A DNA stretch of 32,000 nucleotides from Cylindrospermopsis raciborskii Cr2010. Its GTDB lineage: Bacteria > Cyanobacteriota > Cyanobacteriia > Cyanobacteriales > Nostocaceae. The notes under the pieces were generated by a model. It did no database searches, had not been told where the DNA came from, and saw nothing but the letters and a program-made list of their open reading frames with translations. The position numbers were made by a program, and so were the translations under genes. The stretch covers positions 1,260,001 through 1,292,000 of the forward strand of contig NZ_CP065936.1 in the NCBI RefSeq assembly GCF_003367075.2, given 5' to 3'. Below, one piece after another: positions 1 to 32,000 of this stretch (positions are counted from its first letter, which is position 1; each line of letters starts with the position of its first letter).

Positions 1-405
1 TACCTTCTAGCCTTATTATTAGGAGTGAACTTAAATCATAGCTTTGTATCCTTACTACAAGTTATCCTAGTTGTTTTCTTGGGTGCTGGTTGTTTTTGCG
101 CCTTCTCCTTGATTATTGGCTGCCTAGTTAGATCAAGAGAAAGATTTACTGGTATTGGACAATTGATTACCATGCCATTATTTTTTGCTAGTAACGCCAT
201 ATACCCAATTTCCCTAATGCCCGATTGGTTAAAAATAATTTCCCACCTCAATCCCCTCACCTACCAGGTAGATGCTTTACGGGGAATCATGGTAGTCAAC
301 GGAACCACCAATTATGGACTTGAGTTAGATTGCGCAGTTCTTCTGTTAACATTAATAGGCTTAACCTTTATTTGTGGAAGACTTTATCCACGAGTAGTCA
401 TGTAA
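1..405 (+). CDS. ABC-2 type transporter permease, C-terminal portion (5' end outside window)
   Basis: Frame 1 is open from base 1, so the listed ORF 25..405 is only the part after an internal start. The product is a multi-pass hydrophobic protein with an NAIYPISLMPDWLKIISHLNPLTYQVDALRG segment typical of ABC-2 exporters. Family assigned from memory. Confidence 0.7.
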   Translation, partial: YLLALLLGVNLNHSFVSLLQVILVVFLGAGCFCAFSLIIGCLVRSRERFTGIGQLITMPLFFASNAIYPISLMPDWLKIISHLNPLTYQVDALRGIMVVNGTTNYGLELDCAVLLLTLIGLTFICGRLYPRVVM

Positions 406-423
406 CCAGGAGAAAAACATCCT

Positions 424-879
424 ATGTCCTTCGATAAACCCCCCCAAAAATGTGCAGCTAGGGTAATGGAAACCATTCCCCTATTAATGCGGTTTATTCG
501 AAGTGACATGCGTAATCATAGTGCTGATTCCCTCACCATTCCCCAACTGCGATCGCTCGCCTTTCTCAAACGTAACCCGGGAACTTCCCTTTCCGCAGTA
601 GCAGAGCATCTTGGTGTTACCTGTGCCACAGCTTCCACAACCATCGAAAGACTGGTACAACGCCATCTGGTACAAAGAACAGATCACCCCCAGGAAAGAA
701 GAAAAATAGTATTAAATCTCACCACACAAGGAAAATCCCTCTTAGAAGAATCTCAGGAAAAAACTCGCCTTCATATTGCCGAAATTATTGAGAGCCTAAC
801 CTCGGAAGAACTATTACAAATTGAAACAAGTCTTACTTTGCTAAAAAATGTCTTTGAAAAAACCGAATCTAACCACTGA
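424..879 (+). CDS. MarR family transcriptional regulator
   Basis: 151 aa with a winged-HTH core (LTIPQLRSLAFLKRNPGTSLSAVAEHLGVTCATASTTIERLVQRHLVQRTDHPQERRKIVLNLT). It sits between transporter genes. Confidence 0.85.
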   Translation: MSFDKPPQKCAARVMETIPLLMRFIRSDMRNHSADSLTIPQLRSLAFLKRNPGTSLSAVAEHLGVTCATASTTIERLVQRHLVQRTDHPQERRKIVLNLTTQGKSLLEESQEKTRLHIAEIIESLTSEELLQIETSLTLLKNVFEKTESNH

Positions 880-2089
880 CCATAGTAGCATCCATGACCC
901 ATTTGCTGCGCTAAGATTTAGAGACTACCGATTATTTACCATAGGAAGGATTCTGTTATTTACAGGTAACCAAATGCAAACAGTAGCCCTAGGTTGGGAA
1001 CTGTATGAACGTACCAACTCCCCTCTAGCCCTAGGTATAGTAGGACTGGCACAAGTATTACCAGTTATATTATTAACCTTAATAGCTGGACACGTAGCGG
1101 ACAAATATAATCGTCAACGCACCACTGTAGTAGCTAGCCTCCTTTTAGCTCTTTGTTCATTGGGATTAGGCATAATCTCTTATACACAGGCACCAGTATT
1201 TTTGATTTATATTTGCCTAGTCCTTACTGGTATAGCCAGAGCCTTCCTCAAACCTGCCAGCGATGCCATGATGTGGCAATTAATACCTCCACAAGTATTT
1301 ACTAATGCTGCCACCTGGGTAAGTGGTAGCTTTCAACTAGCATCAGTAATTGGACCAGCTCTAGGTGGATTTGTTATTGCCATTTTTAATAGTGCCACCC
1401 AGGTGTATATACTCACATCAATTGCATCCCTATCATTTCTAATAGCTGTAGTAGCTATGAACCCACCAGAAGGAAATCTCAGTAAAGAGCCAATATCCCT
1501 GAGATCCTTAGCAGCGGGGGCAGAATTCATTTGGAAGAATCAAATTATATTAGCTGCTATTACACTAGATCTATTTGCTGTTTTATTTGGTGGTGCAGTA
1601 GCACTATTGCCAATATATGCCAAAGACATTTTAAAAGTAGGTCCAGTAGAACTCGGATATTTACAAGCAGCACCGGCCATAGGAGCATTAATTATGGGCG
1701 CGGTGCTGATACAACTTCCACCCATTACTAAAACCTGGTCTACCCTACTATGGTCGGTTTTTGGTTTTGGGGTCACAACCATTATTTTTGGCCTATCCAA
1801 ATGGATGTGGTTATCCCTGCTCATGTTAGCTCTTGGTGGAGGATTAGATACTATTAGCGTAGTCATTCGCCACACCTTAGTACAACTAAAAACCCCGGAA
1901 GAATTAAGAGGTCGTGTGGCAGCCATTAATACAGTATTTATAACTGCATCAAATGAACTAGGAGCTTTTGAATCTGGACTAGTAGCTGCTCTAGTAGGAC
2001 CCATACTTTGCGTAGTTGGTGGAGGAATAGGTACAATTTTAGTAGTTTTAGCAACTATGGTAATTTGGCCCGAACTAAACAAAACATAA
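848..2089 (+). CDS. MFS transporter
   Basis: 413 aa with about 12 predicted hydrophobic helices and a GHVADKYNRQR loop motif between TM2 and TM3. It overlaps the MarR stop by 32 nt. Confidence 0.85.
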   Translation: MSLKKPNLTTDHSSIHDPFAALRFRDYRLFTIGRILLFTGNQMQTVALGWELYERTNSPLALGIVGLAQVLPVILLTLIAGHVADKYNRQRTTVVASLLLALCSLGLGIISYTQAPVFLIYICLVLTGIARAFLKPASDAMMWQLIPPQVFTNAATWVSGSFQLASVIGPALGGFVIAIFNSATQVYILTSIASLSFLIAVVAMNPPEGNLSKEPISLRSLAAGAEFIWKNQIILAAITLDLFAVLFGGAVALLPIYAKDILKVGPVELGYLQAAPAIGALIMGAVLIQLPPITKTWSTLLWSVFGFGVTTIIFGLSKWMWLSLLMLALGGGLDTISVVIRHTLVQLKTPEELRGRVAAINTVFITASNELGAFESGLVAALVGPILCVVGGGIGTILVVLATMVIWPELNKT

Positions 2090-2103
2090 GAGAGAGGATA
2101 ATC

Positions 2104-3390
2104 ATGACCCTTTGGCTAAAAACAAAGATATACCAGCATTTACCAGCATTTAAATCCCGAAACTTTCGACTTTTCTTTACAGGACAAACCATGTCCTTGT
2201 CAGGAACATTCATGACCCAGGTGACAATTTCTTGGGTAATCTATGACTTGACCAAATCCTCTTGGTTACTTGGGTTAACAGGATTTTTACAATTTTTGCC
2301 CACCGTACTCCTCACCCCATTTTCAGGAGTATTATGCGATCGCTGGAATCAGAAAAAGCTGCTCATACTGGTACAGATTTTAGGCCTAATGGTTTCCACC
2401 ACCTTGACCACACTGACATTTTTAGGATTGATAAAAGTTTGGTTGCTAATAACAGTAGCCATTTTAGGAGGAATGTTAAAAGGTTTAGACATGCCTGTTC
2501 GTTATGCAATAGTGATTAATACCGTAGACGAACGTAACCACTTAGGAAATGCGATCGCCCTTTATTCTGCCATGTTGAGCAGTTCCCTATTAATTGGACC
2601 AGCTGTGGGTGGGATATTGCTGGCCAGCGTAGGAGCCAAATATTGTTTTTTATACGACAGTATAAGTTATATCATTGCCCTGATAACATTAGGTGCGATG
2701 AAACTGCGACCAAAGATAGTAGTAAAGGGGGGAAAGACCGCAAACACCTGGAAAAAATTACAAGAAGGATGGGAATACGTTTTTAAAAATCTAGCAATTC
2801 GGTCAATTCTAATATTATTAACCTTTCATGGTTTAGTAGGTATTTCCTACATGGCAATCCTCCCCGTATTTGCGGGATATATTCTTCAGGGTGATGGGGG
2901 TACAATGGGAATGTTGAGTGCAGCGAGTTCCATAGGTTCCCTCATGGCTTGTGTCTATTTAAGTTTGCGCCGTGAGGTATTAGGATTAGAGAAATTAATG
3001 GCCAGTTGTCCAATCGCTATTGGGTTTGGACTAATAGCCTTTGGTTTATCCAAAACGACCTGGCTATCATTATTAGTTTTAACAGTTATTGGTGGTAGTG
3101 GTATGTTGCAGGTTTCCTGTGGCAATACAATTATTCAAACACTAGTAGAAGATGATAAACGGGGTAGGGTAATGAGTTTATACTCCTTAGCCATAATTGG
3201 CACTTTACCCCTAGGTAACTTGATTGTTGGCAGTTTAGCACAAAACATAGGTGCCCCAAACACAGTTATTGGATGTGGCATTTTTTGTTTGTTAGAATCA
3301 ATCTGGTTCAATCAACAATTACCTCTGCTTAGAGGTAAAATAAGAGAAACTTTAATTTTGTCTACTTCCACCTTAGAAACTGGAGCTTAG
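2104..3390 (+). CDS. MFS transporter (paralogous type)
   Basis: The ORF track starts at 2008, but that stretch overlaps the upstream MFS gene. The ATG at 2104 (MTLWLKTKIYQHLPAFKSRNFRLFFTGQ) gives a typical MFS N-terminus. A GVLCDRWNQKK loop motif is present. Confidence 0.85.
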   Translation: MTLWLKTKIYQHLPAFKSRNFRLFFTGQTMSLSGTFMTQVTISWVIYDLTKSSWLLGLTGFLQFLPTVLLTPFSGVLCDRWNQKKLLILVQILGLMVSTTLTTLTFLGLIKVWLLITVAILGGMLKGLDMPVRYAIVINTVDERNHLGNAIALYSAMLSSSLLIGPAVGGILLASVGAKYCFLYDSISYIIALITLGAMKLRPKIVVKGGKTANTWKKLQEGWEYVFKNLAIRSILILLTFHGLVGISYMAILPVFAGYILQGDGGTMGMLSAASSIGSLMACVYLSLRREVLGLEKLMASCPIAIGFGLIAFGLSKTTWLSLLVLTVIGGSGMLQVSCGNTIIQTLVEDDKRGRVMSLYSLAIIGTLPLGNLIVGSLAQNIGAPNTVIGCGIFCLLESIWFNQQLPLLRGKIRETLILSTSTLETGA

Positions 3391-3402
3391 CAATCTTGTA
3401 GG
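3368..3402 (+). repeat. 35-bp direct repeat, copy 1 (includes the last codons and stop of the MFS gene)
   Basis: CCACCTTAGAAACTGGAGCTTAGCAATCTTGTAGG is identical, base for base, to 5667-5701. Confidence 0.95.
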
Positions 3403-3486
3403 GTCTCTCCTTTTTGCTAGATGCTAGGCTAGATGTGAGGTGTTTGAGTGAATTTGCAGTACATGTACTTACCCATTTAATTAATT

Positions 3487-4932
3487 ATGAAAGTGGCAAT
3501 TTCTAACTTAGGCAATATTCAAAAAGCAGAAATCGAATTAAGTCCGTTCACAGTATTTATTGGTAGAAGTGGTACTGGTAAAAGTTGGACTGCTTATACA
3601 ATAGCTTCTATAGTGAGTAACTATGGTTTTAAGTCTTATCTACAAATATATGAGGACAAAATTAAACGGGAACAGTATAATTTAGAATATGATGTTTTGG
3701 AAGAAAGTATTCAGGAGTTTTTAGAATCGGGCAGTTGTCAGATAAATCTGGTCAACTTTGCACAGAAGTTTGCAGAAAAGTATGTTAATGATCTTGCTAA
3801 AATGTCCCCTAATTGGTTATCAAAATTTCTGGGAACATCCAGGCTAAATTTTAATAATCTGGAAGTTAAATTTTCTATTAATGAATTAAAACAAGACTTA
3901 GTAACCAGAATCAGGCAAATTTCATTTCAGCAAGAGATGAACTATGGGAACCAAGGGTTGAAAGTTTTTAAGCAACAGGATGAAGAAGAGATATATTTTT
4001 ATCAGGTTTACGAGGGTAATAGAGATAGTTTAAAAGATAGCTTAAAACTTCCTCCATTACTAATCAGAGACTTATTTTTAAAAACTATACTGGGAATAAT
4101 CCATGAATGTTTCTATGCTGATGTTCATATCTTTCCCACTGAAAGAACAGCATATATAGGATTTCCTTTTTCTGTGAATTTAAGCAAGCTGATGGAGCTA
4201 GAAATGGAGAAGACAATTTCACCAGAGGAACAAAAACCTATCATGGAAAACCTCATGAAATTCAAAAGATCAAAAAGATCGAGAAGTGGTATTATTGACA
4301 GTCTAACATCTGTCATAGCAAGTGCTGTAATAAAAACAGATCAAGAGAGAGATGAAGAAGCAGAAAAAGACCCACAGATAAAAAAATATATCGACTTGGC
4401 GAATTTTTTACAAGAAAATATTCTGTCTGGCCATGTTAAGTTTAATTCATCACCATTGGTAAATGAAATTATTTTTGAGCCAATCCCAGACGTGAAATTA
4501 GAAATGCACATTACCTCATCTATGATTAAAGAATTGACACCTCTGTACTTGTGCTTACGTTACTTGGCAAAACCTAATGAATTATTAGTGATTGATGAAC
4601 CGGAAATGAATTTACATCCTGCAGCACAGGTGGAAATTACCGAGTTTTTGGCTATGCTGGTGAATGCAGGAATTAAAGTCCTAATTACCACTCACAGTCC
4701 CTATATAGTCAATCATATCTCTAATTTAATTAAAGCTGCCAACTATGAGAACAAAGATACCATAAAAGAAAAATTTTATTTGGAAAGAACCGATGCTTTT
4801 ATTGCACAGAAAAATGTTTCAATATATTTATTTGAAGATGGAACAGCCAAAAACATATTGCATGAAAATGGGCAAATAGACTGGGATACTTTTGCCGATG
4901 TTTCTGACGATGTCGGTCATATTTTGTTCTAG
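3487..4932 (+). CDS. ABC/SMC-type (AAA_15/AAA_21-like) ATPase with no fused nuclease domain
   Basis: 481 aa. Walker A is FIGRSGTGKS (codons 3562-3585). Walker B is LLVIDEPEMNLHP (from 4582). An H-loop ITTHSPY and a long helical insert lie between the two lobes. This architecture resembles the ATPases of Septu, PARIS and Gabija-type systems. Confidence 0.8.
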   Translation: MKVAISNLGNIQKAEIELSPFTVFIGRSGTGKSWTAYTIASIVSNYGFKSYLQIYEDKIKREQYNLEYDVLEESIQEFLESGSCQINLVNFAQKFAEKYVNDLAKMSPNWLSKFLGTSRLNFNNLEVKFSINELKQDLVTRIRQISFQQEMNYGNQGLKVFKQQDEEEIYFYQVYEGNRDSLKDSLKLPPLLIRDLFLKTILGIIHECFYADVHIFPTERTAYIGFPFSVNLSKLMELEMEKTISPEEQKPIMENLMKFKRSKRSRSGIIDSLTSVIASAVIKTDQERDEEAEKDPQIKKYIDLANFLQENILSGHVKFNSSPLVNEIIFEPIPDVKLEMHITSSMIKELTPLYLCLRYLAKPNELLVIDEPEMNLHPAAQVEITEFLAMLVNAGIKVLITTHSPYIVNHISNLIKAANYENKDTIKEKFYLERTDAFIAQKNVSIYLFEDGTAKNILHENGQIDWDTFADVSDDVGHILF

Positions 4933-4980
4933 TTATATTTTAGTAAAAGCGTTATTTTATTAGAAAGGTGTAATTTCCAG

Positions 4981-5523
4981 ATGCTTTTTGACTATTTACT
5001 ATTATCAGGTTGTTTACTGCCAAATAGATATAGCTATTCAGAAAATGGAGTTAAGATAGAATTGCAACCCCAGAGTGGCGAGTTAATTTTGTTGTTTCAT
5101 ATAGATGATCAATCAAATAGAGATTGTAAATTCAGAAGAGTTTTGGAATTGGATAATCAGGGTATGAAAATGTGTGATTTGATAGTATTTTACGCTAAGG
5201 ATTCAACAAGAAATATATGTTTTATAGAATTAAAAGGTAGAGATATTGAAACCGCAATACAGCAGATAAATAATACATACAAGTACTTTCATGCCAAGCT
5301 AAATCAATCCAATGCATGTAATCTAGTGCCAGAGGTTAATACCAAAGCTTGTATTGTATCCAGAGCTTGTGTGCCAATAAAACCCCTAGATTCCTATACA
5401 TCATATAAAGAATTGAAATATAACTTTGGAAAGGAAAACATTTCTATTAGTAAGTCTTCAAGTTTAGATAGGTTTTTACGAGGTTTAAATTATGAACCTA
5501 AAGGTAAAAAAAATAGGAAATAA
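4981..5523 (+). CDS. Hypothetical protein, possible PD-(D/E)xK-fold nuclease
   Basis: 180 aa, 48 nt downstream of the ATPase on the same strand. It carries D66 (5176-5178) followed by a beta-strand-like ICFIELKG with E83-x-K85 (5227-5235). The spacing fits the D..(D/E)xK restriction-endonuclease core. The fold is inferred, not verified. Confidence 0.55.
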   Translation: MLFDYLLLSGCLLPNRYSYSENGVKIELQPQSGELILLFHIDDQSNRDCKFRRVLELDNQGMKMCDLIVFYAKDSTRNICFIELKGRDIETAIQQINNTYKYFHAKLNQSNACNLVPEVNTKACIVSRACVPIKPLDSYTSYKELKYNFGKENISISKSSSLDRFLRGLNYEPKGKKNRK

Positions 5524-5666
5524 TCAAAGCCTATTTAAACAAAATATGTAAAATATAGCGATATGCGATTGAATGAGATACAAGCTGACGTGGTAAGCAG
5601 ACGAGTTAACTAGAAAATTGGAATCTGGTCCCAAATACATCTCTTAGCAATAGAATATACTTTAAA

Positions 5667-5701
5667 ACCACCTTAGAAACTGGAGCTTAGCAATCTTGTA
5701 G
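5667..5701 (+). repeat. 35-bp direct repeat, copy 2
   Basis: Identical to 3368-3402. It continues directly into the hairpin repeat at 5697-5724. Confidence 0.95.
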
Positions 5702-5724
5702 GTTGGGTTGAGGGACGAAACCCA
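5697..5724 (+). repeat. Small dispersed hairpin repeat (GTAGGTTGGGTTGAG..CGAAACCCAAC family)
   Basis: GTTGGGTT / AACCCAAC forms the stem. Related copies lie at 22314-22346 (+) and, degenerate and inverted, at 7326-7350. Confidence 0.6.
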
Positions 5725-5859
5725 ACAAACTCCAATGTGGACTACAAGCAATTCACCAATGTCGCAGATTGGATTGAGGACCAACCATCTGGGATGATTA
5801 TATGATTATAGGTGTAGACTTCTCTTAGGTTTTGGAACCACACTTGGGTAATTAGAACT

Positions 5860-6447
5860 CTAAATCTCATAGTACCAAATATCTTCTTGATGGACAATAA
5901 TTCGATTAAGAGATTTTCTCTCAATGACTTTTTCCTGTTCTAATTGTCCTAGTAAGCGGGTGACAGTAACCCGAGTAGAACTGATCAACCCAGCCAAATC
6001 TTCATGAGTTAACCGCATATCAATTAAACGTCCTTGTTCTACCTGAGAACCGAATTTTCTCGACAACCACACTAATAATTGAATTAACATTGTTTCGACC
6101 TTTTTATTACCGCGAATTACCATTAATTCCTCTGCTTGCTCAATGTGCTTAAGCCAATCAGTTTTTGATTGATTCCAGTCCTGGGCAAATACCAAGCTTG
6201 CTTCTACGTTAGTTAAACATTGTGCTTGATAAGGTTTTATTCTTGTCAGGGACTGACCGACTATATCCCCCGCACCCCATAACCCCAGTGCTATCATTGT
6301 TCCATCTTCCAAATATGTATTAGTCATAACAAAACCGCTATTTATTTGCCAAAGATGACTATTATCTAATGGTAAAAGCGATCGCCGAGTAAAGTACCTT
6401 TGATGATCGTTAGCAGATAATTGACTTAAATCTGTAGATGATGGCAT
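5860..6447 (-). CDS. Crp/Fnr family transcriptional regulator
   Basis: 195 aa with an N-terminal cNMP-binding-like beta-roll and a C-terminal HTH (LTHEDLAGLISSTRVTVTRLLGQLEQEKVI). Confidence 0.85.
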   Translation of the reverse strand: MPSSTDLSQLSANDHQRYFTRRSLLPLDNSHLWQINSGFVMTNTYLEDGTMIALGLWGAGDIVGQSLTRIKPYQAQCLTNVEASLVFAQDWNQSKTDWLKHIEQAEELMVIRGNKKVETMLIQLLVWLSRKFGSQVEQGRLIDMRLTHEDLAGLISSTRVTVTRLLGQLEQEKVIERKSLNRIIVHQEDIWYYEI

Positions 6448-6547
6448 TATTACTTATATTACAATTAGTCGATTGAGTAATCGTAGTATATATTAAATTA
6501 GGATCCAAAAGATAGATTTTTAGTTTTTTTGCGCTGGGTAGACAAAA

Positions 6548-6583
6548 ATACTAAAACCCGATAGAGTTATGATATTTTAGTAT
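6548..6583. promoter_or_regulatory. Candidate operator in the Crp/Rrf2 divergent intergenic region
   Basis: A perfect 9-bp inverted repeat, ATACTAAAA (6548-6556) and TTTTAGTAT (6575-6583), sits in the 185-bp divergent promoter region. Confidence 0.25.
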
Positions 6584-6632
6584 CATCAATAAGAAAGCAA
6601 CTAGTTTCGCATAAACACCCATAGACAAATCA

Positions 6633-7115
6633 ATGAACAATAGTATTTTAAACAACGATGAAAATAGTCAAAGTTACGGACTTTTAGAACTGTCTGCCAA
6701 AGTAGAGTACGCACTGTTAGCGCTATTAGAGCTAGCTATTAATCACGGGAAGAAAGTTACTCTAACGATCAGCGACATTGCAGCCAAACAACCAATACCA
6801 GAGCGTTACTTAGAGCAGATTCTCACCCAATTACGACGTGCGGGAGTAGTGCAAAGCCAGCGGGGGTCAAAAGGGGGTTTTTTGTTGGTGCGTGAACCTT
6901 GGGAGATAAGCTTGCTAGAGATAGTTTCTTTGATAGAAGGGGAGAGGAATGAAAAGAGAAATGCCAACGTTTTGACCATAGAGAAAACCCTAGTGTGGGA
7001 AATTTGGGAGCGGGCCAACACAGCTTCAGTAGAAGTGCTAGGTCGCTACACCTTGCAGGACTTGTGTCAAGAAAGGGAAATAAGATCACAAGAAAATCCT
7101 ATGTACTATATTTAG
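6633..7115 (+). CDS. Rrf2 family transcriptional regulator (lacks the Cys ligands for an Fe-S cluster)
   Basis: 160 aa with KVEYALLALLELA..., RYLEQILTQLRRAGVVQSQRGSKGGFLL and a C-terminal MYYI. It is a clear paralogue of 25537-25986. Confidence 0.85.
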   Translation: MNNSILNNDENSQSYGLLELSAKVEYALLALLELAINHGKKVTLTISDIAAKQPIPERYLEQILTQLRRAGVVQSQRGSKGGFLLVREPWEISLLEIVSLIEGERNEKRNANVLTIEKTLVWEIWERANTASVEVLGRYTLQDLCQEREIRSQENPMYYI

Positions 7116-7325
7116 ACTATACAAAACAAGTATAATAATATATACCATAGATAAGAATAAACGTATCAATTGTTTATAAGGGCTGCAATATGATAAGGTA
7201 CGCGGGTATATTGATATCCTCAATTGGAATTAACTGCGGATCGCATCACAGTGTAATCTAGGTTGGATTTTCTCAACCCAAGGTGAGTTTAACCATGAGT
7301 TAGGGGTAATTCTTCCCGTGGGTTT

Positions 7326-7350
7326 GTTGGGTTTCGTATTAAACTCAACC
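7326..7350 (-). repeat. Degenerate inverted copy of the dispersed hairpin repeat
   Basis: The reverse complement GGTTGAGTTTAATACGAAACCCAAC resembles GGTTGGGTTGAGGGACGAAACCCAAC at 5699-5724. Confidence 0.45.
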
Positions 7351-7380
7351 TTGTATATTCAGAGAAGTGGTAGGCCATCC

Positions 7381-7420
7381 CAAAGTGGGTCTGGACACCA
7401 GTCAGAGTAAGGGACTAAAA
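7381..7420 (+). repeat. Leader box, distal copy
   Basis: CAAAGTGGGTCTGGACACCAGTCAGAGTAAGGGACTAAAA matches 8073-8112 at 35 of 40 positions in my hand alignment. Confidence 0.8.
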
Positions 7421-7812
7421 GCGATCGCATCTTACAGGTTACTATTGTAACATTTGTCCTAGTACAGTGTTTTTTTGCAGATGGGCGATTGCGAAGCACT
7501 CCTCATAGGCGATCGCTCTTACACAGTCTGTTTTCTAGACTTTACCATTTTGCTAATGTTTTAAGTTGCTATATTTATATATAGATTTTGTGGTATACTG
7601 GTGTGCTAGTAATCCACTATAAACTTTATACTTGATGCCTATTGGGTATTTTGAATCTCATGCGATCGCCAGTAGTAGTGTTAATAAAAACAGTGGTTCG
7701 GATAGTTTTTTCATCTCATCTAGAACCTGGCTGGATTTGTTCTCTAAAATCTCTAATAAACGACTGACATTAGAAAATTTAAATGTTACATTATATTGTT
7801 GGTTCTACAATA

Positions 7813-7842
7813 TTGACTATTATTCTATAAATCCTCTATAAT
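7813..7842 (+). promoter_or_regulatory. Candidate sigma70-type promoter for the CRISPR leader and array
   Basis: TTGACT (7813-7818), an 18-nt spacer, then TATAAT (7837-7842). It lies about 270 nt upstream of the first repeat and in the same orientation as the array. The context is A+T-rich, so a chance match is possible. Confidence 0.3.
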
Positions 7843-8072
7843 AGGGGAATTCCAGGATTTATTTTAAATTTTATTAACCAAGTATATTTAAAAAGTAAAG
7901 TAATACAAATGACACTAAAACTAGTAATTAACGAAGGAACTGCGAAGGTCAAGAAAAAACGCTGGAATGCCTATTATTTCGTCGGGAACCTCGCAGCCTT
8001 GTGGGGTAAGGGTTTCAGCCATTATTTTGAGGGTAGTGGAGGTGAAAAAGAGAGAAATTTTGCTGACCTTCG

Positions 8073-8112
8073 CAAAGTGGGTCTAGACACCAGTCAGGGC
8101 AAGGGCTTAAAA
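8073..8112 (+). repeat. Leader box, array-proximal copy
   Basis: CAAAGTGGGTCTAGACACCAGTCAGGGCAAGGGCTTAAAA ends 7 nt before repeat 1. It contains the palindrome GTCTAGAC. Confidence 0.8.
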
Positions 8113-8119
8113 TGGAGGG

Positions 8120-10012
8120 ACCCGCTTCCCTCTGGGAAGTGGAATCAATGGAAACTTTCGGCATAAGTTGGCGATACGATGGGTATGTACCCTCACCCGC
8201 TTCCCTCTGGGAAGTGGAATCAATGGAAACCCAATTACTTTTTTTCCATGGGGAACGGTGCAAGACTAACCCGCTTCCCTCTGGGAAGTGGAATCAATGG
8301 AAACATCGAAGTTTAGTTGATCAGAGAGCAACCAAACGTGGACTCCACCAACCCGCTTCCCTCTGGGAAGTGGAATCAATGGAAACAAGACTTCGACTTC
8401 AACGAAACGGAACTTTCGTCCCTTGGACCCGCTTCCCTCTGGGAAGTGGAATCAATGGAAACGCTTAACAATTTGTGGACACAGTTTAGGTGGGGCTTTA
8501 ACCCGCTTCCCTCTGGGAAGTGGAATCAATGGAAACCGAAATAACAAGCTCTTCTTTTTTGCTAAACATAACCCCAAACCCGCTTCCCTCTGGGAAGTGG
8601 AATCAATGGAAACCTTAACACAGACCAGACTAGACTTGACTTGACTTGACAACCCGCTTCCCTCTGGGAAGTGGAATCAATGGAAACTTCAAATAGAATG
8701 TCTCTCAGTCCTGCATCTAATAAACCCGCTTCCCTCTGGGAAGTGGAATCAATGGAAACTTATTTACTACACCACTATAAAAGTGGTGGTGAAAACACCC
8801 GCTTCCCTCTGGGAAGTGGAATCAATGGAAACATAAAAAAACCACATCAGAAATTTGTTTTTGCGTCAACCCGCTTCCCTCTGGGAAGTGGAATCAATGG
8901 AAACAAAAAATTTGTCAACTACTCGTATACTGAAAATTACCCGCTTCCCTCTGGGAAGTGGAATCAATGGAAACTATTTTTTAAACTTTATTATGGAAAG
9001 GATCAGTTAGCACCCGCTTCCCTCTGGGAAGTGGAATCAATGGAAACTTTAGTTCCAGCAAAGTATGTTAGGGAACTAGTAAGCGACCCGCTTCCCTCTG
9101 GGAAGTGGAATCAATGGAAACCACCCCTACCCCTTGCTTTACCTCTTACCCTTATTTTTGACCCGCTTCCCTCTGGGAAGTGGAATCAATGGAAACTTCC
9201 CACTTTTGGGTGGGGGCCCGGTAAGTTTGTGTCACCCGCTTCCCTCTGGGAAGTGGAATCAATGGAAACAGTGATATTACAGATACATAAATTGTAGAAG
9301 CGGTTGACCCGCTTCCCTCTGGGAAGTGGAATCAATGGAAACCCCTACGGAAACTACAGGTACATAAGGACAATAGAAACCCGCTTCCCTCTGGGAAGTG
9401 GAATCAATGGAAACTTTCCTCTGCACCCGCAAGAAAGAGAAAGGAGAAAGAACCCGCTTCCCTCTGGGAAGTGGAATCAATGGAAACTCCATAGCCTTAA
9501 TCTCCTGTTAAATTCAACTTACAACCCGCTTCCCTCTGGGAAGTGGAATCAATGGAAACTTGTTTCCAGGGTACGCTCAAACTGATTACCTTTAACCCGC
9601 TTCCCTCTGGGAAGTGGAATCAATGGAAACTTCATGAACAAACAGTAAACCAGGAGTGGTTTGCTAAATTAGAAGAGGACCCGCTTCCCTCTGGGAAGTG
9701 GAATCAATGGAAACAGGTTCAGAGCGGCCTTCTTTAAGTTCTTTTAAAGCTACCCGCTTCCCTCTGGGAAGTGGAATCAATGGAAACGTGACAACCCTCT
9801 TGAGGGATGTCGGGATTGGGAGGCAGTACCCGCTTCCCTCTGGGAAGTGGAATCAATGGAAACAAAAGTCATTAATCCTGAAGACGCTAATTTACTAAAT
9901 ACCCGCTTCCCTCTGGGAAGTGGAATCAATGGAAACTCAGCATATGACTGAGTCGTATACTGACTCAGGTCAAAAAACCCGCTTCCCTCTGGGAAGTGGA
10001 ATCAATGGAAAC
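8120..10012 (+). CRISPR. CRISPR array with 26 identical 36-nt repeats and 25 spacers (34-48 nt); no cas genes in the window
   Basis: The repeat is ACCCGCTTCCCTCTGGGAAGTGGAATCAATGGAAAC, counted by hand at 8120, 8195, 8269, 8351, 8427, 8501, 8578, 8652, 8724, 8797, 8869, 8939, 9012, 9086, 9161, 9234, 9307, 9379, 9452, 9524, 9595, 9679, 9752, 9828, 9901 and 9977. An internal CTTCCC/GGGAAG hairpin is present. The 3' end ATGGAAAC resembles the 8-nt Cas6-type crRNA tag, and the A+T-rich leader lies upstream, so the array is read on the + strand. Confidence 0.97.
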
Positions 10013-10068
10013 TTTATAGGGATAGGAGTAATATATCCCAAATTGGCGTTGCATATTTGCGGGATGAA

Positions 10069-10515
10069 TCAACTAAACGCGGGTATTACTTCATACTTTA
10101 AATAGTGAAGTAATAATTTAATTGAATACCTAAGCATATCTACAGATTTTGAATAGCATAGCGTTTTTCTATGTAGTCGCGCTAAGTAGTGACGTAAACG
10201 TGTATTTTCACCCTCTACCCTAGTCATATATGTTTTGCTCACAATATGATCCTCTGGCTGAATAAAACTCGGATAAACCCTCCACCCATCAGTAACATAA
10301 AAAAAGCATTGCCAGAGTTTAACGATGTCCCACAAAGGTTGAAATGCTTGTGAGCTGTGGTCTCCCACAACCCAAGCCAGGATATTTTTACGGAAGTGAT
10401 TTACTGCTGTCCACAACCATATTTTGTTTTTTTTTGATCCCACAAAGGTCTCCAACTCATCAAGCTCACCTACCAAGGGTGTTTCCTGGTGGAGCATCTG
10501 GAAGTATGGAACCAA
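10069..10515 (-). CDS. IS1-family transposase catalytic part (InsB-like)
   Basis: ELDELETFVGSKKNKIWLWTAVN...YVTDGWRVY...TRVEGENTRLRHYLARLHRKTLCYSKS is typical of IS1 DDE transposases. It lies in the +1 frame relative to the InsA-like ORF. Confidence 0.85.
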   Translation of the reverse strand: MVPYFQMLHQETPLVGELDELETFVGSKKNKIWLWTAVNHFRKNILAWVVGDHSSQAFQPLWDIVKLWQCFFYVTDGWRVYPSFIQPEDHIVSKTYMTRVEGENTRLRHYLARLHRKTLCYSKSVDMLRYSIKLLLHYLKYEVIPAFS

Positions 10516-10756
10516 TTTGTTTTAGCCAGTAAATAATAGTTGTATGATGAACGCCTTTATCGCGTTCAATTGCTCTAAATCCCATACCGTTAACATAAGA
10601 GCGCAGGCAACTTTGTTTAACTTCTTCTGAATAGCCTTTAGGTGGACTATAGACATCGATAAATTGACGACCACAATCAACACAAATGTGATTTTGTTTA
10701 CCTCGACGTTTGCCATTCTTTCTGATTTTGGAAGACCCGCAGTTTGGACAATGCAC
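10466..10756 (-). CDS. IS1-family InsA-like Zn-finger/HTH protein
   Basis: It starts CPNCGSSKIRKNGKRRGKQNHICVDCGRQF, followed by an HTH (GMGFRAIERDKGVHHTTIIYWLKQ). The start codon is GTG. Confidence 0.85.
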   Translation of the reverse strand: MHCPNCGSSKIRKNGKRRGKQNHICVDCGRQFIDVYSPPKGYSEEVKQSCLRSYVNGMGFRAIERDKGVHHTTIIYWLKQIGSILPDAPPGNTLGR

Positions 10757-10795
10757 AGTAGATTACCTCAATTCATACCTCTATTATGCAACGCC

Positions 10796-13116
10796 TATGG
10801 GCCCACACGGTTGTTTGTCCCCATTGTCAGTCTGTTATTCCTTTAAGTCCTAATTGGTGGTTAAGTAAAACTAGTAATTATGGTGGTAAAGGACAAGCAC
10901 GAAAAGTGACTAGTGATTGGTATGCAGTAAAACCGATTGGTAATGGTGAGAATAAGCGGGTTGATTTTGAATTAATAAGGGGAAAAAAGGGGAAGGGGAC
11001 GACGATTGCAACAGATGATGGGGAATATGATCCGGATACTACAACTACTATTGGAAGGGGGGTGGGTAAGTGTGTTAATTGTGGGAATATAATTGAGGAT
11101 GATTTTATTAAAAGGCAAGCTCAAGGTGAAGGTTTAGGCTATCAATTATATGCGGTAGCTTATAAAAAGGGAAAGGGAAGTCTGGAGTTTAGAATACCAA
11201 ATGATTTAGATATTATGGGGGTGAAAAAAGCTGAAAATTACATAGAACATGAAATTGAAGACTGGAAGATTAAAGGATTTTTTCCGGATGTAGAAGTGAC
11301 AGATGGTCAAGAAACTCATAGGTTATTTGCCATGGGTATTAATGATTGGAGTAAGTTTTTTAATCCCAGGCAACTGGTGACGCTAGTAACATATTTAGAA
11401 ATTATAAATGAAGCGAAAAATCTGATTCAATCTGAATATGAATGGGAGAAATCACAAGCTATATCAACTTATTTGGCTTTGGTTTTGGATAGATGTGTTG
11501 ATGAAAACTGTAGATTAGGACGTTGGAATCCCCCCAGAGCAGGTTCTGAAGGCGCATCATCCCAACATGCACTTAACTTGATGTGGAATTATCCAGAAAG
11601 AGCTGGTGATGGTCAATTGTGGCGATCATGTGCTGATGTTTTTGCCTCAGACTATAAAAGTCTTTGTTCATTATTAGGAAAAAATGTGGGAAAGACAGAA
11701 AAGTATGATATTCCCATAGATAAGAAATCAATTCAAATAGAGTCAGCATCAGCGGATAACTTAACACATATTGCTGATAAATCAGTACATGCAATAATTA
11801 CCGACCCTCCTTATTATTCAACCATTCAATATGCGGAACTAGCAGACTTTTTCTATGTGTGGCTAAAACGCAGTCTAGGAGATATATTCCCCGAACTTTT
11901 CTATCTGGAACTAACAGATAAAGAAAGAGAAGCTGTCGCTAATCCTTCCCGGTTTAGGAATATGGGAATATCCCCAGAAATCCTAGCGAATCAAGACTAT
12001 GAGGCAAAAATGTCCATGGCTTTTGCTGAATACCACCGGGTTTTGCGTGATGATGGAGTGATGACTGTTCAATTCAATCATAAAGATTCTGGTGCTTGGG
12101 ATATTTTAGCCAAGTCTCTGATGGATGCTGGTTTTGAAATTACAGCTTCCTGGGCGGTTAGTACAGAAAATCCTCAAAATCTCCACCAGGCTCAAAAAAA
12201 TGCGGTTTCTAGCACCGTTCTATTAGTGTGTCGTAAACGTTATCCCCATGCTGAACAAGGTTGGTGGGATGATGTGCGTCTGGAATTACGTAATACTATC
12301 TTGAGTAAAGCTCCAGAAATTGAACGCTCCCTAACTGCAGATTCTAGACCTGCACCGGATAGGGTGGAAGACCCCCGTCAAAGAATTAAGCCTCCGGGTA
12401 TTGATTTATGTTTGACAGCTTATGGTAGTGCTTTAAGTGTGTTTACCCGTTATAGTTCTATATTGGATAGTACAGGAATTAAAGTAGAGCCTAAAGCAGC
12501 TTTTGAAGAAGTGCGTCAAGCTATAGTATCATACCGATTAGAAAGGTTGTTGGCGGGGAAGGATTTTCATGGGGTGGATACTTTGACTCAATGGTATATT
12601 CTGGCTTGGGATACTTTTGAAGCGCGAGAATTTCCTTTTGATGAAGCTAGACAATTGGCTTTGGCTGTGGGGGGTTTTGATGTTTCTGATTTGGTGAAAA
12701 AATATAAGTTGTTGGATTCTGCTAGTGGTTTTTGTAAGCTGTTAACTCCAGAACAAAGGTTGAAGAAACGGGCTTTTTCTGTAGTAGATAGGGAGTTTTC
12801 TGGTGTGAATTTGGTAGATGGAATTCATGCTATAATTTGCATTTATCAAATAGAACAAAAAATAGAGTTTGTCAGAAGGTTTTTAAAAAATACTGAGTTG
12901 GTGAGTATGGATGCTTTTATGAAAACTTTTGAGTTGGTTTTGAAGGTGATTCCTCAGATAAAGGATGAAAGAAAACGAATTATAGAGGAGAAGGTGTTAT
13001 TGGATTTATGGTTGGCTATGGATGAGATAAAGGCGAAGGTGTCTTATGAACAAATGGAGTTGCCATTTAATCTATCTGGAACAAGTGATGGGCCAACTCA
13101 AATACCTCTATTTTAG
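10796..13116 (+). pseudogene. DUF1156/COG1743-type Zn-ribbon DNA methyltransferase, 5'-truncated by IS1
   Basis: The reading frame begins inside the IS1 terminal repeat (ATG 10786). Native sequence starts at the Zn-ribbon (CPHC...CVNCG). The DPPY catalytic motif lies at 11803-11814 (AIITDPPYYSTIQYAELADFFYVW). The N-terminal DUF1156 and SAM-binding (motif I) region expected upstream of the ribbon is absent. Confidence 0.8.
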
Positions 13117-13211
13117 GTGTGATGGAGGTTTTTAAAAACTGTTTTGGTCTGTGGTTGGAGCTATGGGTTATTTTTTTGGGGGAGATCTATTTATAAAAGG
13201 GTTTAGGATTT

Positions 13212-15203
13212 GTGAAAAGTCTACGGAATAAGTCTTGGAAAATCAGTTATTCTAGCAATGGTGACAATACAATTGCTGATTTCTATATTCCTGCTCTATC
13301 TGCTGCTGTTGAATATGATAGAAAGTCGGGTTTTTTTAGTAGTTACATACTGAGTAGGGTGGCTAGGGGTTTGGGAACAATGGTTGATAATGGGGGTAAA
13401 ATGCGTCTGATTATGGGATGTGAGTTTACTTCACAAGATTTGGAAGCTATCCAAAAAGGATATTCCTTGCGTGACGCTTTATGGGAGCGTTTGGATGCTA
13501 GTTTTACTCCCCCAGAAAATTTCGCTCAGTTAAAACACTTAGAAATTCTCAGTTGGTTAATTGCTAATGAATGTCTGGATATAAAAATAGCTGTTCCTCT
13601 CAAACAAAATGGTTTACCTGATGTAGAACAGTTAGATTCCAAACATATTTTTCATGAGAAGGTGGGGATTTTTACTGATATTAATGGTGATAAATTGGTG
13701 TTTAATGGGTCGAATAATGAGTCTATTGGGGGATGGGAAAAAAATGTTGAGTCGTTTCATGTGTATTGTTCTTGGGAGGGAGGAAGGGATCTAGATAGAG
13801 TGGAGGAGGAGGTTTGTCGTTTTGAGCAACTTTGGTTTGATATTTGCCCTAATGTGCGGATCTTTGATATTCCGGATGCGGTGCGAGAAAGATTACTGCG
13901 CTATACTCCTATTTGCCAACCTACTGGTGACCTAGATTTTGATTGTGTTCCAGAGGATGACTTTTCACAGATGCTACACCACCAAAAAGATATGGTAGGT
14001 GTGAGTGAAGCACGGGTTGAACAAACTCCATTTATTACGGAAGAGGAAAAACAGTGTTTCAGGGAGTTAACAAATATAGACCAAAATGCAGGGTGTTTAG
14101 ATTACTGTCTCAAATCTATACCTATTTCTCCCTGGCCACATCAAATTAAAATATTACGCCGGGTGGGAGAAACCTTTCCTACAAGTTATTTAATTGCGGA
14201 TGAGGTGGGGTTGGGTAAAACTATTGAAACAGGGTTGATTATACGTTATCTATTGTTGACAAAGAAAATAGAACGTGTCCTAATTTTGAGTCCTGCTAGT
14301 GTACAGTCACAATGGCAAAAAGCATTGAGGGAGAATTTTAATCTACATTTTTGGAGTTACACCCAAAGTTCCTTAACTGTTGAAAGTGAATTTTTAATGA
14401 AAAGGAGTGAAAGGGGTAAACAGGGGGTTTGTGGGAATCCTTGGAATGCTGAGAATTTAATACTTGCTTCTTCTCATTTAGTGAGAAGAGCTGACCGAAT
14501 AGAGCAACTTTTGGCAGCTGATTGTTGGGATCTGGTGATTCTGGATGAAGCTCATCATGCTAGAAGAAAAAGTCCCCAAAATAGAAAGGAAACTCCTAAT
14601 CTGCTTTTAAGGTTGATGCAAAGGTTAAGAGAAAAGACTCAAGCCTTAATATTGCTGTCTGCTACTCCTATGCAAATTGATGTGATAGAGATTTTTGATT
14701 TACTGAATCTTTTAGGATTAGAGGGTCATTGGAGTTACAGTGATAATTTTTGTTATTATTTCGAAAGTCTGAATCAATGTTCAGCTCTGTCCATTAAACC
14801 AGAGTTAATAGATTTTTGGCAGCTGATGTGTGGGGACTATTTTCAAAAAGGGGGAAAACCTTGCCCTAATTTACAGCAATTACTTTTACAACAAGATAAA
14901 CTGTTAGCTTATAGAATTCAGGATACTTGGCACAAATCCCAGAAAATATTGAATTATAAAAAAATCCTGGGGGATGAGTCGTTTTTGAATGGTTCTCGGC
15001 AATTTTTAACTACTAATACTCCTTTAAAGGATTTAATGTTTCGTCATACTCGTGAGACTTTAAGGCAATATTATAAAAGAGGTTTATTAAAACGGGATAT
15101 ACCTAAAAGAATCGTGCAAGATAATGCTATTGCCCTGGAACCATTCAGTGAAATTCCCCTGTATATAGCTGTTAGTGATTACGCTCGTCATTTTTATAAG
15201 TTA
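13212..15203 (+). pseudogene. PLD-nuclease / SNF2-family helicase fusion, 3'-truncated at the IS630 junction
   Basis: The N-terminal PLD-like motif is HEKVGIFTD..GSNNES (HEK at 13653-13661). SNF2 motif I is ADEVGLGKT (about 14.2 kb). Motif II is LDEAHHAR (14544-14558) and motif III is LLSATPMQ. Helicase C-terminal lobe motifs IV-VI are missing. The ORF then runs 7 codons into the IS and stops at 15224. Confidence 0.8.
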
Positions 15204-16251
15204 CAGCAATTTTCATGTAGTTAAACTACAAAATAAGATAAGCTATAATAAGGGTAATAAACTAAAATAGAGTAGAAGTACTGTCAAATTATATGCCAAA
15301 ACCTTATTCAATAGATTTGCGTAATCGCGTGATTGTAGCATGGGTTGCTCAAGAGGGATCTCAACGCCAGTTGGCAGAAAGATTCAAGGTCAGCTTATCA
15401 TTTGTGAGAAATTTAGTACGTCGTTATCGTGAAACTGGGCAAGTTGAGCCAAAGCAATGTGGAGGATATGAAAAGCCTGTAATTGCAGGCCAATATTTAA
15501 ACATGATCAAGTCTTGGCTGGATGAGAAAAATGATTTACTACTTTCAGAATTGTGCGATCGCCTGAGAGAAACGACGGGCACTAGTGTTAGTATCACAAC
15601 CATGCATCGAGCCTTAGAAAAGTTGGGTCTACGTCATAAAAAAAAAGTCTAAATGCCAGTGAACAGGAGACTCCACGTGTTCAAGAATTAAGGCATGATT
15701 ATCGTCGTTGGGTAGATACAGTTGATATTAGAAATTTAGTGTTTTTAGATGAATCGGGGATAAATTTAGGGATGTCAAGGTTGTTTGCCAGAAGCCAAGA
15801 TGGACAAAGAGCAATTGGTAGCGTACCAGGAAACAAGGGCAAAAATATTTCTCTGATTGGGGCTTTAAATATGGATGGAATTCTGGCAGCAATGACTGTA
15901 GAGGGAAGCACAAATACAGAAGTATTTCTCACTTATGTAAATCAGGTTTTAGTACCTCAATTATGGAAAGGGGCTATTGTTGTTATGGATAATTTAAAGG
16001 TTCATTATGCCGAGCGCGTGAGATTGTCAATTGAATCAGTCGGTGCAAAAGTTAAGTTTTTACCCCCCTATTCTCCAGACTTATCTCCGATAGAATTGTG
16101 TTGGTCAAAATTAAAGCAATTTCTCCGTAGTCGGGAGGCACGAACATTAGAAGCCCTAAATGAGGCCATGACAAGTGCAGTAAATTATATTACAGCAGAG
16201 GATGCGCTTAATTGGTTCAATCATTGTGGTTTATTTACATGAAAACTGCTG
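15204..16251 (+). mobile_element. IS630-family insertion sequence (1048 bp) flanked by TA
   Basis: The terminal inverted repeats TTACAGCAATTTTCATGTAGTTAAAC (15201-15226) and GTTTATTTACATGAAAACTGCTGTAA (16229-16254) match at 23 of 26 positions. A TA dinucleotide lies on both flanks (15202-15203 and 16252-16253), which is the IS630/Tc1 target. Confidence 0.9.
15293..16242 (+). CDS. IS630-family transposase, two ORFs joined by a -1 frameshift at an A9G tract
   Basis: ORF1 (15293-15652) is the HTH part. ORF2 (listed from 15739) contains LVFLDESG...VVMDNLKVH...PYSPDLSPIELCW (DDE). Reading the -1 frame from A AAA AAA AAG (15638-15647) gives a continuous ..HKKKKSLNASEQETPRVQELRHDYRRWVDTVDIRNLVFLDESG. 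Confidence 0.9.
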
Positions 16252-19200
16252 TAAGTACCATATTTAAGACCTGCGCTCCTCGGGAGGAAATTTTAGCAGG
16301 GGAACTGTCGTTAGATCTATTCGCTGCTAAGTTGGAATCGGTAGTAAAAGGTACAGCACCTAAAGTATATAATGACCCGAAAACCTTTTTTGAAAATACT
16401 TTTGCTACTGATGGCTTAAAAAATTTAATTACCGAAGTATTTGGTAGACTAAGTGGAAATATGGTAGGTTCACCTATCATTCGATTAGAGACTAGCTTTG
16501 GTGGTGGTAAAACCCATGATGAAATAGCTTTATGGCACATTGCTAAACATGGTAGAAAGATTCCCGGTATAGAGAGATTTACTGATAATATTGAAATTAT
16601 ACCAAGTTATGCGGTTAAGGCTGGGGCTATTGCCTGTCAAGACTTAGAACCTGCGGATGGGGTGTTTCATAGGGATACGGGAATTAGGACTTATACTCTG
16701 TGGGGAGAAATTGCTTACCAATTGGGGGGAGTAGAAGGTTATAGCTTGCTCAAGGGTGCGGATGAAATGAGAGTTAGTCCTGGAACGGATGTGTTGAGAA
16801 GAATTATTCAGGATGCTCCTACGGTGATTATTCTGGATGAAGTAGCAATGTATTTGAGAAGGGCAAAAGGAATAACTGTAGGTGAGAGTGATTTGGCTAA
16901 ACAGGTTATAGCTTTTTTGTTTGCGCTCATGGATTTAGCTGCTTCTACTAATAATATCGTATTGGTATATACTCTGGCTTCCGCTAGTGACAGTTTTGGA
17001 GAGGAAACGAGGGAGGTGAGGGAAGCTCTTTCTATTTCTGCTAGACAGGAAAGAATTATCAAACCTAGTACGGATGTGGAGATATATAATATAGTTAAGC
17101 AAAGAATGTTTAGTAGTATATGTTCTAATGCGGCAAGGGATGCTGGGAGGGAATATATGCAAGTTTATAAGAACAGTCGATTAGATCTACCTAGTGGATG
17201 TAAGGATAGTAGTTATGCTGAAAGTATTGAACAGAGCTATCCATTTCATCCTGAACTATTTAATCTACTGACTAAGAAGATAGCATCCATTCCTAATTTC
17301 CAGCGCACGAGGGGAGCATTACGGTTATTGGCTATAGTTATTCGCTATCTTTGGCAAGAATTGGAAGATTTAGCCGAGAATTCAGGTATAATGGGTGAAA
17401 ATTCACCTTTTTGGATTCCTATGATCCATCCCCATCATATTCCCCTGGGTATGGAGGAAGAAATCACCAGTGATTTAACTTCTCGTTTGGATAGACCACT
17501 GATGCGAATACCTATCCAAGCAGATATTTACAATCCAGATGGTCGCGAAGCACATAGTCAAATACAGGATAAGGAATGGAGTGCAGCAGACAAACCACCT
17601 TTTACTAGCTGGGTTACCAGAACTATTTTTCTTAATTCTATCAACCAAGGGACTGCAGCAGGTATTCGGGTTTCGGAACTGAATTTATGTTTGCTCACAC
17701 CTGGTATGGATATTGGTTTTGTACAAACGGTTTTAGAGAGATTAGGAGAGGTTGCTTGGTATTTAGATTATGACCAATTTACATCTACTGCTAGGTTTAA
17801 AGAAGAACCATCACTCAATAAGGTGATTGCTCAAGAAAAGGAGCAAGTAACTACTACAGAAACGAAGGAACGTTTAAGAAGGGAACGGGATACAATTTTT
17901 GCAGATCATTGTTTTAAACTGGTTTCTGGTCCGGTGAATCCCAGTGATGTGGATGATGTGGCGGATTATATAGCTTTATGTGTAATAGATTTTGATGAAG
18001 CAACTATTTCTGATACTACCCAAGTTGCGCCCACTTTAGTGGAAAAAGTTTTTGAAAACACGGGAGAATCGGGAAAATTCCGGATTTATAAAAATCGATT
18101 ATTGTTCCTGGTGGCTAATAAGCAGGAGTTAGAACGTAGTTTGGATAACATGAGGGAATATATTGCTATAGAAAATATAATGAGGTCTGCTGATAAGTTA
18201 CAGGATTTATCCGAGGGTCAACGGAAAAAGCTCAAGGAAAGGGAAGGCAATTTTAAGTTAAATGTAAGGGTGTCAATTGGCAATACCTACCGTCACCTAT
18301 TTTACCCTGAGAGCGATCGGGTGAAAGCACCAAAGGGATTAATGCACTATACTTTGCCTGCGCAGGATTCAGGTGATGCTAAAAAGAAGCAGCAGGAAGT
18401 GTTGCTGAAGAAATTAAGAGATTGTGGAAAGATTAGAATGGAGGATGCAGCTGCTTATGCACCTAGTTATATAGTACAAAAAGTGTGGCCAGCGGGGATT
18501 GATCATTGGAAAACTAAGGAAATGAAAGAAGCGTTTTTCAAGGATGTGAGTTTGAAGATGTTTTTAGACGGAGAAATAAGTAAGTTGAGGGAAACCATTC
18601 GCAATGGGATTTTGGATGGTTCCTGGGATATGAAAATTGGAGAGAAGGTGTTTATTAAAGCTGAAAACTTGAAAGTTCCTGATTCTATAGAGTTTTCGGA
18701 GGGAGTGGAGTTGTATCGTCCGGGGATTTTAGAACTGCCAAAACCAAGAGAGATTGAAATAAGTGCGCAGGTGATGTTTAGTAAGGATATGAAAAAACCT
18801 GTTCGAGTGGGGTGGAGAGCATCGGGAGGGTTGAAGGTACAAATGTATGAAAATGGAAAGATTATTGATAAGGAGTTTCGACCCCGGGATGAATATAGCA
18901 CTGAGATTGGGGAAACCACAATTTTTAAAATAGTTGTGGATTATGGGAATGGGGAAATTTTGGAGAAGGAAACCACAGCGTTTATAGGAGGAGGTGGTAA
19001 TGAAGGTGAGAGGTATGGTGATAGCACGAGAAAGACTACAGTTGGAGGATTTAGTGCAGCAGAATCAGGAAGTATTTTTGCGGTCAAACCATTAATATTT
19101 AGCTATGCAGGAACGGTAAATAGTAGCTTTGTGAAACTGAGTGATTTTATTAAGGACAATAAACCAGCGGGAATTCAAGAAATAGAAATTTCTGTGACAG

Positions 19201-19565
19201 AACCCATGGACTATAGGAAGTTATTTACAGCTATTCCTCTAGTAGCCAAATTACCTCTGTATATCAACCATATAGCCACAATTAGCTTAGAGGAGCAGTT
19301 TGTGAGATTGGAGTACCAAGGACCAGAGAAAGGATTTAAAGTTTTTCAGGGAATAATGCTTAGTTTTTTAAATAATCCCCTGGTGAAAGCAGATCTACTA
19401 TTGAAATTGGAGTTTAAATTTTTGTCACCAATTATGTATGGTAGAAGGGGGAGAAATAAGAGATCTTCAAAAATCGCTGGAACGGAATCCAGTAGACAAT
19501 TTGAACTTAGTTGCCAAAGTTACCTATTAAGAGTTTTCACATGCAGGAATTTCAGTTGCGAATAG
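16239..19565 (+). CDS. DUF499/COG1483-type ATPase; start codon supplied by the IS630 terminus, probable frameshift near the 3' end
   Basis: APREEILAGELSLDLFAAKL is a typical DUF499 N-terminus. A P-loop ETSFGGGKTH lies at about 16500-16517 and Walker B is VIILDEVAMYL. The ATG at 16239 lies inside the IS630 inverted repeat. The last ~40 residues are R/S/C-rich (GRRGRNKRSSKIAG..CRNFSCE). The +1 frame from 19441 reads a protein-like VEGGEIRDLQKSLERNPVDNLNLVAKVTY* ending at 19530. Confidence 0.8.
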   Translation: MKTAVSTIFKTCAPREEILAGELSLDLFAAKLESVVKGTAPKVYNDPKTFFENTFATDGLKNLITEVFGRLSGNMVGSPIIRLETSFGGGKTHDEIALWHIAKHGRKIPGIERFTDNIEIIPSYAVKAGAIACQDLEPADGVFHRDTGIRTYTLWGEIAYQLGGVEGYSLLKGADEMRVSPGTDVLRRIIQDAPTVIILDEVAMYLRRAKGITVGESDLAKQVIAFLFALMDLAASTNNIVLVYTLASASDSFGEETREVREALSISARQERIIKPSTDVEIYNIVKQRMFSSICSNAARDAGREYMQVYKNSRLDLPSGCKDSSYAESIEQSYPFHPELFNLLTKKIASIPNFQRTRGALRLLAIVIRYLWQELEDLAENSGIMGENSPFWIPMIHPHHIPLGMEEEITSDLTSRLDRPLMRIPIQADIYNPDGREAHSQIQDKEWSAADKPPFTSWVTRTIFLNSINQGTAAGIRVSELNLCLLTPGMDIGFVQTVLERLGEVAWYLDYDQFTSTARFKEEPSLNKVIAQEKEQVTTTETKERLRRERDTIFADHCFKLVSGPVNPSDVDDVADYIALCVIDFDEATISDTTQVAPTLVEKVFENTGESGKFRIYKNRLLFLVANKQELERSLDNMREYIAIENIMRSADKLQDLSEGQRKKLKEREGNFKLNVRVSIGNTYRHLFYPESDRVKAPKGLMHYTLPAQDSGDAKKKQQEVLLKKLRDCGKIRMEDAAAYAPSYIVQKVWPAGIDHWKTKEMKEAFFKDVSLKMFLDGEISKLRETIRNGILDGSWDMKIGEKVFIKAENLKVPDSIEFSEGVELYRPGILELPKPREIEISAQVMFSKDMKKPVRVGWRASGGLKVQMYENGKIIDKEFRPRDEYSTEIGETTIFKIVVDYGNGEILEKETTAFIGGGGNEGERYGDSTRKTTVGGFSAAESGSIFAVKPLIFSYAGTVNSSFVKLSDFIKDNKPAGIQEIEISVTEPMDYRKLFTAIPLVAKLPLYINHIATISLEEQFVRLEYQGPEKGFKVFQGIMLSFLNNPLVKADLLLKLEFKFLSPIMYGRRGRNKRSSKIAGTESSRQFELSCQSYLLRVFTCRNFSCE

Positions 19566-19969
19566 TGCCCACGGATAATAATAACTTTGCTGTTGAGTTA
19601 TATCAATGTGCCTATAAAAAAGCAGGAGAAAAGAAACGTCCTGCTGCTAAACGAATTGGCAGGTTAAAAAGTAGTATATTAGTACAGGTTCGGGAGATGG
19701 TTTATGATTGTTTGAAAGCGAATAACTACGATCCAAAGACTTTAACGCATAATAGGCAAGCTCATTATGTATTAAACGAGGAAACGGGAGTGAACCTAGC
19801 TTTATTATTTCAGACTGTACAACCGCTTTCAAAAGCAGAAAGAATAAGTAATATTGCCCAGGGAATACAAGCTATGAGTTATGAGGAATCTCATTATTGG
19901 TTTGCTAAAGTTAGTAATGGTAAACGCAGCCAAGCTTTAAGAGCAATTAGGGTTTTGTTGGGTGATTAG
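19541..19969 (+). CDS. Hypothetical small protein co-oriented with the DUF499 gene (system accessory?)
   Basis: 142 aa counted from the ATG at 19541 (the track starts at a TTG at 19511). The sequence looks like a real protein, with ..MSYEESHYWFAKVSNGKRSQALRAIRVLLGD at the C-terminus. I do not recognise a family. Confidence 0.55.
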   Translation: MQEFQLRIVPTDNNNFAVELYQCAYKKAGEKKRPAAKRIGRLKSSILVQVREMVYDCLKANNYDPKTLTHNRQAHYVLNEETGVNLALLFQTVQPLSKAERISNIAQGIQAMSYEESHYWFAKVSNGKRSQALRAIRVLLGD

Positions 19970-20025
19970 ATCCTCGAGCGATTGCTCAGCACTCCCTGCG
20001 GGAGCTCGCGCAGCACTCGCAACCT

Positions 20026-20053
20026 GGAGACAGGGAATTCATTCCCTGTCTCC
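20026..20053. terminator. 13-bp-stem palindrome between convergent genes (candidate bidirectional terminator)
   Basis: GGAGACAGGGAAT-TC-ATTCCCTGTCTCC. It ends 2 nt from the rhodanese stop codon and lies 56 nt after the + strand gene. There is no clear U-tract on either side. Confidence 0.45.
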
Positions 20054-20055
20054 TC

Positions 20056-20388
20056 CTACGGTTTGAATCCTTCCGTGGGTCCACCAAATGTTTTCCAAGC
20101 TGGTAAACCCCCGGAAATAATCCCTACATTCCTAAATCCAGCTGACTCCAAAATATTAGCTCCTTGGGTGGCGTGCATGTCATTTTCACCGTAAACGTAA
20201 ATTTGACGGTCTTGATGTATACTGGATTTAGCACGTTCGGCTAAATTTCCCAAAGGGATGGAAATCGCTCCGGTTATTCGATGATGATTATAGGTGGGGC
20301 GATCGCGCAGGTCAACAATTGTTAATGCGGGCTGTCCCCATCGCAAACGGGCTATCAATTCACTAGCTTCAGCAGTTAAATTACTCAT
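20056..20388 (-). CDS. Rhodanese-like domain protein (catalytic Cys apparently absent)
   Basis: 110 aa with DLRDRPTYNHHRITGAISIP...IYVYGENDMHATQGANILESAGFRNVGIISGGLPAW. The position normally occupied by the active-site Cys reads G-E-N-D. Confidence 0.8.
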   Translation of the reverse strand: MSNLTAEASELIARLRWGQPALTIVDLRDRPTYNHHRITGAISIPLGNLAERAKSSIHQDRQIYVYGENDMHATQGANILESAGFRNVGIISGGLPAWKTFGGPTEGFKP

Positions 20389-20495
20389 AAGCTGGCTTTG
20401 CTTATAACTTTAAACGCAATCTATCAGAAATAATTTTCTAGTTCTGTTTTTTTTGCTATTAATTGAAATTCCTCTAATTGTCAGTTACACTATCT

Positions 20496-22148
20496 ATGAT
20501 TCAATCTTTGCCAACGGAAGTAGTTTATTTAATCACAGCGGGAGAAGTAATTGATAGTCTAAGTGCTGTCGTTAGGGAGTTGGTGGAGAATTCCCTGGAT
20601 GCAGGTGCAACACGCATAGTTATTTCCCTGTATCCAGAACAATGGCGAGTACGCGTCACAGATAATGGTTTGGGAATGAGTCTGGAGGATTTAGAACAAG
20701 CTGCGATCGCCCATAGTACAAGCAAAATCCACCATGCTGCTGATTTATGGAAAATTAAAACTTTGGGGTTTCGTGGTCAAGCACTACATAGCTTAACTAC
20801 CTTGGGGGAACTGGAAATTTTCAGTCGCTGTGCAGGAGAAAACCAAGGATGGCGGGTGGTTTACAATAAAAATGGCAATGTGACTAAAACGGAAGTAGTG
20901 GCGATCGCACCTGGTACTGTAGTAACGGTGGATAATTTGTTTGGTAACTATGCTGAACGTCGACAAGGATTACCAAATAAAAATCAGCAGTTAAAAAAAG
21001 TCCAAGCGACAATCCAGCAAATTGCTTTGTGTCATCCCCAGGTAACCTATCAGGTATGGCAAGATAAAACGGAATGGTTTACAATTTACCCAGCACCTGC
21101 TGTGGAAAGAATAATCCCGCAAATTCTCAATCAAGTTAAGCCAGGTGATCTAAAAGGAATAAATTTAACAATACCAGAATTAGACTCGACAATTAACTTA
21201 GTAGTGGGCTTACCTGATCGGTGTCATCGACACAAACCTGACTGGGTGAAAATAGCCATTAATGGTAGAATAGTCAAGTCACCAGAGCTAGAAGAGGCGG
21301 TTTTTGGAGCATTTTATAAAACCCTACCACGCGATCGCTATCCAGTTTGTTTTGTACATTTGACTATCCAACCGGATCAAATTAACTGGAATCGCAACCC
21401 CGCCAAAAACGAAATTTACCTGAACAAAATGACTTATTGGCAACAAAAAGTTACCGAGAGTATTGATCAAGCATTTAGCATTGCTAGTTCTACTATCAAA
21501 GAGTCGGTGCAGACAGGTAGGATAACCAATTTATTCAAATTGGCTGAAACCAAGGGTGATTATAATTTTTCCCATTCTAACCCAGAAGAGAACAAAGGAT
21601 CAAATTTAATAGACTTAAAAGTAATTGGTCAAGCAAGTAACACCTATATTGTTGCCGAATATTCAGAAGGTATGTGGTTAATAGAGCAACATATAGCCCA
21701 TGAAAGAGTGATATACGAAAGACTCTGTGATCAATGGCAAATTGTACCTGTAGAATCTCCTATTGTACTTTATCAATTATCTACCGAACAGGTCAAACAA
21801 CTGGAAAAAATTAATTTAGATATTGAATGTTTTGGAGAAAACCTATGGGCGGTACGCAGTGTACCGGAGATGTTAAAAAATAGAGAAGACTGTGGAGAAG
21901 CATTGTTAGAATTGAGCATGGGGGGAAACCTAGAAGCTGCCAAAGTTGCAGTTGCTTGTCGAACTGCGATTCGCAATGGTACACCTATGACCTTAGTGGA
22001 AATGGAACAATTGATATATGATTGGCAACGCACCCGTAATCCCCGCACCTGTCCCCACGGTAGACCTATTTGTTTAACATTAGAGGAGTCAACTCTAGCC
22101 AGGTTTTTCCGTCGTCATTGGGTGGTGGGTAAGAGTCATGGGATTTAA
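20496..22148 (+). CDS. mutL: DNA mismatch repair protein MutL
   Basis: GHKL ATPase motifs are present (AGEVIDSLSAVVRELVENSLDAGATRI, DNGLGM, LGFRGQAL). The C-terminal endonuclease region is also present (..AHERVIYE.., ACR.AIR, CPHGRP). I prefer the ATG at 20496 to the TTG at 20478. Confidence 0.95.
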   Translation: MIQSLPTEVVYLITAGEVIDSLSAVVRELVENSLDAGATRIVISLYPEQWRVRVTDNGLGMSLEDLEQAAIAHSTSKIHHAADLWKIKTLGFRGQALHSLTTLGELEIFSRCAGENQGWRVVYNKNGNVTKTEVVAIAPGTVVTVDNLFGNYAERRQGLPNKNQQLKKVQATIQQIALCHPQVTYQVWQDKTEWFTIYPAPAVERIIPQILNQVKPGDLKGINLTIPELDSTINLVVGLPDRCHRHKPDWVKIAINGRIVKSPELEEAVFGAFYKTLPRDRYPVCFVHLTIQPDQINWNRNPAKNEIYLNKMTYWQQKVTESIDQAFSIASSTIKESVQTGRITNLFKLAETKGDYNFSHSNPEENKGSNLIDLKVIGQASNTYIVAEYSEGMWLIEQHIAHERVIYERLCDQWQIVPVESPIVLYQLSTEQVKQLEKINLDIECFGENLWAVRSVPEMLKNREDCGEALLELSMGGNLEAAKVAVACRTAIRNGTPMTLVEMEQLIYDWQRTRNPRTCPHGRPICLTLEESTLARFFRRHWVVGKSHGI

Positions 22149-22186
22149 AGAAACCGGATTGAAGGGTGTTCTGATTTTTTAAAAAC

Positions 22187-22222
22187 TATAAATAAGGTTA
22201 TAAATAAAATTATAAATAATTA
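22187..22222. repeat. Three tandem 12-mers (TATAAATAAnnT)
   Basis: TATAAATAAGGT, TATAAATAAAAT and TATAAATAATTA lie in the mutL-downstream intergenic region. Confidence 0.7.
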
Positions 22223-22313
22223 ATAATGGTAAATGATAAGTTTCCTGTCTATTGAAAATCCTCATAGAAAAAATTAGAATAAGTGGGTGGTTGGAATTAA
22301 ATATAAGATGAAC

Positions 22314-22346
22314 GTAGGTTGGGTTGAAGTATAAAACCCATCCTAC
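22314..22346 (+). repeat. Dispersed hairpin repeat copy
   Basis: In GTAGGTTGGGTTGAAGTATAAAACCCATCCTAC, 11 of 12 stem positions pair (GTAGGTTGGGTT with AACCCATCCTAC). Confidence 0.6.
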
Positions 22347-22391
22347 AAATAATTGTGCCTCCCTACTTATGGCAGATAAATAAACTTATCC

Positions 22392-23495
22392 ATGAAAAAG
22401 ATAGCACTTATGAATAACATAGCTAATCAGTATTATCTTTATGTTAGTAAACATGAAAGTCCAATTCCATGGAATATATATGATCCTAAACCACCCATAG
22501 AATTTGCTCTGACTAGTTATTTTGGGCAAATATTTCAGAAGATAGAACAAAGTTGTCTGCTCAGTGGTCTAATTTTTTATATCACCTGGAGTGAAATTGA
22601 CGAACTACCATCATACGGAAGCAATGTTGTGGTTTTTGTTTTGGGAGATGAATGGTATCGTATACCCAACTATGCTCATAAAGTCAGAGCGGTATTTAAG
22701 TGTATAGGAACCCAGACTATTCTAGGGTGTAATCCTTTTTTAGAGCCTTCTCGTTTGAACTTACTGACATTAATTCAGTTTTTAAGAATTCTATTTGTTG
22801 GTATACCCGGGTGGATAAATTACCGTTGGCATAAATCTAAACACTGGTTATTAGGTCAAGAAAAAATTCCGCCAATTTATGATGTTCCCCTAGGGTATAA
22901 TAAATCAGAATATCTGCCCATTAAAAATATCCAGGAGCGGATTTATGACACCTATTTTTCCGGGAGTGTAATGCACAGAAATTACGGAATTATGTCGGTC
23001 AAGTTCTGGTTAGGAACCCCTAAAATATTATCTCGAGAATTGATGTTATCAACCCTGAAAAAGTTGCAAGATAACTATCCTGAACTGAAAATAGAATTAT
23101 CCATGACAGGTGGTTACCACGAGAGAAGTAAACAAGATGACCAGAGTTACAGTCAACTGATGATGGATACAAAAATCTGTGTTGTCCCTAGGGGAACATC
23201 CTGGGAAACAACCCGTTTATTTGAGGGTATGAAATATGGCTGTGTGTTGGTAACCGAAGCATTACCTGACCGCTGGTATTTAAAAGGAGTGCCAACAATT
23301 CAAATCAAAAATTGGCAACAATTACCCAAGGTCTTAAAAGAGCTATTAGATAATCAAGATTTGATGCAAGAAATGCACCATAAGTCATTAACTTTTTGGC
23401 AAGATAAATGCTGTGAAACTGTGGTAGCAGATTATATAATTGGTAAATTAACTCCCCAGGGGAACCTTAACTTTACTAAATTCTCAAAATATTAA
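22392..23495 (+). CDS. Exostosin-like (GT47-type) glycosyltransferase family protein
   Basis: 367 aa. The C-terminal KICVVPRGTSWETTRLFEGMKYGCVLVTE resembles the exostosin-family motif. The assignment is tentative. Confidence 0.5.
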   Translation: MKKIALMNNIANQYYLYVSKHESPIPWNIYDPKPPIEFALTSYFGQIFQKIEQSCLLSGLIFYITWSEIDELPSYGSNVVVFVLGDEWYRIPNYAHKVRAVFKCIGTQTILGCNPFLEPSRLNLLTLIQFLRILFVGIPGWINYRWHKSKHWLLGQEKIPPIYDVPLGYNKSEYLPIKNIQERIYDTYFSGSVMHRNYGIMSVKFWLGTPKILSRELMLSTLKKLQDNYPELKIELSMTGGYHERSKQDDQSYSQLMMDTKICVVPRGTSWETTRLFEGMKYGCVLVTEALPDRWYLKGVPTIQIKNWQQLPKVLKELLDNQDLMQEMHHKSLTFWQDKCCETVVADYIIGKLTPQGNLNFTKFSKY

Positions 23496-23754
23496 TAAAT
23501 AACCAACAAAAGAATAAACTCCAATTCTGTGCTAGATTTAATATAACTGGAGCATTAGCTCAAATATAATGAAAATACACTTCTACAAGTGTGAAAACCC
23601 ACGGTGCCAAAATAAAGGCGTTAAATTGCCTTAACGCTTCTGCGCTTCATTTATTGGTAAATCAGGTGATCACAAAATCTGCCACTTCAAAATACATCAC
23701 AAGATGTGATTACATGGGTAAACCGATTTGTATTTGGTGTGAGGAATAGTAGAA

Positions 23755-25365
23755 ATGTCTAATAATTTTGTGTGGAAATCCATGGTAGTTAGTCCTGCGG
23801 TTTTAGGAGTAGCGCTGTTAGCGTCTGGAACAGCGATCGCTTCTACCACAGAAGCTCCCCAATCTTCTTCAGAACTAGCTCAATTTACCCCTGTTTCTCA
23901 ATTTTCCGATGTTCAACCTACAGACTGGGCGTTTCAAGCATTACAGTCCCTGGTAGAACGTTATGGTTGTGTTTCTGGTTATCCAAATGGTACCTTTCGT
24001 GGTAAAAGGGCATTAAGCCGTTATGAGTTTGCTGCAGCATTAAATTCCTGTTTAGGGAGAGTAAATGAATTAATCGCTACAGCAACAGCAGATATGGTGA
24101 CTAAACAAGATTTAGTTACTATACAGCGATTGCAAGAGGAGTTCTCCGCTGAACTAGCAACTTTACGTAGTCGTGTAGATACTGTGGAAGAGCGTACTGC
24201 GCAGTTAGAAGCTAATCAATTCTCCACCACCACTAAATTAAAAGGTGAGGCAATTTTTGTCCTCACTGATTCTTCAGGAAATGATTCTGTTCCTGGAGAG
24301 ACAGTTTTGCAAAATCGAGTCCGTTTGAACCTGCAAAGCAGTTTTACCGGTAAAGACGTGTTAGATACCCGTTTAACTGCGGGTAATGCCCAGGGATTTG
24401 GCAATACGGGGGAAACTAAACAAACCTTTGAAATTGGCAAAACTAATCCAGGTAATAACGTTGAACTGGATCAACTCACCTATCAAACACCTTTAGGTAG
24501 GGCGCGGATTTATCTAGCAGCTACAGGTGGTCAACATAGTGATTATGTAAGAGTTAATAATCCCTATTTTTCTGATAAAAATGATGATGGTAGTCTAAGT
24601 ACATTTACGGCTGAAAACCCCATTTATCGGATTGGAGGTGGTTCGGGTGTTGCGGTAAATATACCTCTGGGTGAAGGTGGTAGTGGGGTTAAATCCAGCT
24701 CCGTGAGTATAGGATACTTAGCCTCGGGAAACAGAACCTCTGGCGCGGAAAACCCTGCTAGTGGAGGTGGTTTGTTTGATGGTAACTATGCAGCTCTGGG
24801 TCAGTTAAACTTCAACTTGAGTAATCGTTTAGCCTTGGCTGCTACTTACGTACATGGTTATCATGGGGTGGGTAGTACCCTATTCGACTCGGGACGGGAT
24901 AATGGTGCAGTGGTGGGTACTCCTCAAGCCAATAGTTTGGGTCACAGTGCCCTAACTGGTTCCCAAATTAGCGCTTCCTCCAGTAATTCCTACGGACTGT
25001 CCGCAGCTTTCCACCCCACTAATAAATTAGCCATTACTGGTTTTATTTCCTACCATGATATCACTGGCTTTGGGGTGAATGATGATTATGAAGCGTGGAG
25101 TTATGGCATGGGTGTAGCACTACCTGATATGGGTAAAAAAGGGAACGTTTTGGGAATTTTTGGCGGAGCCCAACCCTACTCCTTTAGTAATGATGGTGGT
25201 GTAGGAAATCGGAATATTCCCTACCAAATTGAAGGTTTCTATAGGTATCAGGTTTCTGACCACATCTCCGTTACTCCTGGTTTAGTTTGGCTACCTGCAA
25301 TTGGTCAAAACGATAATCAACCAGATACTTTTATTGGTACGCTAAGAACAAAGTTTTCTTTCTAA
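23755..25365 (+). CDS. SLH-domain / OprB-family outer-membrane porin
   Basis: It has a signal peptide, an SLH domain (FSDVQPTDWAFQALQSLVERYGCVSGYPNGTFRGKRALSRYEFAAALNSCL), a coiled coil, and a Gly/aromatic-rich beta-barrel ending in F. Confidence 0.9.
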   Translation: MSNNFVWKSMVVSPAVLGVALLASGTAIASTTEAPQSSSELAQFTPVSQFSDVQPTDWAFQALQSLVERYGCVSGYPNGTFRGKRALSRYEFAAALNSCLGRVNELIATATADMVTKQDLVTIQRLQEEFSAELATLRSRVDTVEERTAQLEANQFSTTTKLKGEAIFVLTDSSGNDSVPGETVLQNRVRLNLQSSFTGKDVLDTRLTAGNAQGFGNTGETKQTFEIGKTNPGNNVELDQLTYQTPLGRARIYLAATGGQHSDYVRVNNPYFSDKNDDGSLSTFTAENPIYRIGGGSGVAVNIPLGEGGSGVKSSSVSIGYLASGNRTSGAENPASGGGLFDGNYAALGQLNFNLSNRLALAATYVHGYHGVGSTLFDSGRDNGAVVGTPQANSLGHSALTGSQISASSSNSYGLSAAFHPTNKLAITGFISYHDITGFGVNDDYEAWSYGMGVALPDMGKKGNVLGIFGGAQPYSFSNDGGVGNRNIPYQIEGFYRYQVSDHISVTPGLVWLPAIGQNDNQPDTFIGTLRTKFSF

Positions 25366-25389
25366 ATCATTTATTAGCATTAAGATTAG

Positions 25390-25414
25390 AACCCGTCCCC
25401 AGGCGGGTTTTTTT
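25390..25414 (+). terminator. Rho-independent terminator of the porin gene
   Basis: A GC-rich stem, AACCCG(T)CC-CCA-GGCGGGTT, is followed by a run of T residues. Confidence 0.7.
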
Positions 25415-25536
25415 ATGACCTTGACTTGTAAGATTTCCCCGATTCTCCATGGAACAAGTGGAGTACAATAAGAATAAGCAAGTGTAAAGTTCAGTAATTT
25501 TCTTGTTTTGTTCCTTTATTGTAAAAATTTCATCCC

Positions 25537-25986
25537 GTGGAACTATCCTGTAAATCTGAATACGCAATTCTGGCGTTATTAGAAATGGCCACCCATTACC
25601 AAAATGGTGAACCGATGCAAATTCGACAAATCGCTAACCAACAAAACATACCAGACCGGTATTTAGAACAGTTACTGGCTACTTTGAGACGCGGAGGTAT
25701 TATTAAAAGCCAACGAGGGTCTAAAGGTGGTTATCTCTTGGCGCGAGAACCACGAAAAATCACTCTTCTTGATATTTTGGAATGTTTAGAAGGTTTAGAT
25801 ATCAAGATAGCAGAAGATAATACCAACCCGAAAACTGCCCCCAAAACTGCTGATAGTGGGATTATTGATGAGATTTGGAAAGAAGCTCGTCAAGCTGCCA
25901 ATTTAGTCCTGGAAAAATACTCCCTGGAAGATCTTTGTGAAAAAAGAACCCTCAGAAGACAGTTAGATATCATGTACTATATTTGA
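25537..25986 (+). CDS. Rrf2 family transcriptional regulator (CymR-like, adjacent to cysK)
   Basis: 149 aa with a GTG start, SEYAILALLEMA, RYLEQLLATLRRGGIIKSQRGSKGGYLL and a C-terminal MYYI. It ends 15 nt upstream of cysK. Confidence 0.85.
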   Translation: MELSCKSEYAILALLEMATHYQNGEPMQIRQIANQQNIPDRYLEQLLATLRRGGIIKSQRGSKGGYLLAREPRKITLLDILECLEGLDIKIAEDNTNPKTAPKTADSGIIDEIWKEARQAANLVLEKYSLEDLCEKRTLRRQLDIMYYI

Positions 25987-26001
25987 TTTAAAGGAAGGAA
26001 A

Positions 26002-26949
26002 ATGATGCAGATTGCTAAAAACATTACGGAACTAATTGGTAGAACTCCTTTAGTGCAGTTAAACCATATTCCCCAAGCGGAAGGTTGTTATGCACAAATT
26101 GTGGTTAAGTTGGAAAGTATGAACCCCTCAGCATCCGTCAAGGATCGTATTGGTGTTAGTATGATCAATGATGCGGAAAAAGAAGGTTTAATTACCCCTG
26201 GTAAAACAGTATTGGTGGAGCCAACATCTGGTAATACGGGTATCGCCTTAGCTATGGCAGCTTCCGCAAGAGGATATAAGTTAATTTTAACAATGCCAGA
26301 AACCATGAGTGCGGAAAGGCGGGCAATGTTAAGGGCTTATGGCGCTCAGTTGGAACTCACACCAGGTATTGAAGGAATGAGTGGCGCTATTCGTAAGGCC
26401 CAAGAAATTGTGGAAAAAACCACACACTCATATATGTTGCAGCAATTCCGTAACCCCTCTAATCCTAAAATACACTGGGAAACAACAGCTCAAGAAATCT
26501 GGCAAGATACTGATGGTCAGGTTGATATGGTTATCTCCGGTGTGGGAACCGGAGGTACTATTACTGGTGTCGCTGAGTTCATTAAGTCAAAAAAACCCAG
26601 TTTCCAAGCGATCGCAGTGGAACCAGCAAATAGTCCAGTATTATCTGGTGGTAAACCTGGGCCCCATAAAATTCAGGGAATTGGAGCTGGTTTTATTCCT
26701 CAAGTATTAAAGGTAGAATTAATTGATGAGGTAATTGCTGTAACTGATGAAGAGGCGATCGCCTTTAGTCGGAGGTTAGCTAGGGAGGAGGGTTTATTAT
26801 CTGGAATTTCTAGTGGAGCTGCTTTATGTGCAGCGGTTCGTGTGGCCCAACGTCCGGAAAATCAAGGGCGTTTAATCGTCATGATTCAACCTAGTTTTGG
26901 GGAAAGATACCTAAGCACACCCCTATTCCAAGATTTGGAAATCAGTTAA
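26002..26949 (+). CDS. cysK: Cysteine synthase A (O-acetylserine sulfhydrylase)
   Basis: It carries the PLP-lysine motif [29 protein letters not shown] and SSGAA. Confidence 0.95.
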
Positions 26950-27053
26950 CCTATTGTTAGGGGAAGGGGGCACAAAATCAGAAAACCATAGCAAATACCC
27001 TAAGGAATCAAATTACCACCAGATAAAAAAATCCGCCACCAGATCGCTCAATC

Positions 27054-27731
27054 ATGCATGATTCGAATCATTATCAAACACTACAAATAAACAATAAGGC
27101 GACTGCTGCTGAAATAAAAAAAGCGTATCGCCGACTAGTCAAGATGTTCCACCCTGATAGTAATCAGGATACTGCTGACCACGAAGAGATTATTAAGATT
27201 AATGCAGCTTATGAAGTCTTAAGTGATGTTGAGCAGAGGGTAAAATATGATGAACAAATAGGGAACACATCACACCCACGCACTGGAAATAGGGAAAATC
27301 CACGCCAAACTAAAAAACCAGGGGGAAAAGAAGCAGATGAAAAGGTAGAAGAGTGGTTAAAGTTAGTTTATCAACCAATTAATCGTTGGCTTTGTAGTAT
27401 AGTGTCTTCCCTAGAGCAGCAACTAGAAGATTTAGCAGCGGATCCCTTTGACGAACAATTAATAGATGAATTTCAAGCATATTTAGATACTTGTCGAGAC
27501 AAGTTAAAAAAAGCCCAAACCGCCTTTCGTTCTTTACCTAATCCTCCCAGTTTAGCCACATCTGCTGCTCATCTTTATTATGCTCTAAATCAGGTTAGTG
27601 ACGGATTAGAAGAATTGGCATATTTTCCCCTGAGTTATGATGATCGTTATTTGCATACTGGTAAGGAGATGTTTAGAATTGCTAAACATCTACTTGACTT
27701 CTCCCCAGGTTCAAACACCAGGGAGAAGTGA
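27054..27731 (+). CDS. J-domain (DnaJ-like) protein
   Basis: The N-terminal J domain is NHYQTLQINNKATAAEIKKAYRRLVKMFHPDSN with the HPD tripeptide. There is no Zn-finger or other canonical DnaJ C-terminal region. Confidence 0.85.
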   Translation: MHDSNHYQTLQINNKATAAEIKKAYRRLVKMFHPDSNQDTADHEEIIKINAAYEVLSDVEQRVKYDEQIGNTSHPRTGNRENPRQTKKPGGKEADEKVEEWLKLVYQPINRWLCSIVSSLEQQLEDLAADPFDEQLIDEFQAYLDTCRDKLKKAQTAFRSLPNPPSLATSAAHLYYALNQVSDGLEELAYFPLSYDDRYLHTGKEMFRIAKHLLDFSPGSNTREK

Positions 27732-27747
27732 AAAATAAAGGCAAAAA

Positions 27748-28191
27748 TTAAGTTCGTACCGCTTCTGGCCAAAGTTCTCGCAAGCAAGGGGGTAGTATTC
27801 TTACCACATCTTCAATTTCCCCACGGGAGATCCTTTGGGCAATAATTTTAAAAACAGCACGCACCAAAACTTCTGGGTCAATGTCAGCATTAACATTGCG
27901 GAAATAGTCACGAATGTGCTGGAGAAAAGCATCCTTAGTTCTATCCTTGGGTAATTTTGCACCAGGTCGCCAATTTTCATAATAAAATCCACCTAAAAGA
28001 ATAGGTAATTGGGCCCCCAAATGAGCAGCTTCCTCCACTGTCAGGCGATCGCGCAGAGCATGTAAAGTAGCTCGTAAACCTTGAAAAACTTGGTGTTTAT
28101 TTTCCCAACCCAACTCTTTTGCTAAATCATTGATCCAAGGAATTGTTTTGTGTAAAGTTGCATCAAAGGTATCTAATCCAGTTATAGTCAT
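27748..28191 (-). CDS. DUF2267 domain protein
   Basis: 147 aa. FDATLHKTIPWINDLAKELGWENKHQVFQGLRATLHALRDRLTVEEAAHLGAQLP matches my memory of DUF2267. Confidence 0.7.
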   Translation of the reverse strand: MTITGLDTFDATLHKTIPWINDLAKELGWENKHQVFQGLRATLHALRDRLTVEEAAHLGAQLPILLGGFYYENWRPGAKLPKDRTKDAFLQHIRDYFRNVNADIDPEVLVRAVFKIIAQRISRGEIEDVVRILPPCLRELWPEAVRT

Positions 28192-28412
28192 GATAATTGC
28201 TCCGATTTAACTGATGTTTACCAACTCACTTAGGATTGCGAATCCATGACTTGATCAACTCTAGTCCATGAACTGAAATTTTAAAGGGATTGATATTTTT
28301 CAACTTCTAGCCAAAGTCGTATATTCTTGCTTCGTATAATTGTATGTAAGTAAAGTCTGATTAACTTTTTACCAGAAAATTAATAAATTGTAAATTTGTA
28401 CACTTTTTTCTC

Positions 28413-28426
28413 GTAAAATTCCATAC
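28413..28426 (+). promoter_or_regulatory. Candidate NtcA binding site upstream of urtA
   Basis: GTAAAATTCCATAC fits GTA-N8-TAC and lies 46 nt upstream of the urtA ATG. The downstream sequence is A/T-rich and could supply a -10 element. urt operons are NtcA-dependent in Anabaena (established knowledge). Confidence 0.3.
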
Positions 28427-28471
28427 TAATATCTGTTGTCTAAAGATTAAACCCAAAATTTATCAATAGTT

Positions 28472-29761
28472 ATGACTACACAATTTAACCGGAGAAAATT
28501 CCTCATCTATGGTTCTGCTGCTCTTGGTAGCTCCGTATTACTTAAAGCTTGTGCTAATAATACACAAACAACTACACCCGCTGATTCCTCCGCAGGTGGT
28601 AACACCATCAAGGTAGGGATTTTACACTCTTTAAGTGGTACAATGGCCATCAGTGAAAAAAGTGTGGTAGACGCAGAAAACCTAGCAATTAAGGAAATTA
28701 ACGCTCAGGGGGGAGTATTAGGTAAACAGATTGAAGCCATTACGGAAGATGGCGCTTCTAACTGGGATACTTTCAGAGAAAAAGCTACTAAACTAATTGA
28801 ACAAGATAAGGTAGCTGTAGTATTTGGTTGCTGGACCTCTGCTAGTCGTAAAAACGTCAAGCCAGTGTTTGAAGAAAAAGATCACATGCTGTGGTATCCT
28901 GTACAGTATGAGGGTCAGGAATGTTCTAAAAACATTTTTTATACCGGAGCAGCTCCCAATCAACAGATCGAACCTTCTGTGGACTGGTTGTTGAAAAACA
29001 AGGGTAAGGAATTCTTTCTAGTTGGCTCAGATTACGTTTTTCCCCGCACTGCTAACACAATAATTAAAGCTCAATTAGAAGCACTTGGTGGTAAAACAGT
29101 TGGTGAAGATTATTTACCCCTGGGTAATGTGGAAGTTACTCCTATCATTGCCAAAATTAAACAGGCCCTACCCAAAGGTGGAGTAATTTATAATACCTTA
29201 AACGGGGATAGTAATGTGGCATTTTTTAAACAATTAAAAGGTGCGGGTTTGACCCCAGAGAAGTATCCATCTATGTCCGTGAGTATTGCGGAAGAAGAGG
29301 TTAAGGCCATTGGAGTGGAATACTTAAAAGGACATTATGCAGCTTGGAATTACTTCCAAACTGTAGATACACCAGCCAACAAAAAGTTTGTAGAGGCTTT
29401 CAAGAAGGAATATGGTGCAGATAGGGTACTTAATGATCCTATGGAAGCTGCTTACATTGCCGTCTACCTTTGGAAACAGGCGGTAGAAAAAGCTGGAAGT
29501 ACGGATTTAGTCAAGGTGCGCCAAGCTGCTTATGGTCAAACCATAGATGCACCCGAAGGTAAAGTGACCATGAATGGTAACCATCATATATCCAAGATTG
29601 TGCGTATTGGTGAAGTTAGAGATGATGGCTTGTTTAATATTATTTATTCTACCCCTGCACCGGTAGAACCTATTCCCTGGAATCAATATGTGAAAGAGAC
29701 CAAGGGATTTGCTTGCGACTGGTCAGATCCTGCCAAAGGTGGCAAGTACAAACAAACCTAG
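28472..29761 (+). CDS. urtA: Urea ABC transporter substrate-binding protein UrtA
   Basis: 429 aa with a signal/lipobox-like N-terminus (LLKACANN) and a type I periplasmic binding fold ([17 protein letters not shown]). urtB and urtC follow. Confidence 0.9.
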
Positions 29762-29859
29762 TCTGATTAAATTAAAGCTTGTGTAAGGGTTCGTGGTTAC
29801 AAGTGTGGGTTAAGCATTCCCCCTTAGACCTAATTAAGTTTTCATGGGTCATTTTAAAA

Positions 29860-31044
29860 ATGACTCATGAATTTTTTGAGGATAAATTGGTGTTAACAGG
29901 ATTTTTAGAAGCAATATTTAATGGAATTAGCATTGGGGCGGTACTATTAGTTGCAGCGCTAGGACTTTCCATTATTTTTGGACTGATGGGCGTGATTAAC
30001 ATGGCCCATGGAGAATTGATGATGCTGGGAGCTTATACTACTTTTGTAGTACAGCTTGGTTGTAAACAGTTAGGTGGTATTTGGTTTGATAGTTATATTT
30101 TCCTGGCTTTAATTATTGCCTTTTTAGTCACTGCTTTAGTAGGTTTAGTCTTGGAGCGGGGGGTGATATCCCATCTTTATGGTAGACCCTTAGAAACCCT
30201 TTTGGCTACTTGGGGAGTAAGTTTAATTTTTCAGCAGTTTGTCCGCAGTGTAAATTCAGTGCTAGTGATTGGTATCCTCTCATTTTGCGTACTATTCTTT
30301 GGGGGGGTAAGAATTTTAAATTCGCGTCAGCGGTTCCCCCAATTTGGTTACAGAGTGAAGGGAATGATCTTAGTTTTATCCTTGGGAATTGCCATGAGTT
30401 TGGGACAGTTATTTAGTCAACAGTCCTCCATGGTTCAACCTTGGTTTGGGGCTCAAAACGTTGATGTGACCGCCCCTAGTTGGTTACAATCCGGTGTATC
30501 TTTGGCCGGTGTGCAGTTACCCTTTGCTCGCTTGTTTATTATCTGTTTAACGGGAATTTGCGTAGCAGCAATTTATTTATTCTTACAGCGTTCCCCCTGG
30601 GGTTTAAGAATTAGAGCTGTGACTCAAAATCGTGCTATGAGTTCTTGTTTGGGTATACCTACGCAAAAAGTTGATGCTCTTACCTTTGCCCTGGGATCCG
30701 GATTAGCTGGTATAGCTGGTTGTGCTATTAGCTTACTGGGTTCCGTGGGTCCGAATACCGGACAGAATTATATTATAGATACCTTCATGGTAGTGGTTGT
30801 GGGGGGGGTTGGTAACTTAGTAGGTACGATTGTAGCTGCTTTGGCTATTGGTACTGCTAACTTTATTGTGGGATCGGGAACTCTAGCTTTTTTATCTTCT
30901 GGTGTTCAACCCTTGGTGGATTTTTTCAATTTTTTTGCCACTACTAGTATGGCAAAAGTGATGGTTTTTGCACTGATTATTGGTTTTTTGCAGTGGAAAC
31001 CAGCGGGAATTTTCCCCCAAAAAGGTCGGAATATTGATGTTTAA
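29860..31044 (+). CDS. urtB: Urea ABC transporter permease UrtB
   Basis: It is LivH-like, with a long insert typical of UrtB. I prefer the ATG at 29860 (MTHEFFEDKLVLTGFLEAIFNGISIGAVL) to the TTG at 29779. Confidence 0.9.
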   Translation: MTHEFFEDKLVLTGFLEAIFNGISIGAVLLVAALGLSIIFGLMGVINMAHGELMMLGAYTTFVVQLGCKQLGGIWFDSYIFLALIIAFLVTALVGLVLERGVISHLYGRPLETLLATWGVSLIFQQFVRSVNSVLVIGILSFCVLFFGGVRILNSRQRFPQFGYRVKGMILVLSLGIAMSLGQLFSQQSSMVQPWFGAQNVDVTAPSWLQSGVSLAGVQLPFARLFIICLTGICVAAIYLFLQRSPWGLRIRAVTQNRAMSSCLGIPTQKVDALTFALGSGLAGIAGCAISLLGSVGPNTGQNYIIDTFMVVVVGGVGNLVGTIVAALAIGTANFIVGSGTLAFLSSGVQPLVDFFNFFATTSMAKVMVFALIIGFLQWKPAGIFPQKGRNIDV

Positions 31045-31057
31045 CCAAGGTCAGAAG

Positions 31058-32000
31058 ATGATGAAAGATCAGGCTAAAAAGTCTATTTTGGTGGAAATTG
31101 CTGTAGTAATGGCGATCGCATTATTGCTACTTGTAATTATGCCACTTGTGTTGACAGAATTTCGCCTAAATTTACTAGGGCGATTTTTATCCCTAGCGAT
31201 TGTGGGTTTGGGGTTGGATTTGATTTGGGGTTACACAGGTTTACTCAGTTTAGGCCATGGCATTTTTTTTGGTTTAGGTGGTTATGCCATAGCCATGTAC
31301 TTAAAACTGCAAGTTCCCTCCGGTGAATTACCTGATTTTATGGGATTATATGGGGTAACAGAATTACCTTGGTTTTGGCATCCCTTTTACTCCTTCGGTT
31401 TTGCTGTAATTGCGGTTATTTTGATTCCAGGTTTATTAGCAGGAGTTTTGGGTTATTTAGTCTTTCGTAACCGCATTAAGGGTGTGTATTTTTCCATTCT
31501 TACACAAGCAGCGGTGATCATATTTTTTAACTTTTTCAACGGACAACAGAAGCTATTTAATGGTACTAATGGTTTAACGGCGTTTAAAACCCTGTTAGGT
31601 ATAAATTTGACTGATAGAGGAATGCAACTTGTTTTGTATAGCCTAACAATTATATTTTTAATATTTACCTATGGTCTATGTCGTTGGTTAACCACTGGTA
31701 GATTTGGAAGATTGTTAATGGCAATTCGAGATGATGAAACTCGCGTCAGATTTTGTGGATATGATCCTACAGAGTATAAAGTTTTGGTATTTGCAGTTTC
31801 CGGTGCGATCGCGGGGATAGCAGGAGCATTCTACGCCATTCAAAGTGGTTCTGTGTCACCGAGAGCAATGGATATTGGATTCTCTATTGAAATGGTAATT
31901 TGGGTAGCGGTGGGGGGAAGAGGAACCCTAACTGGTGCGATTTTAGGAACTTTACTAGTTAACTATGCACGAACCTTTTTAAGTGAACAATTTGCGGAAA
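31058..32000 (+). CDS. urtC: Urea ABC transporter permease UrtC (3' end outside window)
   Basis: It is absent from the ORF track because no stop is reached. Hand translation from the ATG at 31058 gives MMKDQAKKSILVEIAVVMAIALLL...GLDLIWGYTGLLSLGHGIFFGLGGYA...RDDETRVRFCGYDP..., with no stop codon up to base 32000. Confidence 0.9.
   Translation, partial: MMKDQAKKSILVEIAVVMAIALLLLVIMPLVLTEFRLNLLGRFLSLAIVGLGLDLIWGYTGLLSLGHGIFFGLGGYAIAMYLKLQVPSGELPDFMGLYGVTELPWFWHPFYSFGFAVIAVILIPGLLAGVLGYLVFRNRIKGVYFSILTQAAVIIFFNFFNGQQKLFNGTNGLTAFKTLLGINLTDRGMQLVLYSLTIIFLIFTYGLCRWLTTGRFGRLLMAIRDDETRVRFCGYDPTEYKVLVFAVSGAIAGIAGAFYAIQSGSVSPRAMDIGFSIEMVIWVAVGGRGTLTGAILGTLLVNYARTFLSEQFAE

What the first reader, a model, noticed from the sequence alone, without database searches (positions are those of the whole stretch)
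3368..5701. Integrase-less 2.3-kb cassette bracketed by perfect 35-bp direct repeats that regenerate the MFS gene 3' end
- CCACCTTAGAAACTGGAGCTTAGCAATCTTGTAGG occurs at 3368-3402. There it encodes the last MFS codons (..TLETGA*) plus 12 nt.
- The same 35 bp recurs, base-for-base identical, at 5667-5701. There it runs straight into a dispersed hairpin repeat that probably served as the original MFS terminator.
- The 2264 bp between the copies (3403-5666) contain only the ATPase and the 180-aa gene. By eye this stretch is more A+T-rich than the flanks.
- This is an attL/attR-like signature of site-specific insertion at a gene 3' end, yet no recombinase lies inside. The cassette may be mobilised in trans or be a fixed remnant.
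Basis: seen in the sequence. Interest (0 to 1): 0.7.

Follow-up and report, generated by a model that had tools for sequence, protein, structure and literature searches.

The report
Repeat-flanked anti-phage cassette without integrase
A 2.3-kb A+T-rich two-gene anti-phage module sits just after a transporter gene in a bloom-forming cyanobacterium (Cylindrospermopsis/Raphidiopsis), bracketed by perfect 35-bp repeats; a related environmental contig lacks it exactly at those repeats, so it is a real insertion of a familiar kind, but what inserted it is unknown.

Summary
It brackets 2,265 bp with the lowest G+C of any same-size stretch in the window (0.32 against a median of 0.39).

One metagenome contig (L100) has the transporter gene, a single 35-mer, then TTGGGTTGAG and the Crp gene, with the cassette precisely absent.

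The cargo is a nuclease-NTPase defence pair:
- an AAA_15/AAA_21 ATPase (PADLOC PD-T4-4_A, E = 9e-55);
- a 180-aa protein with a conserved D...ExK nuclease-type motif.

The same pair occurs at other loci in other cyanobacteria, without flanking repeats and with no integrase domain among the called neighbours.

Negative results:
- no recombinase in the cassette or within 10 kb in about 20 related loci;
- no terminal inverted repeats;
- no homology beyond the 35 bp.

The best reading is a scar of site-specific integration, with the recombinase lost or acting in trans. The cassette is now spread between lineages by homologous recombination in the flanks, can be lost precisely at the repeats, and is eroded by microhomology deletions. 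It is a new member of a known kind (a CIME-like islet carrying defence genes). The integration mechanism is inferred, not shown.

The parts
2104..3390 (+). MFS2, the second of two tandem MFS_3-family transporter genes and the target gene. Its last 23 nt, including the stop codon, lie inside repeat copy 1.
   Evidence: Pfam MFS_3 6.7e-58 and MFS_1 1.5e-34. ORF. The identical protein is found in 12 contigs of Cylindrospermopsis raciborskii genomes and other samples.
3368..3402 (+). Direct repeat copy 1 (attL-like): 23 nt of MFS2 coding sequence including the stop, plus 12 nt.
   Evidence: Lineages with the L100-type left flank carry a CTT slippage insertion after repeat position 30 (L108), plus a G>T change in L101-L103.
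3403..5667 (+). Inserted cassette: 2,265 bp, G+C 0.322, co-oriented with MFS2.
   Evidence: Precisely absent from L100. Lowest G+C of any same-size window. No terminal inverted repeats. No Rfam match.
3403..3486 (+). 84-bp leader between the repeat and the ATPase start codon. No promoter-like site is found in it, so read-through from MFS2 is plausible.
   Evidence: the nearest promoter-like site is at 3312-3341, inside the MFS2 3' end. The leader contains GCTAGATGCTAGGCTAGATG, an imperfect inverted copy of repeat positions 17-29. Fold z-scores are not significant.
3487..4932 (+). ABC-type (AAA_15/AAA_21) ATPase, 481 aa: the NTPase component of a nuclease-NTPase defence pair.
   Evidence: Pfam AAA_15 1.1e-19 and AAA_21 8.7e-15. 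PADLOC PD-T4-4_A 9e-55 over nearly the full length, PDC-M47A 7e-44, and weaker AriA, Old, PtuA and GajA matches. A mid-region (about 4175-4279) varies by in-frame indels between strains, giving proteins of 481-498 aa.
4981..5523 (+). 180-aa partner protein, a putative PD-(D/E)xK-type nuclease effector.
   Evidence: No Pfam hit. 12 homologues were found, and every named source is cyanobacterial. In all five other contexts examined the gene lies directly downstream of an AAA_15/21 ATPase. D66 and K85 are invariant and E83 nearly so, in the motif CDLIVFYA...CF(V/I)ELK. AlphaFold model: pLDDT 83, pTM 0.84. The best PDB fold hits are restriction-type nucleases (Mus81, PaqCI, N.BspD6I, FokI, BamHI), but all are weak, with E >= 0.018. 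PADLOC PDC-M29B matches 11 of 13 family members (best 1.6e-7); PD-T4-4_B only 4 of 13 (best 0.012).
5524..5667 (+). 144-bp 3' non-coding end of the cassette. It contains CTTAGCAAT (5643-5651), a 9-nt copy of repeat positions 19-27.
   Evidence: In L108 this stretch carries a roughly 164-bp MITE-like insertion and a roughly 110-bp deletion that removes repeat copy 2.
5668..5702 (+). Direct repeat copy 2 (attR-like), identical to copy 1.
   Evidence: Its first 22 nt are lost in the widespread deletion of 5081-5689.
5702..5726 (+). Hairpin GTTGGGTT-N9-AACCCAAC that directly follows the repeat. It is a member of a small dispersed hairpin family. In the empty site it directly follows MFS2 plus 12 nt.
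   Evidence: Fold. Second copy at 22314-22340. Empty site. Not terminator-like by the scan, as no T-run follows.
5860..6447 (-). Crp-family regulator gene, the right flank, convergent with the cassette.
   Evidence: Pfam HTH_Crp_2 1.3e-13 and Crp 1.4e-9.

Best explanation
**What it is.** The interval is a small horizontally acquired genomic islet. It is a two-gene nuclease-NTPase anti-phage module:
- a PD-T4-4_A-like ABC ATPase;
- a small nuclease-like protein with a PD-(D/E)xK-type motif.

**Where it went in.** It was inserted 12 nt downstream of the MFS2 stop codon, at the foot of the hairpin that follows the gene.

**Most likely mechanism (inferred).** Conservative site-specific recombination of the tyrosine-integrase type, between a chromosomal site and an element-borne site sharing the 35-bp segment. 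That segment is now duplicated as attL and attR. The recombinase is not in the cassette. Either it was lost when a larger element decayed, which is the definition of a cis-mobilizable element (CIME), or it acted in trans.

**What has happened since (shown).**
- The cassette is inherited at this one locus across the Cylindrospermopsis/Raphidiopsis clade.
- It is exchanged between lineages by homologous recombination in the flanking genes.
- It is absent exactly at the repeats in one lineage, most simply through copy 1 x copy 2 recombination.
- In many strains it is being eroded, together with MFS2, by microhomology deletions.

**Expression (inferred).** The cassette is co-oriented with MFS2 and no promoter-like site lies in its 84-bp leader. 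It is probably transcribed by read-through, with copy 2 plus the hairpin now lying at the end of the cassette transcript.
For: **Insertion with duplication.**
- Perfect 35-bp repeats occur only here, with sharp edges.
- The empty allele L100 has one copy directly followed by the hairpin.
- G+C is 0.322, the lowest in the window.

**Foreign defence cargo.**
- PADLOC PD-T4-4_A gives 9e-55.
- PD-T4-4 is described as a PD-(D/E)XK nuclease plus P-loop NTPase system (bioRxiv 10.1101/2025.07.10.664194). It was found on an ICE-like element in E. coli (PMC9519451).
- The partner protein has a conserved D...ExK motif and its best fold hits are restriction-type nucleases.
- The same gene pair lies at unrelated loci in Anabaena, Aphanizomenon, Sphaerospermopsis and Microcoleus.

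**Integrase-type signature.**
- The identity block spans the 3' end of a gene plus a few downstream bases.
- There are no inverted terminal repeats.
- The duplication is far longer than the 2-15 bp typical of transposases (established knowledge).
- The CS-505 genome of this clade is reported to encode two phage integrases elsewhere (PMC2821919).

**Spread by homologous recombination.**
- CS-505-type strains are identical to the window from 1673 to 5974, apart from a variable stretch of the ATPase gene (3652-4444).
- Positions 1-1672 differ by about 8.5% and Crp by 2.7%.
- Contigs with the L100-type left flank are 17-18% diverged up to about position 3100, yet carry a cassette about 99% identical to the window's.

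**Loss and decay.**
- The empty L100 is 99.2-99.5% identical in its left flank to the occupied L101-L103 and L108.
- Four independent deletions have 1-3 bp junction homology.
Against: - No recombinase gene lies in the cassette, and no integrase domain is recorded for any called gene within 10 kb in about 20 related loci.
- No integrase-bearing element using this site was seen.
- No attP or circular junction was found in viral contigs.
- Homologous modules elsewhere have no flanking repeats. The module is therefore not intrinsically att-bearing.
- The repeats are not conserved as functional sites. In the L100-type lineage copy 1 has an indel and a substitution, and copy 2 is deleted in L108 and in all strains with the 5081-5689 deletion.
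- The 84-bp and 144-bp non-coding ends leave no room for a recognisable integrase remnant.
- The empty site rests on a single metagenome contig.
Confidence: 0.5

Rival explanations
1. Target-site duplication without a conservative recombinase. The chromosome was opened by nicks staggered 35 nt apart, or by a break repaired by fill-in synthesis. A linear foreign fragment was ligated in and the overhangs were copied. Possible agents are illegitimate integration of transforming DNA, or an unknown integrase acting in trans. One candidate for the latter is a Cas1-type enzyme, whose CRISPR reaction duplicates a repeat of this size.
For: - The duplication has sharp edges and no homology extends beyond it.
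- The insertion lies entirely downstream of the stop codon, so nothing needs to be 'regenerated'.
- The module has no att-like repeats at its other loci.
- A CRISPR array with 36-nt repeats lies 2.4 kb away.
Against: - The 35-mer has no similarity to the CRISPR repeat: 91% of shuffles align as well.
- There are no terminal inverted repeats, which casposons and transposons have.
- No transposase family is known to make 35-bp duplications (established knowledge).
- Cas1-Cas2 integrates short prespacers, not 2-kb DNA (established knowledge).
Confidence: 0.15
2. Integration by general homologous recombination. A circular copy of the cassette carrying one 35-mer, for example excised from another strain, entered a cell with an empty site. 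It integrated by a single RecA-mediated crossover in the 35-bp homology, recreating the two repeats. Excision is the reverse reaction. No dedicated recombinase is ever needed.
For: - Presence/absence polymorphism falls exactly at the repeats.
- There is clear evidence of frequent homologous exchange at this locus.
- No recombinase is found anywhere nearby.
Against: - It explains spread and loss, but not how the first cassette came to carry the host's 35-mer.
- 35 bp is near the lower limit for efficient RecA crossover (established knowledge).
- The observed mosaic tracts are more simply explained by double crossovers in the kilobases of flanking homology.
- No circular junction was found.
Confidence: 0.15
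3. Nothing was inserted at this site. The arrangement with two 35-mers is ancestral, from a local duplication or a chance repeat. L100 is simply a deletion between the repeats, or an assembly that collapsed them.
For: - Every isolate genome retrieved carries the cassette at this site.
- The empty allele is a single metagenome contig nested among occupied relatives.
- Deletions are common at this locus.
Against: - The cassette has the lowest G+C in the window.
- Its two genes form a module found at different loci in other cyanobacteria.
- In the five related Nostocales MFS2 loci inspected by gene table or ORF list, no such module follows the gene.
- A perfect 35-mer pair is not expected by chance: 0 of 100 shuffles.
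- A deletion origin for L100 would not remove the need for an original duplication-generating insertion.
- L100 has its own SNPs beside the junction, which argues against simple repeat collapse. The k-mer sizes JGI assemblers normally use exceed 35 (own knowledge, not checked).
Confidence: 0.07

Closest known systems
[quoted passage not shown]
   Same: - Flanked by identical direct repeats, one of which includes the 3' end of the target gene.
- No recombinase or transfer genes inside.
- Cargo only.
- An allele lacking the element exactly at the repeats exists.
   Different: - No cognate ICE, IME or prophage using the same att site was found.
- It is far smaller (2.3 kb) than typical CIMEs.
- The host is a filamentous cyanobacterium, not a Firmicute.
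- Trans-mobilisation is untested.
- The repeats are decaying in some lineages.
Tyrosine-integrase islands and prophages that integrate at the 3' end of a gene and carry a replacement 3' end (for example phage 21 or e14 at icd, and tRNA-targeting islands; own knowledge)
   Same: - The identity block covers the last codons, the stop codon and a few downstream bases.
- The target gene stays intact.
- Composition is atypical.
- The empty site has a single copy of the block.
   Different: - No integrase.
- The exchange may lie wholly downstream of the stop codon.
- No excisionase and no phage genes.
PD-T4-4 and the related PADLOC candidates PDC-M29 and PDC-M47: two-gene nuclease-NTPase anti-phage systems (PMC9519451; bioRxiv 10.1101/2025.07.10.664194)
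   Same: - The ATPase matches the PD-T4-4_A profile over nearly its full length (9e-55).
- The small partner carries a D...ExK motif, as expected for a PD-(D/E)xK effector.
- In E. coli, PD-T4-4 also rides on an integrative (ICE-like) element.
   Different: - The partner protein matches PDC-M29B better than PD-T4-4_B. The latter gives only marginal hits in 4 of 13 family members.
- It is a cyanobacterial lineage, about 45-65% identical among Nostocales.
- No phage-defence phenotype has been tested.
Integron gene cassettes and CALINs (own knowledge)
   Same: - A small, apparently promoter-less cassette in the orientation of the upstream gene, ending next to a hairpin.
- The right junction reads G|TTGGGT, which fits the GTTRRRY core.
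   Different: - The left junction (GG|GTCTCT) does not fit.
- The hairpin is 25 nt with no attC architecture.
- Integron recombination does not create 35-bp duplications.
- No IntI domain is recorded among the neighbouring genes.
- There is one cassette only.

Membership tests
Site-specifically integrated genomic islet (att-flanked integrative element) | Flanked by direct repeats (attL/attR) | tested here: met
   Perfect 35-bp copies at 3368-3402 and 5668-5702, the only two in the window.
Site-specifically integrated genomic islet (att-flanked integrative element) | An unoccupied site (attB) with one repeat copy and otherwise colinear flanks | tested here: met
   L100: window 1-3402 and 5668-7332 align with a 35-bp overlap. 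This is a single metagenome contig, and its reads were not checked.
Site-specifically integrated genomic islet (att-flanked integrative element) | Integration at the 3' end of a gene, leaving it intact | tested here: met
   The repeat comprises the last 23 nt of MFS2 plus 12 nt, and the MFS2 ORF is complete.
Site-specifically integrated genomic islet (att-flanked integrative element) | Atypical base composition | tested here: met
   G+C 0.322 against a median of 0.394. Only 0.2% of same-size windows are as low.
Site-specifically integrated genomic islet (att-flanked integrative element) | Encodes its own integrase or recombinase | tested here: not met
   There are only two ORFs, and neither hits a recombinase family. 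No integrase or resolvase domain is recorded for any called gene within 10 kb in about 20 related loci.
Site-specifically integrated genomic islet (att-flanked integrative element) | Excised circular form or attP junction | tested here: inconclusive
   The attP-junction pattern is absent from viral contigs.
CIME (cis-mobilizable element) | Retains attL and attR but lacks integration and transfer genes | tested here: met
   Definition from PMC5704250.
CIME (cis-mobilizable element) | Derived from, or mobilised by, a related autonomous element with the same att specificity | not testable with these tools
   Whole genomes of the clade could not be scanned for the 35-mer or for integrases. CS-505 is reported to have two phage integrases and D9 none (PMC2821919).
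PD-T4-4-type nuclease-NTPase defence system | ATPase component matches the PD-T4-4_A profile | tested here: met
   PADLOC PDLC04033: 9e-55, residues 1-455 against profile positions 1-418 of 460.
PD-T4-4-type nuclease-NTPase defence system | Adjacent PD-(D/E)xK nuclease component matching PD-T4-4_B | tested here: inconclusive
   The window protein has no PD-T4-4_B hit. Only 4 of 13 family members hit it, at E >= 0.012, whereas PDC-M29B hits 11 of 13. The D66/E83/K85 motif is conserved. The best fold hits are restriction-type nucleases, but all have E >= 0.018.
PD-T4-4-type nuclease-NTPase defence system | Protects against phage | not testable with these tools
Integron cassette | Both cassette boundaries at G|TTRRRY, an attC hairpin, and IntI nearby | tested here: not met
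   The right junction G|TTGGGT fits, but the left junction GG|GTCTCT does not. The hairpin is only 25 nt. No integrase domain is recorded among neighbouring genes.
Transposon / insertion sequence / casposon | Terminal inverted repeats, a transposase or Cas1, and a short target duplication (2-15 bp) | tested here: not met
   No inverted repeat links the two ends. No transposase or Cas1 lies in the cassette. The duplication is 35 bp. The 35-mer is unrelated to the neighbouring 36-nt CRISPR repeat.

The most novel reading that the evidence does not exclude
The cassette is a still-active, recombinase-free mobile immune cassette. It excises and re-inserts precisely at its 35-bp repeats. The exchange would be catalysed by a recombinase encoded elsewhere in the genome or on a visiting element, or by host recombination alone. 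That would let a minimal two-gene defence unit move among strains of a streamlined bloom-forming cyanobacterium as a discrete unit. Three of the four deletions at this locus end in or at a repeat copy, which would then reflect breakage at an actively processed site. An even more exotic variant, a 35-bp duplication made by a Cas1-type integrase from the adjacent CRISPR locus, is not strictly excluded. It has no positive support, and I put it at about 1-2%.
Probability: 0.15. Interest if true: 0.65.

Novelty: new member of a known kind. Interest (0 to 1): 0.4.

Why it matters
[quoted passage not shown] This 2.3-kb islet meets two of those criteria, deviant G+C and direct repeats, and it carries immune genes.

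**For population biology.** The islet is polymorphic in natural populations. Full, partly deleted and empty alleles all occur, some in near-identical backgrounds. It is therefore a compact, PCR-testable marker for how anti-phage genes are gained, exchanged and lost in toxic bloom-forming Cylindrospermopsis/Raphidiopsis.

**For mechanism.** If the repeats prove recombinationally active without a resident recombinase, this would be a simple model for trans-mobilised defence cassettes outside the well-studied Firmicute and enterobacterial systems. If not, it is an ordinary integration scar.

Tried and rejected
1. **Dispersed-repeat explanation.** Rejected. The 35-mer has 2 copies in the window. 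In every fetched locus it occurs only at this site, in 0-2 copies. It has none in viral contigs, and a 27-nt sub-pattern of it has one match in JGI metagenome contigs. Only its last 5 nt belong to the dispersed hairpin.
2. **A longer, degenerate duplication of the MFS2 3' end.** Rejected. There is no alignment beyond the 35 bp above shuffle level.
3. **Empty site among GTDB species-representative genomes, using the MFS2 protein.** This led nowhere. The nearest match outside the clade was 76% identical (Anabaena lutea), and that locus is not syntenic.
4. **Exact attB-specific pattern in metagenomes.** No hit, because of one SNP in the flank. The 27-mer scan then found L100.
5. **Flanking repeats around homologous modules** in Anabaena, Aphanizomenon, Microcoleus, Sphaerospermopsis and one metagenome-derived contig (L110). 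None found.
6. **The 180-aa protein as a small recombinase.** Not supported. No recombinase family appears among the Pfam or PADLOC hits, the protein has a conserved D...ExK motif, and its best fold hits, all weak, are restriction-type nucleases.
7. **Integron cassette.** Rejected on the left junction and the hairpin size.
8. **Cas1/CRISPR-repeat-like duplication.** No sequence similarity.
9. **Structured RNA in the cassette ends.** No Rfam match at E <= 1, and fold z-scores are not significant.
10. **Circular (attP) junction in viral contigs.** None.
11. **Module on viral contigs.** One 42%-identical fragment (L109), uninformative.

Full report
**1. The observation**

The 35-mer CCACCTTAGAAACTGGAGCTTAGCAATCTTGTAGG occurs at 3368-3402 and 5668-5702. 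It occurs nowhere else in the window, even with three mismatches on either strand, and none of 100 dinucleotide-preserving shuffles gave a match.

- Copy 1 is the last 23 nt of the second of two tandem MFS_3 transporter genes (MFS2, 2104-3390...S-T-L-E-T-G-A-stop) plus 12 nt.
- Copy 2 abuts the hairpin GTTGGGTT-N9-AACCCAAC (5702-5726).
- Identity ends abruptly on both sides. Local alignments of the adjoining 150 bp score no better than shuffles.
- The interior contains only a 481-aa ORF (3487-4932) and a 180-aa ORF (4981-5523).
- Its G+C is 0.322, against 0.405 on the left, 0.386 on the right and 0.392 for the window. It is the lowest of all same-size windows.

**2. The organism and the locus in relatives**

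Exact-protein look-ups place the window in the Cylindrospermopsis/Raphidiopsis raciborskii clade. ACYA01 is strain CS-505 according to PMC2821919.

In every isolate genome retrieved, the ATPase gene lies at this same locus, in the order MarR, MFS1, (MFS2), ATPase, (180-aa gene), Crp, Rrf2. No integrase, resolvase or transposase domain is recorded for any called gene within 10 kb. The exceptions are an HTH_Tnp_4 ORF and a TnpB-like fragment some 3-6 kb away.

Several structural alleles exist:

| Allele | Loci | Repeat copies left |
|---|---|---|
| Full arrangement | L074-L079, L089 | both, perfect |
| Deletion of 5081-5689 only (most of the 180-aa gene and the first 22 nt of copy 2) | L080 | copy 1 only |
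| That deletion plus deletion of 2267-3401 (most of MFS2 and all of copy 1; GGT microhomology) | L084-L086, L088, L090-L093 | none intact |
| A different MFS2 deletion (2082-3211) plus the 5081-5689 deletion | L087 | copy 1 only |

The truncated gene stumps show that these alleles are derived by deletion.

**3. The empty site**

An exact attB-specific pattern found nothing in JGI metagenomes. A 27-nt core of the repeat found one contig, L100.

- Window 1-3402 aligns to L100 5450-2058, and window 5668-7332 aligns to L100 2092-431. The two alignments overlap by exactly 35 bp.
- The sequence reads ...ATTTTGTCCACTT-CCACCTTAGAAACTGGAGCTTAGCAATCTTGTAGG-TTGGGTTGAGAGACGAAACCCAAC....
A single T>C change in the flank explains why the exact attB pattern missed it.

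**4. Is the empty site ancestral or a precise loss?**

- L100's left flank is only about 75-88% identical to the window up to about position 3100. It is about 90% identical over the next 200 bp, and 99-100% identical over the last 100 bp of MFS2.
- Four other contigs share this divergent left flank at 99.2-99.5% identity to L100 (L101-L103 from JGI, L108 from Logan). All four are occupied.
- Their copy 1 has a CTT slippage insertion after repeat position 30. L101-L103 have an additional G>T change.
- L108 has a roughly 164-bp MITE-like insertion in the cassette's 3' end, and a roughly 110-bp deletion that removes copy 2 and the hairpin's 5' arm.
- L108's cassette is 99.0% (ATPase) and 99.8% (180-aa gene) identical to the window's. 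Its Crp is 96.9% identical and its left flank 82%.

Every sampled lineage except L100 is occupied, and L100 is nested among occupied alleles. Parsimony therefore favours a precise loss by recombination between the two copies. An ancestral empty site cannot be excluded. Either way, the repeat pair and the exact single-copy junction require an original insertion that duplicated the 35 bp.

One caveat applies. L100 is a single metagenome contig, and I could not inspect its reads. It does carry private SNPs beside the junction.

**5. Homologous exchange**

- CS-505-type strains are identical to the window from 1673 to 5974. The only differences are 6-13 substitutions and in-frame indels, all within positions 3652-4444 of the ATPase gene.
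- In the same strains, positions 1-1672 differ by about 8.5% and Crp and Rrf2 by 2-3%.
- L087 combines an L100-type left flank (99.5% identical to L100) with a window-type cassette.

The unit that has recently moved between lineages is therefore a roughly 4-kb tract. It comprises the MFS1 3' end, MFS2, the cassette and the Crp 3' end, and it moved by recombination in flanking homology. The cassette did not move on its own.

**6. The cargo**

*The ATPase.* It has AAA_15 and AAA_21 domains. It matches the PADLOC profile PD-T4-4_A over nearly its full length (9e-55), then PDC-M47A (7e-44), and more weakly AriA, Old, PtuA and GajA.

*The 180-aa protein.*
- It has no Pfam family.
- Only 12 homologues were found, and every named source is cyanobacterial.
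- In the five other genomic contexts examined, it lies immediately downstream of a homologous ATPase.
- D66 and K85 are invariant and E83 nearly so, within the motif CDLIVFYA...CF(V/I)ELK.
- An AlphaFold model is confident (pLDDT 83, pTM 0.84).
- Its best PDB fold matches are restriction-type nucleases (Mus81, PaqCI, N.BspD6I, FokI, BamHI). All are weak, with E >= 0.018.
- Family members hit PDC-M29B (11 of 13) and, marginally, PD-T4-4_B (4 of 13).

PD-T4-4 is described as a PD-(D/E)XK nuclease plus P-loop NTPase defence system. In E. coli it was found on an ICE-like element.

The module is thus a cyanobacterial relative of PD-T4-4, PDC-M29 and PDC-M47. It is not a recombination module.

*The module elsewhere.*
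- In Aphanizomenon, Sphaerospermopsis and one metagenome-derived contig (L110), the pair sits downstream of a metallophosphatase gene next to nadA (L095, L110, L111).
- In Anabaena sp. FACHB-1237 it lies between a HIT gene and glgB (L094).
- In Microcoleus it follows an aldo-keto reductase gene (L099).
- None of these loci has flanking direct repeats, and no integrase domain is recorded among their called neighbours.

**7. Mechanism**

*Shown:*
- insertion with a 35-bp duplication 12 nt past a stop codon, at the foot of a hairpin;
- no inverted terminal repeats;
- no recombinase in cis;
- an allele that lacks the cassette exactly at the repeats;
- spread by flanking homologous recombination;
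- decay by deletions with 1-3 bp junction homology.

*Inferred:* the duplication is the identity segment of a conservative site-specific recombination of the tyrosine-integrase type. That is the one well-established process that yields long identical repeats spanning a gene's 3' end without terminal inverted repeats. [quoted passage not shown] Alternatively it was mobilised in trans. CS-505 is reported to encode two phage integrases elsewhere, and D9 none.

*Alternatives I cannot exclude:*
- a staggered-break duplication;
- a Campbell-type single crossover by general recombination on the 35-bp homology.

*Tested and not supported:* a CRISPR-integrase origin. The neighbouring array has 36-nt repeats, but they are unrelated in sequence to the 35-mer.

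*Expression.* The cassette is co-oriented with MFS2. No promoter-like site lies in its 84-bp leader, and no terminator-like site lies between MFS2 and the ATPase gene. Read-through expression is plausible but untested.

**8. An oddity left open**

Three of the four independent deletions at this locus have an end in or at a repeat copy:
- 2267-3401 ends at the last base of copy 1;
- 5081-5689 ends inside copy 2;
- the L108 deletion removes copy 2.

The left junction of the first deletion lies in a stretch (AATCCTCTTGGT) that loosely resembles the repeat's 3' end (AATCTTGTAGGGT). Short-homology slippage may therefore suffice. A fragile or enzymatically processed site is the more interesting reading.

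**9. Verdict**

The object is a small att-flanked, recombinase-less islet carrying a nuclease-NTPase defence pair: a new member of a known kind.

It is of moderate interest for three reasons:
- the founding genome paper for this clade reported no region meeting genomic-island criteria;
- the alleles form a natural series of gain, exchange, precise loss and erosion;
- the question of trans-mobilisation is directly testable.

Noticed in passing
window 8120-10014: CRISPR array of 26 identical 36-nt repeats (ACCCGCTTCCCTCTGGGAAGTGGAATCAATGGAAAC). In CS-505-type relatives, a type III-B Cmr module (Cmr2/Cas10, Cmr3, RAMP genes) lies shortly downstream of Rrf2 at this locus (L074, L076, L077). In window-type relatives the array is followed by a different gene set. 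Array length differs widely between strains.
   Followed up: partly
window 10069-19565: Apparent restriction-like defence locus broken by insertion sequences.
- IS1-type transposase fragment (10069-10515, minus strand).
- A 776-aa ORF with no Pfam hit, at the position where relatives have a 957-aa DUF1156 protein with faint methyltransferase-domain hits.
- An SNF2 helicase of 670 aa, against 1,062 aa in relatives.
- IS630-like HTH_32 and DDE_3 ORFs (15293-16242).
- A DUF499 protein (16212-19565).

Together with the cassette and the CRISPR array, this makes the region a defence island.
   Followed up: partly
window 4175-4279 (inside the ATPase gene): Hypervariable stretch with in-frame indels of 3, 6, 18 and 30 nt between strains, giving ATPases of 481, 482, 483, 486 and 498 aa. 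The rest of the cassette is identical in these strains.
   Followed up: partly
window 1-1672 versus 1673-5974 versus 5975 onward: Sharp mosaic of divergence against CS-505-type strains: about 8.5%, about 0% and about 2.7%. A third allele class (L100, L101, L108, L087) is 17-18% diverged across MarR, MFS1 and MFS2 up to about position 3100. The MarR-MFS1-MFS2 block is a recombination hot zone with deeply divergent alleles.
   Followed up: partly
window 2267-3401, 2082-3211, 5081-5689; L108 5834/5835 (equivalent to window ~5602-5711): Four independent deletions with 1-3 bp junction homology remove MFS2, the 180-aa gene or repeat copy 2 in different strains. Three of the four end in or at a copy of the 35-mer. 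The 5081-5689 deletion has identical breakpoints on at least three different flank backgrounds, so it has spread by recombination or descent.
   Followed up: partly
L108 5621-5784: A roughly 164-bp MITE-like insertion in the cassette's 3' non-coding end. Its terminal inverted repeats are CAGAAGTGTTGAATG and CACAAGTGTTGAATC, and the target duplication is (G)ATATAGCG.
   Followed up: no
window 5741-5764: A 24-bp segment bounded by CCAATGT repeats is present in the window but absent from L100 and L108. It is a small slippage-type indel between the hairpin and Crp.
   Followed up: no
window 22314-22340 and 5698-5724; L074, L076, L077 at ~15240-15301 (minus strand): A small dispersed hairpin family (GTAGGTTGGGTTGA...AACCCA). 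The copy at 22314 has a longer stem (GTAGGTTGGGTT / AACCCATCCTAC). The cassette's insertion point lies between the GTAGG and TTGGG of such an element.
   Followed up: partly
window 5643-5651 and 3422-3433: The 9-mer CTTAGCAAT from the repeat recurs 17 nt before copy 2. An imperfect inverted copy (AGATGCTAGGCT) lies 20 nt inside the left end. Joined as a circle, these would surround the 35-mer like recombinase-binding sites, but fold and shuffle statistics are not significant.
   Followed up: partly
L095 4954-8374, L110 2757-10109, L111 6704-9977: In Aphanizomenon, Sphaerospermopsis and the metagenome-derived contig L110, the homologous ATPase-plus-nuclease pair lies downstream of a metallophosphatase gene next to nadA. 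In L110 four extra minus-strand ORFs lie between the two. This is a different but recurrent locus for the same module.
   Followed up: partly
L084-L088 versus L074-L080, about 0.5-8 kb left of MarR: A block of roughly 6-7 kb is present in some strains and absent in others. It holds an alpha/beta hydrolase, an ABC exporter, an amidohydrolase, a luciferase-like oxidoreductase and an ABC-2 transporter. This is further evidence of ongoing deletion in these small genomes.
   Followed up: no

Follow-up and report, generated by a model that had tools for sequence, protein, structure and literature searches.

The window analysed here, a 32,000-nucleotide stretch of the genome of Cylindrospermopsis raciborskii Cr2010, contains at positions 3487 to 5523 two adjacent genes that an earlier note had proposed, from the sequence alone, as an undescribed defence module. 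The locus thus raises the question of whether the pair is a new kind of system or a relative of one already described. Both open reading frames were found as that note gave them. Gene A (3487..4932, + strand) encodes an OLD/ABC-type ATPase of 481 amino acids that is PD-T4-4_A-like according to Pfam and PADLOC searches and alignment A4, and gene B (4981..5523, + strand) encodes a predicted PD-(D/E)xK nuclease of 180 amino acids, as indicated by alignments A1/A2 and an AF2 model. Both genes are intact and read in the same direction; A comes first, and B follows after a gap of 48 nt. Judging from the numbers of homologues, more than 800 for gene A and 481 cluster representatives at E ≤ 1e-3 for the gene B family, both are real genes and not chance open reading frames.

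All three ATPase motifs attributed to gene A were located. The first residue is 26 for GRSGTGKS, 366 for LLVIDEPEMNLHP and 400 for ITTHSPY, giving a Walker A motif at residues 26-33 (K32), a Walker B motif at residues 366-378 (D370, E371) and an H-loop histidine at H403; K32, D370, E371 and H403 are invariant columns in the ATPase alignment A4. In addition, FPTER is conserved at residues 216-220 (R220), and a C-terminal extension of about 70 residues (~410-481) is strongly conserved in the same alignment. The Pfam search matched gene A to AAA_15 over residues 2-408 (1.1e-19) and to AAA_21 without any fused effector domain, in agreement with the earlier note.

The best PADLOC match of gene A was PD-T4-4_A (E = 9e-55, 185 bits), with residues 1-455 aligned to positions 1-418 of the 460-position profile, and the second-best was PDC-M47A (7e-44). 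Its matches to AriA, PtuA, GajA and Old were far weaker or partial. Gene A is also collinear with a verified PD-T4-4_A protein, at 26% identity from end to end (BLASTP E = 8e-24). Among solved structures, the nearest were Old and PtuA, which matched the C-terminal part only (E ~1e-7). A tblastn search of plasmids with the ATPase mostly matched the generic C-terminal half, and one match yielded a true PD-T4-4 reference pair.

Gene B carries CDLIVFYAK from residue 65 and ICFIELKG from residue 79, which places the putative catalytic residues at D66, E83 and K85. The suggestion that these residues lie in predicted beta strands held: the AF2 model (pLDDT 84) puts them within or next to strands 67-73 and 76-85. 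Across 81 diverse relatives (alignment A2), the sole invariant residues are E34, D66, E83 and K85; D42, C65 and Q95 are near-invariant, and the C-terminal tail is basic. Gene B has no Pfam family, and neither Pfam nor PADLOC searches returned TOPRIM, HNH or RloB matches, as the earlier note had anticipated; a helicase match was likewise absent from these searches of gene B and of the cassette in which the pair lies. A fold search of the gene B model against the PDB gave weak matches to restriction endonucleases and UL24 and none that was significant (best 9e-3), and a PD-T4-4_B model used as a control performed no better (best 0.049). A sequence search of the PDB with the gene B family returned zero matches, and no solved structure is a good match for either of the two proteins.

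The relationship of gene B to the nuclease of PD-T4-4 is more distant than that of gene A to the ATPase. Gene B had no match at E ≤ 1 to the PD-T4-4_B models of PADLOC, and its only PADLOC match was PDC-M29B (7e-5, over residues 56-108); by comparison, the verified PD-T4-4 reference pair scored 3e-123 for A and 1e-43 for B. The HMM searches that had been proposed as a check thus supported the expected ATPase families and PD-T4-4_A for gene A but gave only this one hit for gene B. Even the Nostoc orthologue of gene B (48% identical) reached only 3.8e-3 against PD-T4-4_B, and a true PD-T4-4_B relative scored 7e-15 against the PD-T4-4_B profile but only 8e-3 against the gene B family profile. The nuclease subfamily to which gene B belongs is not detected by existing PD-T4-4_B models, and because gene B fails those models the pair was not counted as PD-T4-4 proper.

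Several comparisons nevertheless tie the two nuclease families together. The verified PD-T4-4_B family has the ordered set E30, D55, C88-D89, D106-x-K108 and Q120-x2-N123-S124, which is the order seen in the gene B family, and an hhalign comparison of the two families aligned 76 columns in which the motifs of the two coincide (E = 1.9e-4, probability 47%). In the AF2 models of gene B and PD-T4-4_B, the predicted order of secondary-structure elements is collinear through the core. Furthermore, 38 of the 81 gene B relatives match PDC-M29B in PADLOC and some match PD-T4-4_B or PDC-M47B, and metagenomic B proteins (e.g. at loci L087, L075 and L083) match both profiles and so form a bridge between the families, scoring ~1e-6 against the gene B family profile (among 1,121 ORFs) and ~1e-10 against PD-T4-4_B/PDC-M47B. 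From these comparisons gene B would be a remote homologue of PD-T4-4_B, a conclusion held with moderate, not overwhelming, confidence.

These results bear directly on the proposal that the pair is a new, undescribed system, in which the ATPase would resemble known sensors only generically and the nuclease would be an unrelated new effector. Such a proposal draws on the lack of a Pfam family or a direct PD-T4-4_B match for gene B and of a good structural match for either protein, and on the expectation that PADLOC as it stands would probably call no complete system here. Against it stand the full-length match of gene A to PD-T4-4_A, at 185 bits as against ~80 for AriA and NsnB in PADLOC; the motif order, profile-profile alignment and bridging sequences that link gene B to PD-T4-4_B; and the several published descriptions of an ABC ATPase paired with a PD-(D/E)xK nuclease. 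A new system is therefore considered very improbable, and the designation of the module as undescribed was given up, since pairs of this architecture have already been named and tested. At the level of kind, the pair matches a named system, an outcome that the earlier note had itself listed as counting against its proposal.

The association of the two genes is strict. A gene A homologue is located directly upstream of the gene B homologue in 17/17 loci anchored on B, and for close homologues of gene A, gene B is directly downstream in 25/26 loci, so that the co-conservation that had been put forward as a check was found. Sequence identity in A rises and falls with that in B (r = 0.84, n = 15; collapsed Spearman 0.96, n = 7). 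A genome scan for relatives of gene B was run with alignment A1. The clade to which the pair belongs is mainly cyanobacterial, comprising Nostocales, Oscillatoriales and some Gammaproteobacteria, with a patchy distribution. A scan of viral contigs gave three weak loci, in none of which was a B-family gene adjacent; tblastn of gene B against phage genomes found nothing, and a literature search for the system in Cylindrospermopsis yielded no specific report among the titles and abstracts listed.

This distribution also speaks to whether the pair could serve in housekeeping DNA repair or recombination, in which a RecF/SbcC-like ATPase would be the partner of a NucS-like nuclease. Gene A shows weak similarity to SMC_N/RecF in Pfam (E = 0.02), a protein 99% identical to B is named "DUF91 domain-containing protein" in one database, the Pfam DUF91 family being that of NucS, and mutL is located 15 kb from the pair. 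A repair function is scarcely credible given the patchy distribution of a low-G+C, repeat-flanked unit that may be present, absent or truncated within a single species, whose neighbours vary among genera without any conserved third gene, and whose best family matches in PADLOC are all defence systems.

The surroundings of the pair point to a mobile unit. A perfect 35-bp direct repeat, CCACCTTAGAAACTGGAGCTTAGCAATCTTGTAGG, was identified by a repeat search on both sides of the pair, with the left copy at 3368..3402, where it takes in the final 7 codons and stop codon of the MFS transporter gene that lies upstream, together with 12 further nt, and the right copy at 5668..5702; two matches were obtained in 0 of 100 shuffles. 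In C. raciborskii, this repeat also occurs at loci L019 and L021-L026, but not at L020. Between the left repeat and gene A lies an untranslated leader of 84 nt (3403..3486, + strand) in which a promoter is presumed; scanning the cassette gave no excess of promoter-like sites over shuffled sequence, and the terminator-like matches were uninformative. Directly after the right repeat is a hairpin, GTTGGGTT-N9-AACCCAAC (5702..5726, + strand), which probably terminated transcription of the transporter gene until the insertion moved it away. The fold of the 3' UTR is not unusual (z = 0.7), and an Rfam search of positions 3000-10500 gave no match. The G+C content is 0.32 inside the cassette versus 0.38-0.40 in its flanks.

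These features suggest that the pair is carried on a horizontally acquired cassette of 2.3 kb. The view that the pair is the cargo of an inserted cassette was thus strengthened by the perfect repeat and the low G+C content, while the insertion itself is one that we infer, because an empty site was sought within Cylindrospermopsis and none was found; in all 12 contigs whose MFS2 is identical, the ATPase gene occupies this position at the places displayed. The repeats at the Cr2010 locus and at locus L032 may be target duplications of 35 to ~80 bp. A direct repeat at L016 was considered as a third such duplication and rejected as weak, since it is a REP-like palindrome of which there are further copies close by. 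The defence context described for the locus was also borne out: a CRISPR array with 26 repeats (8120-10013) lies 2.6 kb downstream of the pair, and the restriction-modification-like island corresponds to an Hma-type methylase/helicase/DUF499 system (10786-19565).

In part of the C. raciborskii strains the nuclease gene has been lost, either by an identical 609-bp deletion, whose right edge coincides with the last 13 nt of the right repeat (GCAATCTTGTAGG, 5690-5702) and which is carried by L019, L020 and L026, or by a premature stop that leaves 137 aa; the pair is intact at L021-L025 and in the complete C. raciborskii/C. curvispora genome CP060822. In the natural variants the nuclease is deleted or truncated, with the called ATPase intact at L019, L020 and L026. 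The possibility that L019 and L020 represent the ancestral state, from which the intact locus was derived, was rejected because both keep gene stubs: each retains the first 33 codons of B, and remnants of MFS2 are present as its N-terminal part in L020 and its 3' end in L019. Since several strains of the same species are without the nuclease, the bacterium can do without the system, which may carry a cost.

Loss of the nuclease from loci that keep the ATPase would also be expected of a selfish, toxin-antitoxin-like addiction cassette in which a toxin, the nuclease, is held in check by the ATPase and is the first component to be lost, the pair mainly stabilising its own mobile DNA and not acting in phage defence. 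The mobile appearance of the cassette fits this explanation, as does the carriage of true PD-T4-4 pairs by small Col-type plasmids (L018) and a temperate phage (L111). Set against it, PD-T4-4 and WonAB protect against phages, and the ATPase activity of WonAB is needed for protection and not only for neutralisation. Addiction as the main role is therefore regarded as improbable, and because abortive-infection systems share the same genetics, it overlaps with the anti-phage explanation more than it replaces it.

The best explanation is that the pair is probably a PD-T4-4-like anti-phage module of the class formed by an OLD-type ABC ATPase and a small PD-(D/E)xK nuclease, the named members of which are PD-T4-4, WonAB, PDC-M47, PDC-M29 and HEC-02, carried on a horizontally acquired cassette. 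The pair is a divergent, mainly cyanobacterial relative of PD-T4-4/WonAB and not a new kind of system. The observations behind this assignment are the homology of gene A to PD-T4-4_A, the remote homology of gene B, the conservation of catalytic residues, the strict linkage and co-divergence of the two genes, and their setting, a cassette in a defence island.

By analogy with WonAB and PD-T4-4, an anti-phage function of the Cr2010 pair, together with complex formation, a trigger, a substrate and an abortive outcome, may be proposed. The ATPase would dimerise through its ABC head, and its conserved C-terminal extensions would keep the nuclease in an inactive complex. Strong conservation of the last 70 residues of gene A is compatible with nuclease docking there. 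The variable inserts of the ATPase would sense a cue of phage infection, with sensing linked to the binding or hydrolysis of ATP (K32, E371 and H403), whereupon the nuclease (E34, D66, E83 and K85) would be licensed to cut nucleic acid, and phage development would be halted at the cost of host growth, i.e. by abortive infection. A more speculative, three-part reading, which we regard as doubtful when taken jointly, is that the clade forms a subtype of distinct function, having a trigger or substrate of its own; that the unit is a recombinase-less mobile cassette of 2.3-2.4 kb and two genes that enters immediately behind the 3' end of host genes and duplicates the target there; and that the nuclease is repeatedly lost in wild C. 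raciborskii strains because of an autoimmunity cost, one that shapes how susceptible the individual strains in a bloom are to phage.

Although the overall importance of the pair is modest, the comparison has some practical consequences. Because the PADLOC B models miss the nuclease of this clade, censuses of cyanobacterial defence systems probably under-count it, which a model built from the gene B family would fix. C. raciborskii is a toxic bloom former whose strains have an intact, nuclease-deleted or nuclease-truncated locus, and this variation offers a ready-made comparison for the effect of the locus on cyanophage susceptibility. The comparison also narrows the catalytic core of the "novel REase" to E…D…C-D…(E/D)-x-K…Q-x2-N-(S/T), which is useful for mutagenesis in PD-T4-4 and WonAB. 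The name comes from an "OLD-ABC ATPase + novel REase" operon mentioned in the WonAB study (PMC12137116), which gives it as reference 33, cited elsewhere as Krishnan et al. 2020.

Among known systems, several use as their sensor an ATPase of the same OLD-type ABC clade as gene A, namely PARIS (AriA/AriB), Septu (PtuA/PtuB), Gabija (GajA/GajB) and P2 Old. Their effectors, fused or separate, are TOPRIM (AriB and the C-terminus of GajA) or HNH (PtuB), and Gabija adds a helicase (GajB), none of which is present in the Cr2010 cassette. The earlier statement that the known partners of such ATPases are HNH or TOPRIM nucleases was incomplete, as PD-(D/E)xK partners had already been named in PD-T4-4 and WonAB. 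The PADLOC "phage defence candidates" PDC-M29 and PDC-M47, as well as HEC-02, an ABC ATPase with a NERD nuclease (bioRxiv 10.1101/2024.01.29.577857), have the two-gene logic in common with the Cr2010 pair. PDC-M29A matches only part of gene A (1e-16, best stretch residues 368-458), and the nuclease of HEC-02 is of the NERD type, unlike gene B; therefore, the pair falls between the existing models and inside none of them.

WonAB, described in 2025 from the WASA-1 prophage of Vibrio cholerae, consists of an ABC ATPase and a PD-(D/E)xK nuclease; neither gene is dispensable, and nor are the motifs of the ATPase or the lysine of the nuclease (PMC12137116). [quoted passage not shown] By its published description, WonAB resembles the Cr2010 pair in combining an OLD-type ABC ATPase that has no fused nuclease with a small PD-(D/E)xK nuclease, but it has an upstream regulator gene, which the Cr2010 cassette is without.

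PD-T4-4 itself, found in E. coli ECOR58 and published as "ATPase, nuclease", defends E. coli (Vassallo et al. 2022, PMC9519451) and has been listed among "nuclease-NTPase" systems (bioRxiv 10.1101/2025.07.10.664194). Its hosts are enterobacteria or vibrios, whereas those of the Cr2010-type pair are cyanobacteria; gene A scores 185 bits on PD-T4-4_A versus 364-614 for true members; and gene B, at 180 aa versus ~198 aa for PD-T4-4_B, differs beyond the core, above all in its C-terminus. Both systems consist of two genes on the same strand, ATPase then nuclease, over a similar length (1,973 bp versus 2,037 bp here), an order also seen in the PD-T4-4 loci L018 and L111; their nucleases share the E…D…C-D…(E/D)-x-K…Q-x2-N-(S/T) order. 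Both are carried on mobile DNA, true PD-T4-4 pairs making up most of the cargo of very small Col-type plasmids in the case of L018 and residing in a temperate phage in that of L111.

Both open reading frames that an earlier note on this DNA had proposed were borne out, one encoding a 481-aa ATPase (3487-4932, + strand) and the other, after a gap of 48 nt, a protein of 180 aa (4981-5523, + strand). The motifs of the ATPase lie where that note had placed them, with Walker A (GRSGTGKS), Walker B (LLVIDEPEMNLHP) and the H-loop (ITTHSPY) starting at residues 26, 366 and 400, respectively. In the small protein, CDLIVFYAK and ICFIELKG start at residues 65 and 79, and the residues singled out earlier are thus indeed D66, E83 and K85. 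Pfam analysis of the ATPase identified AAA_15 (residues 2-408, 1.1e-19) and AAA_21 and no other domain, and gave no match for the 180-aa protein. Homologues of the ATPase number more than 800, and an exhaustive profile search for the small protein retrieved 481 cluster representatives at E <= 1e-3 and 280 at <= 1e-10. As judged from sequence, both are real genes.

Co-conservation of the two genes, on which the proposal of a functional pair depended, was confirmed. The ATPase gene was located directly upstream, on the same strand, in 15/15 genomic loci retrieved via the small protein and in two found via the ATPase, and these 17 loci (17/17) range over Nostocales, Microcoleus, Chroococcales and two Gammaproteobacteria. 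Among 26 close ATPase homologues on metagenome contigs with at least 450 nt downstream, 25 were followed by a nuclease gene of the window family, that is, the relatives of the small protein. For 35 more distant ATPase homologues, the downstream gene matched the window family in 21 cases, the PD-T4-4_B family in 15, both in 10 and neither in nine. The identities of the two proteins co-vary (Pearson 0.84, n = 15; Spearman 0.96, n = 7, with syntenic Microcoleus loci collapsed), and no third conserved gene was found beside the pair across genera.

PADLOC analysis indicated that the ATPase matches the defence model PD-T4-4_A best, with an end-to-end alignment (E = 9e-55; residues 1-455 against profile positions 1-418 of 460), followed by PDC-M47A (7e-44), whereas AriA, NsnB, PtuA, GajA and Old gave much lower scores or partial coverage. 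The PD-T4-4 pair on a 4.8-kb E. coli Col plasmid (L018; 3e-123 and 1e-43 on the PADLOC models for A and B) served as reference, and its A protein is collinear with the window ATPase over 472 residues (26% identity, E = 8e-24), an alignment that takes in the inserts and the C-terminal extension. The C-terminal 70 residues of the ATPase are strongly conserved. A second true PD-T4-4 pair was found in a P2-like Vibrio phage (A, 6e-185; B, 6.5e-18).

The HMM search thus supplied a full-length named relative for the ATPase and no PD-T4-4_B match for the nuclease: every PD-T4-4_B model missed the small protein when it was searched alone, and its sole PADLOC match was PDC-M29B (7e-5, residues 56-108). 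Several comparisons nevertheless tie it, at the level of sequence and predicted structure, to the PD-T4-4_B family. Among 81 diverse relatives only E34, D66, E83 and K85 are invariant, with D42, C65 and Q95 nearly so, and N98 and T99 are invariant in 12 close relatives; the true PD-T4-4_B family (21 sequences) has a matching ordered set, E30, D55, C88-D89, D106-x-K108, Q120 and N123-S124. Profile-profile alignment of the two families (E = 1.9e-4, probability 47%, 76 columns) placed the motifs F-x-(I/L)-D, C-D-L, (E/D)-L-K and Q-(I/V)-x-N-(S/T) in register. AlphaFold2 models of the window protein and of PD-T4-4_B (pLDDT 84 and 83) show the same succession of elements, namely helix 2-8, a hairpin, a strand after the invariant D, the (E/D)-x-K strand, a long Q…N helix and a strand, and differ solely at the C-terminus. 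PDC-M29B was matched by 38 of the 81 relatives (best 4e-9), and PD-T4-4_B (best 2.4e-5) or PDC-M47B by a few. Furthermore, 10 metagenomic loci found via the ATPase carry bridging genes, whose products match both the window-family and PD-T4-4_B profiles; in PADLOC analysis of four of these, L087, L075 and L083 scored about 1e-10 on PD-T4-4_B or PDC-M47B, and L086 only 1.9e-5.

Calibration with a true PD-T4-4_B relative, which scored 7e-15 against the PD-T4-4_B profile and only 8e-3 against that of the window family, indicated that by sequence the small protein is a separate clade within the same superfamily, not PD-T4-4_B in the strict sense. With regard to the restriction-endonuclease-like core proposed earlier, the fold searches returned mostly PaqCI, Mus81, BamHI, Nt.BspD6I, FokI, BstEII and XPF from the PDB (best 9e-3), and UL24/ORF20, restriction endonuclease, Holliday-junction resolvase and VRR-NUC among the BFVD matches (best 6.4e-4). 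These matches of the predicted model are suggestive, not significant; since the PD-T4-4_B control model fared no better (best 0.049), weak fold matches are typical of the whole family. As strict PD-T4-4 assignment calls for a B protein that matches a PD-T4-4_B model, the pair was not filed there. We place it instead among the established ABC ATPase plus PD-(D/E)xK nuclease modules, as a divergent member that is closest, of the systems named so far, to PD-T4-4.

The pair is bracketed by a perfect 35-bp direct repeat (3368-3402 and 5668-5702), with no further copies elsewhere in the window and two matches in no shuffled sequence. The repeat duplicates, with sharp boundaries, the 3' end of the MFS gene that lies upstream. 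G+C is 0.32 between the repeats and 0.38-0.40 outside, and was below that of the flanks in all three repeat-flanked cassettes examined. No recombinase or integrase is encoded within the two-gene unit, a putatively inserted cassette of 2.3 kb. An unrelated metagenomic locus (L032) has a similar duplication round its own pair (2846-2866 and 5267-5287), which is imperfect, about 80 nt long, spans a gene 3' end and terminator, and has copies 2,421 bp apart.

On C. raciborskii contigs with identical MFS2, the second gene of a tandem MFS_3 transporter pair (2008-3390), the gene order MarR, MFS1, MFS2, repeat, ATPase, nuclease, repeat, Crp, Rrf2 was found in five of the six places shown, the sixth (L026) having no nuclease gene. 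Five loci (L021-L025) have the intact cassette and both repeats. L019, L020 and L026 have in common an identical 609-bp deletion (window 5081-5689), which removes the nuclease gene past codon 33, ends precisely at the final 13 nt of the right repeat and leaves the ATPase called at 481 aa. Because L019 and L020 keep gene stubs, the intact state is that of the window. In other strains, premature-stop nuclease alleles of 137 aa (P0330, P0333, P0334 and P0336) keep the catalytic core and lack the C-terminal 43 residues. Between L019 (CP091284.1) and the window (1-10013), the flanks are 84-87% identical and the cassette, including the deletion junction, 99.9-100%, which suggests that the cassette was recently transferred or recombined between diverged lineages.

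MFS2 is itself partly or wholly deleted in L019 and L020 (window 2082-3211 and 2267-3401 absent, respectively), the L020 junction lying at the extreme end of the left copy of the repeat. In two strains the ATPase is 498 or 486 aa long rather than 481 (L021:6384-7880; L023:6384-7844) because of indels in the cassette, seen as 51 and 27 gapped positions when the DNA sequences are aligned; neither product has a recorded Pfam match.

The surroundings of the pair, a cassette near a CRISPR array and a restriction-modification-like island, were as first described. The array (8120-10013) comprises 26 copies of a 36-nt repeat, ACCCGCTTCCCTCTGGGAAGTGGAATCAATGGAAAC, with no Rfam match and no cas genes among the window ORFs scanned with Pfam or PADLOC; it is also found in L019, with extensive repeat-level similarity. 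The island proved to be an Hma-type system (10069-19969), consisting of an HmaB DUF1156 methylase (10786-13116), whose profile match begins only at position ~330, a 670-aa PLD/SNF2 helicase fragment (13212-15224), an HmaC DUF499 ATPase (16212-19565) and then a DUF7680 gene (19511-19969). From its sequence it appears to be broken by insertion sequences, IS1 (transposase 10069-10515, with a zinc-ribbon ORF upstream), which abuts the methylase gene, and a DDE_3 transposase (15739-16242), between the helicase fragment and HmaC. The Nostoc sp. PCC 7524 locus is a further defence neighbourhood for the pair; there (L001, 1-2311) a BsoBI-type restriction endonuclease gene and a second gene with a faint N6_N4 methyltransferase match lie ~3.7-6 kb upstream of the orthologous pair.

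In the mechanism we propose by analogy with relatives, the ATPase would dimerize via its ABC head and hold the nuclease through its conserved C-terminal 70 residues. A phage-derived cue, sensed via the variable inserts and coupled to ATP binding or hydrolysis, would license the nuclease, which might then halt infection at the expense of the growth of the cell. Chiefly, the analysis points to an annotation gap in cyanobacteria, defines the nuclease core more sharply and shows that a harmful-bloom species naturally harbours both intact and nuclease-less alleles.

While the architecture of an ATPase with a small nuclease stood, its novelty did not, as PD-T4-4 and WonAB-type pairs have already been published. 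The earlier assumption that HNH and TOPRIM nucleases are the only known partners was likewise incomplete, since PD-T4-4, WonAB and HEC-02, a tested ABC ATPase plus PD-(D/E)xK (NERD) nuclease pair (10.1101/2024.01.29.577857), have PD-(D/E)xK-type partners. PD-T4-4, recovered in an E. coli functional selection and catalogued as 'ATPase, nuclease', has two ORFs over 1,973 bp; for its B protein, HHpred found only weak matches to PD-(D/E)xK families, Herpes_UL24 and PDDEXK_9 among them (PMC9519451). A 2025 preprint placed PD-T4-4 among complex-forming PD-(D/E)xK 'nuclease-NTPase' systems (10.1101/2025.07.10.664194). WonAB of V. cholerae, an OLD-type ABC ATPase with a PD-(D/E)xK nuclease, depends on each of its two genes, on the ATPase motifs and on the lysine of the nuclease, and acts by lysis-independent abortive infection after the onset of phage DNA replication, with no simple DNA degradation (PMC12137116). 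Its authors related it both to PD-T4-4 and to a so-called 'OLD-ABC ATPase + novel REase' operon, which they found in 0.96% of the bacterial genomes surveyed (PMC12137116).

As to vehicles, the L018 pair (pSCU-105-5, 1352-3350) is the main cargo of a non-mobilizable Col-type plasmid, and related ATPases are encoded by Klebsiella plasmids 4.3-7.9 kb in size; PD-T4-4 may commonly travel on small plasmids. In the temperate, P2-like Vibrio phage 1.202.O (L111, NC_048066.1, 2501-4532), the true PD-T4-4 pair lies between the repressor and integrase genes, a placement that resembles the one published for WonAB in the WASA-1 prophage, where a regulator lies upstream.

What the first reader, a model, noticed from the sequence alone, without database searches (positions are those of the whole stretch)
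10796..19969. DUF1156 methylase / PLD-SNF2 helicase / DUF499 ATPase / small-protein module: a poorly characterised R-M-like system caught in decay
- Four co-oriented genes form a module. The first is a Zn-ribbon DPPY methyltransferase (COG1743/DUF1156 type).
- The second is a PLD-nuclease domain fused to an SNF2 helicase.
- The third is a ~1100-aa P-loop ATPase (COG1483/DUF499 type).
- The fourth is a 142-aa unknown protein.
- From memory, this gene combination has been flagged in comparative-genomic surveys of defence islands as a methylation-linked defence system. It may overlap recently named methylation-associated systems. Its mechanism is essentially unknown, and I cannot verify any naming from the sequence.
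- In this copy every large component is damaged. The methylase lacks its N-terminal SAM-binding and DUF1156 part. The helicase lacks its C-terminal RecA lobe. The ATPase has a 3' frameshift.
- Simultaneous loss of the modification and PLD-helicase (presumed restriction) functions is what one expects once either is lost.
Basis: partly seen in the sequence, partly recalled or inferred. Interest (0 to 1): 0.7.

Follow-up and report, generated by a model that had tools for sequence, protein, structure and literature searches.

The report
IS-wrecked MANTIS-like methylation defence module
This is a recently broken copy of a four-gene, restriction-modification-like anti-phage system of the BREX-related (Hma / Gao_RL / MANTIS) kind, wrecked by two insertion sequences and a 4-base frameshift; the one feature beyond the ordinary is that its small subunit belongs to an unstudied family (DUF7680) instead of the usual DUF3780.

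Summary
Window 10796-19969 holds a 5'-truncated DUF1156 adenine methylase, a PLD(HKD)-SNF2 helicase-nuclease without its second RecA lobe, a DUF499 AAA+ ATPase with a 3' frameshift, and an intact 142-aa protein.

An intact copy, 96-98.6% identical, exists in Cylindrospermopsis curvispora (957, 1062, 1092 and 142 aa).

- An IS1-family element (10045-10795) removes the methylase's first 191 codons.
- An IS630-family element (15207-16252) sits at a 1304-bp deletion.
- The frameshift is a 4-nt insertion (TA to TATGTA). This is the footprint predicted for excision of that IS630 type, or else a tandem duplication.

The system is no longer obscure. It is a DUF499-centred BREX-related system with Type-2 (Gao_RL/MANTIS) architecture, and the mechanism of its Pseudomonas relative was described in 2026.

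It differs from MANTIS in three ways:
- The small protein is Pfam DUF7680, not DUF3780 (MtsB).
- The ATPase and methylase score closer to Hma (Type-1).
- NCBIfam Gao_RL cut-offs are missed by a wide margin.

DUF7680 takes the MtsB position in all 8 loci examined, from cyanobacteria, an alphaproteobacterium and a haloarchaeon. Verdict: an ordinary decay event in a modestly novel variant of a known kind.

The parts
10045..10795 (-). IS1-family insertion sequence that ends the CRISPR array side and truncates the methylase. It has no target-site duplication.
   Evidence: Pfam DDE_Tnp_IS1 E=5e-27 for ORF 10069-10515(-). Upstream ORF 10466-10756(-), InsA position by inference, not scanned. Terminal inverted repeats GGCGTTGCATA.../...TATGCAACGCC at 10045-10069 and 10771-10795. 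The flanking sequences differ (cccaaatt / tatgggcc), so the element sits at a rearrangement junction. Homology to the intact methylase starts exactly at 10796.
10796..13116 (+). 5'-truncated DUF1156 N6-adenine DNA methyltransferase (MtsC/HmaB homologue). It lacks codons 1-191, which hold the DUF1156 domain and SAM-binding motif I. It keeps the Zn-ribbon/TRD, DPPY and the C-terminal domain. The ORF's ATG (10786) lies in the IS1 terminal repeat.
   Evidence: PADLOC HmaB 4e-55, DUF1156_MTase 6e-39. blastn 96.2% to L004 4213-6519. The intact 957-aa homologue has DUF1156 at residues 16-64 and DAFAGGGS at ~109-116. Mismatches to L004 cluster in two patches of the TRD region; elsewhere the sequences are nearly identical.
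13212..15206 (+). PLD(HKD)-SNF2 helicase-nuclease (MtsD homologue) cut after ~codon 664-666 of 1062. The PLD domain and RecA lobe 1 (GLGKT, DEAH) are kept. RecA lobe 2 (Helicase_C) and the C-terminal domain are lost. The ORF reads 6 codons into IS630 and stops at 15224.
   Evidence: Pfam SNF2-rel_dom/ResIII, no Helicase_C. PADLOC PbeA N-terminus, PLD_Helicase, DrmD, HmaA. Intact L004 protein: Helicase_C at 766-881, PLD_Helicase 3e-73, NCBIfam phospholipD_antiphage 366 bits. End-to-end BLASTP with a canonical Gao_RL PLD-helicase: 26% identity, E=3e-57. Junction sequence.
15207..16252 (+). IS630/Tc1-mariner-family insertion sequence (1046 bp) at a 1304-bp deletion. The deletion removed the helicase 3' end, the intergenic region and the first 4 nt of the ATPase gene. 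The flanking TA dinucleotides (15205-6, 16253-4) derive from two different TA sites of the intact locus.
   Evidence: HTH_32/HTH_28 and DDE_3 (E=2e-36) in ORFs 15293-15652 and 15739-16242. The ORFs are joined by a -1 shift on an A9 run. Inverted repeats CAGCAATTTTCATGTA / TACATGAAAACTGCTG. L004 8701-10004 is absent from the window.
16239..19565 (+). DUF499 AAA+ (ORC/Cdc6-type) ATPase (MtsA/HmaC homologue). Native from codon 3 (16255). Its start codon is supplied in frame by the IS630 right repeat (MKTAV-STIF versus ML-STIF) and overlaps the transposase stop (ATGA). Walker A (GGGKT) and Walker B (IILDE) are present. The C-terminus is frameshifted.
   Evidence: Pfam DUF499 6e-36. PADLOC HmaC 3e-102, Gao_RL DUF499 7e-42. 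98% identical to the 1092-aa C. curvispora protein P0001. blastn 98.6% to L004 10005-13720. Junction and translation.
19433..19436 (+). 4-nt insertion (AATTATGG becomes AATTATGTATGG, i.e. TA becomes TA-TG-TA) that frameshifts the ATPase after residue 1063. The last 29 residues are replaced by 42 unrelated ones.
   Evidence: It is the only indel within the two genes across the ATPase-DUF7680 alignment with L004; sequences. Removing it restores the full reading frame. It matches the TA+2nt+TA donor junction predicted for IS630/ISY100-type excision (PMC2170065) for an element with CA...TG ends. It is equally a TATG tandem duplication.
19541..19969 (+). Intact 142-aa DUF7680 protein, in the operon position of MtsB (DUF3780). 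It is the only undamaged gene of the module.
   Evidence: Pfam DUF7680 5e-45; no DUF3780 hit at E<=10 in Pfam or PADLOC, none at E<=0.01 in NCBIfam. 71-97% identical across cyanobacterial orders. AlphaFold2 pLDDT 92, secondary structure order beta3-alpha2-beta-alpha4. dN/dS 0.07 versus L004. Adjacent to DUF499 in 8 of 8 loci.

Best explanation
The interval is a recently inactivated copy of a four-gene anti-phage/anti-plasmid system. [quoted passage not shown]

Inferred mechanism of the intact system, by homology with MANTIS:
- The DUF499 AAA+ ATPase loads the DUF1156 methylase onto a short asymmetric recognition site.
- The small dimeric co-factor (here DUF7680, standing in for MtsB) stimulates ATP-dependent N6-adenine hemimethylation, which marks self DNA.
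- On unmodified foreign DNA the same recognition complex licenses a dimeric PLD-SNF2 motor-nuclease to translocate and cut.

Shown for the window copy, where none of this can operate:
- An IS1-associated rearrangement removed the methylase's DUF1156 domain and SAM-binding motif.
- An IS630-associated 1.3-kb deletion removed the helicase's second RecA lobe.
- A 4-nt insertion frameshifts the ATPase C-terminus.

Inferred about the decay:
- The events are recent. Outside two specificity-region patches the DNA is almost identical to an intact allele, and there is no sign of prolonged neutral drift.
- The 4-nt insertion may be the excision footprint of the same IS630-type element (about 35% likely).
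For: Domain identities.

Intact reference locus: C. curvispora carries 957/1062/1092/142-aa genes. Breakpoints are mapped to the base.

IS elements:
- IS630 repeats, TA flanks and DDE_3.
- IS1 repeats and DDE_Tnp_IS1.

Co-conservation of DUF499-DUF7680-DUF1156 MTase-PLD/SNF2 as a unit:
- Cylindrospermum, Thermocoleostomius, Scytonema, Calothrix.
- An Aminobacter plasmid, as a tight operon.
- A Haloterrigena plasmid.

Relation to MANTIS:
- Full-length homology of the helicase-nuclease to a canonical Gao_RL PLD-helicase, with the HKD motif aligned.
- Gao_RL models hit all three large proteins.
- MANTIS genetics and biochemistry: bioRxiv 10.64898/2026.09.23.753747.
- BR classification: PMC12839542.

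DUF7680 as the MtsB equivalent:
- Same gene position in every locus.
- Same secondary-structure order, EEEHHEHHHH, as the DUF3780 model, which fits the published description of the DUF3780 fold.
- ASCH fusions occur in both families.
- A colinear C-terminal motif: MSxEEAYYWFsK versus LRPEERWWLYSK.

Recency of decay: mismatch profile and dN/dS of 0.07-0.44.
Against: - No function was measured here. The mechanism is transferred from a Pseudomonas system whose ATPase and methylase are only ~23-24% identical to these.
- NCBIfam Gao_RL equivalog cut-offs are missed by a wide margin: 256/1000, 366/1100 and 193/1200 bits.
- DUF7680-DUF3780 homology is not statistically established. hhalign gives probability 2%, and 8 of 200 column-shuffled controls reach the observed score. 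The DUF3780 model is low confidence (pLDDT 51).
- MtsD nuclease activity has not been reconstituted even for MANTIS.
- The ATPase and DUF7680 genes are nearly intact and could in principle retain some activity.
Confidence: 0.85

Rival explanations
1. It is simply an Hma (BR Type-1) system: helicase HmaA, methylase HmaB, ATPase HmaC.
For: The best PADLOC hits for the methylase and ATPase are HmaB (257 bits intact) and HmaC (341 bits), well above the Gao_RL models at 194 and 146 bits. By BLASTP the ATPase and methylase are closer to Type-1 loci (Nostoc, Bradyrhizobium plasmids; 170-330 bits) than to canonical Gao_RL (104-154 bits).
Against: Type-1 is defined by a helicase with an N-terminal TUDOR domain and a C-terminal PD-(D/E)XK (NOV_C) nuclease, and by a three-gene locus. 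Here the helicase starts with an HKD/PLD domain. The intact protein has no NOV_C hit, whereas a true Type-1 Nostoc plasmid helicase does. A fourth conserved gene is always present.
Confidence: 0.08
2. It is a bona fide member (equivalog) of Gao_RL/MANTIS, with DUF7680 being just a divergent DUF3780.
For: - Four-gene content, and in most cyanobacteria the same A-B-C-D order.
- The PLD-helicase is homologous end to end.
- Matching secondary-structure order and ASCH fusions for the small protein.
Against: - All three NCBIfam equivalog cut-offs fail by 3- to 6-fold.
- No DUF3780 model hit at E<=10 in Pfam and PADLOC, and none at E<=0.01 in NCBIfam.
- The profile-profile score is barely above shuffled controls.
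- The ATPase and methylase are nearer to Type-1.
Confidence: 0.3
3. The locus is not dead. The surviving DUF499-DUF7680 pair, driven by read-through from IS630 and using the IS-supplied start codon, retains a function of its own.
For: - DUF7680 is intact, with dN/dS 0.07.
- The ATPase keeps 1061 of 1092 native residues and its Walker motifs.
- The IS right end supplies an in-frame ATG that overlaps the transposase stop.
- In Calothrix PCC 7507 the ATPase-DUF7680 pair is intact while the methylase is a 161-aa fragment.
Against: - In MANTIS both methylation and restriction need MtsC, and restriction also needs MtsD; no independent role of MtsA-MtsB is known.
- The low dN/dS mostly reflects divergence that accumulated while both copies were functional.
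- The frameshift removes the end of the C-terminal domain.
Confidence: 0.1
4. The 4-nt frameshift is an ordinary replication-slippage duplication (TATG repeated) unrelated to transposition.
For: The inserted bases form a perfect tandem duplication of the adjacent TATG. Short tandem duplications are a common class of indel. Excision footprints of IS630-family elements are rarely documented in bacterial genomes (own knowledge).
Against: - The product is exactly TA-TG-TA at a TA site. That is the junction expected when an element with CA...TG ends is cut 2 nt inside its 5' ends and the flanks are rejoined (PMC2170065).
- An element with those ends lies 3.2 kb away in the same gene.
- It is the only indel within the two genes over the 3.7 kb compared.
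Confidence: 0.6

Closest known systems
MANTIS (= Gao_RL / Gao_29 = BR Type-2): MtsA-MtsB-MtsC-MtsD of Pseudomonas aeruginosa (bioRxiv 10.64898/2026.09.23.753747)
   Same: - Four components: a DUF499 AAA+ ATPase, a small accessory protein directly after it, a DUF1156 N6-adenine methylase with nested TRD/Zn-ribbon and DPPY, and an N-terminal HKD/PLD nuclease fused to an SNF2-type SF2 ATPase.
- The helicase-nuclease aligns end to end with a canonical Gao_RL protein.
- Most cyanobacterial relatives keep the A-B-C-D order.
   Different: - The small protein is Pfam DUF7680 (142 aa, no lysine-rich tail), not DUF3780 (~195 aa), and has no detectable HMM similarity to it.
- The ATPase and methylase are only ~23-24% identical and fail the NCBIfam equivalog cut-offs.
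- Gene order in Cylindrospermopsis is C-D-A-B.
- No MtsR-like repressor gene was seen.
- The window copy is non-functional.
Hma system (= BR Type-1): HmaA helicase-nuclease, HmaB methylase, HmaC ATPase (Payne et al. 2021 as cited in PMC11232893; PMC12839542)
   Same: The ATPase and methylase give their best PADLOC scores to HmaC and HmaB. The helicase core is Swi2/Snf2. Unrelated defence or TA genes are often inserted within the operon in both groups.
   Different: Hma has no small fourth gene. Its helicase carries a C-terminal PD-(D/E)XK NOV_C nuclease and an N-terminal TUDOR domain, rather than an N-terminal HKD nuclease.
Type-3 BREX (BrxC, BrxXI/PglXI, BrxHII)
   Same: Homologous tripartite core of ATPase, N6-methylase with nested TRD, and SNF2 helicase (PMC12839542). 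PADLOC gives secondary hits to PglXI and BrxHI/BrxHII models.
   Different: No PglZ, BrxA or BrxF/iSTAND genes. The ATPase is of the DUF499 rather than the DUF6079/BrxC type. A nuclease is fused to the helicase.
ISY100 / IS630-Tc1-mariner family insertion sequences
   Same: TA target, ~17-bp terminal inverted repeats, HTH plus DDE_3 transposase. The predicted TA+2nt+TA donor junction matches the frameshift scar.
   Different: The transposase is split into two ORFs that need a -1 shift on an A9 run. The element sits at a deletion junction rather than at a simple insertion.

Membership tests
[quoted passage not shown] | DUF499-type ORC/Cdc6 AAA+ ATPase | tested here: met
   Pfam DUF499 6e-36 (above the gathering score), PADLOC HmaC 3e-102.
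[quoted passage not shown] | N6-adenine methylase with an N-terminal DUF1156 domain and a TRD nested in the MTase core | tested here: met
   The intact orthologue has DUF1156 (8e-10), motif I, a Zn-ribbon insert and DPPY. The window copy keeps only the part from the Zn-ribbon onward.
[quoted passage not shown] | Swi2/Snf2 helicase encoded in the same locus, co-conserved with the ATPase and methylase | tested here: met
   SNF2-rel_dom and Helicase_C in the intact protein. The genes co-occur in 8 of 8 loci.
BR Type-2 / Gao_RL / MANTIS | Helicase with an N-terminal HKD/PLD endonuclease in place of TUDOR | tested here: met
   PLDc_2 and PbeA/PLD_Helicase hits at the N-terminus. HxK...GSxNES aligns with the Gao_RL protein.
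BR Type-2 / Gao_RL / MANTIS | Standalone DUF3780 (MtsB) gene in the locus | tested here: not met
   The small protein matches no DUF3780 model: Pfam and PADLOC at E<=10, NCBIfam at E<=0.01. A true DUF3780 scores 249-359 bits. The protein is DUF7680.
BR Type-2 / Gao_RL / MANTIS | Small subunit shares the MtsB fold (4-stranded sheet plus five helices) | tested here: inconclusive
BR Type-2 / Gao_RL / MANTIS | NCBIfam equivalog thresholds (DUF499_antiphage, DUF1156_antiphage, phospholipD_antiphage) | tested here: not met
   193/1200, 256/1000 and 366/1100 bits for the intact orthologues.
BR Type-2 / Gao_RL / MANTIS | ATP-dependent hemimethylation of asymmetric 6-bp sites; restriction requiring all four proteins | not testable with these tools
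   This needs methylome sequencing and phage or plasmid assays.
Hma / BR Type-1 | Helicase with a C-terminal PD-(D/E)XK (NOV_C) nuclease and an N-terminal TUDOR domain; three-gene locus | tested here: not met
   No NOV_C hit in the intact 1062-aa helicase. NOV_C is present in a Type-1 control. A fourth gene is always present.
MADS / DISARM / classical BREX | System-specific genes (mad1-8; DrmA/DrmB DUF1998; PglZ, BrxA/B/L) | tested here: not met
   Only generic methylase and SNF2 cross-hits were found (mad2 E=2e-4; DrmD, BrxH). No other components occur in the window or in the intact locus.
IS630/Tc1-mariner | DDE_3 transposase, terminal inverted repeats, TA flanks | tested here: met

The most novel reading that the evidence does not exclude
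DUF7680-linked systems are a distinct, uncharacterised lineage of BREX-related defence. They are widespread in cyanobacteria and also occur on alphaproteobacterial and haloarchaeal plasmids. In this lineage a Type-1/Hma-like ATPase-methylase chassis is combined with a MANTIS-type PLD motor-nuclease, and a compact, extremely conserved MtsB analogue (DUF7680) activates methylation. If so, DUF7680 would be the 'alternative protein' that the MANTIS authors predicted fulfils MtsB's role in other BR systems. Cylindrospermopsis strains with intact versus IS-broken copies would then form a natural knockout pair for finding its methylation motif.
Probability: 0.45. Interest if true: 0.5.

Novelty: new variant of a known kind. 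Interest (0 to 1): 0.33.

Why it matters
The broken locus itself is routine: defence systems are often lost to insertion sequences.

Its value is as a pointer to three things:
- **An unstudied small subunit.** A whole clade of MANTIS-like systems uses DUF7680, which does not occur in the searchable literature, where MANTIS uses MtsB. MtsB's role is the least understood step of the MANTIS mechanism.
- **A natural control pair.** Near-identical intact and broken alleles in sister Cylindrospermopsis genomes could be compared by methylome sequencing. The two alleles also differ in two patches of the methylase target-recognition region, which suggests a switch of specificity.
- **A possible excision scar.** The TA-to-TATGTA insertion beside a resident IS630-type element is a candidate in vivo excision footprint of a bacterial Tc1/mariner relative.

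Tried and rejected
- **Genome-contig scan with the ATPase** gave only 3 loci. The protein-database route supplied the intact loci instead.
- **Missing methylase 5' end or helicase 3' end elsewhere in the window:** none found by blastn with the intact locus.
- **Structure search for the DUF7680 fold:**
  - Foldseek against the PDB gave nothing below E=0.09.
  - Profile-versus-PDB sequence searches gave only chance-level hits, and no MtsB entry was present.
- **DUF7680-DUF3780 homology by sequence:** hhalign score 19.4, probability 2%; the column-shuffle null was reached in 8 of 200 trials. This is treated as suggestive only.
- **DUF3780 structure prediction** was too low in confidence (pLDDT 51) for more than a secondary-structure comparison.
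- **Supplement of the BR survey paper**, searched for cyanobacterial genera and DUF7680: nothing in the files held. I therefore cannot say how that survey classified this clade.
- **Phase-variable tracts at the methylase frameshifts of other cyanobacterial loci:** none found; they look like ordinary mutations.
- **Rejected classifications:**
  - MADS, DISARM and classical BREX, because signature genes are absent.
  - A simple Hma call, because the nuclease is of the wrong type and position and there is an extra gene.
- **Prolonged pseudogene drift** is rejected: dN/dS is 0.07-0.44 and the DNA is near-identical outside the TRD patches.

Full report
**1. What is in the sequence**

ORF listing and profile searches confirm four co-oriented genes between 10796 and 19969.

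Methylase, ORF 10786-13116 (776 aa):
- It matches PADLOC HmaB (E=4e-55) and DUF1156_MTase (E=6e-39), but only from about profile position 250-330 onward.
- It carries two CxxC pairs and IITDPPYY.

Helicase-nuclease, ORF 13212-15224 (670 aa):
- It has an N-terminal PLD/HKD region (PbeA-type and PLD_Helicase models; motif HEKVGIFTD...GSNNES).
- It has the first RecA lobe of an SNF2 ATPase (GLGKT, DEAH; Pfam SNF2-rel_dom 1e-16) but no Helicase_C.

ATPase, ORF 16212-19565:
- It is a DUF499 AAA+ ATPase (Pfam 6e-36; HmaC 3e-102).

Small protein, 19541-19969:
- It encodes a 142-aa protein that is Pfam DUF7680 (E=5e-45).

Between the helicase and the ATPase lie two ORFs of an IS630-family transposase (HTH, then DDE_3 at E=2e-36).

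**2. The intact reference and the exact lesions**

The ATPase is 98% identical to a 1092-aa protein of Cylindrospermopsis curvispora. That protein's locus (L004, CP060822.1) carries intact genes of 957, 1062, 1092 and 142 aa in the same order.

blastn and global alignment match three blocks:

| Window | L004 | Identity |
|---|---|---|
| 10796-13123 | 4213-6519 | 96.2% |
| 13125-15203 | 6616-8700 | 96.3% |
| 16252-19971 | 10005-13720 | 98.6% |

From these blocks:
- **(a) Methylase.** It lacks its first 574 nt (191 codons). In the intact protein that stretch holds the DUF1156 domain (residues 16-64) and motif I, DAFAGGGS.
- **(b) Helicase and ATPase start.** 1304 bp (L004 8701-10004) are missing. 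This covers the last ~397 helicase codons including Helicase_C (residues 766-881), the intergenic region, and ATGT of the ATPase gene.
- **(c) ATPase C-terminus.** A 4-nt insertion at 19433-19436 is the only indel within the genes of the ATPase-DUF7680 block. It replaces the last 29 residues with 42 out-of-frame residues. Removing it restores the frame.

DUF7680 is intact.

**3. Cause of the damage**

IS1-family element:
- The methylase breakpoint abuts an IS1-family element on the minus strand (10045-10795).
- It has DDE_Tnp_IS1 (E=5e-27) and terminal repeats GGCGTTGCATA/TATGCAACGCC.
- Its other end joins a 26-repeat CRISPR array (8119-10013).
- The two flanks are unrelated, so this is a rearrangement junction and not a simple insertion.

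IS630-family element:
- The 1304-bp deletion is occupied by a 1046-bp IS630-family element (15207-16252).
- Its terminal repeats are CAGCAATTTTCATGTA / TACATGAAAACTGCTG.
- Its flanking TA dinucleotides correspond to two different TA sites of the intact locus.
- That pattern is expected from recombination between two copies or from an IS-mediated adjacent deletion.

Both IS ends supply in-frame ATG codons:
- ATG 10786 lies in the IS1 repeat and opens the truncated methylase ORF.
- ATG 16239 lies in the IS630 repeat and gives MKTAV-STIF in place of ML-STIF, overlapping the transposase stop.

The frameshift:
- It converts AATTATGG to AATTATGTATGG, that is TA to TA-TG-TA.
- ISY100, a cyanobacterial IS630 relative, cuts exactly at its 3' ends and 2 nt inside its 5' ends. 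Re-ligated donor backbones then carry TA+2nt+TA (PMC2170065).
- For an element with CA...TG ends the predicted scar is TACATA or TATGTA.
- The scar therefore fits excision of the resident IS type. It is also a perfect TATG tandem duplication, and I cannot separate the two (roughly 35:60).

**4. Age of the decay**

- Outside two patches in the methylase (alignment nt 0-200 and 700-900, in the Zn-ribbon/TRD region) the methylase is essentially identical to the intact allele.
- dN/dS values are 0.29 (methylase), 0.12 (helicase), 0.44 (ATPase) and 0.07 (DUF7680).
- There is no sign of long neutral drift, so the lesions are recent.
- The two divergent patches look like an allelic difference in target specificity. 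This is an inference from the MANTIS TRD-swap experiment.

**5. What kind of system it is**

The literature now covers this gene combination.
  - Type-1 is Hma: three genes, with a helicase carrying TUDOR and a C-terminal PD-(D/E)XK nuclease.
  - Type-2 has an N-terminal HKD nuclease on the helicase plus a standalone DUF3780.
  - Type-3 has PglZ and iSTAND.
- Type-2 is Gao_RL, renamed MANTIS in a September 2026 preprint.

The MANTIS findings:
- MtsA (the DUF499 ATPase) loads MtsC (the methylase).
- MtsB (DUF3780) stimulates methylation.
- Asymmetric 6-bp sites are hemimethylated in an ATP-dependent manner.
- Restriction needs all four proteins and is carried out by a dimeric PLD-SF2 motor-nuclease, MtsD.
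- Inverted unmodified sites are preferred.

The cyanobacterial module has the Type-2 architecture:
- The intact helicase aligns end to end with a canonical Gao_RL PLD-helicase from an Acinetobacter plasmid (26% identity, E=3e-57, HKD motif aligned).
- Gao_RL models hit all three large proteins.

**6. How it differs from MANTIS**

- **(i) Small protein.** It is DUF7680, not DUF3780. There is no DUF3780 hit at E<=10 in Pfam or PADLOC, and none at E<=0.01 in NCBIfam. A real DUF3780 scores 249-359 bits.
- **(ii) Equivalog cut-offs.** The NCBIfam cut-offs are missed: 193/1200, 256/1000 and 366/1100 bits.
- **(iii) ATPase and methylase affinity.** They score higher on Hma models (341 and 257 bits) than on Gao_RL models (146 and 194 bits). 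In all-against-all BLASTP, the DUF7680-linked proteins from cyanobacteria, Aminobacter and Haloterrigena group together (365-423 bits). They are nearer to Type-1 loci (170-330 bits) than to canonical Gao_RL (77-154 bits).
- **(iv) Gene order.** Cylindrospermopsis has C-D-A-B. Other cyanobacteria, Aminobacter pMET2 and Haloterrigena pHTS96 have A-B-C-D.

DUF7680 lies directly after the ATPase in 8 of 8 loci.

**7. Is DUF7680 an MtsB homologue?**

Evidence for:
- It has the same operon position.
- An AlphaFold2 model (pLDDT 92) has a four-stranded sheet and packed helices in the order EEEHHEHHHH.
- That matches both the published description of the DUF3780 fold and the element order of a low-confidence DUF3780 model.
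- Both families are unusually conserved: 71-97% identity across cyanobacterial orders, and 73-90% from Proteobacteria to Bacillus.
- Both occur fused to ASCH domains.
- hhalign aligns the C-terminal 71 columns colinearly, with MSxEEAYYWFsK opposite LRPEERWWLYSK.

Evidence against:
- The hhalign probability is 2%.
- 8 of 200 column-shuffled controls reach the observed score.
- Neither family has a solved structure in the PDB copy.

I rate homology or functional equivalence at about 0.6.

A full HMMER profile search finds 393 representative clusters of DUF7680. The name does not occur in the searchable literature.

**8.

- In MANTIS a complete mtsC deletion is harmless, because restriction needs MtsC for targeting.
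- Only a methylation-dead but targeting-competent MtsC is toxic, and only when MtsD is active.
- Loss of either gene first is therefore tolerated, and the classical R-M addiction logic does not apply strictly.
- Consistent with easy loss through the methylase, it is also disrupted in 3 of 5 other cyanobacterial loci: Calothrix (a 161-aa fragment), Thermocoleostomius (frameshift near codon 60) and Scytonema (split 405+599 aa). The sample is small.

**9. Context**

- The window looks like a small defence island in a Cylindrospermopsis/Raphidiopsis-type genome. The organism is inferred from 98% and 83% identities.
- The island contains a PD-T4-4_A-like ATPase, an orphan CRISPR array, the IS1, and the broken BR module.
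- It is flanked by housekeeping genes.
- In C. curvispora the same CRISPR leader and array lie downstream of the module, and both outer flanks differ. The region has therefore been rearranged between strains.

**10. Verdict**

The event itself, IS-mediated decay of a defence system, is ordinary. The system is a variant of a known and now mechanistically described kind. Its one feature of real interest is the DUF7680 subunit and the Type-1-like affinities of its ATPase and methylase. Interest is about 0.33.

Noticed in passing
window 8119-10013 (leader ~7873-8118): An orphan CRISPR array of 26 identical 35-37-nt repeats (…CCCGCTTCCCTCTGGGAAGTGGAATCAATGGAAAC), with no cas genes in the window. 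It ends at the IS1 element. The same leader and repeat lie downstream of the intact BR module in C. curvispora (L004 14866-16625), so the array and module have been rearranged relative to each other between strains.
   Followed up: partly
window 3487-4932 and 4981-5523: A 481-aa AAA_15/AAA_21 ATPase matches PADLOC PD-T4-4_A (E=9e-55). It is followed by a 180-aa ORF with no hit in Pfam or PADLOC. This may be a second defence system in the same island.
   Followed up: partly
window 22280-22370; L004 6518-6615 and 9870-9929: A ~91-98-nt interspersed repeat (83-87% identity). In C. curvispora it sits in both intergenic spacers of the BR operon, but it is absent from the methylase-helicase spacer in the window. 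It looks MITE-like.
   Followed up: no
window 10796-11000 and ~11500-11700 versus L004: Differences between the broken and intact methylase alleles are concentrated in two ~200-nt patches of the Zn-ribbon/TRD region. The rest is ~100% identical. This suggests recombinational exchange of target specificity between strains.
   Followed up: partly
L005 17864-18349; L008 15247-18089; L009 14081-17081: The DUF1156 methylase is also fragmentary or frameshifted in Calothrix PCC 7507, Thermocoleostomius sinensis and Scytonema HK-05, while the ATPase-DUF7680 pair stays intact. No homopolymer tract occurs at the two frameshift sites inspected.
   Followed up: partly
window 15636-15644: The IS630 transposase is split into two ORFs that can be joined by a -1 shift on an A9 run. 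This is either programmed frameshifting or a homopolymer indel.
   Followed up: partly
window 10786 and 16239: Both insertion sequences supply in-frame ATG codons in their terminal repeats. The first opens the truncated methylase ORF. The second opens the ATPase ORF and overlaps the transposase stop as ATGA. IS-driven expression of the remnants is therefore possible.
   Followed up: no
L007 15788-17584; L008 18091-19770; L009 17091-18432; L005 18569-21335: In other cyanobacteria, Uma2-family endonuclease genes, toxin-antitoxin pairs and small unknown ORFs are inserted between the methylase and helicase genes of this system. This echoes the 'insertion hotspot' reported for hma operons.
   Followed up: no
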